DNA from: Flectonema sp. DT1601 | Lineage: Eukaryota | DNA length: 64,000 nucleotides | Reading direction: 5' to 3' | NCBI GenBank assembly: GCA_964019425.1 | Contig: OZ025784.1 | Span: forward strand, 1,674,001 to 1,738,000 | Shown here: in pieces, positions 1 to 64,000 of the stretch | How the letters are laid out: each line of letters begins with the position of its first letter | How positions within the stretch are numbered: the stretch's first letter is position 1 | Program-made: the position numbers and the translations under genes | Notes under the pieces: generated by a model | Databases searched by the model: none | What the model was told of the DNA's origin: nothing | What the model saw: only the letters and a program-made list of their open reading frames with translations

Positions 1-2
1 GG

Positions 3-1001
3 TTAGTATCAGATGGGTACCTTGCTGCTGGTTACAATGGTATTCACATTGATGACTGTTGGATGAGAAAGAACCCTGAGAGAGATCAGAATGGGAAACT
101 GTTCCCTGACCCTGAAAGATTCCCTCACGGATTTAAGTGGTTGGGTGACTACATGCACAACAAGAGTGTGAAGTTCGCCATCTACACTGCTGAGTCACCA
201 CACACTTGTGCTGGATACCCGGCATCAGCAAACCACGAAGTGACTGACGCCGATACATTTGCTGAATGGGGAGTTGACTACATGAAGGTCGATGGATGTG
301 GAGATGCTGGTTACTACCCAAAGGGATACCCAGCCATGGGTAACGCTCTTGTGAACAGTGGACGGGACATCGTGTACTCCTGCTCTTGGCCTGCCTACCT
401 CGGCAGCAACGAGTCCAGCAAGCCTTACACAGCTATGGCTGCTGCCCACTGCAACCTTTGGAGAAACTGGGCTGACATTCAGTGCAACTGGGGCTCCCTC
501 GCTTCGATCATTGAGCACTGGGGACAATGGGGAACCGTCCTCCGTAACGCCGCCAAGACCGGAGCTTGGAACGACCCTGACATGCTTTTGATTGGAAACA
601 AGTGTATCACTGTTGAAGAAGCAAAGACCCAGATGGCCCTCTGGTCCATCTCTGCCGCTCCGCTCATTATGGGTAACGACCTCAGAATTGTACCAGATAC
701 TCACAAGGCTGTCCTCCTCAACAAGGAGGCGATTGCCATCGACCAGGACTCATTGGGTGTTCAGGGAATTCGTGTTCACAACGAGACCACCTTCCAGATT
801 TGGACTCGTCCTCTCGCCAATGGAGATGTTGCGTACGGTCTTTACAACCCAACCATCACTTCCCAGACTGCTCGTGTCACTTTCGACAGCAAGTCTAACG
901 TCAGGGACATCTGGGAGCAGAAGGACCTTGGGGCATTCACTACATACGTCACTCAAGTTCCATCCCACGGAACAGCCTTTCTCCGTGTGAGCAAGCAGTA
1001 A
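3..1001 (+). CDS. Glycoside hydrolase family 27 alpha-galactosidase / alpha-N-acetylgalactosaminidase, 5'-partial
   Basis: The frame is open from position 3 (LVSDGYLAAGYNGIHIDDCW). GH27 motifs: DDCW, WGVDYMKVDGC (nucleophile), NLWRNWADI, WNDPDML, APLIMGNDL, then a C-terminal beta domain. Confidence 0.93.
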   Translation, partial: LVSDGYLAAGYNGIHIDDCWMRKNPERDQNGKLFPDPERFPHGFKWLGDYMHNKSVKFAIYTAESPHTCAGYPASANHEVTDADTFAEWGVDYMKVDGCGDAGYYPKGYPAMGNALVNSGRDIVYSCSWPAYLGSNESSKPYTAMAAAHCNLWRNWADIQCNWGSLASIIEHWGQWGTVLRNAAKTGAWNDPDMLLIGNKCITVEEAKTQMALWSISAAPLIMGNDLRIVPDTHKAVLLNKEAIAIDQDSLGVQGIRVHNETTFQIWTRPLANGDVAYGLYNPTITSQTARVTFDSKSNVRDIWEQKDLGAFTTYVTQVPSHGTAFLRVSKQ

Positions 1002-1493
1002 GTCCTCGCGTCTTTAATTTCATTACATTGTAGAACTCGTGTTTGTCGCAAAGCCAAATGAGTCGAAATTGTGATTGCAACTTCTGAACTTCTGTTGAAA
1101 CAAGAGCGGAATTAGTAGTTCGATTCAGCGAATACGACCAAAAACTCTTTTTATCTTAAACGATCTTCGCACGTTACTGACTGCCAGCGATGGCACTCGT
1201 TGCATGAGCGATGAGTCTGCTGTGTATTTTAAAGCTCTGAGTTAACCAGCGTGTATTGTTCAATTAACGTAACCTTCTATTCGTATTATGTTTATTCACC
1301 CTAACGGTGCCACCCGCAGATTCCAGCTCTGTGGCGTTCGTGTTTCTTTTATTTGTAATTCTCGTACGTGGATATTACTTCCTATTTTGTCAAGGAAGAT
1401 TATCTTAATATTTCTACAGTGAAATCTAGTAGGCAATACTTCTGTGTTGTTATTGTTGTTGTTGTTGTTTATGTTATTTGCTTGCAGGATTCA

Positions 1494-2120
1494 ATGGCAA
1501 GGCGATTCGTTCCTCTACCAAAACCTGCACATGGAAGGCTGCGAGTCTATTGTGACTTAGACGGCGTCTTGGCCGATTTCGATAGAGGAATGCGGGAAGT
1601 CGGAGTCTCGTTAGCAGAACTGAAATCAAATCCGCAAAAGTCGTGGGCGACACTTGCGAATACGAAAGGAGGATTCTATAGAAACCTTCACTGGATGGAA
1701 GACGGGAAGAAATTATGGGAAGAAATAAGAAGCTACAGGCCAATCATCTTAACTGGCCTACCGAGAGGTAAATGGGCTGAACCACAAAAGCGTCTCTGGT
1801 GTGAAAAGCATCTCGGCAGGGATGTAGTTGTCATCACTTGCATGGCAACAGAGAAAATGCAACTCTCTGCTGAAGGTAACGTTCTCATTGACGATACGGT
1901 GAAGAACTGTAGACAGTGGACACTAAGAGGAGGGAATTCAATTATTCACACTTCAGCTTCTGATTCAAGTTCAAAGCTAAAAGAATTATATGATAAAGCT
2001 GGTCCTATTAAAATAGAACCCCCTTCAGAACAACAACCAACAGAAGAAACAGCCACCAGAGCTGAGTTAGAACAACACATCGCTCGCTTGGAAGCAGTTC
2101 TTCGAACTTCAGGATGTTGA
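1494..2120 (+). CDS. HAD-superfamily 5'(3')-nucleotidase-like protein (NT5C type)
   Basis: VYCDLDGVLADF (HAD motif I), ILTG, QKRLW, VLIDD. ATG 1494 follows a T-rich tract and TTGCAG; the ORF-track extension from 1368 is low-complexity. Confidence 0.8.
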   Translation: MARRFVPLPKPAHGRLRVYCDLDGVLADFDRGMREVGVSLAELKSNPQKSWATLANTKGGFYRNLHWMEDGKKLWEEIRSYRPIILTGLPRGKWAEPQKRLWCEKHLGRDVVVITCMATEKMQLSAEGNVLIDDTVKNCRQWTLRGGNSIIHTSASDSSSKLKELYDKAGPIKIEPPSEQQPTEETATRAELEQHIARLEAVLRTSGC

Positions 2121-2406
2121 ACTCAGTTGTTTGATTATTAACCTGGCGGTCAATAAGTCGGAAAATCAAAAAAATAGTTTTCCTCCGGGTTAAACAGTTA
2201 TTTTCGAGTGCGTTATGAAAGCACATCCAAAAACAAATACCTCTCAAAGCGGTTTACCATTATTGAAGTCTACAATTCTTCCTAACCTTCGTAGCGTACC
2301 AGCTTAGACTGGCATTTTCTTTCAAACTTCATCGCTTCTCTTTTACATATCGGAGAGTGAGAGAGGTCTCTTATTATATTAATTCATTCAGGGGTAGATT
2401 CATAAT

Positions 2407-3126
2407 ATGTTAGCGGGGGTGAAGAGATCGTTCACGCAAGTTAGGTTTTCTGGACTTGCGAGTTTAAAGAACTTGCAAAGAAAGAGAAAGGAGGAGGCGG
2501 ACTTAAAATCAGATTCAGAAGGACACGCAGGTAGTTCTTCTGACCCATGGATGTACAAAGTCCTTAATGAAGAAACCTTAGGGATGAATAGAATTTATGT
2601 ATGTGATGGTTTCTTAATTGCAGACCATACCTCGGGTAGCAATAATATAATTAAATAAAAATAGGAACTCTCACTTGCTCACAAATTAGAATTTCAGAGA
2701 CTGTACGTCGCTGACCTGAAATTGCCATACCAAGAAGAGACGAACAAGTTGGGAAATCAACCAAGGAGAAGGCCTGACAATTCTACAAGACCAATACCAG
2801 ATGTTGGGAAATATACTCCACAAGCGAGAAAGTTTCAGAAAACTGAATTAGATTGGGGAAAGGATAGCATTCGATCACAACTCACTGATTTCGATCCAAA
2901 ATCACGAGCAGACTTAACAGCGTCACTCAGGGAAGCCATTCCTGTTCCTGACTTAGACTGGACTTGTCAGTTCCCGATGTGGAATCCAAGATCGCATAAA
3001 TTACCAGCTCCACGTAGAAGTAGAATTATGTATATGTACGCTCAGGCTAAGGGTGAGGCGTACGTGTTTAAGAAAAGTAAACCTAATGTGTACCACAACA
3101 ACCTCAGTTACCGTGGTCTGGCTTAA
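2407..3126 (+). CDS. Hypothetical two-exon protein, possibly mitochondrial (exons 2407-2598 and 2665-3126)
   Basis: A phase-0 66-nt intron GTATGT...AAATAG (2599-2664) joins the two ORFs in frame (RIY/ELSLAHKLEF). The basic N-terminus resembles a transit peptide. Confidence 0.65.
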
Positions 3127-3467
3127 GACTGCTCATTGGCTTGTTGTACCTTCACACAGACACTGATGGGTGTTGATATCTCATTCTACTTTAGGATGTT
3201 TATTTAGTAACAAAACTCTTATTGTGGTACCCTCCGATACCAAATTGTTACTTCTCATTATAATTATGGACCACTCTTTGTGGGATGTTCTGTTTCTCAG
3301 GTGGTTGCAATTTTTCTTTTTTTTCAGGACTTTACGTTTTTTGTTCATTCACATCGATTCAGGAGTCTGAATTGTGTTGTCGCAAAACTTATTTATATTT
3401 TGTTTCCCTCAAACAGGTACCTCTACTTTTTGATACCCCTCTCTGTCACGAGCCATAATCTTTTAAA

Positions 3468-6400
3468 ATGGGAGGTGTTATGAAAGACGATGAGAAGCTC
3501 AACAGAGATCTTTGCAAACCTGGTGCAAAGGTTTTCTATTGGGAACCTCAGCATGCCTGGTCCTTAGGATTTATTGAGGGTGACGATGGAAAGTTTTTTA
3601 CTGTGAAAGGATGCGACTACTGCGCTACGAAAGTCGAAGCATTAAGTAACCAAAAACTCCCAGAGAACAAAATCTGGCCAGTCAGAGAAGACGTTTTGGA
3701 TGAAGACGTCGACGATTTGTTGCAGCTGACAGTTCTTCACGATTCTACTATTCAGAGATGTCTTTTTATTAGATACATGAAGGATACTTGTTATACAAAC
3801 ATTGGTGCTATTGTTGTTGCCCTTAACCCTTGGAACTTTAAGATTAAGAAGTACATGGATGACCAAATGCCGAACTACCTTTCAGAAGGTGAAGTGATTC
3901 GTAACAACGTTCCCCACTCGTGGGCTCAGGCTCACAATACTTACAACGAATTAAATCGTGACGCAGCTGATCAATGTATTCTTATCTCTGGAGAATCTGG
4001 AGCTGGTAAAACAGAAGCAGCAAAGATTGTAATGAAGTATTTGGGAGCTATCTCATGTCGTATGGGAACTGAAGACCAGAAATCCGCCGCTAGAAAGGTT
4101 GCTTTCAACATCAACCAGGCCTCTCCTATTTTAGAAGGTTTTGGTAACGCGAAGACCGTTCGTAACGATAACTCTTCTCGTTTCGGTAAGTTTATGAAGG
4201 TTCAATTTGACTCTGCTGGTTTCTTGGTCGGTGCGTTTACCACAAAGTATCTCTTAGAGAAGTCGAGAATTATCACTGCATCCGGAAGTGAGCGTGTGTA
4301 CCACGCCTTCTACCTTCTAACAAAGGGTAAGGACGCATCAAAGTATGGATTAGCAGCAGCTAGTTCTTACAAGTCTTGTAATGCAGGAAAGTGTATTGAT
4401 ATTCCGGGTGTTAACGATGGTGAAGATTACGACATCGCTTTGACTGCGATGTCTGACTGCGGGTTCAGTTCCGAAGACATCGAAGGAGTTTGGAAGATGG
4501 TTGCTGGTTGTCTTCATCTTGTTAACTTAGACTACAAAGAGATTGATAAAGACACTTGTTCTATTGATGACACTACTAACTCTGTTTCAAAATGTTGTGA
4601 CAACTGGCAGATTGACAGCACCGTCATGACCAAAGAATTGATAATCACAACTATGGCAACACGTGATGGTCCAGTAGAGAAAAAGCTCAACAAGACCAAG
4701 GCTATGGACACCAGAGACTCTCTTATTAAGGCGAGTTACGACGCTCTGTTTTCTTGGCAGGTGCTCGCAATTAACAACACGACTGACTCAGGAACTGGTC
4801 AGAACTTTATTGGTCTGTTGGATATCTTCGGATTTGAAGATTTCGAATACAACTCTTTTGAACAGATTTGTATCAACTTGGCCAACGAAACCCTTCAAAA
4901 CCACTACAACAATTACATCTTTCAAAAGGATATGGACGAGTGTAGAGCTGAAGGTGTTGATGTCACTGAAGTTGTCTGCCCTGACAACATGCCTTGTCTT
5001 AAGATGCTTACAGACAGAACTGGTATCTTTGGTATGCTCGATGACGAGTGCTCAATGGGTTCTGGAACTGATGAAGGATTCTTAGACAAGGTCATGGATC
5101 AGTTTAAAGGAAAACATCAATTCTTTGACGTTAAAAAACTTTCAAAGGCCTCCTTCATTGTTAATCACTACGCTGCTTCAGTCAACTACACTGTTGAAGG
5201 TTGGTTAGACAAGAACAGAGACACCCTAAAACCTGCGATGAAATTATTAATGAGAGCATCAGGACAGCCTTTGATCGCTTCACTGCTACCAGAACCAGTT
5301 GAAGGAGGAAGACCAATTACTGTCGGAGGATTCTTTAAACAACAATTAGTTGATATGATGGACTTAATCAACAGTACAAACCCCCACTGGATTCGTTGTG
5401 TCAAACCTCATCCAGCCAAGAAACCACTCATGGTTCACGGAATTACTATGATGACCCAACTTGAGTCTTCGGGTGTTCTCGGAACGGTTAAGATTAGAAA
5501 GGCTGGTTTCCCAGTCAGACCAACGTTCAAGAACTTCGTTCAGAGATTTAAGATCATCATGGGAGCTGGTCCTCCACTTGACGATCTTCCAGCTATGAAG
5601 GAATGGTCCAGAAAGGTTTGCGACAAGTGTGGAATCGATCAAAAGAAGGCTCAGATTGGAACTACGAAGATGTTCCTCAAAACCGAATCAAACCAGACCC
5701 TCGAGGCCGCCAGAGATGAGGCCCAGAAGATTCACAGACTCAACGCTCAGAACGCTGGTAAAAAGAAGTTGAAAGACTTGGCAGCCCGTCACAAGGCCAG
5801 AATGGAAAAATTGAAACAAATTCAGAAGCTTTGGAAGGAAGAGATGAATGGATTGAAGAAGAGAAGAGCTGACGCACAGAATGCTTACAACGCTTCAGGA
5901 AAGACTCCACCACTCCCAAAACCAGCTCCAGGAATGAAGGCACCAGAGGAGCCAGAGCCAGAGCCTGAGCCTGAGCCAGAGCCAGAGCCTGAACCAGAGC
6001 CAGAGCCAGAACCAGAACCATCTCCAGAGGAAGAGATTCCTGAGATCAATCCGTTAGAAGGTCAGTTTAGTTCTGACCGCGCCTGTACCGTCTGTGACAC
6101 AAACTACACTGGAGAGGATCCAAAGATGGCTATCTACATCTGTACTGATTGCGATGAGAAACTCTGTGAAACCTGCTGGGACGTTGAACACAAAAACAAG
6201 AAGAGATCTCATCACAGCAAACTGCTTCTCTACTTCGAGTGTGATTTGTGCACTCGCGGTCATGATAAGAAACCGAAGGCACTTCCAGCTCTTTGGTTCT
6301 GCACACCATGTAAGATGATGTTGTGCAAACAGTGTTGGCACGATGAGCACAAGAACCCAAAACGTCGTAGACACAAACAGCAGTTCCTTTACCCAAATGG

Positions 6401-8000
6401 TGAGGATGGTATTTGGTCTGATGTAACAGTAAATGCTCAAGGTGTTGAAGTTTGTATGGACAAATTCAGAGGTAAAGATATGGTAACCTGGCTAAAGAAG
6501 AATACTGACAGAGCCTGCAGTGTCTGCTCAAAGGTTGAAGGAAGAGCTGCTCTTTACAGTTGTGAAGAGTGCGATTCCAGAAGTCCTGAGAAACTCTGCG
6601 AAGAGTGTTGGTTTGGAGAACACAAGAACAAGAAGCGTAGAGATCATAAGAAGAAGTTACTTCTTTACATGTGTGATGTATGCCACGACATTGAAGGAAG
6701 ACCTGCTTTCCATCTCTGCGCTGAATGCAAATTGAAACTCTGCGATGTTTGCTGGAAGTTAGAACACAAGAACCCATCTCGTAAGAAGCATCACAAGGGT
6801 GAACTCTACCCAGCACTTGCAAAGGGTCCATCAAAGGGAAAGTCGAAGGGTCTGTTGGATCAAATCCACAGATTTCTCAACAAAATGAAAGTAAAGAAGA
6901 GAGTTGAACAGCCAGTCTACCCAGCCGTTGAGGGTCAAGAAGGAATGTTCCCTGGTGAGTATGAGTACGCTCCTCTACCTGCTCCTATTAGCCCTGAACA
7001 AGCTGATGCTTACGCGATTATGGGAGCCCCACAAGGACAACAACAACAGGCAGCTATTCCACAGATAATCCCTGGACATCCTTCAGAAGCAGAGCTTGAA
7101 ATCCAGGAATACATGCAGGCTCCTATATCTGAAGCTGGTGCTCGCGGAACAATTGGAGGTGGTTCTGCCATGCAGCCAGGTTCCCGAATTTCAATGGCCC
7201 AGCCAGACATGTTGGGTGGTGCTGAAGTAGAATCCATCTCTGGAGAATCAGGACTTCATCACGGTATGCCTTCTCGTATGTCGATGGGTCTTCAGTCAAC
7301 TTCTCACCTTTTGGGTGCCGGAGGGGACGACTCTCCTCAGAAGTCCAGCGCCGCCCAATCACCAAAGGGAGACTCAGTTGTTGGACTTCAACACCATCAG
7401 TCACGATTGGGTGCACCTGTTCAGCAATCTGGTGGTCACATTCAGCAGCCTTCTGTTATTCAGCAACTCCAGCAGTACGCTCAACCAGAACGTGTTTCAA
7501 GCAGCGTCGGAGGATTTGGAGGTCTGGGCGGGCAACATCCACATCAGCAGCAGCAAGAAATGCCAGTACAGCCTCAGTCAGCGATGTTCGACGCGATGAG
7601 TGTTGAACACCAACTGCAGGCGATGCAGATGCCAGTTTCGATGTTTTCTGGTGCGCAAGCAGGTGCCGGGGCTGGTGCTCAATCTCCTTGGAGAGGCGCC
7701 TCTCCTGCGATGTCATCACCAATGAGGGCACGTGGAAATGTCGATCCTGTCTACAGACAGCGTCTGTTGAACTTCTATCAGAGATACAATGCTGAAAAAC
7801 TACCATCTGTTGTAAGTACACTAGTTCAGTACAAGGGTCACGAAGAGGCTTTGTTTGACGCCTTGTCAAAGAAGTACGGACCAGAACCTCCAATGAAGGA
7901 CGAACCACTTCCACAGGGATGGAGAGTAGTCGAAAGCTCACGTGGAGATATCTTCTACAAACACCTTGACGGAAGAAAGCAGTGGGAGAGACCTCTGTAG
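3468..8000 (+). CDS. Unconventional myosin heavy chain: motor, short neck, PE linker, four B-box-type Zn fingers, Q/G-rich region, C-terminal WW domain
   Basis: Motor motifs GESGAGKT, NDNSSRFGK, LLDIFGFE, PHWIRCVKP. Four CxxC..CxxC..LCxxCW..EH..H units. WW motif LPQGW..FY..QWERP. Confidence 0.95.
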   Translation: MGGVMKDDEKLNRDLCKPGAKVFYWEPQHAWSLGFIEGDDGKFFTVKGCDYCATKVEALSNQKLPENKIWPVREDVLDEDVDDLLQLTVLHDSTIQRCLFIRYMKDTCYTNIGAIVVALNPWNFKIKKYMDDQMPNYLSEGEVIRNNVPHSWAQAHNTYNELNRDAADQCILISGESGAGKTEAAKIVMKYLGAISCRMGTEDQKSAARKVAFNINQASPILEGFGNAKTVRNDNSSRFGKFMKVQFDSAGFLVGAFTTKYLLEKSRIITASGSERVYHAFYLLTKGKDASKYGLAAASSYKSCNAGKCIDIPGVNDGEDYDIALTAMSDCGFSSEDIEGVWKMVAGCLHLVNLDYKEIDKDTCSIDDTTNSVSKCCDNWQIDSTVMTKELIITTMATRDGPVEKKLNKTKAMDTRDSLIKASYDALFSWQVLAINNTTDSGTGQNFIGLLDIFGFEDFEYNSFEQICINLANETLQNHYNNYIFQKDMDECRAEGVDVTEVVCPDNMPCLKMLTDRTGIFGMLDDECSMGSGTDEGFLDKVMDQFKGKHQFFDVKKLSKASFIVNHYAASVNYTVEGWLDKNRDTLKPAMKLLMRASGQPLIASLLPEPVEGGRPITVGGFFKQQLVDMMDLINSTNPHWIRCVKPHPAKKPLMVHGITMMTQLESSGVLGTVKIRKAGFPVRPTFKNFVQRFKIIMGAGPPLDDLPAMKEWSRKVCDKCGIDQKKAQIGTTKMFLKTESNQTLEAARDEAQKIHRLNAQNAGKKKLKDLAARHKARMEKLKQIQKLWKEEMNGLKKRRADAQNAYNASGKTPPLPKPAPGMKAPEEPEPEPEPEPEPEPEPEPEPEPEPSPEEEIPEINPLEGQFSSDRACTVCDTNYTGEDPKMAIYICTDCDEKLCETCWDVEHKNKKRSHHSKLLLYFECDLCTRGHDKKPKALPALWFCTPCKMMLCKQCWHDEHKNPKRRRHKQQFLYPNGEDGIWSDVTVNAQGVEVCMDKFRGKDMVTWLKKNTDRACSVCSKVEGRAALYSCEECDSRSPEKLCEECWFGEHKNKKRRDHKKKLLLYMCDVCHDIEGRPAFHLCAECKLKLCDVCWKLEHKNPSRKKHHKGELYPALAKGPSKGKSKGLLDQIHRFLNKMKVKKRVEQPVYPAVEGQEGMFPGEYEYAPLPAPISPEQADAYAIMGAPQGQQQQAAIPQIIPGHPSEAELEIQEYMQAPISEAGARGTIGGGSAMQPGSRISMAQPDMLGGAEVESISGESGLHHGMPSRMSMGLQSTSHLLGAGGDDSPQKSSAAQSPKGDSVVGLQHHQSRLGAPVQQSGGHIQQPSVIQQLQQYAQPERVSSSVGGFGGLGGQHPHQQQQEMPVQPQSAMFDAMSVEHQLQAMQMPVSMFSGAQAGAGAGAQSPWRGASPAMSSPMRARGNVDPVYRQRLLNFYQRYNAEKLPSVVSTLVQYKGHEEALFDALSKKYGPEPPMKDEPLPQGWRVVESSRGDIFYKHLDGRKQWERPL
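5949..6020 (+). repeat. Coding (Glu-Pro)n hexanucleotide repeat in the myosin tail
   Basis: GARCCW units translating to EPEPEP. Confidence 0.9.
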
Positions 8001-9146
8001 GAGTTATGAATTAATTATAAAACTGAAATTCGAAAAGACAAACTGTAAACTTCACAACGAACGAAGAAACAAAAAATAAAAAATAAAAGAAAACGAAAGA
8101 AGTGGGAGAGACCACTTCACCCCTACACCCCACCATTACAATCCCAGCTCTCTTTTTATTATAACCCGAAATAATAACACTGAAGGAAGGATGAGATGTA
8201 AGATCACTACATCTGTAAAGGTAATCTCTATAAAGTGAGGTCCTTGCGGGTACTTTTTGATCTTCTTTAACTTCCACTCTTTTTTTATCTTTCCTTTCTC
8301 TTTACTTTTCTTTCACCGTGTAACTTCCTTACTTCTGATCCCCAGTCCCTATGAAGTCAGTTTGTACAGGCATGTACTCACACGATACTCTTTTTTCGTT
8401 GTTGTCCATTTTTTGATGATTTCATTCGGCCAAAACAAGTTGGTGTCAGGTTAGCATCAGCGGTTTTTTTTTTTTTTTTTATTTGGAGGGGAAAAAAAAG
8501 GACAACGGCAACTGACAATGAAAAAAAAAAAAAAATAGTAATAACACTACGAAAAAAACAAAAACAAAAACAAAAAAAAGTAAAAAAAAAAACAAAAAAA
8601 ATTTTGAAAATTAACTGAAAACTGTTTCTGACATGAACAGTTTTTCTCTTCTTGTTCTAACTGTAAGTAAATATCGAATAGCAAAAAAATAAAAAAAGAA
8701 TCCAAGACATTAGAAAAAGAAAGCAAGGTAGTAGAAACACACCCCGGGATACAAACTCACGAAGTGGTGATTGCTTCTGTTTGTGGATTTAAATGAGTTG
8801 TATCCCGCTGTCCCGTCTCCCAGTTTTTCTCACGACTTGTCGCTCACCCCCTTTAGACTGTTTGTTTGTTACTTTTCTTTTCCCCCTCTCACACCCCCCG
8901 TTTACCTCCTTCCTAGTTTCAAGTTACCTGTGTTCCGAACCGCTGCCATCAGCAACTAGGATGATGGATAAATATCCAAACAGTTGTTCTGTTCTCTAAT
9001 TAAGTTTCTCTTATTCACCAGACAACACTTCATGAACTACTATCTCTTAATGTCTTTAGTGAGATTAATGTACACAGACACATTGCCTTGTTGATTGCCT
9101 ACCTCACTTCACTTCATTTTTAAAAAAGAACTTCACCAGAAGTAAG

Positions 9147-10001
9147 ATGTCAGACGGAGACGATGTATCTCCGATGGAAGATAAAAAGATATGGAAAACA
9201 TGTTGTGGGTGTCAATGGTCTAAAGTACAAGGTACACTAATGCTTTCAATGGTGTTATTCGGAACGATTACTTCTGCTCAAATTGTGGGTGCGTTGATCG
9301 CTAAATCGATGGCTCTGTTGGCAGATTGTGCGTCGATGGGTCTCGACACGATAAGCTACGGAGTTAACTTAGTTGCTGCTTGCCACCCAGAACCTGATGA
9401 GCGAAAGCGAATTAGAAACAACTTAATAAGCAGCGGGGTATCTTACTTGGCTCTGATTGGTATTTCTCTTTACTTTCTTGTTGGTGGAATTCAAGCTCTG
9501 ACTTCATCGGAGGAAGATGATGAAAATGTAAATGCGTACATCGTACTCGGGTTCGCTATCGGAGGAATAGTATTCGACATTGCCTCACTGATACCATACT
9601 GTCTTAATAGGAAAGGTAATGAAAACTCAGAAAAAGCCAACCTCTTGTCAGCGTTCTCTCACGTATCAGCTGACTTACTTCGGTCGTTAACAACGCTCAT
9701 CGAAGGAATCGTAATCCTCAGTAGTGATATTAATGAACAGAAAGCTGATGCTGTTGCTACACTAGTCGTAACCTCAACAATCGTATTGGGTATGGTTGCT
9801 CCACTATACCAATGGTATAAAACACTAAGGAATTATAGAGACCCGGCTCATAATATTCAATCTGATCTTCTTGAAAGAATCAACTCTCAAGACCCTGAAA
9901 TTGAATTAGATGAAAACATTAAATCTCCTTTAGGAGTTGAAGAGGTAGGAGAGGATGAAGGCGAAGGAATAGTTGTCGAGATTGACGCCACTGCGGAATG
10001 A
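9147..10001 (+). CDS. Cation diffusion facilitator (CDF/ZnT-type) metal transporter
   Basis: About six hydrophobic segments; SMALLADCASMGLD (TM1-2 signature) and NLLSAFSHVSAD (TM5 HxxxD). Confidence 0.85.
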   Translation: MSDGDDVSPMEDKKIWKTCCGCQWSKVQGTLMLSMVLFGTITSAQIVGALIAKSMALLADCASMGLDTISYGVNLVAACHPEPDERKRIRNNLISSGVSYLALIGISLYFLVGGIQALTSSEEDDENVNAYIVLGFAIGGIVFDIASLIPYCLNRKGNENSEKANLLSAFSHVSADLLRSLTTLIEGIVILSSDINEQKADAVATLVVTSTIVLGMVAPLYQWYKTLRNYRDPAHNIQSDLLERINSQDPEIELDENIKSPLGVEEVGEDEGEGIVVEIDATAE

Positions 10002-11975
10002 TTAACAAGACTTTCGAAGTGTTGTAATGAAAACACTCATTTATATTATCCTGCTGCTGTGGTATTTGGTATCTGTAGCCTTCGCTGGTTTGCAATTAAA
10101 GCAATCAGTTACTTACATGTAGTTTAGATGTGTTGCTTCAGATTGATTTCTTCTTAGTTGGCTTGTCATCGTTATGGGATTCCCGCTACTATAGATTGAG
10201 GATTGTTTCTTTCGTTTCTTTTTTTTTTTTTTTTTTGTAATCGGACGCTATTTCTAACTTCTTCTTATATTATTTGATTTTAGCAACCAGCTTACGTAAA
10301 TCCACAAATACTGCTTCACTGCATCGTGTTGAGTTATTATGTAGAATGTTCAGTTATCATTCGCGATGTGTTTTTATTATAAATATGTTGCAACTGACTT
10401 GGCAACCAGTTTGTTGTCTTTATGAGGTGTTCTCCCTTTCATTTGGTTTCTTTATTTGCTAAACGACCGTTACTAACTGCTTCGTTGTTTATTCTTTTCT
10501 ACTTTTAGCAACCGTGTGGTACAGAAGCGGCTCTCTTGTTCTTTCTCTTTTTACTGTTTTGAATTTAGTGGTGTGTGTTGTGAATCTCTTTTTTTCTTTT
10601 GAATTGGGTAGAGTGTTTTAGTTAACATCAATACTGAGGACTTCGTTGGATTTCTTCTAGGGGTTTGTCTGTCCTCTCTATTCATTTTTCCTGTCGTTTC
10701 ACCAACACATGCCACACAAAAGATCAAACTCTTTTTCTTTGTTAACACTTTACGAGAGGAATAGTCTGACAGGTTGCGGACCTGACTTCAATGTTTGGGG
10801 AAATAGCCTTAGCAGACACTGTCTTCATTTCCAATACTGTTCGGGTTCTGATTCTTATTATTTTTTTTTTTTTTGCGCCGATGAAGTCGGTGCAAAAAAA
10901 AGAAGAAACTACTCAGATTTAAGAGCCTTTTTATTTATTATGTCAAAATGTTATCTGTTTTTTTTCCCTTTTGTCGCCAGTGATCCTGTCTTTGCGATCA
11001 ACAAAAAGCAAAACTGGATTTTTTTTATCTGAAAAAGTTTTTTTTTTAATTTATTTTAATAATGTTCCCTTCTTCATACGAATGACATCATCCTGTGAGA
11101 TCAATTAGTGTTAGCTTTCTCTACACTTGTCTCGAATGGTAGACTCATCGAATTTGGGATCAAAAGATGTGAGAGCAACTCGTCAGAAAATATCTGTCAG
11201 AAAAACAAAAAAAACGCTCAATTTCCTATACCTGCTGGCTATCACACGCTTTGTTGCGAGGCGATATAAGTTTCTTCTCGTGTTTAATGAATGAAATTAA
11301 AAGACAAATTGACCAGTCGAAATCCTGTGGGATATACACTTTCGACATTTTGTGATTTTTGGTTTGTGCGCGAAACCGTGAACCGACTTAAGCGTGATAA
11401 AGCTTATGGAGGTTTATGTGTGCTGCCCAACATTTTTTTTTCGTTCTTACAATACTTGTTCAAATGCAAAAAAAAAAAAAGGGAAATTAAAATAATTTTC
11501 TGCAGAACGCTTTAAAAGAAGATGTTCCCTCCCTCAATACGATGTTGCCGCCGGAATCTTATTTCGGGAAAAAAAGAATGCTAAACACGTCTGTTTTATA
11601 TACAAAAAAAAAAACAGAGGTCAGCTAACTCCATTTTATCAACCAGGGGGGAGGTGCAGTACCATAATTTTTTTTTTTTTTGATTTTTGCAAAAAAAAAG
11701 CCTCTCACAAGTAAATAAGTATAAACTATCTGAGTATTGTAATTATAGTGATCTGTTTGGTAAAGTACCCCAAGTAATTAGGAGGAACAACATCATATTA
11801 GACGATAATCAGATAATGATAAATAGTTCGTAAACAAGTACTTCTTTATAAACAGTTAATCAATTACTTTTATACAGTAGCTGTTGTTGACATGGTCTGT
11901 TGGATCACATATTCTAATTGTCTTGTTCCACCCTACAGCTTAACTTTTACAAACCTCAAAAACTCTTTTACAAAA

Positions 11976-12527
11976 ATGCCATGCAACTGGTGCCGCTACG
12001 GAGTGAACGAAGCCTGTCCGTTTGGACGCGAATGTGAATACATTCACTTGCAGCAATGGCTTTCAGGAAACATGAAGATGCAAAGCATCTTGCAGAGGGA
12101 CAAGTCAACCCTTCAGGGAAACCTAAAGAAAGCCGCAACTGCTGCAAAAAGTTACAACAGAACTGATATTTGTAAAAATATTATTTCAGCTATGAAATAC
12201 GGTGGAATGGAATGTGGACCTCAAGAAGACGAGTGGGAGAACATTATGTCAGTTATTGAATTAGTGTGTGGGATGCTACACTACGACATTGAAGGAATGC
12301 ATCCGTTATTTAAGACAGTCACAGAAGCTTTGATTGAGAACTTATCAGCGTTCATCCCGAGGGGTGTTACAAAAAATAGAAATGCTTCAACAACATCGAG
12401 CAGAGAAAGCGTCGAGTACTCAGACTGTACGATCTCTTTAACTGGATCAGAATCAGAAGTGTGTGATCACACAACACTCGACTCTGAGCCAATTGACGTC
12501 GAATTCATTTCGATGTACTACACGTGA
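11976..12527 (+). CDS. Protein with an N-terminal CCCH-type zinc finger
   Basis: CRYGVNEACPFGRECEYIH, C-x7-C-x5-C-x3-H spacing. ATG 11976 chosen by context; upstream exons are possible. Confidence 0.6.
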   Translation: MPCNWCRYGVNEACPFGRECEYIHLQQWLSGNMKMQSILQRDKSTLQGNLKKAATAAKSYNRTDICKNIISAMKYGGMECGPQEDEWENIMSVIELVCGMLHYDIEGMHPLFKTVTEALIENLSAFIPRGVTKNRNASTTSSRESVEYSDCTISLTGSESEVCDHTTLDSEPIDVEFISMYYT

Positions 12528-13690
12528 TGAGTACTCGCTGCTGTTTAACAACTGTTACACAGGTTGTTGCTCTCAATTTGGAAAAAAACAAAAAAAAAAA
12601 AAACCACAATGAAAAATCCAAAAATCCAAAAAAAAAAAAAAATGTTGTTCGATGATTTTTTCAACAAGATCTGAAAAAAAGTTTTCTCTCAACTGCGAAA
12701 AAGGAAGTCTGCTAAGACTTCAGTATTGTTAGTGTCTGTTGCCTTCATCAATATTTGTCTGAGTTTCTAAAATCTCGGTACAAAACAATGGGTTGCAATG
12801 AATAACCCTATGCTGAAATTCGACGAGAATTGTGTGTTGGCGTAAACCTTTCCTTCACTGTTGCTATTCACAAAATATAAATAAATCAGTAACCTCCGAA
12901 TTAAAATCTTTTTCTTAAAAAAGAGTAGTTATAAACGTCGTTGCTGTAGTTTTTTTCCCCTCACCTTGAGCAACAGATTGTTCCATAGAAAAGTCCAAAA
13001 TCATTCCTAAATTAGTTTTCTGTACAGCCACTGTTTCATAATTTGAGTTTTATTTTATTATTATTATTTAGTTTCTTGTCCGTTAGTTCTTTTTCTGATG
13101 TTCTGTACTTCAGCTACAAAAGAAGTTGAGGTACTCGAAAGATTTACAAAAGTACACGAAAAAAGTTAATTCCTTTTTTTATGTATTTGTTGTACTCGTT
13201 AAGGTTCTCTTCTCTCTTTTCGTTAATGTATTGATCGTCTCCGTTTTTGTACTTCAAGAATACCCATACTGAGCTGATTGCATGGGGTCGCTGTGCTCTT
13301 TTCAGCAGTTAAATACGTTTATGAGTTTTGAAGTCAAAAAAAAAAAAAAAAAAAGATTTTCTTTGAAAGTTTGTCCCTTGAAATTGATTTATACTTACAG
13401 AGATGAAATGTGAGGATTGATCAGATATTTCTGCTTCCTCACCACCGCAATTCTTTCCTAAAACGATTCGGCTTCATACATTCTTTCATTCACCACACCA
13501 TTGCGAACTGTCACAACCATACTGCACCACACATACAACCAGCTACTAGAGCTGGTTGTATGTTATTAGTGGTGGTTTGTTTTTTTTTGCCTGGATTCAG
13601 TTTCTCGGCAAAATCGAAATTTTAACATTTTTTCATTCACGTCAAAGAGTTTTTGAAGGTAATCTTATCTTCTTGTTTTTATTTTCTTAT

Positions 13691-13730
<40 letters not shown>

Positions 13731-15133
13731 TATTTTTATTGTTTGCTAGAATTCTAATTCTACGTTTTTCTAAAAAAGAAAACATATTTTTTTTTAATTT
13801 TTTTTTAAAAATCTATCTCTTCATCAGAGTTCTAATAAAAAAAATAAAATATTAAAAATTTTCATTTCTCCAATTTAAATAAAAAAAATATCACGTAAAG
13901 GTAATGTTTTCTGATATCCACCAGGATCTGACATATCATGTTTAGTAGTACAGACGGGTGTTACCGAAAACAACAGCCCTGCGTTGTTCTCTCTTTTTTT
14001 TATTTTTTTATTATAATTGTTTTGGATGATTTGTTAGTAAAAATTATGATTTCATTAATCTTCAAAAGCATTTGCTTAAAATCCTCTTTTCCTGGTAAAA
14101 GAAGGACGACAAAAAAAAAAAAAAAAGTATAACTTTCATTAAGATACTATTCTCTCTTTTAATCAACATCGTGTGCATTCTTCTTCACTAGTTTCTGGTG
14201 AAGTGGGAGCATGCAATTTTTTCGACATTATTTAACATTGCGTCTTCTCCGTCACTGGGTCAACCAGTGAAATGGAGAGCACGTGTGGACTGTTTACGCG
14301 GTCCTTATTACTACATTGTTTTTCATTTATCTATCAAATTATTTATTTATTTATTAAAATACAAATTATTCTCATGAGTGTTCACTTCTGCATTTGATTT
14401 TGTGTGAGGTACGAACCGAATGTTTTTTTTTGTTGTATACTACTATTTATTGTTATTTGTCCCTCCCTTTTATCTCCAAGTATCCCCAACATTCACAGCG
14501 ATATTAAACGCTATCATTTCAAAAAAAAAAAAAAAAAGTTTGAAATTTCAGCTGACAACTCTCTTCTCAAACGATGTGCGGGAAGCGAATTATACAAGTT
14601 GGTTGGTCTTTCGTTCTAAAAAAAAAAATCCAAACTCCACACAGTTTTTGTTTTTTAAAAACAAGTATCAAAAAAAAAAAAAAAAAAAAAAAAAGATATT
14701 TTAAAAAAGTTATTTTCAAGCGTTATAACTCACGATACGTTTAACAGAAAAATAAAGAAAGAAAAAAAAGAATCATCAAACATGAGAAAGAATTGTGTTC
14801 AAAACACGGCTGCGGCACATCCTTTGTATAACTTAGGATGGCTTTAGTTATTCTGATCTCTTTTCTTGGATTCAACGCATCCCCAGATGCTTGAAAATAT
14901 TTCATCTTTTTATAATTTCGAAGTCTCAAAACTTCGAAAGCTCTCCGCAAGCGCTAGCTTTGCTTGCTTGTCACGACGTTGACTAATATCTTCCTCTCAA
15001 CGTAATGGTCTGTCATGTACCTAGCCGTTACATGCAAACATTAAAAAAAAAAAAAACCAAAAACTGGAAAAAAAAAAAAAAAAACCAAAAAACTGGAAAA
15101 AAAAAAAAAACTCGGCCACAAAGAATTTGCAGA

Positions 15134-15622
15134 CTTGCTGGACCCACGGGTACCAGCAAGGCTCAAGCTGCATGCAAGGACTGTGTCAACCTGCATTATT
15201 CCCACTTCTCTCTCTTCACTGCTTCTCTTATCACTTTAGTTACAAATCTGAAAAACCTGCGTCGGTGGGTTCAAGTTCAGGTGATGTACTTTTGCCATCA
15301 AAGATGAATATAAATATATTGTAGAAACAACTTAGCTGGGCCTACGGGTACCAGCAAGTGTCTCCTTTGAACTTACTAAACAACAGGACTTTTTTCAGCT
15401 CTGAATTTCCTGTGCTAAAGCTTTCGTCTTACTTCTACTTAATCAGCAGTTTCGTGCATTCACTAAGTTACTTAGCAATCTATCGCTCAGCTGGATCTAC
15501 GGGTACCAGCCAGCGAACTGTGAAGTACCTTTTGTGTAATATCATTTCGACTGAGTATTCTGCTAATTAATATTATTTGGTATTTATAACATCCAGTGCG
15601 CTGCGCTCACGGGTAGCAGCGT
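15134..15622 (+). promoter_or_regulatory. Cluster of four conserved RNA stem-loops (GCUGS-RYY-YACG-GGU-A-SCAGC)
   Basis: Copies at 15134-15160, 15330-15359, 15483-15516 and 15598-15622, with compensatory and G-U-preserving substitutions and unrelated spacers. Confidence 0.6.
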
Positions 15623-16238
15623 CATATGTGTGTTGAAATTGAATGGTTATTTGTGATACCGTGTGCTAGTTAGTGAACTGAGTGGATACAATAGTGGTTA
15701 TAGTGTGGACTTACACTGTGTTGTGTTGCTGTTTTCTTTGTCTCCCCTTATCAAAAGATTTTAATATTTTTAACAAAATTAACATTCCACATTCCGTGTA
15801 ATTCACGAAAAAAAAACATTTTTTTTACTTCCTCTCTTATGTCCAATGGAATGATAGCAGCGAAAGGTAGCACTTCCGGCTTTCAATTCCTTTTTTGTTT
15901 TTCATCGTATAGTAAAATATACAACACTAGAGATCGACCTACGATCTACACTTCCATTTGTTGGTTGTCCATTGTGAGGATTTTCCACCTATCTGGATCT
16001 TTTTTTATTTTCCATTTCTACTCGTTCGATTTGGTCGCAAATTACAAATGCTGCCTACCCGCTCTCCTAACTCCTCATCGATACGCTACTATAATAGTTT
16101 TTTTTTTTAAATTTTTTTAATAACAAAATTAGCTTCTCTTTTTATTCACAGAAAACATGCAGAAAGAGTGGCGGTTGATATACAAATTTCAATTTTAATT
16201 TTTTTTTCTATTTGAGATTGTGACATAACATAAGTCAA

Positions 16239-16724
16239 ATGAATAAAGGAAATGACAACCGAGTCGATCCATTGGAGAGACTCATCCGTTTCTACGATGC
16301 CGAAGGTGACCGTCAGGGTGATGAGAGCCCTCGGTCAACATTTCACGAAGTGTCAAAAGCCAAGTCAACAGCACCAAAACTACCCAAAGTTGTAATAGAC
16401 AGTGATGAGTACAGCAGCACACTTATGATGTTGAGGAGTACTAAAGAAGGAGTTCAACAATTTGGGAAGCAGTACTCAGCAATAAATACAATCTTATCAC
16501 TTCCTGCATCTGCTGATCTAAAGAGAGCTGTCGCAATGATGTACGCATCTCCGAAGACAGCAGAAGACATCTCTCGTAGTGAATGGAAACGACGAGAAGA
16601 TGAATATAATGAAGAAAAGGAATCCGTCTTACGACAGCAGTCAGAGCAGCTTGGACGAGACAGACAGCTTGTTGTGAAAGAACTCGAAAGTTTAAAGGAA
16701 GAAACTGGTTGCCTTGACTCGTAG
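16239..16724 (+). CDS. Hypothetical protein with C-terminal coiled coil
   Basis: 161-aa ATG ORF with coding-like composition, on the same strand as its neighbours; no recognised domain. Confidence 0.55.
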   Translation: MNKGNDNRVDPLERLIRFYDAEGDRQGDESPRSTFHEVSKAKSTAPKLPKVVIDSDEYSSTLMMLRSTKEGVQQFGKQYSAINTILSLPASADLKRAVAMMYASPKTAEDISRSEWKRREDEYNEEKESVLRQQSEQLGRDRQLVVKELESLKEETGCLDS

Positions 16725-16958
16725 TAAAGTCGTTGCCTTCTGGTGCGACAGTTTTTGTAATATAAATTATATTCAATCCGCAGACAACCTTTTACTGTAA
16801 TATACTCTCAATAGACTTTTGTACTTATTCATCGTATCCTTCCATGTTTAACACAGATACAACATGTGGAATCCAATGTAAGTATTTCTATTCTTTTTGA
16901 TAAAGTTGTTTTATATTTATTACCCAACCCAACCAGGTAATGTTTCTCTAGTCAGCAA

Positions 16959-19900
16959 ATGTTAAGAGTACCGGAAGTGATTGTGTTGTTGTTTGTCTTG
17001 ATTGTTGTGGTTCATGGAGCTCCGTGTAGTACTTATGTGTGTCCAAAAAATTATAGTCCGAACCCAGCCACTGGATTAACTTGTCCTACGAATGACCCAA
17101 ACAATGCAGCAGTTTGTTTAGAATATGATATCAATAACAAGTATGCTTGTTGTCTTGCTAATATATGTGGCCCTGACAAATCAAAGTACCCTGGTTATAA
17201 GTTTAGTTCTTCTACTTGTGATACGGAACCTAAATGTTGGCCATTCCAATGTCAATCACAATACTCTGGAACTCCTTATGTGCAGTGTGATAGGGGAAAT
17301 CCTTTATTCAAAACTAGCGGATGTTTCGCAACATGTCAAACGTACAGTTGTGGAAGTGGGTACATTGATATCACATCAACTGGGTCAGTTAGATGTAGTG
17401 GTGACGCTTCTACTTGTACTTCTGACCTTTGTTGTAATGCTGTCTCTTGTCCGGTAAAGAGTTCACCACCTGGTAGTTGTAAATGTTATAAGGGATTCGC
17501 TGGTACACCAAATTGGGATAGCACTGCTTCGAAATGGACTCACAGCTGTACTGTTGTTGCATGTCCTTCGAAAAGTTCACCACCTGGTAGCTGTAAATGT
17601 AAAAAGGGATTCGTCGGAACACCAAGTTGGGACTCGTTAGCCGCAAAATGGACTCACAGTTGCACTCCTGCCACATGTCCACCTAAAAGTTATGCTCCAG
17701 GTGTATGTTTGTGTCGGATTGGATATCGGGGGACTCCTAATTGGGACAGCAGCAGTCAGTCGTGGAAACACAGTTGTGCTGAAGCTGATTGTCCACAGTA
17801 TAGTTCCCCACCAGGCAGCTGTAAGTGCGAGACTGGTTACAAAGGTACACCCACTTGGGACAGTACCGGTCAGTATTGGAGACACAGCTGTTCTGCAGTT
17901 GCTTGTCCAGCGAACTGTTACTCACCAGGTAACTGTAAGTGTAAGGATGGCTATAAGGGTATTCCAAGTTGGGACGGAAACACCCAATTGTGGGCTCACA
18001 ATTGCAGTGCTGTTTCTTGTCCAAACAAAAGTTCACCACCCGGAACATGTAATTGTGAAACAGGTTATAAAGGTTTTCCAGCTTGGGACAGCACCTACGA
18101 ATTATGGACTCACAAATGTAGCTCTGTATTGTGTCCACCGAAAAGTCTTTTACCCGGTATCTGCAACTGTATACAGGGATATTCAGGTGATGCTACTTGG
18201 GACAGTAGTAGTCAGATTTGGACTCACAGCTGTAGTATTGCTTCGTGTCCATTAAATAGTTTGTTACCTGATTGTAATTGTAACAAGGGTTTCTCAGGAA
18301 CACCATTCTGGGATTCTGTAACTCATTTGTGGGCTCACAAGTGTGTTCAAGTCTCCTGTCCAAGTGGCAGTTCACCACCCAACTGTTTATGTAATAATGG
18401 GCACACTGGAACTTCTAATTGGGATAGCGTTCAACAGAAGTGGACTCACAGTTGTACTGCAGTGTCATGTCCTCTTAACAGTAATTCATCTAATTCGTGT
18501 ATCTGTGATGTTGGATATATTGGTTCTCCAAACTGGGAAGCAGCAATCGGGTCATGGACTCACAGTTGTACTTTAACTACTTGTCCATCACACAGTTCAT
18601 CACCAGGGATATGTACCTGCGATGAGGGATACTCTGGTAATCCTAATTGGGATATTAGTCAACAGTCGTGGTCTCACACTTGTAAGGCAGCTGCTTGTCC
18701 ATCGAACAGCTCACCGCGTGTCAAGTGTGTTTGCGACGACGGTTTCTCAGGCACACCCGAATGGGACAAAACACGACAATTGTGGAGTCATAACTGTACT
18801 GCTGCTTCTTGTCCTTTACACAGTTCAACACCTGGAATCTGTACTTGTAATTCCGGATTCAAAGGTACTCCTAACTGGGATAGTTCCCACCGAGTGTGGA
18901 CTCACAACTGTGCGTCTTCCTCTTCCTCTTCCTCGTGTCCATCGAAAAGTTCCTTACCGAGTTGTAAATGTGATGTTGGGTACTCAGGTACTCCAAACTG
19001 GGATAGCAGCGCTCTGTTGTGGACTCACACTTGTAAGTCTGTCTCATGTCCATTGAAAAGCTCATCAACGGGTACTTGTAAATGTGATAAGGGTTACGTT
19101 GGTACTCCGAATTGGAATGATGTTACCCAGCTGTGGACTCACAAGTGTACTGCAGTTTCGTGTCCTCCGAGCAGCTCATTACCTGGTGTTTGTAATTGTG
19201 ATAATGGGTTTACTGGGACTCCTAATTGGGATTACAGTATCAAAGAATGGAATCACAGATGTGTACCTTCTACGGCAACAAGTACTACTCTGACATTAAC
19301 AGTGAGTGAGAGAGATGCTTCTTCAGAGACGCAAGTGACAGACGCAACAGGTGGCGGGGTGATAAAATCAGACACAGCAACACTCACAGGAGAGGAGGTG
19401 TTGGGATCTGAGGTCACAAGAGCTCCACCACTGACACCTCTGAAACCTTTCAATCCGGGAGACCTCGCAATATATACCTTAGAACCTCATCATGAATCCC
19501 TTTATGATCCTATATTCGGAGGGTTGCCAACAACCAGCGACAACAAGTTTCGCAACTACGAACATTTTCTATCGTCTACACTGGCAGTGTCTTGTGGTAA
19601 AACAGGTTTATCTACTAAATGTCTTAGTAATGGATATTTAAGAACTGCAGTGGCCCCCAGTTGCACAGCTACTTCTGTGATTGATGACTCTTTGTTGGGT
19701 GAAATCAAATCACTGCTATTGATTACATGGGTGTCTTCGTGTATTAATCAAATTAACAAACCTGGAATTCCATTCTTTGCTGCGTGGTATCCAAAACCTG
19801 ATAAGGTTGTGTCTGTTACTTGGGAAGGCGATACTTCTTATGTTGTTGTGCAATCAACTTCTGCGTATTCGAGTTCTGGTCAGTATGCTGAACAAGTTTA

Positions 19901-20996
19901 TAGAAAAGCAATCGCAAATCTAGCAAACAATGCTTACTTTGAGTGTTTTGTGGAAGAATCTGTTTCTGCAACTCCGTCGGGATCACCGACAGGATGTCGA
20001 CTTCAACTTCAACTGTCGGATGACCCGATAAACCTTTCTGTTCATAACTTATCACTCGAGTTAGGTATTCCGCATTCACATGTTACTCATTGGCTTTCTG
20101 TAAGGTCATCTAATTCGTTGTCTTTTTACGTCAGAAGCCCTTTTGGTGCAGTTAGCAGCAGTTCTTTGTGTGACTCAACAAAATCAAAATTATCAAAACT
20201 AAGTAGTGTGACCAAGATTATGACTGCAGAAGTGTTGAAGGAAGAACTTGAGTGGCACAAGGTAGTATTTTATTCAAAAGAAACAATTGACAATAATAAG
20301 TTAAGTAATATCCTCGCTGTATCGAATGATGAGGTTTCTTCTGTAGTTGTTACTGACGCGAAGGCAGCGTGTGCACCAATTAAGATTTCGTTTTATTACC
20401 AAACTATGCGGCACTCCTTAAGTTTTGTATTACAACAGTTGCAGGTGTCTTCTTGTGATATCAGTACAGAGCCTGTTGGAGAGCGACTATTTTTTAAAGG
20501 AAAGTCGATGATGTCTAATTTCAAATCACCCAATAAAGAGATCATCGTATCACATCTTCAGATATCATCTGAGAATCTGAATTACTTTGATAACGGAGAG
20601 TTCTCTGCGTATGTCAGATTACCTGCTGCTAGTCAGCAGTCAGCTGAACAGTTTGTTTCTGATGTACGAGACAAGTTAAAGAAGATACCAGATATTGTTA
20701 CACATGCTGTTGGGAGTGCACCCCTTTCGAATGTTGAGAAAACTCTTATTGTTGCCTGTGAGATCATCGGAAATGAAAGCAACACTTGCCCGCCGTCGTT
20801 TGATCCGATCTCAGTCCGTTCGTCATCGAAGGATTCCTGGTTAGTTCCAGTAATTATTATTACAGCTGGTGTTGTGGTGCTTGCTTCTGTATTCGCTTTT
20901 TTGTATCTTCGGAATCTACCAACTGCAGCACCGAGTAACTCGTCGTTTGACTCCCTCGAGAGTCACGGCAACCCTCTTGTTGATATTACGAAATGA
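16959..20996 (+). CDS. Type I membrane surface protein with 16 tandem Cys/Trp-rich repeats
   Basis: Signal peptide, Cys-rich N-terminus, repeats CPxxSxxPGxCxCxxG(Y/F)xGTPxWDxxxxxWxHxC, Ser/Thr stalk, TM segment WLVPVIIITAGVVVLASVFAFLYL, short tail. Confidence 0.9.
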   Translation: MLRVPEVIVLLFVLIVVVHGAPCSTYVCPKNYSPNPATGLTCPTNDPNNAAVCLEYDINNKYACCLANICGPDKSKYPGYKFSSSTCDTEPKCWPFQCQSQYSGTPYVQCDRGNPLFKTSGCFATCQTYSCGSGYIDITSTGSVRCSGDASTCTSDLCCNAVSCPVKSSPPGSCKCYKGFAGTPNWDSTASKWTHSCTVVACPSKSSPPGSCKCKKGFVGTPSWDSLAAKWTHSCTPATCPPKSYAPGVCLCRIGYRGTPNWDSSSQSWKHSCAEADCPQYSSPPGSCKCETGYKGTPTWDSTGQYWRHSCSAVACPANCYSPGNCKCKDGYKGIPSWDGNTQLWAHNCSAVSCPNKSSPPGTCNCETGYKGFPAWDSTYELWTHKCSSVLCPPKSLLPGICNCIQGYSGDATWDSSSQIWTHSCSIASCPLNSLLPDCNCNKGFSGTPFWDSVTHLWAHKCVQVSCPSGSSPPNCLCNNGHTGTSNWDSVQQKWTHSCTAVSCPLNSNSSNSCICDVGYIGSPNWEAAIGSWTHSCTLTTCPSHSSSPGICTCDEGYSGNPNWDISQQSWSHTCKAAACPSNSSPRVKCVCDDGFSGTPEWDKTRQLWSHNCTAASCPLHSSTPGICTCNSGFKGTPNWDSSHRVWTHNCASSSSSSSCPSKSSLPSCKCDVGYSGTPNWDSSALLWTHTCKSVSCPLKSSSTGTCKCDKGYVGTPNWNDVTQLWTHKCTAVSCPPSSSLPGVCNCDNGFTGTPNWDYSIKEWNHRCVPSTATSTTLTLTVSERDASSETQVTDATGGGVIKSDTATLTGEEVLGSEVTRAPPLTPLKPFNPGDLAIYTLEPHHESLYDPIFGGLPTTSDNKFRNYEHFLSSTLAVSCGKTGLSTKCLSNGYLRTAVAPSCTATSVIDDSLLGEIKSLLLITWVSSCINQINKPGIPFFAAWYPKPDKVVSVTWEGDTSYVVVQSTSAYSSSGQYAEQVYRKAIANLANNAYFECFVEESVSATPSGSPTGCRLQLQLSDDPINLSVHNLSLELGIPHSHVTHWLSVRSSNSLSFYVRSPFGAVSSSSLCDSTKSKLSKLSSVTKIMTAEVLKEELEWHKVVFYSKETIDNNKLSNILAVSNDEVSSVVVTDAKAACAPIKISFYYQTMRHSLSFVLQQLQVSSCDISTEPVGERLFFKGKSMMSNFKSPNKEIIVSHLQISSENLNYFDNGEFSAYVRLPAASQQSAEQFVSDVRDKLKKIPDIVTHAVGSAPLSNVEKTLIVACEIIGNESNTCPPSFDPISVRSSSKDSWLVPVIIITAGVVVLASVFAFLYLRNLPTAAPSNSSFDSLESHGNPLVDITK
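17448..19262 (+). repeat. Coding tandem repeat, 16 units of about 111-114 bp
   Basis: Counted from the translation; four Cys and two Trp are conserved per unit. Confidence 0.9.
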
Positions 20997-22568
20997 TAAG
21001 TAGTCGTTACCTGTGCGAATTACAAAGTCTTTAGGGCAGTCACTATCACCTGACTGAAATAATTCTAAAAACAAGTGATCCTCGACTGTGTGAAGTTAAA
21101 CCTCTTCGCTGAGGTTACTTCAAAGACGGCGACCATTACTTTTAAAGTTGGTCTCTAATTCCCAGCAGATGTTGCTGTTGGTGACTACGGAAGGACAATA
21201 CGATAACTCAGTTTTGATTTTATTTCTTCGTTCTGTTAATTAGTCTCCGTTTTCTTCGATTGGGTACTGAAGTCGTTGATTTTATAATTATCATAAGTGT
21301 GAGAGCATTAATTAGAATGGGTAGCTGACAGTTCCTTTTCTAAGTTGTAATAAGTCTTCACCTAAACCAAACATTAATCTTCCGTAAGGAGATTGTCACT
21401 CACTTGACGATTTCCGGTTAGAAGATGGCTTTCAGTGAACAATTGAACATTAATAAATTTATTTTCGATATATTTTCCCTTTGTGCGTCCACATCATATG
21501 CACACCTTACTTGTTCTTTCCCAATTATTGAGTTGAATAAAAAACAACACTCGTTTTTAGTAAGGTTTCCTTTTTATTTTATTTTTGTGAAAAAACAAAA
21601 AATAATTATCAGCCAGAGTGGTACTTCTGATGACCCTCACCGGGATTGACATTCTTGTACTTTCAACTAGGATAGTGACGAAACACTACCACATAAGAAA
21701 CAAGTGTTGGATTGCTGCTTTTATCGACATCTTTCCCTCCGCCTTCCGGTCTCTCGTAGATGTAGATCACGTCGCTGGCAATGTGAGATTCCAGCAAACT
21801 TTGCAAAACGAGTATTTTTTGCATCTCTTGTTTGTTTTCCTTTAAGCTGCTGCTGTGAACGAAATCGTCGCACTTGTTGGGACGACTTTCTGATATCAAG
21901 TTGTGGTTTGTGAATAGTTTTGTGTGTCAATTATTGAGTACTGTGGTATGCACGCGAACCCCAATCTGAAACAACACGAAAAAGAAAACGTTTTTTTGAT
22001 AAACGAAAGTTAAAATCAAATTAGCAGCAGACATCATAACAATATATAAAATAAATTAAAAAGGCTGCTGGTTTGCAACTCAAAATCCAGTCAACCTCCA
22101 CGTCGTTAACGTCTTTTATTTGTTCTATCGCGAGGTGAACCTTCGCAAGAGTCAACAGATCGCTTTCTGGATACCCATTCGGAAAGTCACCCCCCCGTCT
22201 TTGTTACCTTCCTTTAAGTTAAGTCTTTTTTGATCCCCTTTTGTGATCTTCCGCACTAACAATTATCGGGACTTGCTCGCACTTCCCGAAGTTTAATTAT
22301 GCGGCTGTCTTTGTCTTGAATTGAAAAAAAAAAAAAAAAAAAAAAACGAACTAATATACACAATCACTTGGAACAAACGTCTTGGCGTTGAACAAAAACA
22401 CTTTTTTTATATTTCGAAGAGTTGGATTACATTTGTTTTAACAGAAATACATCAATCGAGTGGGGGAGTCCAACGTGATCTGATCGGTCATTTGGTTAAT
22501 TAATTACAACAAAGAATGTTGTGTAAATTAGTATTGTTGTCTTCACAGTTAACTTACGAATCCAAAAA

Positions 22569-23714
22569 ATGTCTGAAACCGCTGGAAAACCAATTACGTG
22601 CAAGGCCGCAGTTGCCTTCGCAGCTAAGGAGCCATTAAAGGTTATTAACATCAATGTCGCACCTCCAAAGGCTGGAGAAGTTCGTGTGAAGGTTATTGCC
22701 AACGCTCTTTGTCACACTGACATCTACACTTTGTCTGGTCAGGATCCTGAGGGATTGTTTCCATCTATTTTAGGACACGAGGCTGGTGCTGTTGTTGAGT
22801 CTGTTGGTGAGGGAGTTACTTCAGTAGCTGTTGGTGATCATGTTGTCCCATGTTACACTCCACAATGTAACAAACCAGATTGTATCTTCTGTATGTCTCC
22901 AAAGAGTAACTTATGTCAGTGTATTCGTGCTACACAAGGAAAGGGTGTCATGCCTGATGGAACTTCTCGTTTCACCGACATGGACGGAAAGACAATTTAC
23001 CACTTCATGGGTTGCAGTACCTTTTCTGAGTACACTGTTTTGGCTGAAGTTTCCTGTGCGAAGGTTAACAAGGAGATTGCAATGGAAAAGGCTTGTCTAT
23101 TTGGTTGTGGAGTGTCAACTGGACTCGGTGCCGTGTGGAACACTACCAAAGTTGAACCAAACTCTTCAGTTGGTGTTTGGGGATTAGGAGCAGTAGGACT
23201 TGCTGTTGTTCAGGCCGCTAAGGCTTCAGGAGCGTCAAGAATCTTTGTAATTGATATGAATGAGAAGAAGTTTGAAATGGCAAAGAAACTCGGAGCGACT
23301 GACTGCCTAAACCCAAAGAACTTTGACAAACCAATGAATGAAGTAATCGTTGGAATGACTACCTGGGGTCTTGACTACACTTATGACTGTACTGGTAACG
23401 TTGATGTTATGAGAACTGCTCTGGAGACAGCACACAAGGGATGGGGTACTTCATGTGTGATTGGTGTTGCAGGTGCTGGAAAAACTATTGAAACTCGTCC
23501 ATTCCAATTGGTGACGGGACGTCGCTGGTGTGGAACTGCCTTCGGAGGATGGAAGTCTCGTACTCACGTTCCAATGTTGGTTGAGAAGAACTTGAGAGGT
23601 GACCTACCAGTTGATCACTTCATCACTCATCGCTTTAATGGAGTTGACAAAATCAACGATGCTATTGACGCCCTTCACGGAGGTGATTGTCTCCGTGCTG
23701 TTGTTAATTACTAA
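22569..23714 (+). CDS. ADH5: Class III alcohol dehydrogenase / S-(hydroxymethyl)glutathione dehydrogenase
   Basis: [58 protein letters not shown]: class III-specific motifs. Confidence 0.95.
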
Positions 23715-24472
23715 GATTAATTAACAACCTCCCTGCCATTGCTATTTTCGTAGACTCTGTAATCTGTGTGAAGATGATTGCGTTCTCACTTAGATGAAGC
23801 TTTTGTCAGTTACGTCTTACCTGAATTAAATTATGAAAAAAAAAGGAAAAAGTGAAGATATTTCGTAATAATTATATTCTTAACAATTAGAGATGACTCA
23901 CATCTCTAAAGTGTTTGTTGTATTTGTGAGTGCAACACTCAAATCATTTATTCTATCTCGTAGTCTACCCAACTCAACTCTGACCTGTCACTGTACGGTT
24001 TTAGCAGAGTTGTGTAGTCTTCGAGTTTACGGACACAAAAAAAAAAAGAAAAAAAAGAAAAAAAGAGGGAAGAAAAAATAAAAGAAAGAAAAAAAAAAAC
24101 GGATGCCGTATAAAATTTCTACTCGCGTTGAAAATACACAAAAAAAAAAAAAAAAAAAAAAAAGGTTCGACTTCCTTAAGTTAACCCACTTAATACAAAT
24201 AGAAGAGCAAGTTAAAAAAAATAAAAAGTTCGACAAAGTTACGAAGGCAACGAAAATGCGTAAAGTTTAATAAAAAAACAACAGCATGACGTACAGCCAA
24301 GATAGTATTTTATGGGGAAAGAGATCTTTAAATTTGCATAAGTTTGGTTCTGGAAATTTAAAATAGAAATAATTATTTTTACAGGTGGTGAAGTTTGTTG
24401 GTTTGGTTGTCTTTTGTCAATAATTATCTTCTTGTTCTCATTCTTTTTTATCAAAAGTTGAACCTCCAGAAA

Positions 24473-27400
24473 ATGGGGAGAACCGTCGCACATGGCAGCC
24501 AACGACGGTTCAGTGAAGCTCTCGTTTCGGTAACACCAAATAAGTTGACAGCTTTTATCCCCAAGATGGTTGGTTTACTGTTGAATCGGAAAGACGGTCC
24601 TGTAGATGGGCTTCACCAGTTCACTTCCTCGATGTTGTTTGTCGATGTGTCGGGGTTTTCAGATGCTGCGAGTAAGTTGCATGCGATGAGTAATGACGGG
24701 GCAGAGTTAATTTCATTTCATTTAAATAAATATTTCAGTTCAATAATTGACATCATTCACGAACACGGTGGTGACATCGTTCTATTCAGTGGAGATGCGA
24801 TAATGGTATCATGGTGGCAACTAAGTGATGATTTGACTGATTCAAATGTACTACTCGACTCTCAGATAGCAATCAGATGCGCAGTGTCCCTTCTTAAGAA
24901 TGCTGGCTCTTATAAAATTGAAATCGACAGCACTGACGTCGCAGAAATGGGACTCCACATCGGACTCTCACAAGGAGAAGTCTTTCTGTCAATATTTGGC
25001 GGGTCTGCTCCGCGATCATCAGGTCGATGGAAATATCTTCTCCACGGCCCTCCAATTCACCACTTAGGACTTGCTGTTGATGTTGGTAAGAATGGTCAGT
25101 TGATAATCAGTCAATCGATAATGGATAAAATTAGAAACAGTGACACTAATCTCAGTGGTACGTGGATAACTCATTCGGAGGAAGACTTCTTTTTATTTGA
25201 AGGTATCGAAGGCGGGTTATCTGAAGCAATCACAAATCGGATTCAGGTGTCCAGAGAACTGGAAACACTGCAACCGGAAGTTGATTCGCAGTTGTCTGAC
25301 GTTCAGTTGATTTCATCTTTTACATTTGATACTTTAATATTATCAGCTAATTCAGCAGGACAACTAAGAACTGTGTCAGTAGTCTTCATTAGACTGTGTA
25401 AGGCTAAATCACCCCTCGAGTCGATTGAAAAGTTCCACGAGACTCTCTCTGAAGCCGTTGCAATAATTCAACGAAACCTCACTCGAGTTGATGGAATTCT
25501 TAACAAAGTTGTGATGGACGACAAAGGTGTTCATTGTCTTTGTTTGTTTGGTATTCCCCACCACTGCCACACTGATGACGCAGAGCGCAGTGTAATTTTT
25601 GCCTTAAAAATGAGTTTGAAGCTGGCAAAGTTACTGGGGCACACTTCCATTGGTATCGGGCGAGCTGTAGTCTATTGTGGTATGACTGGATCATCTAAGA
25701 GAGCAGAGTACACCGTTTTAGGTGATGGTGTTAATATAGCAGCCAGACTAATGACTAGACCATTAGAACAAGGATTGGATAGGAAGAAGAGAAGTTTACT
25801 CTGCGCACAAGAAACTGTTGCATCGGTGAGACAGGGAAGACGTAAACTTCCAATCGTGTTTGTTCCGGCAGGAGATTATTTTATGAAAGGAAAAGACAAA
25901 CCAGTAACATGCTATCAAGTGTATTCAGAGTCTGATGTCAAGGGTGTTACTAATTCAGTTAAATCTGAAGGCATTCCAGGTGAGACTGATTCACCAGTTT
26001 CTTCATCTTACTCCAGTCTCAGTTCCTGTTCATCTCTCGGTAGTATTTGGTCTGTTGGTAGTCGTCTCTCTGTTGCATCCGGATCGAGTTCTAAAAGGTG
26101 TTCTCGTTTTGAGTCAAAAGGTAAATTAACATCTGTGATGCCATTTGCTTCTCTTTCTGCCCCGTGTAGTCCGAAGTCCAATGACGGAGGAGGGTTCTTC
26201 CGCAACGCAATAAAATCAGATCTCGGAGATTCTATTCAGAGGTCTCTTGAAGGAAGTGAAATCTACTGCAGGACTGAAGAGCTTTCGATAATTCGCTCTT
26301 TTTGTGAATCTCTCAGACCACCTCAGCTAACTGGTCGGTCTTCAGGAGACTCTCCAAACAGTGAAGGAGTTTGTTTGGTAATTGCTGGAGGGCATAGATC
26401 AGGTAAAAGTCTTTTATTACATCGTGCTAAAGGTTTACTGCAACACCCATCGGGTTCTTTGACTCTCGTTTGTGGGATTGAAAATGGTCAGAATATGCAA
26501 TTCGGAGCTCTGCAATCTCTTACTCACAGTTTGGTGTCTGGAATGGACTCGTTGGGTACTCAACGGAGTAAGAAAGAATTACAAGTTCTGTCATTCGTAA
26601 TTCAACACAATATACTACTTGAGCCTTCTGAAGAACAAAAGATAATGTCGTTGGATCACTTACTTGAAGAGATAGCTGAGATTATCCTTGAACTACTACT
26701 TCAACAAGTATCAACAACTCCAATACTAATCGTTGATGATGTACATTGGGTTGACCCAGCATCATTATATTTATTACTTCAATTAAAGAAATTTGGAGTC
26801 TCATGTCTCTTCGCTGGAAGATCAGAAGTCTTTGAAGCAGCAGATCTTCAGAAACACTTGAGAAGTGCTGTTCCTTCAGGTGCTCACTCTAAAGGAAGTC
26901 AAACATCTACTGACAGCGATCTTGAAGGGGTTCGCTTACCAGGTGATGTCAGTGAATTATTTCGTTCAAATAATAATTCACTTTCCACTTTACGATATGT
27001 TACTAGAGTTGATTTGAATCCATTCTCACAAAAATCACAGACTGAGCTTTTAACTATTCTTCTTAACGCGATACCAGAACCCAGTCTGTTTGATAAGATT
27101 TCTGAGAAGTCAGGGGGAGTGCCTGGTTTTATTGTCGCTACTTTATCACATTTGACTGAGGAGAATGTTTTGTCTGTTGAAAACGGAGTAGCGGTACTGA
27201 CTGACAGCTATTCGATAACAGAACAACTCGTTCATTACATCCCCGGCTATGAAGCAACTGTGTACCGGGAATTGGATGCTCTGCCTGCACCCGTCGAGAA
27301 AACACTTCACGTCTGTAGCATTTTGGGATCCTCTTTTGATAAAGTAGTACTCAAAGACTGTCTGTTACAGTTACCAACAACAAAAGGAAACCCTGAAGGC

Positions 27401-29032
27401 CACATATCACATCTTTTGAGTGCGAAGTTATTAGTCCGCGTCGATAATAATTCCAGAGAGAAGTTAGCTTTCGATCATCCATTGTCTAGAGATGCTGTGT
27501 ACCTGGCGATACTGTCCCAGGATAGAAGAGATCTTCATTTAATGGTTGAGAAGGTTATTGGTATTTTTGCAGCGAAGTCATCTGGTTTTGCTAGAAGTAG
27601 AATTCTCCATCTGCTGCAGTCATCAGTTCTGGCAGCAGATATTCCTGTTGAAGTAGCGACAGCTGCTTTTGAAGAATCGATTCTGGAAGATGACTATCAG
27701 ACAGCTATTCGAATTCTTCCATTCATACCACTCGGGTCTAGACCTGTTCATATTCGTCACTACTTGGAGGCAGTCTGTTTTTTTGAGATGTCCAATTATT
27801 CAGCCGCTCAATTCTGTCTTCGAAAGCTCAACTCAACAATAACAGAAGATCTTAATACTTGGTACTCAAAAGAACAAGTAAAGAGTTCTCTTTTTGATTG
27901 CTGTTGGAAGTCAAGCGCTGTTGAAGAACCAGAGCTGTCTAGTCCAGGGAAGTTATCAGACGCTGCGTCATTAATACATCATCGTGTTAGTATTCTTTCT
28001 AAAGAAATTGAATATATGACTCACGGTAGGCTTGATTCAGCAAGCAAATCTCACTTTACGACAAGAAAGAAGGTGAACAACGGGATCGCCAAGTCTCCTA
28101 TTTCAATGCAGATCTCATTATCGAAGAATATCGATGAGTTGATGTCGGATCTTATTGTTGACAGGACGTCAAATGTTGATCACTTTTCTATATTACCATT
28201 AATTCATAGACCAAGACTTAGTGTCAGACTTATACAGAAAGTATTTCAGTGTATTACTGCGGCAATGTTTGGAAACAAAGTAGCGATAATGACTTCTCTC
28301 CATTACTTAGAATCAAACGTCAACGGAGGAAAGCACTGGGCGATGATCTCATTACAGTTGAGAAGTATCCTCAGTCGGTTTTATGTTATTGATAAGAAGT
28401 CTCCAAAGAACGATGCGGAATTACAGAGCCCAGCATCAGGTTGGCTGAAAGATGAACCGTTGGTATCCCCGACTCTTACAAACTCATACGTGAAGGCATC
28501 TGATAATATTATACTCTCAACACTGCAGGCTGTTTCTCAAACATCTATCTCAGATTCTATTGAGGTTGTGATGGAGAATTGCGACACCAAAAGCAATGCT
28601 GCCCTCTGCGGCATCGTTGCCATGAATTTATGTGAGCGGCTAACACCAAACCCCCCATTGCTTAATAGGGCTGTCTCTGTTTTGAAAAAGATTGCTGAAA
28701 AGGAATCTCTCTTTGCTCCCGCCGCCCTTCTCTATGACGCCATTTCTCAACCTCAGCCACAACAAAGAGAGTTATTATTGAAGTGTTGTTCTGCATGTGA
28801 GGCTATTCCACAATTGCTTGAGGGTCCTATTTTCTGGAAGGCCCGCTGTGTGCTCGTTTCTGAATCGATTTCTGATGAGATAATCCAGAGGCTGCCACCC
28901 AACTACCGCCCCCCTTCATCAAATAGTGAGGAGGGACACCATCAGATGGTCGCACAGCTATCGCGTGAAAAAAACTCCAAAGGGTTTAGCCTTCGTGAAA
29001 TAGTTGATCCCGTAGTGTTGGATATGACCTGA
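24473..29032 (+). CDS. Soluble adenylyl cyclase (ADCY10/sAC)-like protein: two class III cyclase domains, STAND-type P-loop domain, helical C-terminus
   Basis: FVDVSGF, FSGDA, DDKG, YTVLGDGVNIAARLM; P-loop GGHRSGKS; Walker B LIVDDVHW. First ATG at 24473. Confidence 0.88.
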   Translation: MGRTVAHGSQRRFSEALVSVTPNKLTAFIPKMVGLLLNRKDGPVDGLHQFTSSMLFVDVSGFSDAASKLHAMSNDGAELISFHLNKYFSSIIDIIHEHGGDIVLFSGDAIMVSWWQLSDDLTDSNVLLDSQIAIRCAVSLLKNAGSYKIEIDSTDVAEMGLHIGLSQGEVFLSIFGGSAPRSSGRWKYLLHGPPIHHLGLAVDVGKNGQLIISQSIMDKIRNSDTNLSGTWITHSEEDFFLFEGIEGGLSEAITNRIQVSRELETLQPEVDSQLSDVQLISSFTFDTLILSANSAGQLRTVSVVFIRLCKAKSPLESIEKFHETLSEAVAIIQRNLTRVDGILNKVVMDDKGVHCLCLFGIPHHCHTDDAERSVIFALKMSLKLAKLLGHTSIGIGRAVVYCGMTGSSKRAEYTVLGDGVNIAARLMTRPLEQGLDRKKRSLLCAQETVASVRQGRRKLPIVFVPAGDYFMKGKDKPVTCYQVYSESDVKGVTNSVKSEGIPGETDSPVSSSYSSLSSCSSLGSIWSVGSRLSVASGSSSKRCSRFESKGKLTSVMPFASLSAPCSPKSNDGGGFFRNAIKSDLGDSIQRSLEGSEIYCRTEELSIIRSFCESLRPPQLTGRSSGDSPNSEGVCLVIAGGHRSGKSLLLHRAKGLLQHPSGSLTLVCGIENGQNMQFGALQSLTHSLVSGMDSLGTQRSKKELQVLSFVIQHNILLEPSEEQKIMSLDHLLEEIAEIILELLLQQVSTTPILIVDDVHWVDPASLYLLLQLKKFGVSCLFAGRSEVFEAADLQKHLRSAVPSGAHSKGSQTSTDSDLEGVRLPGDVSELFRSNNNSLSTLRYVTRVDLNPFSQKSQTELLTILLNAIPEPSLFDKISEKSGGVPGFIVATLSHLTEENVLSVENGVAVLTDSYSITEQLVHYIPGYEATVYRELDALPAPVEKTLHVCSILGSSFDKVVLKDCLLQLPTTKGNPEGHISHLLSAKLLVRVDNNSREKLAFDHPLSRDAVYLAILSQDRRDLHLMVEKVIGIFAAKSSGFARSRILHLLQSSVLAADIPVEVATAAFEESILEDDYQTAIRILPFIPLGSRPVHIRHYLEAVCFFEMSNYSAAQFCLRKLNSTITEDLNTWYSKEQVKSSLFDCCWKSSAVEEPELSSPGKLSDAASLIHHRVSILSKEIEYMTHGRLDSASKSHFTTRKKVNNGIAKSPISMQISLSKNIDELMSDLIVDRTSNVDHFSILPLIHRPRLSVRLIQKVFQCITAAMFGNKVAIMTSLHYLESNVNGGKHWAMISLQLRSILSRFYVIDKKSPKNDAELQSPASGWLKDEPLVSPTLTNSYVKASDNIILSTLQAVSQTSISDSIEVVMENCDTKSNAALCGIVAMNLCERLTPNPPLLNRAVSVLKKIAEKESLFAPAALLYDAISQPQPQQRELLLKCCSACEAIPQLLEGPIFWKARCVLVSESISDEIIQRLPPNYRPPSSNSEEGHHQMVAQLSREKNSKGFSLREIVDPVVLDMT

Positions 29033-30879
29033 GGAGGATTATATCTGCTGCTGAAAAATTATGTCAGCGCGCACAGATATTGTGGTATTTCAATCAGCTT
29101 CAACAATCAAGGTCAGGTATTCACTTAGTACGATTAACCCACACTTGTAATTACTTTACTGCTGCTCTAATGAATAGTAAGACTGACTTCATTATTGATG
29201 ATGCTCTTGTACATCTTTAATTCAATAGAAGTATTGATCTCTGTCATCGTATTAGTGATGGGGTAGGGTAGGGTAGAGTAGAGTAGAGTAGAGTTAAGTA
29301 AGTAGTATTAGCTTAGTGGATCAGCTGTAATCTTTTGATCTTTATCGGAGCTTTTTTTTTTTTTTTTTTTTGTTATTGTGTCATTCGTTGGGTTATTGTT
29401 CTTTCTCTTCCCACCTGTTTCCTCAAATTTGCTAACTACACAGACCCACGCTGGGTGCATGTGCCCCAATTTGTGTGACAGACTTGTTGACAAGCTCACA
29501 ACATACACATTGTGACGCTGTGTGTCTCAATGAGAATGGACATGTTTGATAGTTTGTATGAAATAGCTGAAGAGTAGAAAAGTTTTATATATTTTGTCTG
29601 TCAATCTTTTCCCCCCTTTTTTTTGTTTTTTTTCCTTAGCTGCGGAATGATGTTCTTCGCCAAGTCGTCATCTCTCTTGTGGAAAACTTTAAATCTCTCA
29701 ATCAATTCTTGACTCGCATATTTAATTTCATCGTTTCTGAAATGTAATTTACTTCACTTCTGTCACTACATTGTTTGCTGCTGTTCTTTTCGCAGCTCTG
29801 TAGAAAAAGGTTTCACGGGCCTGTTAGCAGAAAGGACTCAGGAACGTAGGGTTTATAAATTGCATTAACGGTAGCAGAGACAATATTCTATAAAAAAAAA
29901 AAGAAAAAGAGAACCCATTCTCTGTTGTTGTTGTTTCCGTTACTTGCAAGGCATGCACATAATCTTGTTGTCTCCACTTCGTCTTCTCTTTTTAACTAAT
30001 TTCAGATCATTCTTATTCCCTTTTATGTTTTGTTTGTATTTATTTCTTTTTGCGAGAGTTATTTTATTTTTACGCATCTCTGATGCGTTACATATTAACA
30101 GTTCTTATCGTGATTATTGTATTGGTGTCTTTATGTTATGTAATGGCCACAGGATTTCCTCTAAAAGCCTCTTAGTTTACTTCAATGTGGATTCAGAGAA
30201 GCGTGTGAGGTATTCTTTTTTGTTTTTGCTGTCGGCATTACCCAAACATAACTCGTAGCAACGTTAGTGATTTTATTTAAAATCTCTTTTTTTTTTTTTT
30301 TTTGAAGGAGGCGCACAGAGTTAGTTAAGAACTGTTATAAATAGAAACAAGTATCGTCAGACGACGGGTCGCTTTGTATATCAAACACTGTGTGAAGTAC
30401 TTTATTAACAATAAGACTTACAGCTGGTCAAGTTGAGTGAACTGATTTTTATAATTCAGACGAAGATGAAAACGGAGATCATGTCATCCGTTCTCTGTAC
30501 TTTTCGTATTGTCAGTTCTTGTCCAGCCATGCGGCTTTCCAGCTGCGTTGATCTGTCATTTTTGGTAAAGTGATTTGTCTGCTTGTCATAACATCACTCG
30601 CAAGCTTTCACGGAGTCTGCAGCGTTTACACAAATGCAACTCGAAAACAACAACTTGACCGTCAGTTTAGTTTTTTATCATTTTCAGAAGATGAAAATGT
30701 TTGGGAAAAAAAAAAAAAAAAAAAAAAAACCGAAGTATTCACATCATCTCTTTATTAACTTCAACAGGAAAATAATAAATCTAAATCACCTGATGTGAGT
30801 TGATGAATGAGAAGTGTTTCTTAAATTATTTATTTACAGAATCCAACCCCACAATTTGAGTGGCGGTTGAGTTATCAAA

Positions 30880-33800
30880 ATGACGTCTGTAGCTTCGCCG
30901 TCAATCCGGAGTAGCTCACCTTTGTCAGCACAAAAACTTCGTGAGATCGTTTCAATGAACCCAGAAAACGGATTAAGTTACATTTGTTGGGAACATCTAC
31001 CGGCTGATATCAGACCAAACTTCGCATCATTTTTTAAGGGAGAGCAATCTAAAGTAATTTATTACTTTACTGTTCTCAATAAGATCTCAAGAAAGATTTT
31101 ACCCAAAGAACGAGTACTAATGGTCACACACAATGCTATTTACATTAACGAAGTCTCTACAGGGAACGTGACGAGATGTATAGCAGTTCAAGATATAAAA
31201 TGCATCCATGTCACTGCTGACTTACTACTGGGAATTGAAGTACCAAGTCAATTTGACTTGTTAGTGTCTGTTAATGAAGCACAGAAGAAAGCTCTTACTG
31301 TTGATGTGTTACCAGTTGTATTTCAACATGTTACGAGGAAGACATTGTTGGTAAATAAACTCAGTAAGACACAAAAAATTAAAAATATATTAAATCTCAA
31401 GAAGCCGAAGGGGTGGCGGAATGAATTAGCTCCAGTGATGAGACGAATCGACAGCGTGAAGTCCAGCAGTCCAGCAAGATCACGAGCAGCAAGTATATCA
31501 ACTTATCAAGGAACTCAATCTCCATATACTCCTGTTATGAGTTCCCCAGGAGGAGTATATGTTAGTCAGCAGCAACAACTAGAACCCGATTTATATGATC
31601 TTGAAATCGATGGTATAATCATTCAAGTTAAACCTCGTCAGATATGTGCTATCAAGGATGCTCAAGTTGCTGATGAAATATTTTGTAAGAAGTACGGAGA
31701 AGAAGGAATCATTCGATCCATAAACGACTCTGGTACTGAGTACTCTCTTCAACTAAAATCAGCTGGCTTCTCTGATGTCGTTATAGTGACGAAGGAAGAG
31801 TTAGGACTCGGCATTAAAGTTGGGGCAGTTGTCAAAACTGCGGAGCCAATCCGAAACCCAAATAACGGTCAGCAGTACCCGATAGGTACTGTGGGTCTTG
31901 TGAAGTGTGTTTCTAATAAAAATAGATTCTCACCACAAGAAGTACAACAACCAGTTCTCCCAACTCCAACTACCACACCACCGGTTCCAAGTGTAAAGAA
32001 AGCAATCGAAGTCGAAGTAAGCACACCTCCGATATCACCAACTCATACGGAGCCTCCGTCAGGTGAAGTGTTGGAGTACTCTGAAGGAGATGCTGTTGAA
32101 GTCTTTGACGTCGAAGATTGGAGACCAGCTACTGTTGTGGCAACAGATGAGGATGCTTATCTAGTTCAGTTAGATTCTGGAGTTCAGTACCACGTAAATG
32201 CGAATAATGCGAGTGAGTTTTTGAGAAAGCCTATTGCAGCTGTCGCTTCTTCACCACGGCGGCAACAACAGCAGCATCAACAACGAGAAGCCTCCTGTTC
32301 TCCAATAAAGCCTCCTGTCATCCGTCAGTCTATTGAAGAACAACTCCCAAAACTCGATGAAATGCAAATTAGAGACATGCCCAGTGTCAGTGTTCCTGCA
32401 TCGTCACTTGCGGAACCCACTAGAAATAGAGAAGCATCTCACAACGGAAGAAAGACTCGACAGGTACAAAGCAGCAGTCTCGCAAGTAGTGTTGTTGATG
32501 TTCCAGTTTATATGAACTTACCAGACTTGATTGATGGATTACCTACTTTTGATATTTTAGATTCTGGAGCGCCACGGATGAGCAGCAGCAGTCCCGTTCA
32601 TGTTATGGTGCAGCAGGAAAAGGCTCCAGACGCTGTTTCACCAGAATTGAGAGCAGTTAGCTGTCAAGCCTCATCTCCTATTGACCAGAGAGACATGTCA
32701 ACATCACCGATTCAGAGTAGGCAGAGTTCTGTTTATAATGTAACTCCCAGAAAGTCTTCACCTCTTCAGTCACTCCCTGAGCTTCCTCCTTCAGCTGACG
32801 AGTCATCGCCTGGAAGGGTTGCTGCTGCCTTGAAGAGCGAAAAGCAACAAACACCTCTTCAGCAATCTCTCATTGAAGTTAATACACTATTCGGTAGTAA
32901 ACCTTCGCCGTCATTACCAAGTAGGGAACCATCACCCAAGTTGGTAGATGTAGAAGGAGAATATGTTTATGATCATATTCCTGTTTCGAGAAGTCCTTCA
33001 CAGAGAGAGAGTCAGCCTTCCGCGTCACCTTCAGCTAGGCAGCCGCAGCAACAACATCAACATTTGTCTTCTCAGCCTCTGGAACAACTTTCTCACCACA
33101 GAGATGACGACGTCGTGTCTGCTGAATTTGCCAGCCGCGTTTTTGAGGAGTGCAATCGACAGATTCGAGATCTTCAACACAAATTAGAAGGACACGAATT
33201 AGATTCTGTTGTCGCTAATTTGATCACAGAAAGAGATGACCTCGTGAGACGTAATAAGGAACTGTTGGAACACCGTCGACTTCGCTCTGGTGACGTATCA
33301 ATTTTCCTCCAACAAAAACTGCTCCTCTCAAAAGAAACATGCGACGCCTTTGCAGGAGTTACTTACAACGAAGTTTGTGATTATTCCCGGGAAGATTTCC
33401 TTCGCAGGGTGGGGAGTGATCAAGCGGCAGACATGCTTTTTAAGTATTTCAACGACACTTCTACAACCAGCAAGTCAGTTGAACCATCCCGTGTGGAGTT
33501 GTTAGATACTGAAACGTTTGCATGGGTTTTAGGAACTCGTCATCACCTGGTTGAAGATATAATTAGAATGTATGAAGACTGTCAGAGAGCAACTCACAAA
33601 GTGACTCTCTTAAAGAAACATTTAAAGAAAGGATCTAACCCGGCAACTATCGATAGGGTAGTCTCAACTGAGAGACTTGTAGTGGGTCTGCAGCATTCGA
33701 TGAAGGAAATAGTGTGCAACAAACTACTTCCTAAAGAGAAGTGGGACTTTGGTTTAGCTTCCCATCCGAGGACGAATCAAATAATTGTGCCGCAGGGAAT

Positions 33801-34074
33801 GCTTTCTGACTTCGAACAGACTGTTCTTAAAAAGATTGAACCGAGAGAGCTTTCTATTAACAGACTCGACACTACTGTAAATGAGGTTCTTCGCGCTATG
33901 GACTCGACTCCAAGAAGGATTCGTTCTGCTACTCCTCCATCGAGTAGATTATCAAAGCCACCAACTTCTAGAAGGCGATCCTCTCCTATTGCAGCCTTCG
34001 GCAGAACAAACAACGCGTCAACAGCATCTCGTTCTAGTACTCCAACCTCGCGATACAGAAGCAGTGGTTACTAA
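30880..34074 (+). CDS. Large hypothetical protein: N-terminal PH/TH1-like domain, possible SH3/Tudor-like modules, Ser/Pro-rich region, coiled coil
   Basis: 1064-aa ORF. KERVLMVTHNAIY resembles PH/TH1 folds; EGDAVEVFDVEDWRPATVV resembles Tudor/Agenet. Confidence 0.75.
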   Translation: MTSVASPSIRSSSPLSAQKLREIVSMNPENGLSYICWEHLPADIRPNFASFFKGEQSKVIYYFTVLNKISRKILPKERVLMVTHNAIYINEVSTGNVTRCIAVQDIKCIHVTADLLLGIEVPSQFDLLVSVNEAQKKALTVDVLPVVFQHVTRKTLLVNKLSKTQKIKNILNLKKPKGWRNELAPVMRRIDSVKSSSPARSRAASISTYQGTQSPYTPVMSSPGGVYVSQQQQLEPDLYDLEIDGIIIQVKPRQICAIKDAQVADEIFCKKYGEEGIIRSINDSGTEYSLQLKSAGFSDVVIVTKEELGLGIKVGAVVKTAEPIRNPNNGQQYPIGTVGLVKCVSNKNRFSPQEVQQPVLPTPTTTPPVPSVKKAIEVEVSTPPISPTHTEPPSGEVLEYSEGDAVEVFDVEDWRPATVVATDEDAYLVQLDSGVQYHVNANNASEFLRKPIAAVASSPRRQQQQHQQREASCSPIKPPVIRQSIEEQLPKLDEMQIRDMPSVSVPASSLAEPTRNREASHNGRKTRQVQSSSLASSVVDVPVYMNLPDLIDGLPTFDILDSGAPRMSSSSPVHVMVQQEKAPDAVSPELRAVSCQASSPIDQRDMSTSPIQSRQSSVYNVTPRKSSPLQSLPELPPSADESSPGRVAAALKSEKQQTPLQQSLIEVNTLFGSKPSPSLPSREPSPKLVDVEGEYVYDHIPVSRSPSQRESQPSASPSARQPQQQHQHLSSQPLEQLSHHRDDDVVSAEFASRVFEECNRQIRDLQHKLEGHELDSVVANLITERDDLVRRNKELLEHRRLRSGDVSIFLQQKLLLSKETCDAFAGVTYNEVCDYSREDFLRRVGSDQAADMLFKYFNDTSTTSKSVEPSRVELLDTETFAWVLGTRHHLVEDIIRMYEDCQRATHKVTLLKKHLKKGSNPATIDRVVSTERLVVGLQHSMKEIVCNKLLPKEKWDFGLASHPRTNQIIVPQGMLSDFEQTVLKKIEPRELSINRLDTTVNEVLRAMDSTPRRIRSATPPSSRLSKPPTSRRRSSPIAAFGRTNNASTASRSSTPTSRYRSSGY

Positions 34075-34590
34075 ATATTGTTATCGAATACAACTGATGT
34101 GATTAGTGATGGTTTTTATTCTTCTTTTTTAAGTCTGTATTGTGTGGGTCTTTTTTTATTTTATTATTTTCTTTTTTTTTTTTGTAGATGTCCCTCCCAT
34201 CACCCCAAGAGGAGGAGGGGAACAGATTATTCCGACTTCGGAATATTTGATTTTTTTTTTCCTTTAATAATAGTGATTACCTTACTTGATTCGGAGTTAT
34301 TCTTTTGAACCGAATTGATCCTCTTTTATTGTGGTTTTGATGTGTTCCTGAGAATCAAACAGAACACCCTAACTACCTGAGGAACTACCCCTCTCACTGT
34401 ATGGTTGCTGTTCGCAGCCTTGTATGTTTCTATTTACTGTTTTAAACTTCGTCCTTTTTTTTGTTTATCGATTATAACTGTAATTCACAACAAGAGACGT
34501 ATTCACAGAAAATGAGAAGTTAAAAGTAACTCGGTCGCTTTCTACCTCGGGATGACTCCTTTTTCTGTCTTTTTACAGAGTGACACAAAT

Positions 34591-35508
34591 ATGGAAGCCG
34601 GAGCGATTTTAGGTGGCATGTTTCAAGAAGATAGGGTGAAAACAGAACAACCACCGAAAGAGATTAAGTTTGATTTAGAGGAATTCCTATTTAACAATAA
34701 TGAACTAAAAGGTTTGTTTGAGGGAATGGCAGGACTCCCCACGAAAATTGTGAAGGAGTCTCATTTGTTTGGATGGAACGGAAATGATTTTTGCATCCCT
34801 GAAAAGATGCCATCTAAGTCTGCTCGTTCGACAGTCGAAATTCAGAAAGCTGCCCAACTTGCATCACTCATAAGAGATAGTGAATACGAGATAACAGCAT
34901 CTCAGTTAATTTATAAAGTAGCTTCTGAATACATGAGCTGGTCGTACGTACACGCTCATCATGGTGGTTATTTAAAATCCTTTTCAGAATTGTTGTATGA
35001 TGAAGAACAAAGGAAACTATTTGAGGAATGGCCGACTACCAGCCACGTGTCGAGAATATCACAACTTTCCGACTTGCTGTCAAGGTGGGACGACACCCAG
35101 TCAACTATTGAGAGACTAACTCCGCTGAGGGCACTGCTACTGCCAGCCAAGGAATTGATTCCTTGCGGTGAAGACATGCCTCTCATTCCTGCTGCCTATT
35201 TATCTCTGGAAGCGCTTCGTCAGCGTCTTCTTTCTGTGGCCTTATCAGGGAATGATGATTCTCTCAACAACGCCATTCATAACTCACAGAAATATCAGAA
35301 GAAACTTCTCTCTAAGGCCACCGCTGGGGGAGAGTTGTCACGAGAAGAATTAATTCAAAGATTTTTAACAACTTCTGCTGAGGAACACGCGATGGTTGTC
35401 GAGTTGAATCCATCAGAAGTGAGAAATGATAACCTACAGCGACTCTTGGAGTTGGAAACCATTGCAAATGACTTGAGCAGGTCGATTGTTGGAAGTGTTA
35501 CTTGTTGA
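34591..35508 (+). CDS. Hypothetical protein
   Basis: About 305-aa ORF; ATG 34591 follows a polypyrimidine tract and TTTTACAG. Confidence 0.65.
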   Translation: MEAGAILGGMFQEDRVKTEQPPKEIKFDLEEFLFNNNELKGLFEGMAGLPTKIVKESHLFGWNGNDFCIPEKMPSKSARSTVEIQKAAQLASLIRDSEYEITASQLIYKVASEYMSWSYVHAHHGGYLKSFSELLYDEEQRKLFEEWPTTSHVSRISQLSDLLSRWDDTQSTIERLTPLRALLLPAKELIPCGEDMPLIPAAYLSLEALRQRLLSVALSGNDDSLNNAIHNSQKYQKKLLSKATAGGELSREELIQRFLTTSAEEHAMVVELNPSEVRNDNLQRLLELETIANDLSRSIVGSVTC

Positions 35509-35789
35509 GTGAGGTCTTGTTGTGAATACTTATATGTGTTTACAATAAGTCTTAATTGTGTACCTGTGAGAAGACTAACCAACGCATTACTATTGCAATC
35601 TATCTTAATCTGTCGATCCATTTTTTAACTAATAAATGCAGCGAATGAATAATAATGTCGTCAGTTAATTTACTTTTCCCACAAACAGATTTATGACAAG
35701 GTTTGAAGAAGAAGTACCACTTCACGTCGTAATCAATCGGAAATAAATAAATATTCTCTCTCTTCTCTCTCTCCAGCGTAAGATACAAA

Positions 35790-36743
35790 ATGTTAATCAT
35801 TAAGGTCATCGTGTCGATTATTCTTATGATTGCCGTAGCGGTGATCCAATCCAAACCAGCACACTTCATTCATGAAGGATATGTTGGAGTTTACTGGAGA
35901 GGAGGAGCGCTCCTACCAGAGATTGCAGAAGCAGGAATTCGGTACATGATACCAGTTCTCGATACCATGGAACAGGTTCAAGTTAGTACTCAGACGGATT
36001 CAGTATCTCGTATTCCTTGCGGTACAAGTGGAGGAGTGATGGTAAACATAGAAAAGATTGAAGTAGTGAATCGCTTAAGAAAGAGTCACGTGTTGGCTAC
36101 TATCCGAAACTACGGAGTGCACTACGACAAGATTTGGATATTTGATAAAATCCATCATGAGATTAATCAGTTTTGCTCAAAGCACACCTTACACGAGGTT
36201 TACATCGAAAAATTTGATGCATTGGACGAAATGCTCGCCAGCAAGCTGCAGCAAGATTGCGATAAGTACGACATCGGTATTGATATTATTTCTATTAGAG
36301 TAACAAAGCCAACTGTTCCTCATTCAATTGCGAACACATTTGTCCAACTTGAGGAGTCAAAACAAAGTCTACTACTGAAGAGAGAACAACAGAATCTCAT
36401 TGAAGCGGAGTCTAAGATTGTTCTCCAGCGGGCAAGAGCTGAAGCTGAGAAACAAAAACAAGTAAGAAAGATTCAACTGGAAGTCGAGCTTTTGGAAGAG
36501 GAATCTAAAAAGTCTATTCAAGCAGTCAGGGATGCAATGAAGTCAAACAGCATGAAAGCGATGGCAGATGCTGAGGCTCACAGTATTCGGGTCATTGCTG
36601 AGGCTGAGAATAAGAGACTCTCGAAAGCAAAGCTCCAAGAGGTTCTCTACATGTCTATCTCAAACAATACGAAAATATTCTTCGGAGAGAGCATTCCAAA
36701 ATTTTGGGGAGGTCTCAACCAATTTATTGATGGAGAGAACTAA
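35790..36743 (+). CDS. ERLIN: Erlin (SPFH/band-7 ER protein)
   Basis: EGYVGVYWRGGALL, PCGTSGGVM, IFDKIHHEINQFCSKHTLHEVYI, RVTKP, NNTKIFFGESIP. Confidence 0.93.
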   Translation: MLIIKVIVSIILMIAVAVIQSKPAHFIHEGYVGVYWRGGALLPEIAEAGIRYMIPVLDTMEQVQVSTQTDSVSRIPCGTSGGVMVNIEKIEVVNRLRKSHVLATIRNYGVHYDKIWIFDKIHHEINQFCSKHTLHEVYIEKFDALDEMLASKLQQDCDKYDIGIDIISIRVTKPTVPHSIANTFVQLEESKQSLLLKREQQNLIEAESKIVLQRARAEAEKQKQVRKIQLEVELLEEESKKSIQAVRDAMKSNSMKAMADAEAHSIRVIAEAENKRLSKAKLQEVLYMSISNNTKIFFGESIPKFWGGLNQFIDGEN

Positions 36744-36970
36744 GTTTAGCATACACTTGAGTTAAACAAATAACCGAAACTTAACAATCGAAGTCGTAAT
36801 AATATCCTCACCACCACTAGCTCTCAGTTGATATTATGACGTCTTCCTGTCAGGTAAATCACAAATAAACCGTGTGTCATTTATCTTTAAGGATCTGAAA
36901 TAAATAAGAGAAAGTGTTCTGAGCTGAGAATTGATTTTGTAAGTGTGTCGGGAAATGTAGAGATTACCGA

Positions 36971-37414
36971 GCTCAAAGCACACCTTACACGAGGTTTACA
37001 TCGAAAAACTTGATGCATTGGACGAAATGCTCGCCAGCAAGCTGCAGCAAGATTGCGATAAGTACGACATCGGTATTGATATTATTTCTATTAGAGTAAC
37101 AAAGCCAACTGTTCCTCATTCAATTGCGAACACATTTGTCCAACAAAGTCTAATACTGAAGAGAGAACAACAGAATCTCATTGAAGCGGAGTCTAAGATT
37201 GTTCTCCAGCGGGCAAGAGCTGAAGCTGAGAAACAACAACAAGTAAGAAAGATTCAACTGGAAGTCCAGTTGATATTTCGACGTCTTCCTGTCAGGTAAA
37301 TCACAAATAAACCGTGTGTCATTTATCTTTAAGGATCTGAAATAAATAAGAGAAAGTGTTCTGAGCGGAAAATGAATTTTGTAAGTGTGTTGAAGAGGAA
37401 ATATAGAGATTACC
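36971..37414 (+). pseudogene. Internally deleted tandem duplicate of the erlin 3' half and downstream flank
   Basis: 36971-37266 copies erlin from 36175 with a 15-nt deletion (LEESK); 37267-37414 copies 36825-36968. Confidence 0.9.
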
Positions 37415-37529
37415 ATCGGTATTACATAACTCAGAACCACTCTAGCGTGATTCAGTGCTTTAGTGAAGTGTTTGTAAGTTAATAAATAATATTATATAAA
37501 TAGTGATTTTAAAAGTCAACCTACACAAC

Positions 37530-38689
37530 ATGGAAGTAATGGGAATAACGGAAGGCATTGAACAGATGAACTTACCAACCCCGTCAACTGGTCCTTCGAT
37601 GACACCGAATATGGATCCAACTGATATTGTTGATGGGATGGAGATGTCGATGTCGATGTTGTCTGAGGTTGCTGCAGAAGAAGATAACTCCGCTCTGACT
37701 TCGATCGTTGCTGAGACGTTGGTTTCAATTCAAAATGACACAATGAGCAGAGTTGTGCTGACAGAGTCCTGCGGTTGGACGAAGTCTCTTTGCATATCAA
37801 CTGCACTTCCGTTGCTGTGCCACACCAGAAACACCACCGAACTGATACTCGTCGATCTGCTCGACGAGTCGGTTGTCAAGGAGGCCTGCTCTGTGATTAT
37901 TAACACACCTACTATTCGATCATTTGTTCTCGTCAATTCTGGAACACACCCTGGCCTTAGTAAGAGTTCTGTTGAATGTATTTCATGTCTACTTTGTAGT
38001 ACTGACTTGAAAGAGTTGTCAATCATGAACTGTCTTCACATCGATACGCCTTTTGCAGTTCAACTCCTCGGATGTTCTCTGCCACACAGCAGGTCGTTAG
38101 TGCGATTGAATTTAGAAGCGAATGGTATTCAAGATTCTGACCTGCTGCCGTTTGCACAAGGACTTGCCTCTGCCAACCCACTGCTATCTCTCTGCCTTGA
38201 TAACAACAACCTTGGGTATCCTGGACTTGACATGCTGAGTGAAGTCATGTCCTTCAATGAACGTATTCAAGATATCTCCGTCAACGGTAACCTCATACGC
38301 TGCCCAACTGATGTTTGGGAGGGGTACTTTATTCAAGAGCAATGTCTCGTTAACAGGTTTGTTTTATTTATGATAAAATACCATTCTCATCCTAGTAAAA
38401 TAGTAAAAATCTATCAGAAACAACTACAAACAGGGAAGTATTTCGTCTTGGAAGTTACTCAGCTGCCAAACACTCACAGTGGCCATCTCTGTGGCGGAGG
38501 AAAATGAGAAAGTTGTGGAGGACGCAGTTGAGAATGAAGGAATCATATCGCCTGTCCATCAACGAGTGGGAGGGTGTACTCAGCTGGATGGATCCGAGAG
38601 GTTATGTCGAACAAAAAGTTAAGCTCTGGATGAAGCTGGAACCCCCACCAAGACATAATCAGCAGGAAGTCAATTGGAGACATCAATAA
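37530..38689 (+). CDS. RNI-like leucine-rich repeat protein (exons 37530-38356 and 38434-38689)
   Basis: LRR motifs LVRLNLEANGI, LLSLCLDNNNL, IQDISVNGNLI. A phase-2 77-nt intron GTTTGT...AAACAG joins the downstream ORF in frame. Confidence 0.72.
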
Positions 38690-39470
38690 TCCCCTCTTAT
38701 TTACAGACATGTTTAGATGATTCGTTTTGTACAAGTAGTACAGCGCTACCACTTTCACCCTTGAACCTAACTGAACCTACCACCCTATAGAAATAGAGTA
38801 GAACTTTCTTTTTCTTTTCCTATTCCCTGTTTTCCATTCCCTCTCGCTTTGGTAATTATGCGAACACGTTGGTAGTGAACCTTGTAAGGGTAGTCACAGC
38901 TGATTACTTGATACTTATTGAAGTTATCACAACAGAGGTTAATTCTAACACCCTCCCTTCCTCTCCCAATATGTAGTAAAATAATATAACCCACTTCCCC
39001 TTCCCTTTCTCTTGTCGTTTTAGAAGTTATTCTAGATTTATATTGTATCTGTCTTCTTAGTATTCCTTTCACTACAGTAAACAATTTATTAGTCTCTTTG
39101 CTCGCTAAAATTACAGAGCTGTTCGTTCAACCAAACAATACGCCTTGCATGTCGGAAAGGCTTTGCCGCTGACTTTAGGTTATTAATTTGTTTTTTGTTT
39201 TGTTCGTTTGTTTGTTTGCAATTATTTTTTCTTCTTTTGTTATCAGAAAGGACATGTCACACGTGAGTGGAGGAAGTGGAGAGGAGTAAGTTAAGTGGGA
39301 AATGGTACCACTTGCCATGGGGAGGGTAGTGTTTGCTTTTGTAACTTTTGTATTTTGTGTATTTTTCATTTTTCGTAAACGGGAGCTGAACTTATGATGA
39401 GGTGAGCAGAAGCTTCACTAAACCTTCTGGTGTGTGTGTTGTGTGTTAGCAAACAAAGCCTCACCCAAAC

Positions 39471-39833
39471 ATGGATGAACAAAGAAGCGACTTTGCGGGT
39501 TTAGCGGGGGATGAAAAGCTGGGATTGGAGATCCGCAAATTGCAGCAGGAGCTGGCGAAATTGAAGTTTACAATACGCACAAAAGAGAGGGACTCGGATG
39601 AACGTGTAAAAGCTGAGATCCGCAAGGAAATTTCTTTGTTGAAACCGACATCGCCAAAGCTGAGAATCAGAAAAATATCTGGAAATTGGAGGAAGAGGAG
39701 ATAAAGGTCATGTTAGGAAAAGGTAATTATTTTGGTATCACTAAAGAAGAGAGGAGTGTCCGCCTGAGTCGGCTGGAAACTACAATCGCCGATGCTAAAG
39801 CTGAGAAAACACGACGCGCTCGTTGGATCACAA
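39471..39833 (+). pseudogene. Frameshifted coiled-coil first exon; rest of gene absent, replaced by repeat elements
   Basis: Two overlapping K/E-rich ORFs, then a donor-like GTATGCTTTTTACTTTTTTG at 39834 that resembles the donor at 46694. Confidence 0.4.
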
Positions 39834-39960
39834 GTATGCTTTTTACTTTTTTGCATTGGGGAAAAGGGGTAGGGGGACTCGGAAAGGTGGTGTGACAAAG
39901 TGAACCGCCATTGTTTTATATGTCAGGTTTATGACTCTAACAACATTAATAAGATACCGA

Positions 39961-39992
39961 AAACCCGCAAACCCGCAAACCCGCAAACCCGC
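39961..39992. repeat. (AAACCCGC)4
   Basis: Direct reading. Confidence 0.95.
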
Positions 39993-39993
39993 A

Positions 39994-41082
39994 CTAGAGA
40001 TACCCCTTCCAGGCTCGCGTTGCTCGCACACAATTTTGTACCCTTTTCCTTGCTATTTTCTTCTTACTAATTTTTCTGGTTGAAAAACACAAAAAATGTG
40101 CCTGGGAATTGAACCCTTGCCACGGCTACCGAAGAGATTTAGGGTATCCACTCGGCTGTGCAGCCCTGGGATTTTCTTTTTTTTTTTTATTTATTTATTT
40201 GTGTGTTCTTAGCCTCTTTATGGAAATCCTTCCATTTTCCCCCCTCCAGTCTTAACGTAGGAGAGTCTACCAGGTGCCTACCCTGGACGCCCTTCGGGTG
40301 CGGGATTTGAACCAATTGCGTGTACGGACGCGATGGGTTATTGCAGTGGCAGGGGATCGAACCAGCGATCACCCAGCCCTAGGGCGAGAGTTATACCACT
40401 ACCCGGGATATCGCAATTTTTTATTATTATTACTTTTCTGCAATTTTTATTTATAAAAATTGCAGAAAAGTAGGCACGAAAACGACGGCTAGGTTTATGA
40501 TGGTTGGATATGTGGCTTAGGTTATCTGTTTGTTACATTTGGGAATATTTTATAAACCATTCACAACAGGTTTATCGAACCTGTATCTGCAATGTGTGCG
40601 ACCCTGGGATGGAAATACAGGAATTTAGTTATATTAATAAGGTTATCGTTCATTATTTCCAATAAAATAGAAATGTGAGAAGGACTATGGGATGGCGGAA
40701 CGCAAGCCCCCCCCCAACCCCCAAACTCGATTCCGTACTGCACTGAATGACAACACGGAAAAAGAGATGTGTATGCAGCTAAGTTAGAAACATTTATTGT
40801 AATGTAAAGTATTTACGTCAATCGCAGAGTGTATACCTACACTAACATTACCTTTAGTCACTGTATCTCAGAACTAATGTTAAATTATCGTTATGTTTAT
40901 GATACAAAACATTTGTATTTTACGTACAAACTCGAACAGTTAACCCCCCCAAGGGTGGGGAGCCACTAATAAAAGCCAACCTCCTGAAAAAGAATCAAGA
41001 AAAAACAAAAATGCCCTCACCCAGGGTCGAACTGGACGGTTTACAGCCATTTTGGGTTTTGTAATGAATGGTTAGTTCTGAA
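39994..41082 (-). mobile_element. Helitron-like element copy A (rearranged, 5'-truncated)
   Basis: Same CTAG end as the other copies; two internal deletions, a fold-back at 40431-40472 and an insert at about 40725-40940. Confidence 0.7.
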
Positions 41083-41083
41083 G

Positions 41084-41104
41084 CCCGCAAACCCGCAAAC
41101 CCGC
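41084..41104. repeat. Short AAACCCGC array (about 2.6 units) between copies A and B
   Basis: Direct reading. Confidence 0.9.
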
Positions 41105-41105
41105 A

Positions 41106-42263
41106 CTAGAGATACCCCTTCCAGGCTCGCGTTGCTCGCACAATTTTAAGCTTTCTGAACAAACATTATTTTACAACCAAGTCACGTCTGTTTTTATTCC
41201 CTGGCTAGGTACCCGTCCAGGGTACAAATTTGAACTTAACTTTACGCTCGCTTCGCTCGCGTTAAGTTAAGTCCAATTTTGTACCCTTTTCCTTGCTACT
41301 TTCTTCTTACTAATTTTTCTGGTTGAAAAACACAAAAAATGTGCCTGGGAATTGAACCCTTGCCACGGCTACCGAAGAGATTTAAGGTATCCACTCGGCT
41401 GTGCAGCCCTGGGATTTTCTTTTTTTTTTTTATTTATTTATTTGTGTGTTCTTAGCCTCTTTATGGAAATCCTTCCATTTTCCCTTCCCTCCAGTCTTAA
41501 CGTAGGAGAGTCTACCAGGTGCCTACCCTGGACGCCCTTCGGGCGCGGGATTTGAACTAATTGCGTGTACGGGCGCGATGGGTTATTGCAGTGGCAGGGG
41601 ATCGAACCAGCGATCACCCAGCCCCAGGGCAAGGGTTATACCACTACCCCTGGGATATCGCAAGTTTTTATTATTATTACTTTTCTGCAATTTTTATTTA
41701 TAAATAAGTTTTCGAAAAGGTGGGAGCTTTTGGCTCCTGCCCTATTCCCGATGTAAACTTTCTTTTTTTTTTTTTTTTTTTTTTTAACAGGCCCAAAGGG
41801 CGACAATGAAAGATGCTGACCAAGGAATAATATTCAAATGAATTTTCGTTTCAAAGAAACGAACAGGATTAAGGGGGAGGCAGAAAAAAAATAATATGAA
41901 GAGGAAATAATCAAACATGAAAAGAAAAAATAAAATAAAAATAAATAAACGTTATATATAAGCAATTTCTTTTTTTTTTCGCAATTTTTTATTTATTTTT
42001 ACTTTTCTGTCCCAACGGGACGACAAATGAAAAATGTCCTCCCTTAGCTGAAAATGCACACTGCACCCTGTTTATCAAGTCCTTTGTTTTTGTTTTTCTG
42101 AAAGATATCTGTAGTTGTTGTTATATTAATGCTAGCACGAAAACGACGGCTAGGTTTATGATGATTGGATATGTGGCTTAGGTTATCTGTTTGTTACATT
42201 TGGAAGTATTTTACAACAGGTTTATCGAACCTGTATCTGCAATGTGTGCGACCCTGGGATGGA
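41106..42263 (-). mobile_element. Helitron-like element copy B (5'-truncated)
   Basis: Near-identical to 56236-57445; stops at ACCCTGGGATGGA, where unique coding sequence begins. Confidence 0.75.
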
Positions 42264-42977
42264 CAGTCTTCGTGTAGTGGCCCGCATTCTATTCTTTCTA
42301 ATAAGTTTCCCATCGGAAAATACAGCGGAGTGTTGCTTCCGTTTCTCCACAGCAACTTCTCTCAAGCGCTTGTCGGAAGGCATGCTGCTCAGCACATCAA
42401 ACTCGCTCTGAACTTTTTGTTGATATTCTCACGTTCGGATTCAATGAAGATTGGGTTTAATTCTCTCGCTGCTGGTGCCAGTGTGAATCATTTACACTTC
42501 CAATTCTGGTCAATTCCTATCAAGTTACCTGTCGAATTGGCGAAATGTGAAAGGATTTGGAATAATAAAGGTGTCTTTTTTTTTCGTTCCTACCATCTCA
42601 TACCTTCCTTCGTCCTGAGGTTTGCACCTTCACTTGTAAGTCACGCTGCTTCTTTAATCTCTCCAGTTGTTAGTTGGCTGACGAATAATAACATTCCTTT
42701 TAATTTATTAATGGCCCAGGATTTCGATGTCCCAACCAGTCGATCAATTGGATTGTATTTGATGCCGCGACAACCAACTTCATCGTCGTCAATGATTGCG
42801 TCTGTACTTCCGCCTGGGTTTCCGGAAATATCTGGTCTTGTTATCGCTACTGACAGTGAGACATTTGAACAACTGAGTAGTGAACTTGTCATCAGCCACT
42901 ACAAGGCAGAGCTTGCCCAGCCAAAGGAAGTGTTGCGGAGCATTTTTAAAGAATTTGACAAAGTGCGGACTTTCTGA
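42264..42977 (+). pseudogene. 5'-truncated GDP-D-glucose / GDP-L-galactose phosphorylase (GDPGP1/VTC2 family)
   Basis: ILSNKFPI..GVLLP, IGFNSLAAGASVNHLHFQ (HIT HxHxQ), NIPFNLL, PEISG. The N-terminal third is missing; the first 33 codons of the ORF-track call are element sequence. Confidence 0.75.
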
Positions 42978-43404
42978 GGTTAACATTTGGGATCCTCGCT
43001 GGGCCTCAGATATTTAATGGCGCACTTCGTATTTGTTTCATTTTTCGTTCCGCCAATCCGTGAAGGAACTACATCAATATTCAGACACCAGTGAAGGAGT
43101 CCCTGGAATCAGGTCTGCTTTGGGCTGGAAAGCTAGATCACTTTTTTATTCACCCCCAGTAAGTACTCAAATAATGCAGCTTTTTGTGACCTACCCGCAC
43201 CACTGTGTTAGCTACTGCTGTTACTGATTCCCTTGTGAGAGACGTTCTAGCGACTGGTGGGATGTTGATCCGAAGCTGAACTCTCGTTCACTGGTGATGC
43301 CTTTGTACGATTTCTCTTCACGTTCAACCAGCTTGGGGTGACTGCGGCATAGTTTAGTTTATGGCAGATGTAACTTTATCTTTATTTTTCAGATTTCAAC
43401 AGCC

Positions 43405-45003
43405 ATGCACACAATGAAGAGTACGTTGATTTACGCAGCCGCAGCATTCACTCTGACTAGTGCAACGTTTTCAGAAATATCCAGCACCACATTTGTTGGA
43501 GAAGGAAAACAAATTTTCGGATCAACGTACTCAATTGGTCAAGTAAAGCACACGAGTGTTATATCCGCAGGGACTGGAGGGAATGTGGTAGTAGAGGCTG
43601 TGTTTCCATCACAGAATCCAGTGACAAAAGACTTGTCGTTGGTTATGACTCACGGAGCAACTGAGATATTTGATCATTATCAGAAGGGAATCTTTAGTTT
43701 TGCCTGTCAAGGTGCCGCAGGTGTGCAAGCACACGTGAGAAACCCCCCGTCAATCAGGACCAGTGGACACTACCAAATGCCTGCTGGTCAAGAGTGCCGG
43801 TCAATTTTCTTATCTTACGCAATGATGAGTGGAATTAGACAAGCGATACTCTACATGGGTGGAACCCACTTCTCGTGTATTCAGTGGTCGAGTCTGAGCC
43901 AACCTATTTTTCAGGGAGACGTGTTCCTTAACGGCAGGGTAGCTCAAAAGGTTGTATCTCTGCATCTTGACTACTCTTTTGTATCCTGTGGAACAGACGG
44001 TCTTGTTGTTATTTCACACTCTGATGTCAGTAATCCAACCATTGTTAGTGAGTTGGGTCCATCTCAAGGATTGAATTGTGACTTCAGAGACATAATTGTT
44101 AAAGACGACCGACTGATCATAGCAAACGGAGCTCACGGAATTAGGATTTACGATATAACTAACCCGTCTACACCGGTACTTGTTGGTGACTATGCAGGTT
44201 TTCATCACGCACCGATCACTTCGGTATTAGTTCCGGCCAGACCAAATGACATTTCTAATTACCGTCTTGTCGCTGCAGCACCAGGAGATAGATTATACAT
44301 AATGGATTACAACACACTTGCGATTATTGAAGACGATGTGCAATTCTCTGATGTTGAAAAACTTGCGTCCAACAACGCTCAGACAAATAGCAACTTTCCA
44401 TCTCACAATGGTCGTCTTCGCTTCTCTGCTATCGGTGGAAATACTTTCAAGAACATCCTGTGGGATAATACCGTTATTGTTCCTCCAGTACCTGCAGGTT
44501 GTGATCCTGTTAAGGTATCTGGTGTTGTTGTATCTGGTCAGGTGGCAGGCAAGACCATGCCTTTGAATGGCGGAGTTACTCTCGAAGAAATCCCAAACTT
44601 TCTTGTTGGTTCAGAGCTTTATGCCCCAACTCTACCTGTTGCTTCTTCTACTGATATTGTATTAGAATGCTGTGGGAGTTCTACGTGTGAATTCTTCATC
44701 ACTGTATTCAGATGTGCTCATTGTCCATCATCAACATCTGACCTCCCAGGTATTCTGTTGTCTGGATTGTGGGAAGCTGGATCTTGTTCACCAAAGTTTA
44801 GTGTGAACTCTGGAACTGAATTATTTGGAATGGTCTCTTTTCACAAACAGCTTCAACCTGGTGAAGTACTTCCTCTTCCACCAACTGCTTTGGATACTCG
44901 TTTCATGGCCATCTTCAAACTTGATTCGGTAACTCAACCATGGTGTCCTGCAGCTGGTACTTCATTTGTTGGTGCTCAGCCGCCATGCACCTGTCCGCAG
45001 TAA
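43405..45003 (+). CDS. Secreted protein with LVIVD-type beta-propeller repeats and a Cys-containing C-terminal domain
   Basis: Signal peptide; GLVVISHSDVSNPTIV and LIIANGAHGIRIYDITNPSTPVLVG repeats; PPVP linker; ends PPCTCPQ. Confidence 0.8.
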   Translation: MHTMKSTLIYAAAAFTLTSATFSEISSTTFVGEGKQIFGSTYSIGQVKHTSVISAGTGGNVVVEAVFPSQNPVTKDLSLVMTHGATEIFDHYQKGIFSFACQGAAGVQAHVRNPPSIRTSGHYQMPAGQECRSIFLSYAMMSGIRQAILYMGGTHFSCIQWSSLSQPIFQGDVFLNGRVAQKVVSLHLDYSFVSCGTDGLVVISHSDVSNPTIVSELGPSQGLNCDFRDIIVKDDRLIIANGAHGIRIYDITNPSTPVLVGDYAGFHHAPITSVLVPARPNDISNYRLVAAAPGDRLYIMDYNTLAIIEDDVQFSDVEKLASNNAQTNSNFPSHNGRLRFSAIGGNTFKNILWDNTVIVPPVPAGCDPVKVSGVVVSGQVAGKTMPLNGGVTLEEIPNFLVGSELYAPTLPVASSTDIVLECCGSSTCEFFITVFRCAHCPSSTSDLPGILLSGLWEAGSCSPKFSVNSGTELFGMVSFHKQLQPGEVLPLPPTALDTRFMAIFKLDSVTQPWCPAAGTSFVGAQPPCTCPQ

Positions 45004-46414
45004 GCATGAATCATTTTGAAATAGCTTTTGTTATTTTCTTAGTTTTAGAAGAATAACATGATTTCAATTAGAATTATATCCGATCTGGTGTTTTGGAATT
45101 TTGAAAAAAATCCTCAAATTCACCTTTTTTTGTTGCCTTTTTCATCACCCCCTTTGCCTTCCGCAGCAATCTTGTCAGTTGTCTGTGCATAACGCTGCGC
45201 CAAGGAGGGAGGCTTTTCATTTTATTTTTTTTAAATTAAATTTTAACCACTACTAAAACACAGTTGACAGCAGATAGTGATCGTTGGGATTCTGTTGTCA
45301 AACAGACAAAGTAAACTTCACCAGCTGCCGTCTTTTCCTCAACAGTGAAAAAGACAAAGTTTGTAGAAAATTTTATTGTCTGTGCCAGTTTTTAAATCTG
45401 TCCTCACCGTTTTATATAAATGGTGCTCACTGTGAGTATCATATTTGAGTTGTTGTTCTTTTACTTTTTTTACATTCAAGTTATTCTACGATATTATTCC
45501 TTACTTGGCCTATTCCATCGTCAGTCATTGCCCCCGCGTCATAGAACACCGGGTAGCCTGTCGTATGTGGTTGTATCTGAGAAAGGGATTTTTCAAGGAG
45601 TACAAATTCCTTAGTTTTTCTTCCTCTCTTCTGGTAGCAATGCAAAATTTCTTTTTGCTTCTTTAGCTATTGCAGTTGCAACACTGACCTCAAAACAGTA
45701 GTGTTAGTTAGTTACAACACACAGTTAACATTATTTCAAATGCAGACATCAGTAATGGGAAAATATTGTTATCGCTCGAAAAGTATGATAAGCAGAAATC
45801 GTGTTAGAGGGGAAGACATTATAGAAACTCTTAATACATTCTAGTCTCTCGCGTGGTTAACCCAAGGCTTCAGGGGCCTCTGTCCAGTTAAAGTCACAAA
45901 CTTTCATGTCGGTTTTCAGTCACTGCTGGTGTTAAGATAAGTGCTGCTACAGGGCGCTCAACCTGTAGTACGTGGCCCCCGAATCCCCATATTCGACAGC
46001 ACATATGGGATTTTTTATCGATAGCAACTGTTGATTTCTTATATTGCAACCTGGTTTGGCCGAACCCTATTCTCGTTTTTGCCAGTTTCAAGTTGCTTTC
46101 TATTTTATATTAGTATCAAGTTACCCCCAACACAGCTCTTATCGCTAAGCAAGTAGTAAAATGGCTAGCAGAGTGAACTCGAAGAACGAGGAGTCCCATG
46201 GGAAGGTGAATGACCATGTGCTGCATGCCAGAAGAAAGGGTGATGGTGTACGATCGCAAGGTCCAATGCCAAGGACAGACACTACAACTATGCAGACGGT
46301 GTTTAGATGCTTGCTGGAGTTGCCTATTAGTGATCTTGCTTATGTCATTTATCATTTCTTCCACAGAAAACAATCCCATCCCTCCCCAAAACAACAACAA
46401 CACCACAAAAACAA

Positions 46415-48724
46415 ATGTCCACCTCATCCAATGTTCAGCTGAACGAACAAGTTTTAAAATGGATATCTGAGACCAAAGAAGCGATTAATACGACTCAAGA
46501 AGAATTCGATAAAGTAGTCAACATTATTTTAAAGGAGGGAAAAGGCCTAACTGGCGATGAAGCTGCCTTCATAAAAAGATGCGTCGTCATGTCTGGAAGT
46601 CTCGCAGATCACAAGCAGAAGCTAACAACAGACTTAGAGGACCTGAAGGTAGAAGAGAAAAACTACAGGGAGGTGCTGAAGAAATCTTCTGAGGTATACC
46701 TTTTACTTTTTGTTTGTAACGCATTTCGGGGTAAACCTGTCTGATCGGGTCCAACCTTTTTTTGTATTGGTCACAGTACAGCCCTTCGGATTGATTATTG
46801 AAATTACTTGTTCACCAAAAGAAAAACAATCATCCACAGACGCCTGATGTTGTACCATACACAGTAGAGGAGGTAGAGAAGCTTTTGGACCCTTCAAAAA
46901 TGAAGATGGAGACTGTTGTTGCAAATAAGCCACTCCTTGATAGGGAAAATGCACGCAATGCACTTGATGTGGTGTTGCATCAAAAACGTATAAATGATAG
47001 GTGGCATGTCATCACAACTGTAGGAATTCCAGGCTCAGGGAAGACCTTCCTGCTACGTAAAGGGATTATGAATGAATGGTATCCTGATCGAAGTATTATG
47101 ATGACCTTTTATGAGCATGCACAGATTATCGATGATGGAAAGATGGATCCGCTTGTTGCCTTTGCTCGTCAGCTTGTCCAAACAAACAACTTCAGAGGAG
47201 ACGTTGATTTCAACCGCATTGTAGACTTCCATGGAGTGATCACAGCCTTTCGACAGAAGCTTGGCCTATCTGATGAGATCCCTTTGATTGTCTGTATTGA
47301 TGAACTTATTAAATTGCGTGAACATCACATTATGCTCTTGCGAAGGGAAGGTGTGGATGAGCAAAGGTTGAAACTCCAAGCCACAGATCGATGCAAAATG
47401 CTGAGAACTGCCCTGATGGCCTATCAGGACAGATGCACTAATAACAAGTTACCCGAGATACGATTTGTCTGGACGTCACACACCGAGGATAACGAAATGA
47501 CCGCGTCTGTAGGTAGTCGTCGTCAGATCGTTCACATACCATTAACAAACCTAACTCATGAAAATGCCCTGAATCTATTGAGACTTGACGAACTTAAAGG
47601 GGCAGGGGATCTGGTAACTGAGTGGTCATTGAATATGTGTGCTGGTAATCCCCGTGCGATTGTGAGTCTCCCCGGAGTGATTAATGACGCAAAGTGTTTT
47701 GGTACAGCTGGTCTTGCTTCACGCATAGCTAGTGGAATTTATAGAGCATGTATGTTTCAAACGCTTCACATTTCATTTGTTGAGGACCACCTCGCTGCAG
47801 TTCTCACAAAGTCACTCAACAGTGCCACAGAGGATGCATTAAGAATTAGGGGTGCTCTCCACAAACTCTCCAATGGTGTTGAATGCTTAATTCCAATTTG
47901 GTTTGGTTTGGGCATGGGCAAATGAAAAGCACACAAAGATGGTTGGGGAGTGGCTGGTTGGGGAGTGGTTGATTGAATATTTCGGCAGTGATGCAAACAT
48001 GAACCCCAAAACATTTGAAGAGACAACACTCTACTTTGAAGGGCTTCTGAACCATGCATACAGACAGCTGAAGAAAACACCATTTCTGAGTGAATATTTT
48101 GATGGGGCTGACCATATCCAGGAAAACATAAAAGAATTGATTGTTCACCCCAGGAAAGTGTTAAGAGCGGAAGAACCTTCATCCCTTAGCAGCTTGGGAT
48201 CTGAAGAGCTTTACAATAAGCTCCAATCTGGACAAGCTGTGTACTCGAAAAATGTTGTCGGAGAGGGTGGTGACATTCTGATCCCTTTGATGCTCTCTGA
48301 AGGAAAGAAAAAGGCAACGCTCTACCTATTCTGTGCCCAGTGCAAACTAGCAAAGAGAGTCGATAGCCTCCAAGAAGTAGAAACGAAGGCTGTGGAAATT
48401 CCAGCTGTCCAGGAACTCCAGGCTTGGGCGAATAAACAGAAGAAACCACTTGATGTACATGGTCTTTATTTCACCACACACACACCCAAGCTTCAAACTG
48501 CAAAGCGGAAGGGTGTTTGGTTCACAAAGGATTCTATGGAGAAGTGGCTGAGCAGACTTGGTTTGCCAAGAGTCAATTACCACCATGCAAGAACCTCAAC
48601 ATCTGGTAGCTCCGCATTACTCAGACACCGGGCGATGAGCTGGTCTACACAACAAAGACCCCATCTACCCACAGCTAGATGCAATGCCCCAAACCTTTTA
48701 CGGCGAATCTGTAGATTTTTGTAG
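46415..48724 (+). pseudogene. Crinkler/RHS-type effector-like gene: coiled-coil header exon, P-loop NTPase, PD-(D/E)xK nuclease; frameshifted
   Basis: Exon 46415-46693 with donor GTATAC; Walker A GIPGSGKT; Walker B LIVCIDE; CAGNPR; C-terminal GGDILIPL..AQCK. Frame breaks near 46780-46830 and at about 47900. Confidence 0.65.
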
Positions 48725-49459
48725 AACTTTGATTTCTTATATTTCTATGGTGGCTTCAGTTACACCTTGAGAAAGAAAAAAAGAACCTTCTGGTACAATG
48801 CTGAGTCATCGTCCATTGCCTTCTCGGATCCCATGAGTTCTTTTAAGATGCTTTAATCCGCCGTTCTCCAATAGATTTAAGAAAGGTCCCTCAATTTCTT
48901 TTTAAGGGAAAATGCGTGTCTACTACTGCGTTCCATAGGCTAATCGAGCTGGTATTCGCTATGTAGGTTTACTGTTCCTTGATAGAAGAAATTCCCAAAA
49001 GTCCTTCAAAGTTTGTTTTAAAAAAAACCAAAAACTATGAAACAATAAAGAAGAAGAAGACGAATAGGAAGAATGAACGTGTGAAGGAAAAAAATAAATA
49101 AATAGTATGCTAAAATCCAAGGTCCGGCGCAGTTATGACATTAAGTTGACTGTCATCTTACCTGATCCTTTTGGTTTTCATTTCTTGCTGAGTGATATGG
49201 CTATGTGCTGCCCAAATCTTTTGTGGTACGTTTCTAAAGCTTTTCGGTAAGCCCACAGTACAATTATAATGCTTTGGGCAACTGGGGGTGAACGATCCTC
49301 GGCACTGTTCCGGGGTTTTCTATTTTCTTTCGTGGAGTGTGGGCATATGGCACATGTGGTCGTATTATAAAGAAAGGTGTATATGAAAGAAAGAAGATTT
49401 TTTATTTTTTTCACCTTCAGATCATTTCTCTTTTATTTTCTTTAGTTGTTTACAACCTG

Positions 49460-50059
49460 TTAGCCTCTGGGCAAGGCTCGCTTCGCTTGCGCAAAGTTAT
49501 TTATTTTTTCTGAATTAAGCTTGTTTTTCCTTTGCCTAAGCATGCAAAACTTAAAACGATGGCTAGGTAATAGTGAGTACGTCGCTTATTTCAAGTTGCC
49601 CATTTTTATCTTTCTGAACAACCTTATTTTACAACCAAGTGAGTTTTTATTCCCTGTCAGGCTTTTTGGCCTCATCCTTTCTGTTGTTCTATCTCTCAGT
49701 TAATTTTAGTTTTCTGTTTCATTCAGCTTTTTCTTAGCAAACGCAAACTGAACTTAAAAACAAATAATCTTCTGCCAAAGCTTTTTGCAGCAGACATTGA
49801 ATTTTATGTCTGCTTCTTCCCTCCTTCGTTCCTTCTCGGTTCCTCTTTCTCAGTATTTTAAGTAACCCATTTCTATTTTCTTGATGTGATACTTCTGCTT
49901 TGCCTTCCGCTAACTTTTGGGAGGGCTTCATCACCAACGCTTTCTTTTTTGAGCCTTTTGTCGTTGTTCTGTTAGTTTCTGTCCCACCCAGCTCTTAGGC
50001 AGCACCTTATAGTAGGCCCCAATTTCCTTGGAACCCAAAAAATCCCCAATACTGGTATT
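49460..50059 (-). mobile_element. Older diverged relative of the Helitron-like family (about 600 bp)
   Basis: Minus-strand end GCGCAAGCGAAGCGAGCC-11 nt-CTAA. Patches match the core (AAAACGATGGCTAGGT; TTTCTGAACA..TTTTACAACCAAGT). The right end matches 55883-55920. Confidence 0.5.
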
Positions 50060-50084
50060 AAACCCGCAAAACCTGCAAACCTGC
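50060..50084. repeat. Degenerate three-unit AAACCCGC array
   Basis: AAACCCGC AAAACCTGC AAACCTGC. Confidence 0.85.
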
Positions 50085-50085
50085 A

Positions 50086-51560
50086 CTAGAGATACCCTTC
50101 CAGGCTCGCACACAACTTTTTTTTTTAAAGCTTTCTGAGCAAACATCATTTTTACAACCAAGTCACGTCTGTTTTTATTCCCTGGCTAGGTACCCGTCCA
50201 GGGTACAAATTTGAACTTAACTTTACGCTCGCTTCGCTCGCGTTAAGTTAAGTCCAATGTACCCTTTTCCTTGCTAATTTTTCTGGTTGAAAAACACAAA
50301 AAATGTGCCTGGGAATTGAACCCTTGCCACGGCTACCGAAGAGATTTAAGGTATCCACTCGGCTGTGCAGCCCTGGGATTTTCTTTTTTTTTTATACTGT
50401 AAAGGGAAATTCTTGTGGGGAAAAACCCGCGAGTTTGAAAAAAAATCTCCAAATCCGCGAGAATATTTCCCTTTACAGTATTTATTTATTTGTGTGTTCT
50501 TAGCCTCTTTATGGAAATCCTTCCATTTTCCCTTCCCTCCAGTCTTAACATAGGAGAGTCTACCAGGTGCCTACCCTGGACGCCCTTCGGGCGCGGGATT
50601 TGAACTAATTGCGTGTACGGGCGCGATGGGTTATTGCAGTGGCAGGGGGTCGAACCAGCGATCACCCAGCCTTTTTTTTTTAACAGGCCCAAAGGGCGAC
50701 AATGAAAGATGCTGACCAAGGAATAATATTCAAATGAATTTTTGTTTCAAAGAAACAAACAGGATTAAGGGAGAGGCAGAAAAAAAAAAAAAAAATAATA
50801 TGAAGAGGAAATAATCAAACATGAAAAAAAAAGATAAAATAAAAATAAATAAACGTTATATATAAGCAATTTCTTTTTTTTTCCGCAATTTTCTATTTAT
50901 TTATTACTTTTCTGTCCCAACGGGACGACAAATGAAAAATGTCCTCCCTTAGCTGAAAATGCACACTGCACCCTGTTTTATCAAGTCCTTTGTTTTTGTT
51001 TTTCTGAAAGATATCTGTAGTTGTTGTTATATGCTAGCACGAAAACGACAGCTAGGTTTATGATGATTGGATATCTGTTTGTTACATTTGGAAGTATTTT
51101 ACAACAGGTTTATCGAACCTGTATCTGCAATGTGTGCGACCCTGGGATGGGAATATAGGAATTTAGTTATATTAATAAGGTTATCGTTCATTATTTCCAA
51201 TAAAATAGAAATGTGGGAAGAACTATGGGATGGCGGGACGCAGCCCCCCCCCCCAACCCCCCCCAAGGGGGGGGAGCCACTAATAAAGGCCAACCTCCTG
51301 AAAAAGAATCAAGAAAAAACAAAAATGCCCTCACCCAGGGTCGAACTGGTTTACAGCCATTTTGGGTTTTGTAAAGAATGGTTAGTTCTGAAACTATTTG
51401 TGTAGGAAAGACCCTTTACCCAAAAAGAAATGAAATCAAAGATTGCTTTTTCACAGCTTGGCACCTAAAATCCAAAACTCATTAAGAAGGAAAAAATTAT
51501 TTCAAAAAGAAAGTTTTTGCTAACTAAATTGGCAGCCATACACCTAAATTTCAAAACCAT
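50086..51560 (-). mobile_element. Helitron-like element copy C (5'-truncated, small deletions, contains a MITE)
   Basis: Colinear with 56236-57860. Confidence 0.75.
50397..50478. mobile_element. 82-bp MITE with TA target-site duplication (Tc1/mariner-pogo type)
   Basis: TA-CTGTAAAGGGAAAT...ATTTCCCTTTACAG-TA. Absent at the same position in other copies; copy E has a single TA there. Confidence 0.85.
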
Positions 51561-51783
51561 ACCCGCAAACCCGCAAACCCGCAAACCCGCAAACCCGCAA
51601 ACCCGCAAACCCGCAAACCCGCAAACCCGCAAACCCGCAAACCCGCAAACCCGCAAACCCGCAAACCCGCAAACCCGCAAACCCGCAAACCCGCAAACCC
51701 GCAAACCCGCAAACCCGCAAACCCGCAAACCCGCAAACCCGCAAACCCGCAAACCCGCAAACCCGCAAACCCGCAAACCCGCA
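51561..51783. repeat. (AAACCCGC)n, about 28 units
   Basis: Direct reading. Confidence 0.97.
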
Positions 51784-52964
51784 CTAGAGATACCCCTTCC
51801 AGGCTCGCGTTGCTCGCACAATTTTTTTTTTAAGCTTTCTGAACAAACATTATTTTTACAACCAAGTCACGTCTGTTTTTATTCCCTGGCTAGGTACCCG
51901 TCCAGGGTACAAATTTGAACTTAACTTTACGCTCGCTTTGCTCGCGTTAAGTTAAGTCCAATTTTGTACCCTTTTCCTTGCTACTTTCTTCTTACTAATT
52001 TTTCTGGTTGAAAAACACAAAAAATGTGCCTGGGAATTGAACCCTTGCCACGGCTACCGAAGAGATTTAAGGTATCCACTCGGCTGTGCAGCCCTGGGAT
52101 TTTCTTTTTTTTTTTTATTTATTTATTTGTGTGTTCTTAGCCTCTTTATGGAAATCCTTCCATTTTCCCTTCCCTCCAGTCTTAACGTAGGAGAGTCTAC
52201 CAGGTGCCTACCCTGGATGCCCTTCGGGCGCGGGATTTGAACTAATTGCGTGTACGGGCGCGATGGGTTATTGCAGTGGCAGGGGGTCGAACCAGCGATC
52301 ACCCAGCCCCAGGGCGAGGGTTATACCACTACCCTGGGATATCGCAACTTTTTATTATTATTACTTTTCTGCAATTTTTATTTATAAATAAGTTTTCGAA
52401 AAGGTGAGAAGTAACGGGCTGGGAGCTTTTGGCTCCTGCCCTATTCCCGATGTAAACTTTCTTTTCTTTTTTTTTTTTTTTTTAAACAGGCCCAAGGGGC
52501 GACAATGACTGTTGCTGACCAAGGAATAATATTCAAATGAATTTTCGTTTCAAAGAAACGAACAGGATTAAGGGAGAGGCAGAAAAAAAAAAAAAAAATA
52601 ATATGAAGAGGAAATAATCAAACATGAAAAAAAAAAATAAAATAAAAATAAATAAACGTTATATATAAGCAATTTCTTTTTTTTTTTGCAATTTTTTATT
52701 TATTTATTACTTTTCTGTCCCAACAGGACGACAAATGAAAAATGTCCTCCCTTAGCTGAAAATGCACACTGCACCCTGTTTTATCAAGTCCTTTGTTTTT
52801 GTTTTTCTGAAAGATATCTGTAGTTGTTGTTATATTAATATGCTAGCACGAAAACGACGGCTAGGTTTATGATGATTGGATATGTGGCTTAGGTTATCTG
52901 TTTGTTACATTTGGAAGTATTTTACAACAGGTTTATCGAACCTGTATCTGCAATGTGTGCGACC

Positions 52965-54747
52965 GAAATAAGCAGCTAAGGTTTGCTTGCGGGAAGAGAA
53001 TCAGCAGCTAAAATTTGCTTGCGGGAAGAGAATCAGCAGCTAAAATTTGCTTGCGGGAAGAAAATAAGCAGCTAAAATTTGCTTGCGGGAAGAAAATAAG
53101 CAGCTAAAATTTGCTTGCGGGAAGAAAATAAGCAGCTAAGGTTTGCTTGCGGGAAGAGAATCAGCAGCTAAAATTTGCTTGCGGGAAGAGAATCAGCAGC
53201 TAAAATTTGCTTGCGGGAAGAAAATAAGCAGCCAAAATTTGCTTGCGGGAAGAAAATAAGCAGCTAAAATTTGCTTGCGGGAAGAAAATAAGCAGCCAAA
53301 ATTTGCTTGCGGGAAGAAAATAAGCAGCTAAAATTTGCTTGCGGGAAGAAAATAAGCAGCTAAGGTTTGCTTGCGGGAAGAGAATCAGCAGCTAAAATTT
53401 GCTTGCGGGAAGAAAATAAGCAGCTAAAATTTGCTTGCGGGAAGAAAATAAGCAGCCAAAATTTGCTTGCGGGAAGAAAATAAGCAGCTAAGATTTGCTT
53501 GCGGGAAGAGAATCAGCAGCTAAAATTTGCTTGCGGGAAGAAAATAAGCAGCTAAAATTTGCTTGCGGGAAGAAAATAAGCAGCTAAAATTTGCTTGCGG
53601 GAAGAAAATAAGCAGCTAAAATTTGCTTGCGGGAAGAAAATAAGCAGCTAAGATTTGCTTGCGGGAAGAGAATCAGCAGCTAAAATTTGCTTGCGGGAAG
53701 AAAATAAGCAGCTAAGGTTTGCTTGCGGGAAGAGAATCAGCAGCTAAAATTTGCTTGCGGGAAGAAAATAAGCAGCTAAGATTTGCTTGCGGGAAGAGAA
53801 TCAGCAGCTAAAATTTGCTTGCGGGAAGAGAATCAGCAGCTAAAATTTGCTTGCGGGAAGAGAATCAGCAGCTAAAATTTGCTTGCGGGAAGAAAATAAG
53901 CAGCTAAAATTTGCTTGCGGGAAGAAAATAAGCAGCTAAAATTTGCTTGCGGGAAGAAAATAAGCAGCTAAGGTTTGCTTGCGGGAAGAGAATCAGCAGC
54001 TAAAATTTGCTTGCGGGAAGAGAATCAGCAGCTAAAATTTGCTTGCGGGAAGAAAATAAGCAGCCAAAATTTGCTTGCGGGAAGAAAATAAGCAGCTAAA
54101 ATTTGCTTGCGGGAAGAAAATAAGCAGCTAAGGTTTGCTTGCGGGAAGAGAATCAGCAGCTAAAATTTGCTTGCGGGAAGAAAATAAGCAGCTAAAATTT
54201 GCTTGCGGGAAGAAAATAAGCAGCCAAAATTTGCTTGCGGGAAGAAAATAAGCAGCTAAAATTTGCTTGCGGGAAGAAAATAAGCAGCTAAGATTTGCTT
54301 GCGGGAAGAGAATCAGCAGCTAAAATTTGCTTGCGGGAAGAAAATAAGCAGCTAAAATTTGCTTGCGGGAAGAAAATAAGCAGCTAAAATTTGCTTGCGG
54401 GAAGAAAATAAGCAGCTAAAATTTGCTTGCGGGAAGAAAATAAGCAGCTAAGATTTGCTTGCGGGAAGAAAATAAGCAGCTAAAATTTGCTTGCGGGAAG
54501 AAAATAAGCAGCTAAAATTTGCTTGCGGGAAGAAAATAAGCAGCCAAAATTTGCTTGCGGGAAGAGAATCAGCAGCTAAAATTTGCTTGCGGGAAGAAAA
54601 TAAGCAGCTAAAATTTGCTTGCGGGAAGAAAATAAGCAGCTAAAATTTGCTTGCGGGAAGAAAATAAGCAGCCAAAATTTGCTTGCGGGAAGAGAATCAG
54701 CAGCTAAAATTTGCTTGCGGGAAGAAAATTAGCAGCCAAAATTTGCT
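52965..54747. repeat. 32-bp minisatellite, about 55 units (AAAATAAGCAGCTAAAATTTGCTTGCGGGAAG and variants)
   Basis: Direct reading; recurring variants AGAATC/AAAATA and CTAAAA/CCAAAA/CTAAGG/CTAAGA. Confidence 0.97.
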
Positions 54748-55084
54748 CTGGGGTGCTACATAAGCATTGATTGCAGAAAGGTGGCAAAAATGAAAGGAAT
54801 TATTTATTAAAACCCAAATTGTCTAAACCATAACAGAAAGAAAGCTTGGCACCAAAACCCTAAAACCTATTCTCCTCAGGGATTTGTGAAGCCTTTTCGG
54901 GATCGATAGGCCAAGGGATAACCATAAAAAAGGTGTAACCATGATTTCTTGGAGGTGAGTGGCACAAAAAGCAGTAAAAAAAAAAAAAAAAAATCCCGTG
55001 ACAAAGGCAAATAACTGCAAAAGCAGCAATTCTCTTTCCGCAAACGCCCCCCCGTTTAACATGCCACACTCTACCTTTCTTCCC

Positions 55085-55468
55085 GTAATGCGTGACACCA
55101 TTCAACACTTACGTAGCACTTAGCACCAGGCCTGCCAGCAGGAAGAAACAGAAGCCTCATTCTCAGTACGGAAGTAGCTAGGCCTGGCCAGCTTACATAG
55201 CACTTCTGAGCAACCTAATATTATTCCTGCAATGCGTGACACTATTACGTAGCACTTGGCACCAGGCCTGCCAGCAGGAAGAAACAGAAGCCTCATTCCC
55301 AGTACGGAAGTGGCTAGGCCTGGCCAGCTTACATAGCACTTCTGGGTGACCTAATATTATTCCTGTAATGCGTGACACTATTACGTAGCACTTAGCATCA
55401 GGCCTGCTAGCAGGAAGAAACAGAAGCCTCATTCCCAGTACGGAAGTAGCTAGGCCTGGCCAGCTTAC
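55085..55468. repeat. About three tandem units of roughly 136 bp
   Basis: Recurring AATGCGTGACAC..CAGGAAGAAACAGAAGCCTCATT..AGGCCTGGCCAGCTTACA; flanked by a diverged duplication (54880-55130 versus 55525-55800). Confidence 0.88.
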
Positions 55469-55931
55469 AGTGCTGTGTAAGTTTTGACTGGCAAACAACT
55501 GCAAAACTTTTTTCTCCACCCAGAAATTTGTGAAGACTTTTCGGGGCCGATAGATCGAGAGATAACCATAAAAAAAGATGTACTCATGATTTTTTGGAGG
55601 TGAGTGGCGCAAAGTGGTAAAAAAAAAAAAAAAAATTCCGTGACAAAGGCAAATAACAGCAATTTTCTTTCTGCAAACGCCCGCCGTGGATCATCAGACT
55701 GTCATTTGGTAGCGCCGACTTGCCACAGGTCAATATGCAACGCTACTTTTCTTTCCGTAATGCGTGGCACCAGTCAACACTTATGTTGCACTTAGAACCA
55801 GACCTTCTTGCTGGAATGCAAAGAAGAATTAGTGTGTAATTAGGTGAGGCCTGGCCTGGGTACCTGGCCCAGGACTTGGTGGATTTCCTCAGAACCCAAA
55901 ATATCCCCAATGCTGACAATTATATAGGAGA

Positions 55932-56235
55932 AACCCGCAAACCCGCAAACCCGCAAACCCGCAAACCCGCAAACCCGCAAACCCGCAAACCCGCAAACCC
56001 GCAAACCCGCAAACCCGCAAACCCGCAAACCCGCAAACCCGCAAACCCGCAAACCCGCAAACCCGCAAACCCGCAAACCCGCAAACCCGCAAACCCGCAA
56101 ACCCGCAAACCCGCAAACCCGCAAACCCGCAAACCCGCAAACCCGCAAACCCGCAAACCCGCAAACCCGCAAACCCGCAAACCCGCAAACCCGCAAACCC
56201 GCAAACCCGCAAACCCGCAAACCCGCAAACCCGCA
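55932..56235. repeat. (AAACCCGC)n, about 38 units
   Basis: Direct reading. Confidence 0.97.
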
Positions 56236-58372
56236 CTAGAGATACCCCTTCCAGGCTCGCGTTGCTCGCACACAACTTTTTTTTTTTAAGCTTTCTGAAC
56301 AAACATTATTTTTACAACCAAGTCACGTCTGTTTTTATTCCCTGGCTAGGTACCCGTCCAGGGTACAAATTTGAACTTAACTTTACGCTCGCTTCGCTCG
56401 CGTTAAGTTAAGTCCAATTTTGTACCCTTTTCCTTGCTACTTTCTTCTTACTAATTTTTCTGGTTGAAAGACACAAAAAATGTGCCTGGGAATTGAACCC
56501 TTGCCACGGCTACCGAAGAGATTTAAGGTATCCACTCGGCTGTGCAGCCCTGGGGTTTTCTTTTTTTTTTATATTTATTTATTTGTGTGTTCTTAGCCTC
56601 TTTATGGAAATCCTTCCATTTTCCCTTCCCTCCAGTCTTAACGTAGGAGAGTCTACCAGGTGCCTACCCTGGACGCCCTTCGGGCGCGGGATTTGAACTA
56701 ATTGCGTGTACGGGCGCGATGGGTTATTGCAGTGGCAGGGGGTCGAACCAGCGATCACCCAGCCCCAGGGCGAGGGTTATACCACTACCCCTGGGATATC
56801 GCAACTTTTTATTATTTATTTATTATTTATTACTTTTCTGCAATTTTTATTTATAAATAAGTTTTCGAAAAGGTGGGAAGTAACGGACTGGGAGCTTTTG
56901 GCTCCTGCCCTATTCCCGATGTAAACTTTCTTTTTTTTTTTTTTTTTTTCTTTTTTAACAGGCCCAAAGGGCGACAATGAAAGATGCTGACCAAGGAATA
57001 GTATTCAAATGAATTTTTGTTTCAAAGAAACAAACAGGATTAAGGGAGAGGCAGAAAAAAAAAAAAAAAATAATATGAAGAGGAAATAATCAAACATGAA
57101 AAGAAAAGATAAAATAAAAATAAATAAACGTTATATATAAGCAATTTCTTTTTTTTTTCGCAATTTTTTATTTATTTATTACTTTTCTGTCCCAACGGGA
57201 CGACAAATGAAAAATGTCCTCCCTTAGCTGAAAATGCACACTGCACCCTGTTTTATCAAGTCCTTTGTTTTTGTTTTTCTGAAAGATATCTGTAGTTGTT
57301 GTTATATTAATATGCTAGCACGAAAACGACAGCTAGGTTTATGATGATTGCATATGTGGCTTAGGTTATCTGTTTGTTACATTTGGAAGTATTTTACAAC
57401 AGGTTTATCGAACCTGTATCTGCAATGTGTGCGACCCTGGGATGGGAATATAGGAATTTAGTTATATTAATAAGGTTATCGTTCATTATTTCCAATAAAA
57501 TAGAAATGTGGGAAGAACTATGGGATGGCGGAACGCAGCCCCCCCCCCAACCCCCCCCAAGGGGGGGGAGCCACTAATAAAGGCCAACCCCCTGAAAAAG
57601 AATCAAGAAAGAACAAAAATGCCCTCACCCAGGGTCGAACTGGACGGTTTACAGCCATTTTGGGTTTTGTAAAGAATGGTTAGTTCTGAAACTATTTGTG
57701 TAGGAAAGACCCTTTACCCAAAAAGAAATGAAATCAAAGATTGCTTTTTCACAGCTTGGCACCTAAAATCCAAAACTCATTAAGAAGGAAAAAATTATTT
57801 CAAAAAGAAAATTTTTGCTAACTAAATTGGCAGCCATACACCTAAATTTCAAAACCATACCACTTACTAACAAAATTTCTTTCTCATCACTTTTTATATT
57901 TTAAGAAAATGGTTAACAGGAATTTATGAAGACTTTTGGATAGATCAACTATGTGTTCCCATCTTTTTTAGGAGATCTGTAGAAAAGAATAAATCTTTCA
58001 GAAAATATTATAAAGGGAAGATTTCTTCTGAAGAATTTTTTTTTAACTACCTACTAAATTGGCAACCATACACTTAAATTTCAAAACCATACTAAAAAAG
58101 AATTTTCATCACATTTTATACTTTAAGAAAATAAATGGTTACCCATCTTTTTTAGACCTGCTCGGGCACAAAAATCCAGCATTTTTCCTTAGGCAAATAA
58201 ATCTTACTTACTTCCTACTGAAGAAAATTGGCAGCTAAAATTTGTTTGCGGGAAGAAAATAAGCAGCTAAAATTTGCTTGCGGGAAGGGAATCAGCAGCT
58301 AAAATTTGCTTGCGGGAAGAAAATAAGCAGCTAAAATTTGCTTGCGGGAAGAGAATCAGCAGCCAAGATTTG
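56236..58372 (-). mobile_element. Helitron-like element copy E (longest core, truncated inside the 32-bp satellite)
   Basis: Same CTAG end; about 2 kb core, then 4-5 satellite units (about 58221-58372), then octamer. Confidence 0.75.
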
Positions 58373-58615
58373 CCCGCAAACCCGCAAACCCGCAAACCCG
58401 CAAACCCGCAAACCCGCAAACCCGCAAACCCGCAAACCCGCAAACCCGCAAACCCGCAAACCCGCAAACCCGCAAACCCGCAAACCCGCAAACCCGCAAA
58501 CCCGCAAACCCGCAAACCCGCAAACCCGCAAACCCGCAAACCCGCAAACCCGCAAACCCGCAAACCCGCAAACCCGCAAACCCGCAAACCCGCAAACCCG
58601 CAAACCCGCAAACCC
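58373..58615. repeat. (AAACCCGC)n, about 30 units
   Basis: Direct reading. Confidence 0.97.
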
Positions 58616-59073
58616 AAAGAGCTTAAGTTGATACTCTTTTCAATGTCACTATAGTCCATTTTGATAACGTTTTCCACAACAGATCTGGAAAATAGTAATT
58701 CGCGATTGCAGGTGTCGTTGAGAATCATATCCTTCGTACGGACTTTCATCTTAAGAGCACAGGTCTTTGAGACCGACAGGGCCATGTCGTTGTCAGAACA
58801 CCATTGATCCACTTTATCAAGTATTATTTGAGCACTTGAAAGAGCTTCTTCCATGTTATGTCCAGATACTACACATGCTGTATCATCCGCATACAGAGCA
58901 GACGTCGTTGTTTCTTTCTCCAGTTCCAAAATCTTGCAGAGGTCATCAACGTAGATAAGATAGAGAAGAGGACCCAGGATCGATCCCTGTGGAACCCCCT
59001 TAGCCAGAGTACGGAATTCGCTAAAGTAACCATTCGCTTCAACTCTAACCTTCCTGTTTGTAAGAAAGTCTTG
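58616..59073 (-). mobile_element. Internal fragment of a non-LTR retrotransposon reverse transcriptase
   Basis: Open frame: FLTNRKVRV..GVPQGSILGPLLYLIYVDDL..LYADDT..WCSDNDMALSVSKT; LINE RT motifs (APE-type clades such as ingi/I/Jockey). Confidence 0.92.
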
Positions 59074-62000
59074 CCCGCAAACCCGCAAACCCGCAAACCC
59101 GCAAACCCGCAAACCCGCAAACCCGCAAACCCGCAAACCCGCAAACCCGCAAACCCGCAAACCCGCAAACCCGCAAACCCGCAAACCCGCAAACCCGCAA
59201 ACCCGCAAACCCGCAAACCCGCAAACCCGCAAACCCGCAAACCCGCAAACCCGCAAACCCGCAAACCCGCAAACCCGCAAACCCGCAAACCCGCAAACCC
59301 GCAAACCCGCAAACCCGCAAACCCGCAAACCCGCAAACCCGCAAACCCGCAAACCCGCAAACCCGCAAACCCGCAAACCCGCAAACCCGCAAACCCGCAA
59401 ACCCGCAAACCCGCAAACCCGCAAACCCGCAAACCCGCAAACCCGCAAACCCGCAAACCCGCAAACCCGCAAACCCGCAAACCCGCAAACCCGCAAACCC
59501 GCAAACCCGCAAACCCGCAAACCCGCAAACCCGCAAACCCGCAAACCCGCAAACCCGCAAACCCGCAAACCCGCAAACCCGCAAACCCGCAAACCCGCAA
59601 ACCCGCAAACCCGCAAACCCGCAAACCCGCAAACCCGCAAACCCGCAAACCCGCAAACCCGCAAACCCGCAAACCCGCAAACCCGCAAACCCGCAAACCC
59701 GCAAACCCGCAAACCCGCAAACCCGCAAACCCGCAAACCCGCAAACCCGCAAACCCGCAAACCCGCAAACCCGCAAACCCGCAAACCCGCAAACCCGCAA
59801 ACCCGCAAACCCGCAAACCCGCAAACCCGCAAACCCGCAAACCCGCAAACCCGCAAACCCGCAAACCCGCAAACCCGCAAACCCGCAAACCCGCAAACCC
59901 GCAAACCCGCAAACCCGCAAACCCGCAAACCCGCAAACCCGCAAACCCGCAAACCCGCAAACCCGCAAACCCGCAAACCCGCAAACCCGCAAACCCGCAA
60001 ACCCGCAAACCCGCAAACCCGCAAACCCGCAAACCCGCAAACCCGCAAACCCGCAAACCCGCAAACCCGCAAACCCGCAAACCCGCAAACCCGCAAACCC
60101 GCAAACCCGCAAACCCGCAAACCCGCAAACCCGCAAACCCGCAAACCCGCAAACCCGCAAACCCGCAAACCCGCAAACCCGCAAACCCGCAAACCCGCAA
60201 ACCCGCAAACCCGCAAACCCGCAAACCCGCAAACCCGCAAACCCGCAAACCCGCAAACCCGCAAACCCGCAAACCCGCAAACCCGCAAACCCGCAAACCC
60301 GCAAACCCGCAAACCCGCAAACCCGCAAACCCGCAAACCCGCAAACCCGCAAACCCGCAAACCCGCAAACCCGCAAACCCGCAAACCCGCAAACCCGCAA
60401 ACCCGCAAACCCGCAAACCCGCAAACCCGCAAACCCGCAAACCCGCAAACCCGCAAACCCGCAAACCCGCAAACCCGCAAACCCGCAAACCCGCAAACCC
60501 GCAAACCCGCAAACCCGCAAACCCGCAAACCCGCAAACCCGCAAACCCGCAAACCCGCAAACCCGCAAACCCGCAAACCCGCAAACCCGCAAACCCGCAA
60601 ACCCGCAAACCCGCAAACCCGCAAACCCGCAAACCCGCAAACCCGCAAACCCGCAAACCCGCAAACCCGCAAACCCGCAAACCCGCAAACCCGCAAACCC
60701 GCAAACCCGCAAACCCGCAAACCCGCAAACCCGCAAACCCGCAAACCCGCAAACCCGCAAACCCGCAAACCCGCAAACCCGCAAACCCGCAAACCCGCAA
60801 ACCCGCAAACCCGCAAACCCGCAAACCCGCAAACCCGCAAACCCGCAAACCCGCAAACCCGCAAACCCGCAAACCCGCAAACCCGCAAACCCGCAAACCC
60901 GCAAACCCGCAAACCCGCAAACCCGCAAACCCGCAAACCCGCAAACCCGCAAACCCGCAAACCCGCAAACCCGCAAACCCGCAAACCCGCAAACCCGCAA
61001 ACCCGCAAACCCGCAAACCCGCAAACCCGCAAACCCGCAAACCCGCAAACCCGCAAACCCGCAAACCCGCAAACCCGCAAACCCGCAAACCCGCAAACCC
61101 GCAAACCCGCAAACCCGCAAACCCGCAAACCCGCAAACCCGCAAACCCGCAAACCCGCAAACCCGCAAACCCGCAAACCCGCAAACCCGCAAACCCGCAA
61201 ACCCGCAAACCCGCAAACCCGCAAACCCGCAAACCCGCAAACCCGCAAACCCGCAAACCCGCAAACCCGCAAACCCGCAAACCCGCAAACCCGCAAACCC
61301 GCAAACCCGCAAACCCGCAAACCCGCAAACCCGCAAACCCGCAAACCCGCAAACCCGCAAACCCGCAAACCCGCAAACCCGCAAACCCGCAAACCCGCAA
61401 ACCCGCAAACCCGCAAACCCGCAAACCCGCAAACCCGCAAACCCGCAAACCCGCAAACCCGCAAACCCGCAAACCCGCAAACCCGCAAACCCGCAAACCC
61501 GCAAACCCGCAAACCCGCAAACCCGCAAACCCGCAAACCCGCAAACCCGCAAACCCGCAAACCCGCAAACCCGCAAACCCGCAAACCCGCAAACCCGCAA
61601 ACCCGCAAACCCGCAAACCCGCAAACCCGCAAACCCGCAAACCCGCAAACCCGCAAACCCGCAAACCCGCAAACCCGCAAACCCGCAAACCCGCAAACCC
61701 GCAAACCCGCAAACCCGCAAACCCGCAAACCCGCAAACCCGCAAACCCGCAAACCCGCAAACCCGCAAACCCGCAAACCCGCAAACCCGCAAACCCGCAA
61801 ACCCGCAAACCCGCAAACCCGCAAACCCGCAAACCCGCAAACCCGCAAACCCGCAAACCCGCAAACCCGCAAACCCGCAAACCCGCAAACCCGCAAACCC
61901 GCAAACCCGCAAACCCGCAAACCCGCAAACCCGCAAACCCGCAAACCCGCAAACCCGCAAACCCGCAAACCCGCAAACCCGCAAACCCGCAAACCCGCAA

Positions 62001-64000
62001 ACCCGCAAACCCGCAAACCCGCAAACCCGCAAACCCGCAAACCCGCAAACCCGCAAACCCGCAAACCCGCAAACCCGCAAACCCGCAAACCCGCAAACCC
62101 GCAAACCCGCAAACCCGCAAACCCGCAAACCCGCAAACCCGCAAACCCGCAAACCCGCAAACCCGCAAACCCGCAAACCCGCAAACCCGCAAACCCGCAA
62201 ACCCGCAAACCCGCAAACCCGCAAACCCGCAAACCCGCAAACCCGCAAACCCGCAAACCCGCAAACCCGCAAACCCGCAAACCCGCAAACCCGCAAACCC
62301 GCAAACCCGCAAACCCGCAAACCCGCAAACCCGCAAACCCGCAAACCCGCAAACCCGCAAACCCGCAAACCCGCAAACCCGCAAACCCGCAAACCCGCAA
62401 ACCCGCAAACCCGCAAACCCGCAAACCCGCAAACCCGCAAACCCGCAAACCCGCAAACCCGCAAACCCGCAAACCCGCAAACCCGCAAACCCGCAAACCC
62501 GCAAACCCGCAAACCCGCAAACCCGCAAACCCGCAAACCCGCAAACCCGCAAACCCGCAAACCCGCAAACCCGCAAACCCGCAAACCCGCAAACCCGCAA
62601 ACCCGCAAACCCGCAAACCCGCAAACCCGCAAACCCGCAAACCCGCAAACCCGCAAACCCGCAAACCCGCAAACCCGCAAACCCGCAAACCCGCAAACCC
62701 GCAAACCCGCAAACCCGCAAACCCGCAAACCCGCAAACCCGCAAACCCGCAAACCCGCAAACCCGCAAACCCGCAAACCCGCAAACCCGCAAACCCGCAA
62801 ACCCGCAAACCCGCAAACCCGCAAACCCGCAAACCCGCAAACCCGCAAACCCGCAAACCCGCAAACCCGCAAACCCGCAAACCCGCAAACCCGCAAACCC
62901 GCAAACCCGCAAACCCGCAAACCCGCAAACCCGCAAACCCGCAAACCCGCAAACCCGCAAACCCGCAAACCCGCAAACCCGCAAACCCGCAAACCCGCAA
63001 ACCCGCAAACCCGCAAACCCGCAAACCCGCAAACCCGCAAACCCGCAAACCCGCAAACCCGCAAACCCGCAAACCCGCAAACCCGCAAACCCGCAAACCC
63101 GCAAACCCGCAAACCCGCAAACCCGCAAACCCGCAAACCCGCAAACCCGCAAACCCGCAAACCCGCAAACCCGCAAACCCGCAAACCCGCAAACCCGCAA
63201 ACCCGCAAACCCGCAAACCCGCAAACCCGCAAACCCGCAAACCCGCAAACCCGCAAACCCGCAAACCCGCAAACCCGCAAACCCGCAAACCCGCAAACCC
63301 GCAAACCCGCAAACCCGCAAACCCGCAAACCCGCAAACCCGCAAACCCGCAAACCCGCAAACCCGCAAACCCGCAAACCCGCAAACCCGCAAACCCGCAA
63401 ACCCGCAAACCCGCAAACCCGCAAACCCGCAAACCCGCAAACCCGCAAACCCGCAAACCCGCAAACCCGCAAACCCGCAAACCCGCAAACCCGCAAACCC
63501 GCAAACCCGCAAACCCGCAAACCCGCAAACCCGCAAACCCGCAAACCCGCAAACCCGCAAACCCGCAAACCCGCAAACCCGCAAACCCGCAAACCCGCAA
63601 ACCCGCAAACCCGCAAACCCGCAAACCCGCAAACCCGCAAACCCGCAAACCCGCAAACCCGCAAACCCGCAAACCCGCAAACCCGCAAACCCGCAAACCC
63701 GCAAACCCGCAAACCCGCAAACCCGCAAACCCGCAAACCCGCAAACCCGCAAACCCGCAAACCCGCAAACCCGCAAACCCGCAAACCCGCAAACCCGCAA
63801 ACCCGCAAACCCGCAAACCCGCAAACCCGCAAACCCGCAAACCCGCAAACCCGCAAACCCGCAAACCCGCAAACCCGCAAACCCGCAAACCCGCAAACCC
63901 GCAAACCCGCAAACCCGCAAACCCGCAAACCCGCAAACCCGCAAACCCGCAAACCCGCAAACCCGCAAACCCGCAAACCCGCAAACCCGCAAACCCGCAA
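59074..64000. repeat. Long telomere-like array (AAACCCGC)n, about 615 units, running off the window end
   Basis: No variant unit seen; three open minus-strand frames (RVCGFAGL)n confirm uninterrupted periodicity. Confidence 0.98.

What the first reader, a model, noticed from the sequence alone, without database searches (positions are those of the whole stretch)
51784..55931. A Helitron-like element inserted precisely into a telomere-like octamer array at TT^T
Seen: the minus strand reads (TTTGCGGG)n-TT[TCTCCTATATAATTG...GCGAGC-AAC-GCGAGC-CTGGAAGGGGTATCT-CTAG]TGCGGG-(TTTGCGGG)n. Excising the bracket restores a perfect octamer with no base gained or lost, and there is no TSD or TIR. Known: Helitrons have 5'-TC, a subterminal hairpin shortly before 3'-CTRR and no TSD; as I recall, the bat Helitron Helraiser starts TCCTATATAAT. 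They normally insert at A^T. Inference: a non-autonomous rolling-circle element specialised on a simple telomere-like repeat, the niche usually held by site-specific non-LTR retrotransposons such as SART/TRAS. I do not know of a described Helitron doing this.
Basis: partly seen in the sequence, partly recalled or inferred. Interest (0 to 1): 0.9.

Follow-up and report, generated by a model that had tools for sequence, protein, structure and literature searches.

The report
Helitron-like element homing to octamer arrays
In a marine single-celled eukaryote that is likely a diplonemid, a 4.1-kb gene-less element with the end signatures of a rolling-circle jumping gene (Helitron) sits exactly inside a telomere-like 8-letter repeat, and four broken copies end at the same letter of that repeat, so it likely targets this repeat, a habit so far published for Paramecium but there on the opposite DNA strand.

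Summary
The 4,148-bp element (55931→51784, minus strand) starts TC and ends CTAG. Removing it restores a perfect (TTTGCGGG)n array. The window holds five right ends, all in one orientation and all joined as CTAG|TG, but only one intact left end. The host is diplonemid-like.

Best reading: a non-autonomous Helitron-type element whose transposase, supplied in trans and not seen here, joins it to the G-rich strand at TT^TG.

The concept is not new. Paramecium Helitrons inserted in telomeric repeats are published (PMC13085455). This element differs by canonical TC/CTAG ends, use of the G-rich strand and a different lineage.

Limits:
- No RepHel partner could be sought, because no genome is held.
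- The terminal hairpin is not significant by standard folding.
- A fixed 5′ boundary rests on one copy.
- 'Telomere' is unproven. The ≥4.9-kb array at the window's right edge has the wrong polarity for a right-hand chromosome end, although arrays get longer and purer towards it.

The parts
51784..55931 (-). Copy B: complete-ended non-autonomous Helitron-like element, 5′-TC…CTAG-3′, 4,148 bp; lacks about 780 bp that copy A has between the 32-bp satellite and the common 3′ part
55883..55931 (-). Left terminal sequence (LTS), TCTCCTATATAAT…; the only intact one in the window
55109..55469 (.). Internal 136-bp tandem repeat, 2.7 copies
52966..54747 (.). Internal 32-bp satellite, 55.7 copies; 55 copies of TTTGCTTGCGGG on the + strand, i.e. 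a target-like 7-mer in the orientation opposite to the flanking arrays
51904..51972 (-). Strong 69-nt hairpin (z −6.86) capped by GCGAGC-NNN-GCGAGC, ending 120 nt before the right end; deleted in copy E
51784..51817 (-). Right terminal sequence (RTS): GCGAGC-AAC-GCGAGC (pairs only via tandem G·A; ends 19 nt before the end) then …TATCTCTAG
55932..56235 (-). Perfect (TTTGCGGG)n array, 304 bp; starts TGCGGG after copy A, ends …GGGTT before copy B
51561..51783 (-). Perfect array, 223 bp, starts TGCGGG after copy B
56236..58372 (-). Copy A: 5′-truncated inside the 32-bp satellite, abutting an array; intact RTS
50086..51560 (-). Copy C: 5′-truncated, abutting an array with GGT microhomology; internal deletion, MITE insertion, damaged RTS hairpin; ends CTAG|TGCAGG
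50059..50085 (-). Degenerate array, 27 bp
49460..50056 (-). Relic F: older relative with an LTS-like block (50054–50022, 29 of 33 nt), an RTS-like block and a GCGAAGC-type hairpin ending CTAA, not followed by an array
41106..42262 (-). Copy D: 5′-truncated against gene-like DNA; ends CTAG|TGCGGG plus a 22-bp array (41105–41084)
39994..41083 (-). Copy E: 5′-truncated, abutting the 22-bp array; more diverged and rearranged; ends CTAG|TGCGGG plus a ~35-bp array (39993–39959)
58373..58615 (-). Perfect array, 243 bp
58616..59073 (-). Internal fragment (aa 546–696 of 1,253) of an APE-RT non-LTR retrotransposon, cut at both ends, between two arrays
59074..64000 (-). Perfect array of at least 4,927 bp (615 whole units, 0 variants), running off the window; + strand is (CCCGCAAA)n

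Best explanation
The element is likely a non-autonomous Helitron-type rolling-circle transposon whose transposase, presumed to be supplied in trans, would join it to the G-rich strand of (TTTGCGGG)n arrays at one fixed position, TT^TG.

Shown: TC…CTAG ends, exact excision, no TSD or TIR, no coding capacity, one orientation and one 3′ junction phase in 5 of 5 copies.

Inferred from Helraiser biochemistry (PMC4778049, PMC5876387): a RepHel nicks at the 5′ TC, peels one strand, pauses at the subterminal structure, cuts after CTAG, circularises, and strand-transfers into a target so that CTAG is joined to a T. The octamer has no A on its G-rich strand and offers TT, which is one of Helraiser's minor target dinucleotides.

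Why it lands in these arrays is inferred. The likeliest route is recruitment to a strand that is often single-stranded or bound by repeat-binding proteins. Later deletions or breaks removed the left ends of copies A, C, D and E.
For: - Excision is exact, and the TC/CTAG register is one of only 2 solutions among 49 tested; chance about 1e-4 to 2e-3.
- Five right ends all read CTAG|TG in one orientation. Beyond their arrays the downstream sequences differ, and the copies carry private indels and substitutions (A–D 1.1–2.2% apart), so unique flanks were not co-duplicated.
- The 3′ CTAG|T junction is the canonical Helitron junction, and TT is among Helraiser's alternative targets: 46 of 1,751 insertions were non-AT (passages).
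- Helitron-like ORFs are reported in Diplonema papillatum (passage).
- The Paramecium precedent shows the same anatomy: ORF-less, satellite-filled, flanked by repeats, one orientation.
Against: - Only one intact left end, so the TT phase at the 5′ junction is a single event (1 in 8 by chance).
- The five right-end junctions may not be independent insertions: a carried 3′ tail would give the same phase.
- No RepHel in the window, and none could be sought.
- The terminal hairpin is not significant under standard DNA energies (z −0.60 and −0.42).
- The target is T^T, not the defining A^T.
- Relic F ends CTAA|C with no array after it.
- No outside copy covering either terminus was found.
Confidence: 0.68

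Rival explanations
1. A Helitron without repeat targeting. One ancestral copy landed in an array; since then the transposase reads through CTAG, terminates inside the array and carries a variable octamer tail. This would build head-to-tail stacks and seed short arrays at internal sites.
For: It explains the invariant CTAG|TG phase by descent, and the short arrays (22 and ~35 bp) after copies D and E among genes. B's upstream array is also A's downstream array. Read-through at the RTS is shown for Helraiser.
Against: It still needs a cut at TT^TG to give B's 5′ junction. The arrays are 0-mismatch while the copies differ by 1–2%, which suggests independent upkeep. Arrays also flank a LINE fragment with no Helitron end.
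Confidence: 0.16
2. The arrays are added by telomerase to free 3′ ends of the element strand (and of the LINE fragment), and the capped pieces are then end-joined into a chain.
For: Unlike in Paramecium, the repeats 3′ of the right end are the G-rich strand, so telomerase addition is not excluded by polarity (argument, reversed here). Three arrays end GGG followed by C, CAA or CAAA, which could be fold-back additions at a free G-strand end. The LINE fragment is cut at both ends.
Against: Addition to a primer ending in G would be expected (inference) to continue C, G or TTT, not the single T seen in 5 of 5. The exact in-phase TT at B's left end would be chance. Telomerase use of this motif is not shown.
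Confidence: 0.09
3. Not a Helitron: either a SINE-like retroposon with an octamer tail, mobilised by the APE-RT LINE family, or a block spread by subtelomeric segmental duplication.
For: A fixed 3′ end with variable 5′ truncation is typical of target-primed reverse transcription. A high-copy LINE family exists (P0126, 101 members), and one fragment lies in the same array stack in the same orientation.
Against: TC and CTAG lie exactly at the array-defined borders. There is no poly(A) and no TSD, and no tRNA or Rfam head. The size (over 4 kb) and internal satellites fit poorly, and the flanks differ beyond the arrays.
Confidence: 0.07

Closest known systems
Telomere-capping Helitrons of Paramecium aurelia (PMC13085455; abstract, passages, sections 14, 15 and part 1 of 2 of section 18 read)
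   Same: Inserted inside simple telomeric-type repeats with repeats on both sides; absolute orientation bias; ORF-less, satellite-filled derivatives; many truncated copies; internal blocks of repeat of one polarity.
   Different: There the element strand is the C-rich strand and ends CCAA, and the transposases form their own clade. Here the element strand is the G-rich strand, the ends are canonical TC/CTAG, the repeat is an octamer, the host is a diplonemid, and neither transposase nor chromosome-end position is shown.
Canonical Helitrons (HLE1), e.g. Helraiser (PMC4778049, PMC5876387; passages read)
   Same: 5′-TC, CTAG-3′ joined to a T, no TSD, no TIR.
   Different: Target T^T in a GC-rich repeat rather than A^T in AT-rich DNA; no Watson-Crick palindrome about 11 nt from the end.
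Helitron2 / Helentron and their non-autonomous forms (definition as given in PMC13085455 section 18)
   Same: T^T target; internal satellites.
   Different: No significant asymmetric terminal inverted repeats; termini are of the canonical TC/CTAG type.
Telomere-specific non-LTR retrotransposons SART/TRAS (recalled; TRAS1 paper seen only as a search listing)
   Same: Niche: a fixed site in a simple telomere-type repeat, one orientation.
   Different: RNA intermediate, poly(A) tail, RT and endonuclease; none seen in this element.
Subtelomeric Helitron accumulations in Drosophila biarmipes (PMC6581046) and Hydractinia (PMC11934779); passages read
   Same: Helitron-derived DNA piled up in repeat-rich regions.
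   Different: Fragments in random orientation (D. biarmipes) or tandem arrays (Hydractinia); no sequence-specific insertion into a simple repeat was described in the passages read.

Membership tests
Canonical Helitron (HLE1) | 5′-TC terminus | tested here: met
   one copy only
Canonical Helitron (HLE1) | CTRR-3′ terminus followed by T | tested here: met
   5 of 5 right ends are CTAG|T
Canonical Helitron (HLE1) | [quoted passage not shown] | tested here: inconclusive
   z −0.60 and −0.42 by ViennaRNA DNA energies; a 6-bp stem is possible only with tandem G·A pairs, ending 19 nt from the end; a strong hairpin lies 120 nt upstream
Canonical Helitron (HLE1) | No TSD, no TIR | tested here: met
Canonical Helitron (HLE1) | Insertion at A^T | tested here: not met
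   Site is T^T; a minor Helraiser target
Canonical Helitron (HLE1) | RepHel (HUH + PIF1) partner with the same termini | not testable with these tools
   No genome held; no RepHel domain among 17 window ORFs scanned
Helitron2/Helentron (HLE2) | Insertion at T^T or T^C | tested here: met
Helitron2/Helentron (HLE2) | Asymmetric terminal inverted repeats | tested here: not met
   Best inverted match 14 of 17 nt, reached by 20 of 300 shuffles and not terminal
Paramecium telomere-capping Helitrons | Flanked on both sides by the simple repeat, single orientation | tested here: met
   B on both sides; 5 of 5 right ends; all on the minus strand
Paramecium telomere-capping Helitrons | Inserted in the C-rich strand; ends CCAA | tested here: not met
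   G-rich strand, CTAG
Paramecium telomere-capping Helitrons | Confined to chromosome ends; transposase in the Paramecium clade | not testable with these tools
   Position of the window in its 1,369,261-bp contig is unknown; no transposase
Telomeric repeat | Long, homogeneous, short G/T-rich unit | tested here: met
   At least 4,927 bp with 0 variants
Telomeric repeat | G-rich strand runs 5′→3′ towards a chromosome end | tested here: inconclusive
   The G-rich strand runs leftwards, towards 40 kb of genes; whether the contig ends right of 64000 is unknown
SINE / TPRT product | tRNA/7SL/5S-derived head, A-rich tail or TSD | tested here: not met
   0 tRNAs; no Rfam family at gathering score; no poly(A) tail or TSD

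The most novel reading that the evidence does not exclude
The stack is the right end of a diplonemid chromosome whose terminal array has reversed polarity: the strand running to the 3′ end is (CCCGCAAA)n. The Helitron would then keep the Paramecium geometry (left end outward, inserted into the strand whose 5′ end is terminal). The left-truncated copies A, C and E would be successive eroded ends healed by new array, and arrays would lengthen and purify outward, as seen. That would be a telomere breaking the G-strand rule, co-built by a rolling-circle transposon.
Probability: 0.08. Interest if true: 0.92.

Novelty: new variant of a known kind. Interest (0 to 1): 0.55.

Why it matters
If confirmed, rolling-circle transposons have taken the 'safe harbour in a simple telomere-type repeat' niche in a second published lineage, far from ciliates. 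They would have done so with canonical TC/CTAG ends and on the opposite strand. That contrast makes a clean test of what sets Helitron target choice: base sequence, strand availability or repeat-binding proteins. A sequence-specific HUH transposase would also be of tool interest. Separately, the octamer may be an unreported telomere motif in Euglenozoa, and its polarity in this window needs explaining either way.

Tried and rejected
- No whole genome is held, so genome-wide end mapping and a RepHel search were impossible.
- Metagenome scan for the RTS–array junction: 7 loci, all lone 18-mer matches, none similar to the element.
- Viral contigs: 0 hits for four octamer units, for a degenerate Rep motif and for the RTS.
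- Prokaryote genomes: 26 loci with 4–10 units, none similar to the element.
- Sequencing runs: 3 listed, shares 0.09–0.26, no RNA holder listed. Their contigs cover scattered internal pieces at low depth and neither terminus, which proves nothing. A 38-nt pure-octamer contig has depth 2,625–7,313 there, but the tool warns that depth is no copy number and the organisms are not shown to be this one.
- tRNA-like boxes seen by eye in the 3′ part were not supported.
- Helitron2-type sub-terminal inverted repeats are not significant.
- An internal two-unit copy of the target in the left end, noted for a dinoflagellate family in an earlier AI finding, is absent: best 10 of 16, and 150 of 264 background tiles score 10 or more.
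- No TTAGGG or TTTAGGG dimer in the window.
- No paper giving this octamer as a telomere, or any diplonemid telomere motif, was found (listings of 3–20 papers each). Two diplonemid genome notes had no 'telomer' passage in the text held, although the search index counted 2 for one of them. The main supplement of PMC10161547 and that of PMC4778049 could not be read and may bear on the telomere motif and on the Helraiser start.
- The P-loop ORF at 46795 remains unassigned.

Full report
OBSERVATION. On the minus strand a 304-bp perfect (TTTGCGGG)n array ends …GGGTT. It is followed by TCTCCTATATAAT at 55931; the sequence runs 4,148 bp to …TATCTCTAG at 51784 and continues TGCGGG into a 223-bp perfect array. 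Joining the flanks gives an unbroken array. Only 2 of 49 boundary pairs tested do so. They are the same event shifted by one T, and only one reads TC…CTAG. From k-mer frequencies in the first 39.9 kb, the chance of TC plus CTRR at such borders is about 2e-3, and with CTAG about 1e-4. There is no TSD and no TIR. The element has no ATG ORF above 92 aa. It holds a 136-bp repeat, a 1.8-kb 32-bp satellite and a strong hairpin ending 120 nt before the right end (z −6.86). The terminal motif GCGAGC-AAC-GCGAGC is not a Watson-Crick hairpin (z −0.60). It could form a 6-pair stem with two G·A pairs. That such tandem pairs are stable in DNA is recalled knowledge, not tested here. The same motif caps the large hairpin and recurs in relic F.

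THE STACK. The window has five right ends (56236, 51784, 50086, 41106, 39994), all on the minus strand and all joined CTAG|TG to an array. Only copy B has an intact left end. A, C and E start at different internal points directly after an array; D starts against gene-like DNA. B itself lacks about 780 bp present in A. A–D differ by 1.1–2.2% substitutions. E scores 4.8–5.7% in that alignment, but a misaligned block inflates this; BLAST blocks give 10 mismatches in 430 nt and 11 in 249 nt. An older relative F follows the degenerate array at 50059–50085. It has an LTS-like block and ends CTAA|C with no array, which counts against strict targeting or marks a different family. Between two further arrays lies an internal piece (aa 546–696 of 1,253, 97% identical) of an endonuclease-RT LINE whose cluster has 101 members. 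The last array is at least 4,927 bp with no variant and runs off the window.

HOST. Genes at 1–48.7 kb are long intron-poor ORFs, and all the long ones lie on the + strand. The nearest named relatives of the alcohol dehydrogenase are from Lacrimia lanifica and Diplonema ambulator (83% for the top clusters), so the host is likely a diplonemid. This rests on one gene. The contig is 1,369,261 bp; the window's place in it is unknown. Diplonema papillatum is reported to have Helitron-like ORFs and gene clusters separated by repeat regions (PMC10161547, passages).

IS IT A TELOMERE? The unit is short, G/T-rich, perfectly homogeneous over kilobases, and no TTAGGG dimer occurs in the window. Arrays lengthen and purify to the right (about 35, 22, 27 degenerate, 223, 304, 243, ≥4,927 bp), and the most diverged copies lie to the left. 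That is how a right-hand chromosome end would look. But the + strand there is (CCCGCAAA)n, and the G-rich strand runs left towards the genes, the wrong polarity for a right end under the usual rule (established knowledge). So the array is either interstitial (a fusion site or an internal block), a non-telomeric satellite, or a reversed telomere. I could not decide between these. I found no diplonemid telomere motif in print; one supplement that may hold it was unreadable.

MECHANISM. Shown: termini, exact junctions, one orientation, one 3′ phase, no coding capacity. Inferred from Helraiser (PMC4778049 and PMC5876387, passages): nick at the 5′ TC, displacement of one strand, termination after CTAG, a circle, and strand transfer that joins CTAG to a T. 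Helraiser used non-AT sites in 46 of 1,751 insertions, TT among the commonest. The G-rich octamer strand has no A, so T^T is the nearest available site. Three N^T sites exist per unit, and the same one is used in 5 of 5 right ends. Those five need not be independent, which is the main rival: read-through that carries an octamer tail. Telomerase capping is a second rival. It was excluded in Paramecium by strand polarity but is not excluded here. It does not readily explain the single T after CTAG or B's in-phase TT. A SINE or plain duplication fits worst.

COMPARISON. Paramecium germline chromosome ends consist of Helitrons inserted in C4A2 repeats, with a strict orientation, satellites inside, and many ORF-less copies (PMC13085455; abstract, passages, sections 14, 15 and part 1 of 2 of section 18). 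This element works like those but is not a member: it lies in the G-rich strand and ends CTAG, not CCAA. It has HLE1-type termini but fails the A^T target and has only an inconclusive hairpin. It has the HLE2 target but no sub-terminal inverted repeats (20 of 300 shuffles as good). I therefore call it Helitron-like and leave the class open until a transposase is found. Two unchecked earlier AI notes report similar stacks in a dinoflagellate. They lower the surprise but are not evidence. The internal target copy one of them describes is absent here.

VERDICT. A real and precise feature. It is likely a repeat-targeting non-autonomous Helitron (0.68) and a new variant of a kind first described in Paramecium. 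Interest 0.55, raised by the strand contrast and the unexplained array polarity, and capped by the published precedent and the missing transposase.

Noticed in passing
window 59074-64000: Perfect octamer array of at least 4.9 kb with the C/A-rich strand on + at the window's right edge: wrong polarity for a right-hand telomere although the surroundings look subtelomeric. Possibly an unreported telomere motif or an interstitial block.
   Followed up: partly
window 58616-59073 (-): Doubly truncated internal piece of a high-copy APE-RT LINE (P0126, 101 members; relatives P0130 and P0135 also carry RNase H) held between two arrays; not a normal 5′-truncated insertion.
   Followed up: partly
window 59074, 58373, 41084 (array 3′ ends on the minus strand): Three arrays ending GGG are followed by CAA, CAAA or C, the reverse complement of the preceding TTTG. 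This could be fold-back synthesis at a free G-strand end; the CAAA at 58372 is also native satellite sequence.
   Followed up: no
window 50397-50478: 82-bp MITE with 14-bp terminal inverted repeats and a TA duplication, inserted in copy C.
   Followed up: no
window 52966-54747: The internal 32-bp satellite carries TTGCGGG 55 times on the strand opposite to the flanking arrays; it might bind the same protein as the arrays.
   Followed up: partly
window 46795-48724 (+): Two overlapping frames (376 and 277 aa) that look like one frameshifted gene with a P-loop; only weak AAA/NACHT hits (E 0.06-0.14). It recalls retrotransposon-hot-spot/Crinkler-type genes (recalled, untested).
   Followed up: no
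window 36175-37414: Partial tandem duplication of the Band 7 gene's 3′ part and its downstream sequence (314 bp at 94%, 148 bp at 92%).
   Followed up: no
window 16941-20996 (+): 1,351-aa cysteine-rich protein with a signal-peptide-like start and ~38-aa repeats (114-bp DNA period); only a weak EGF-like hit.
   Followed up: no
run X1, record 2: A 585-nt contig begins with the C-rich octamer and continues into unique DNA unrelated to the RTS and in another phase: an array junction without this element.
   Followed up: no
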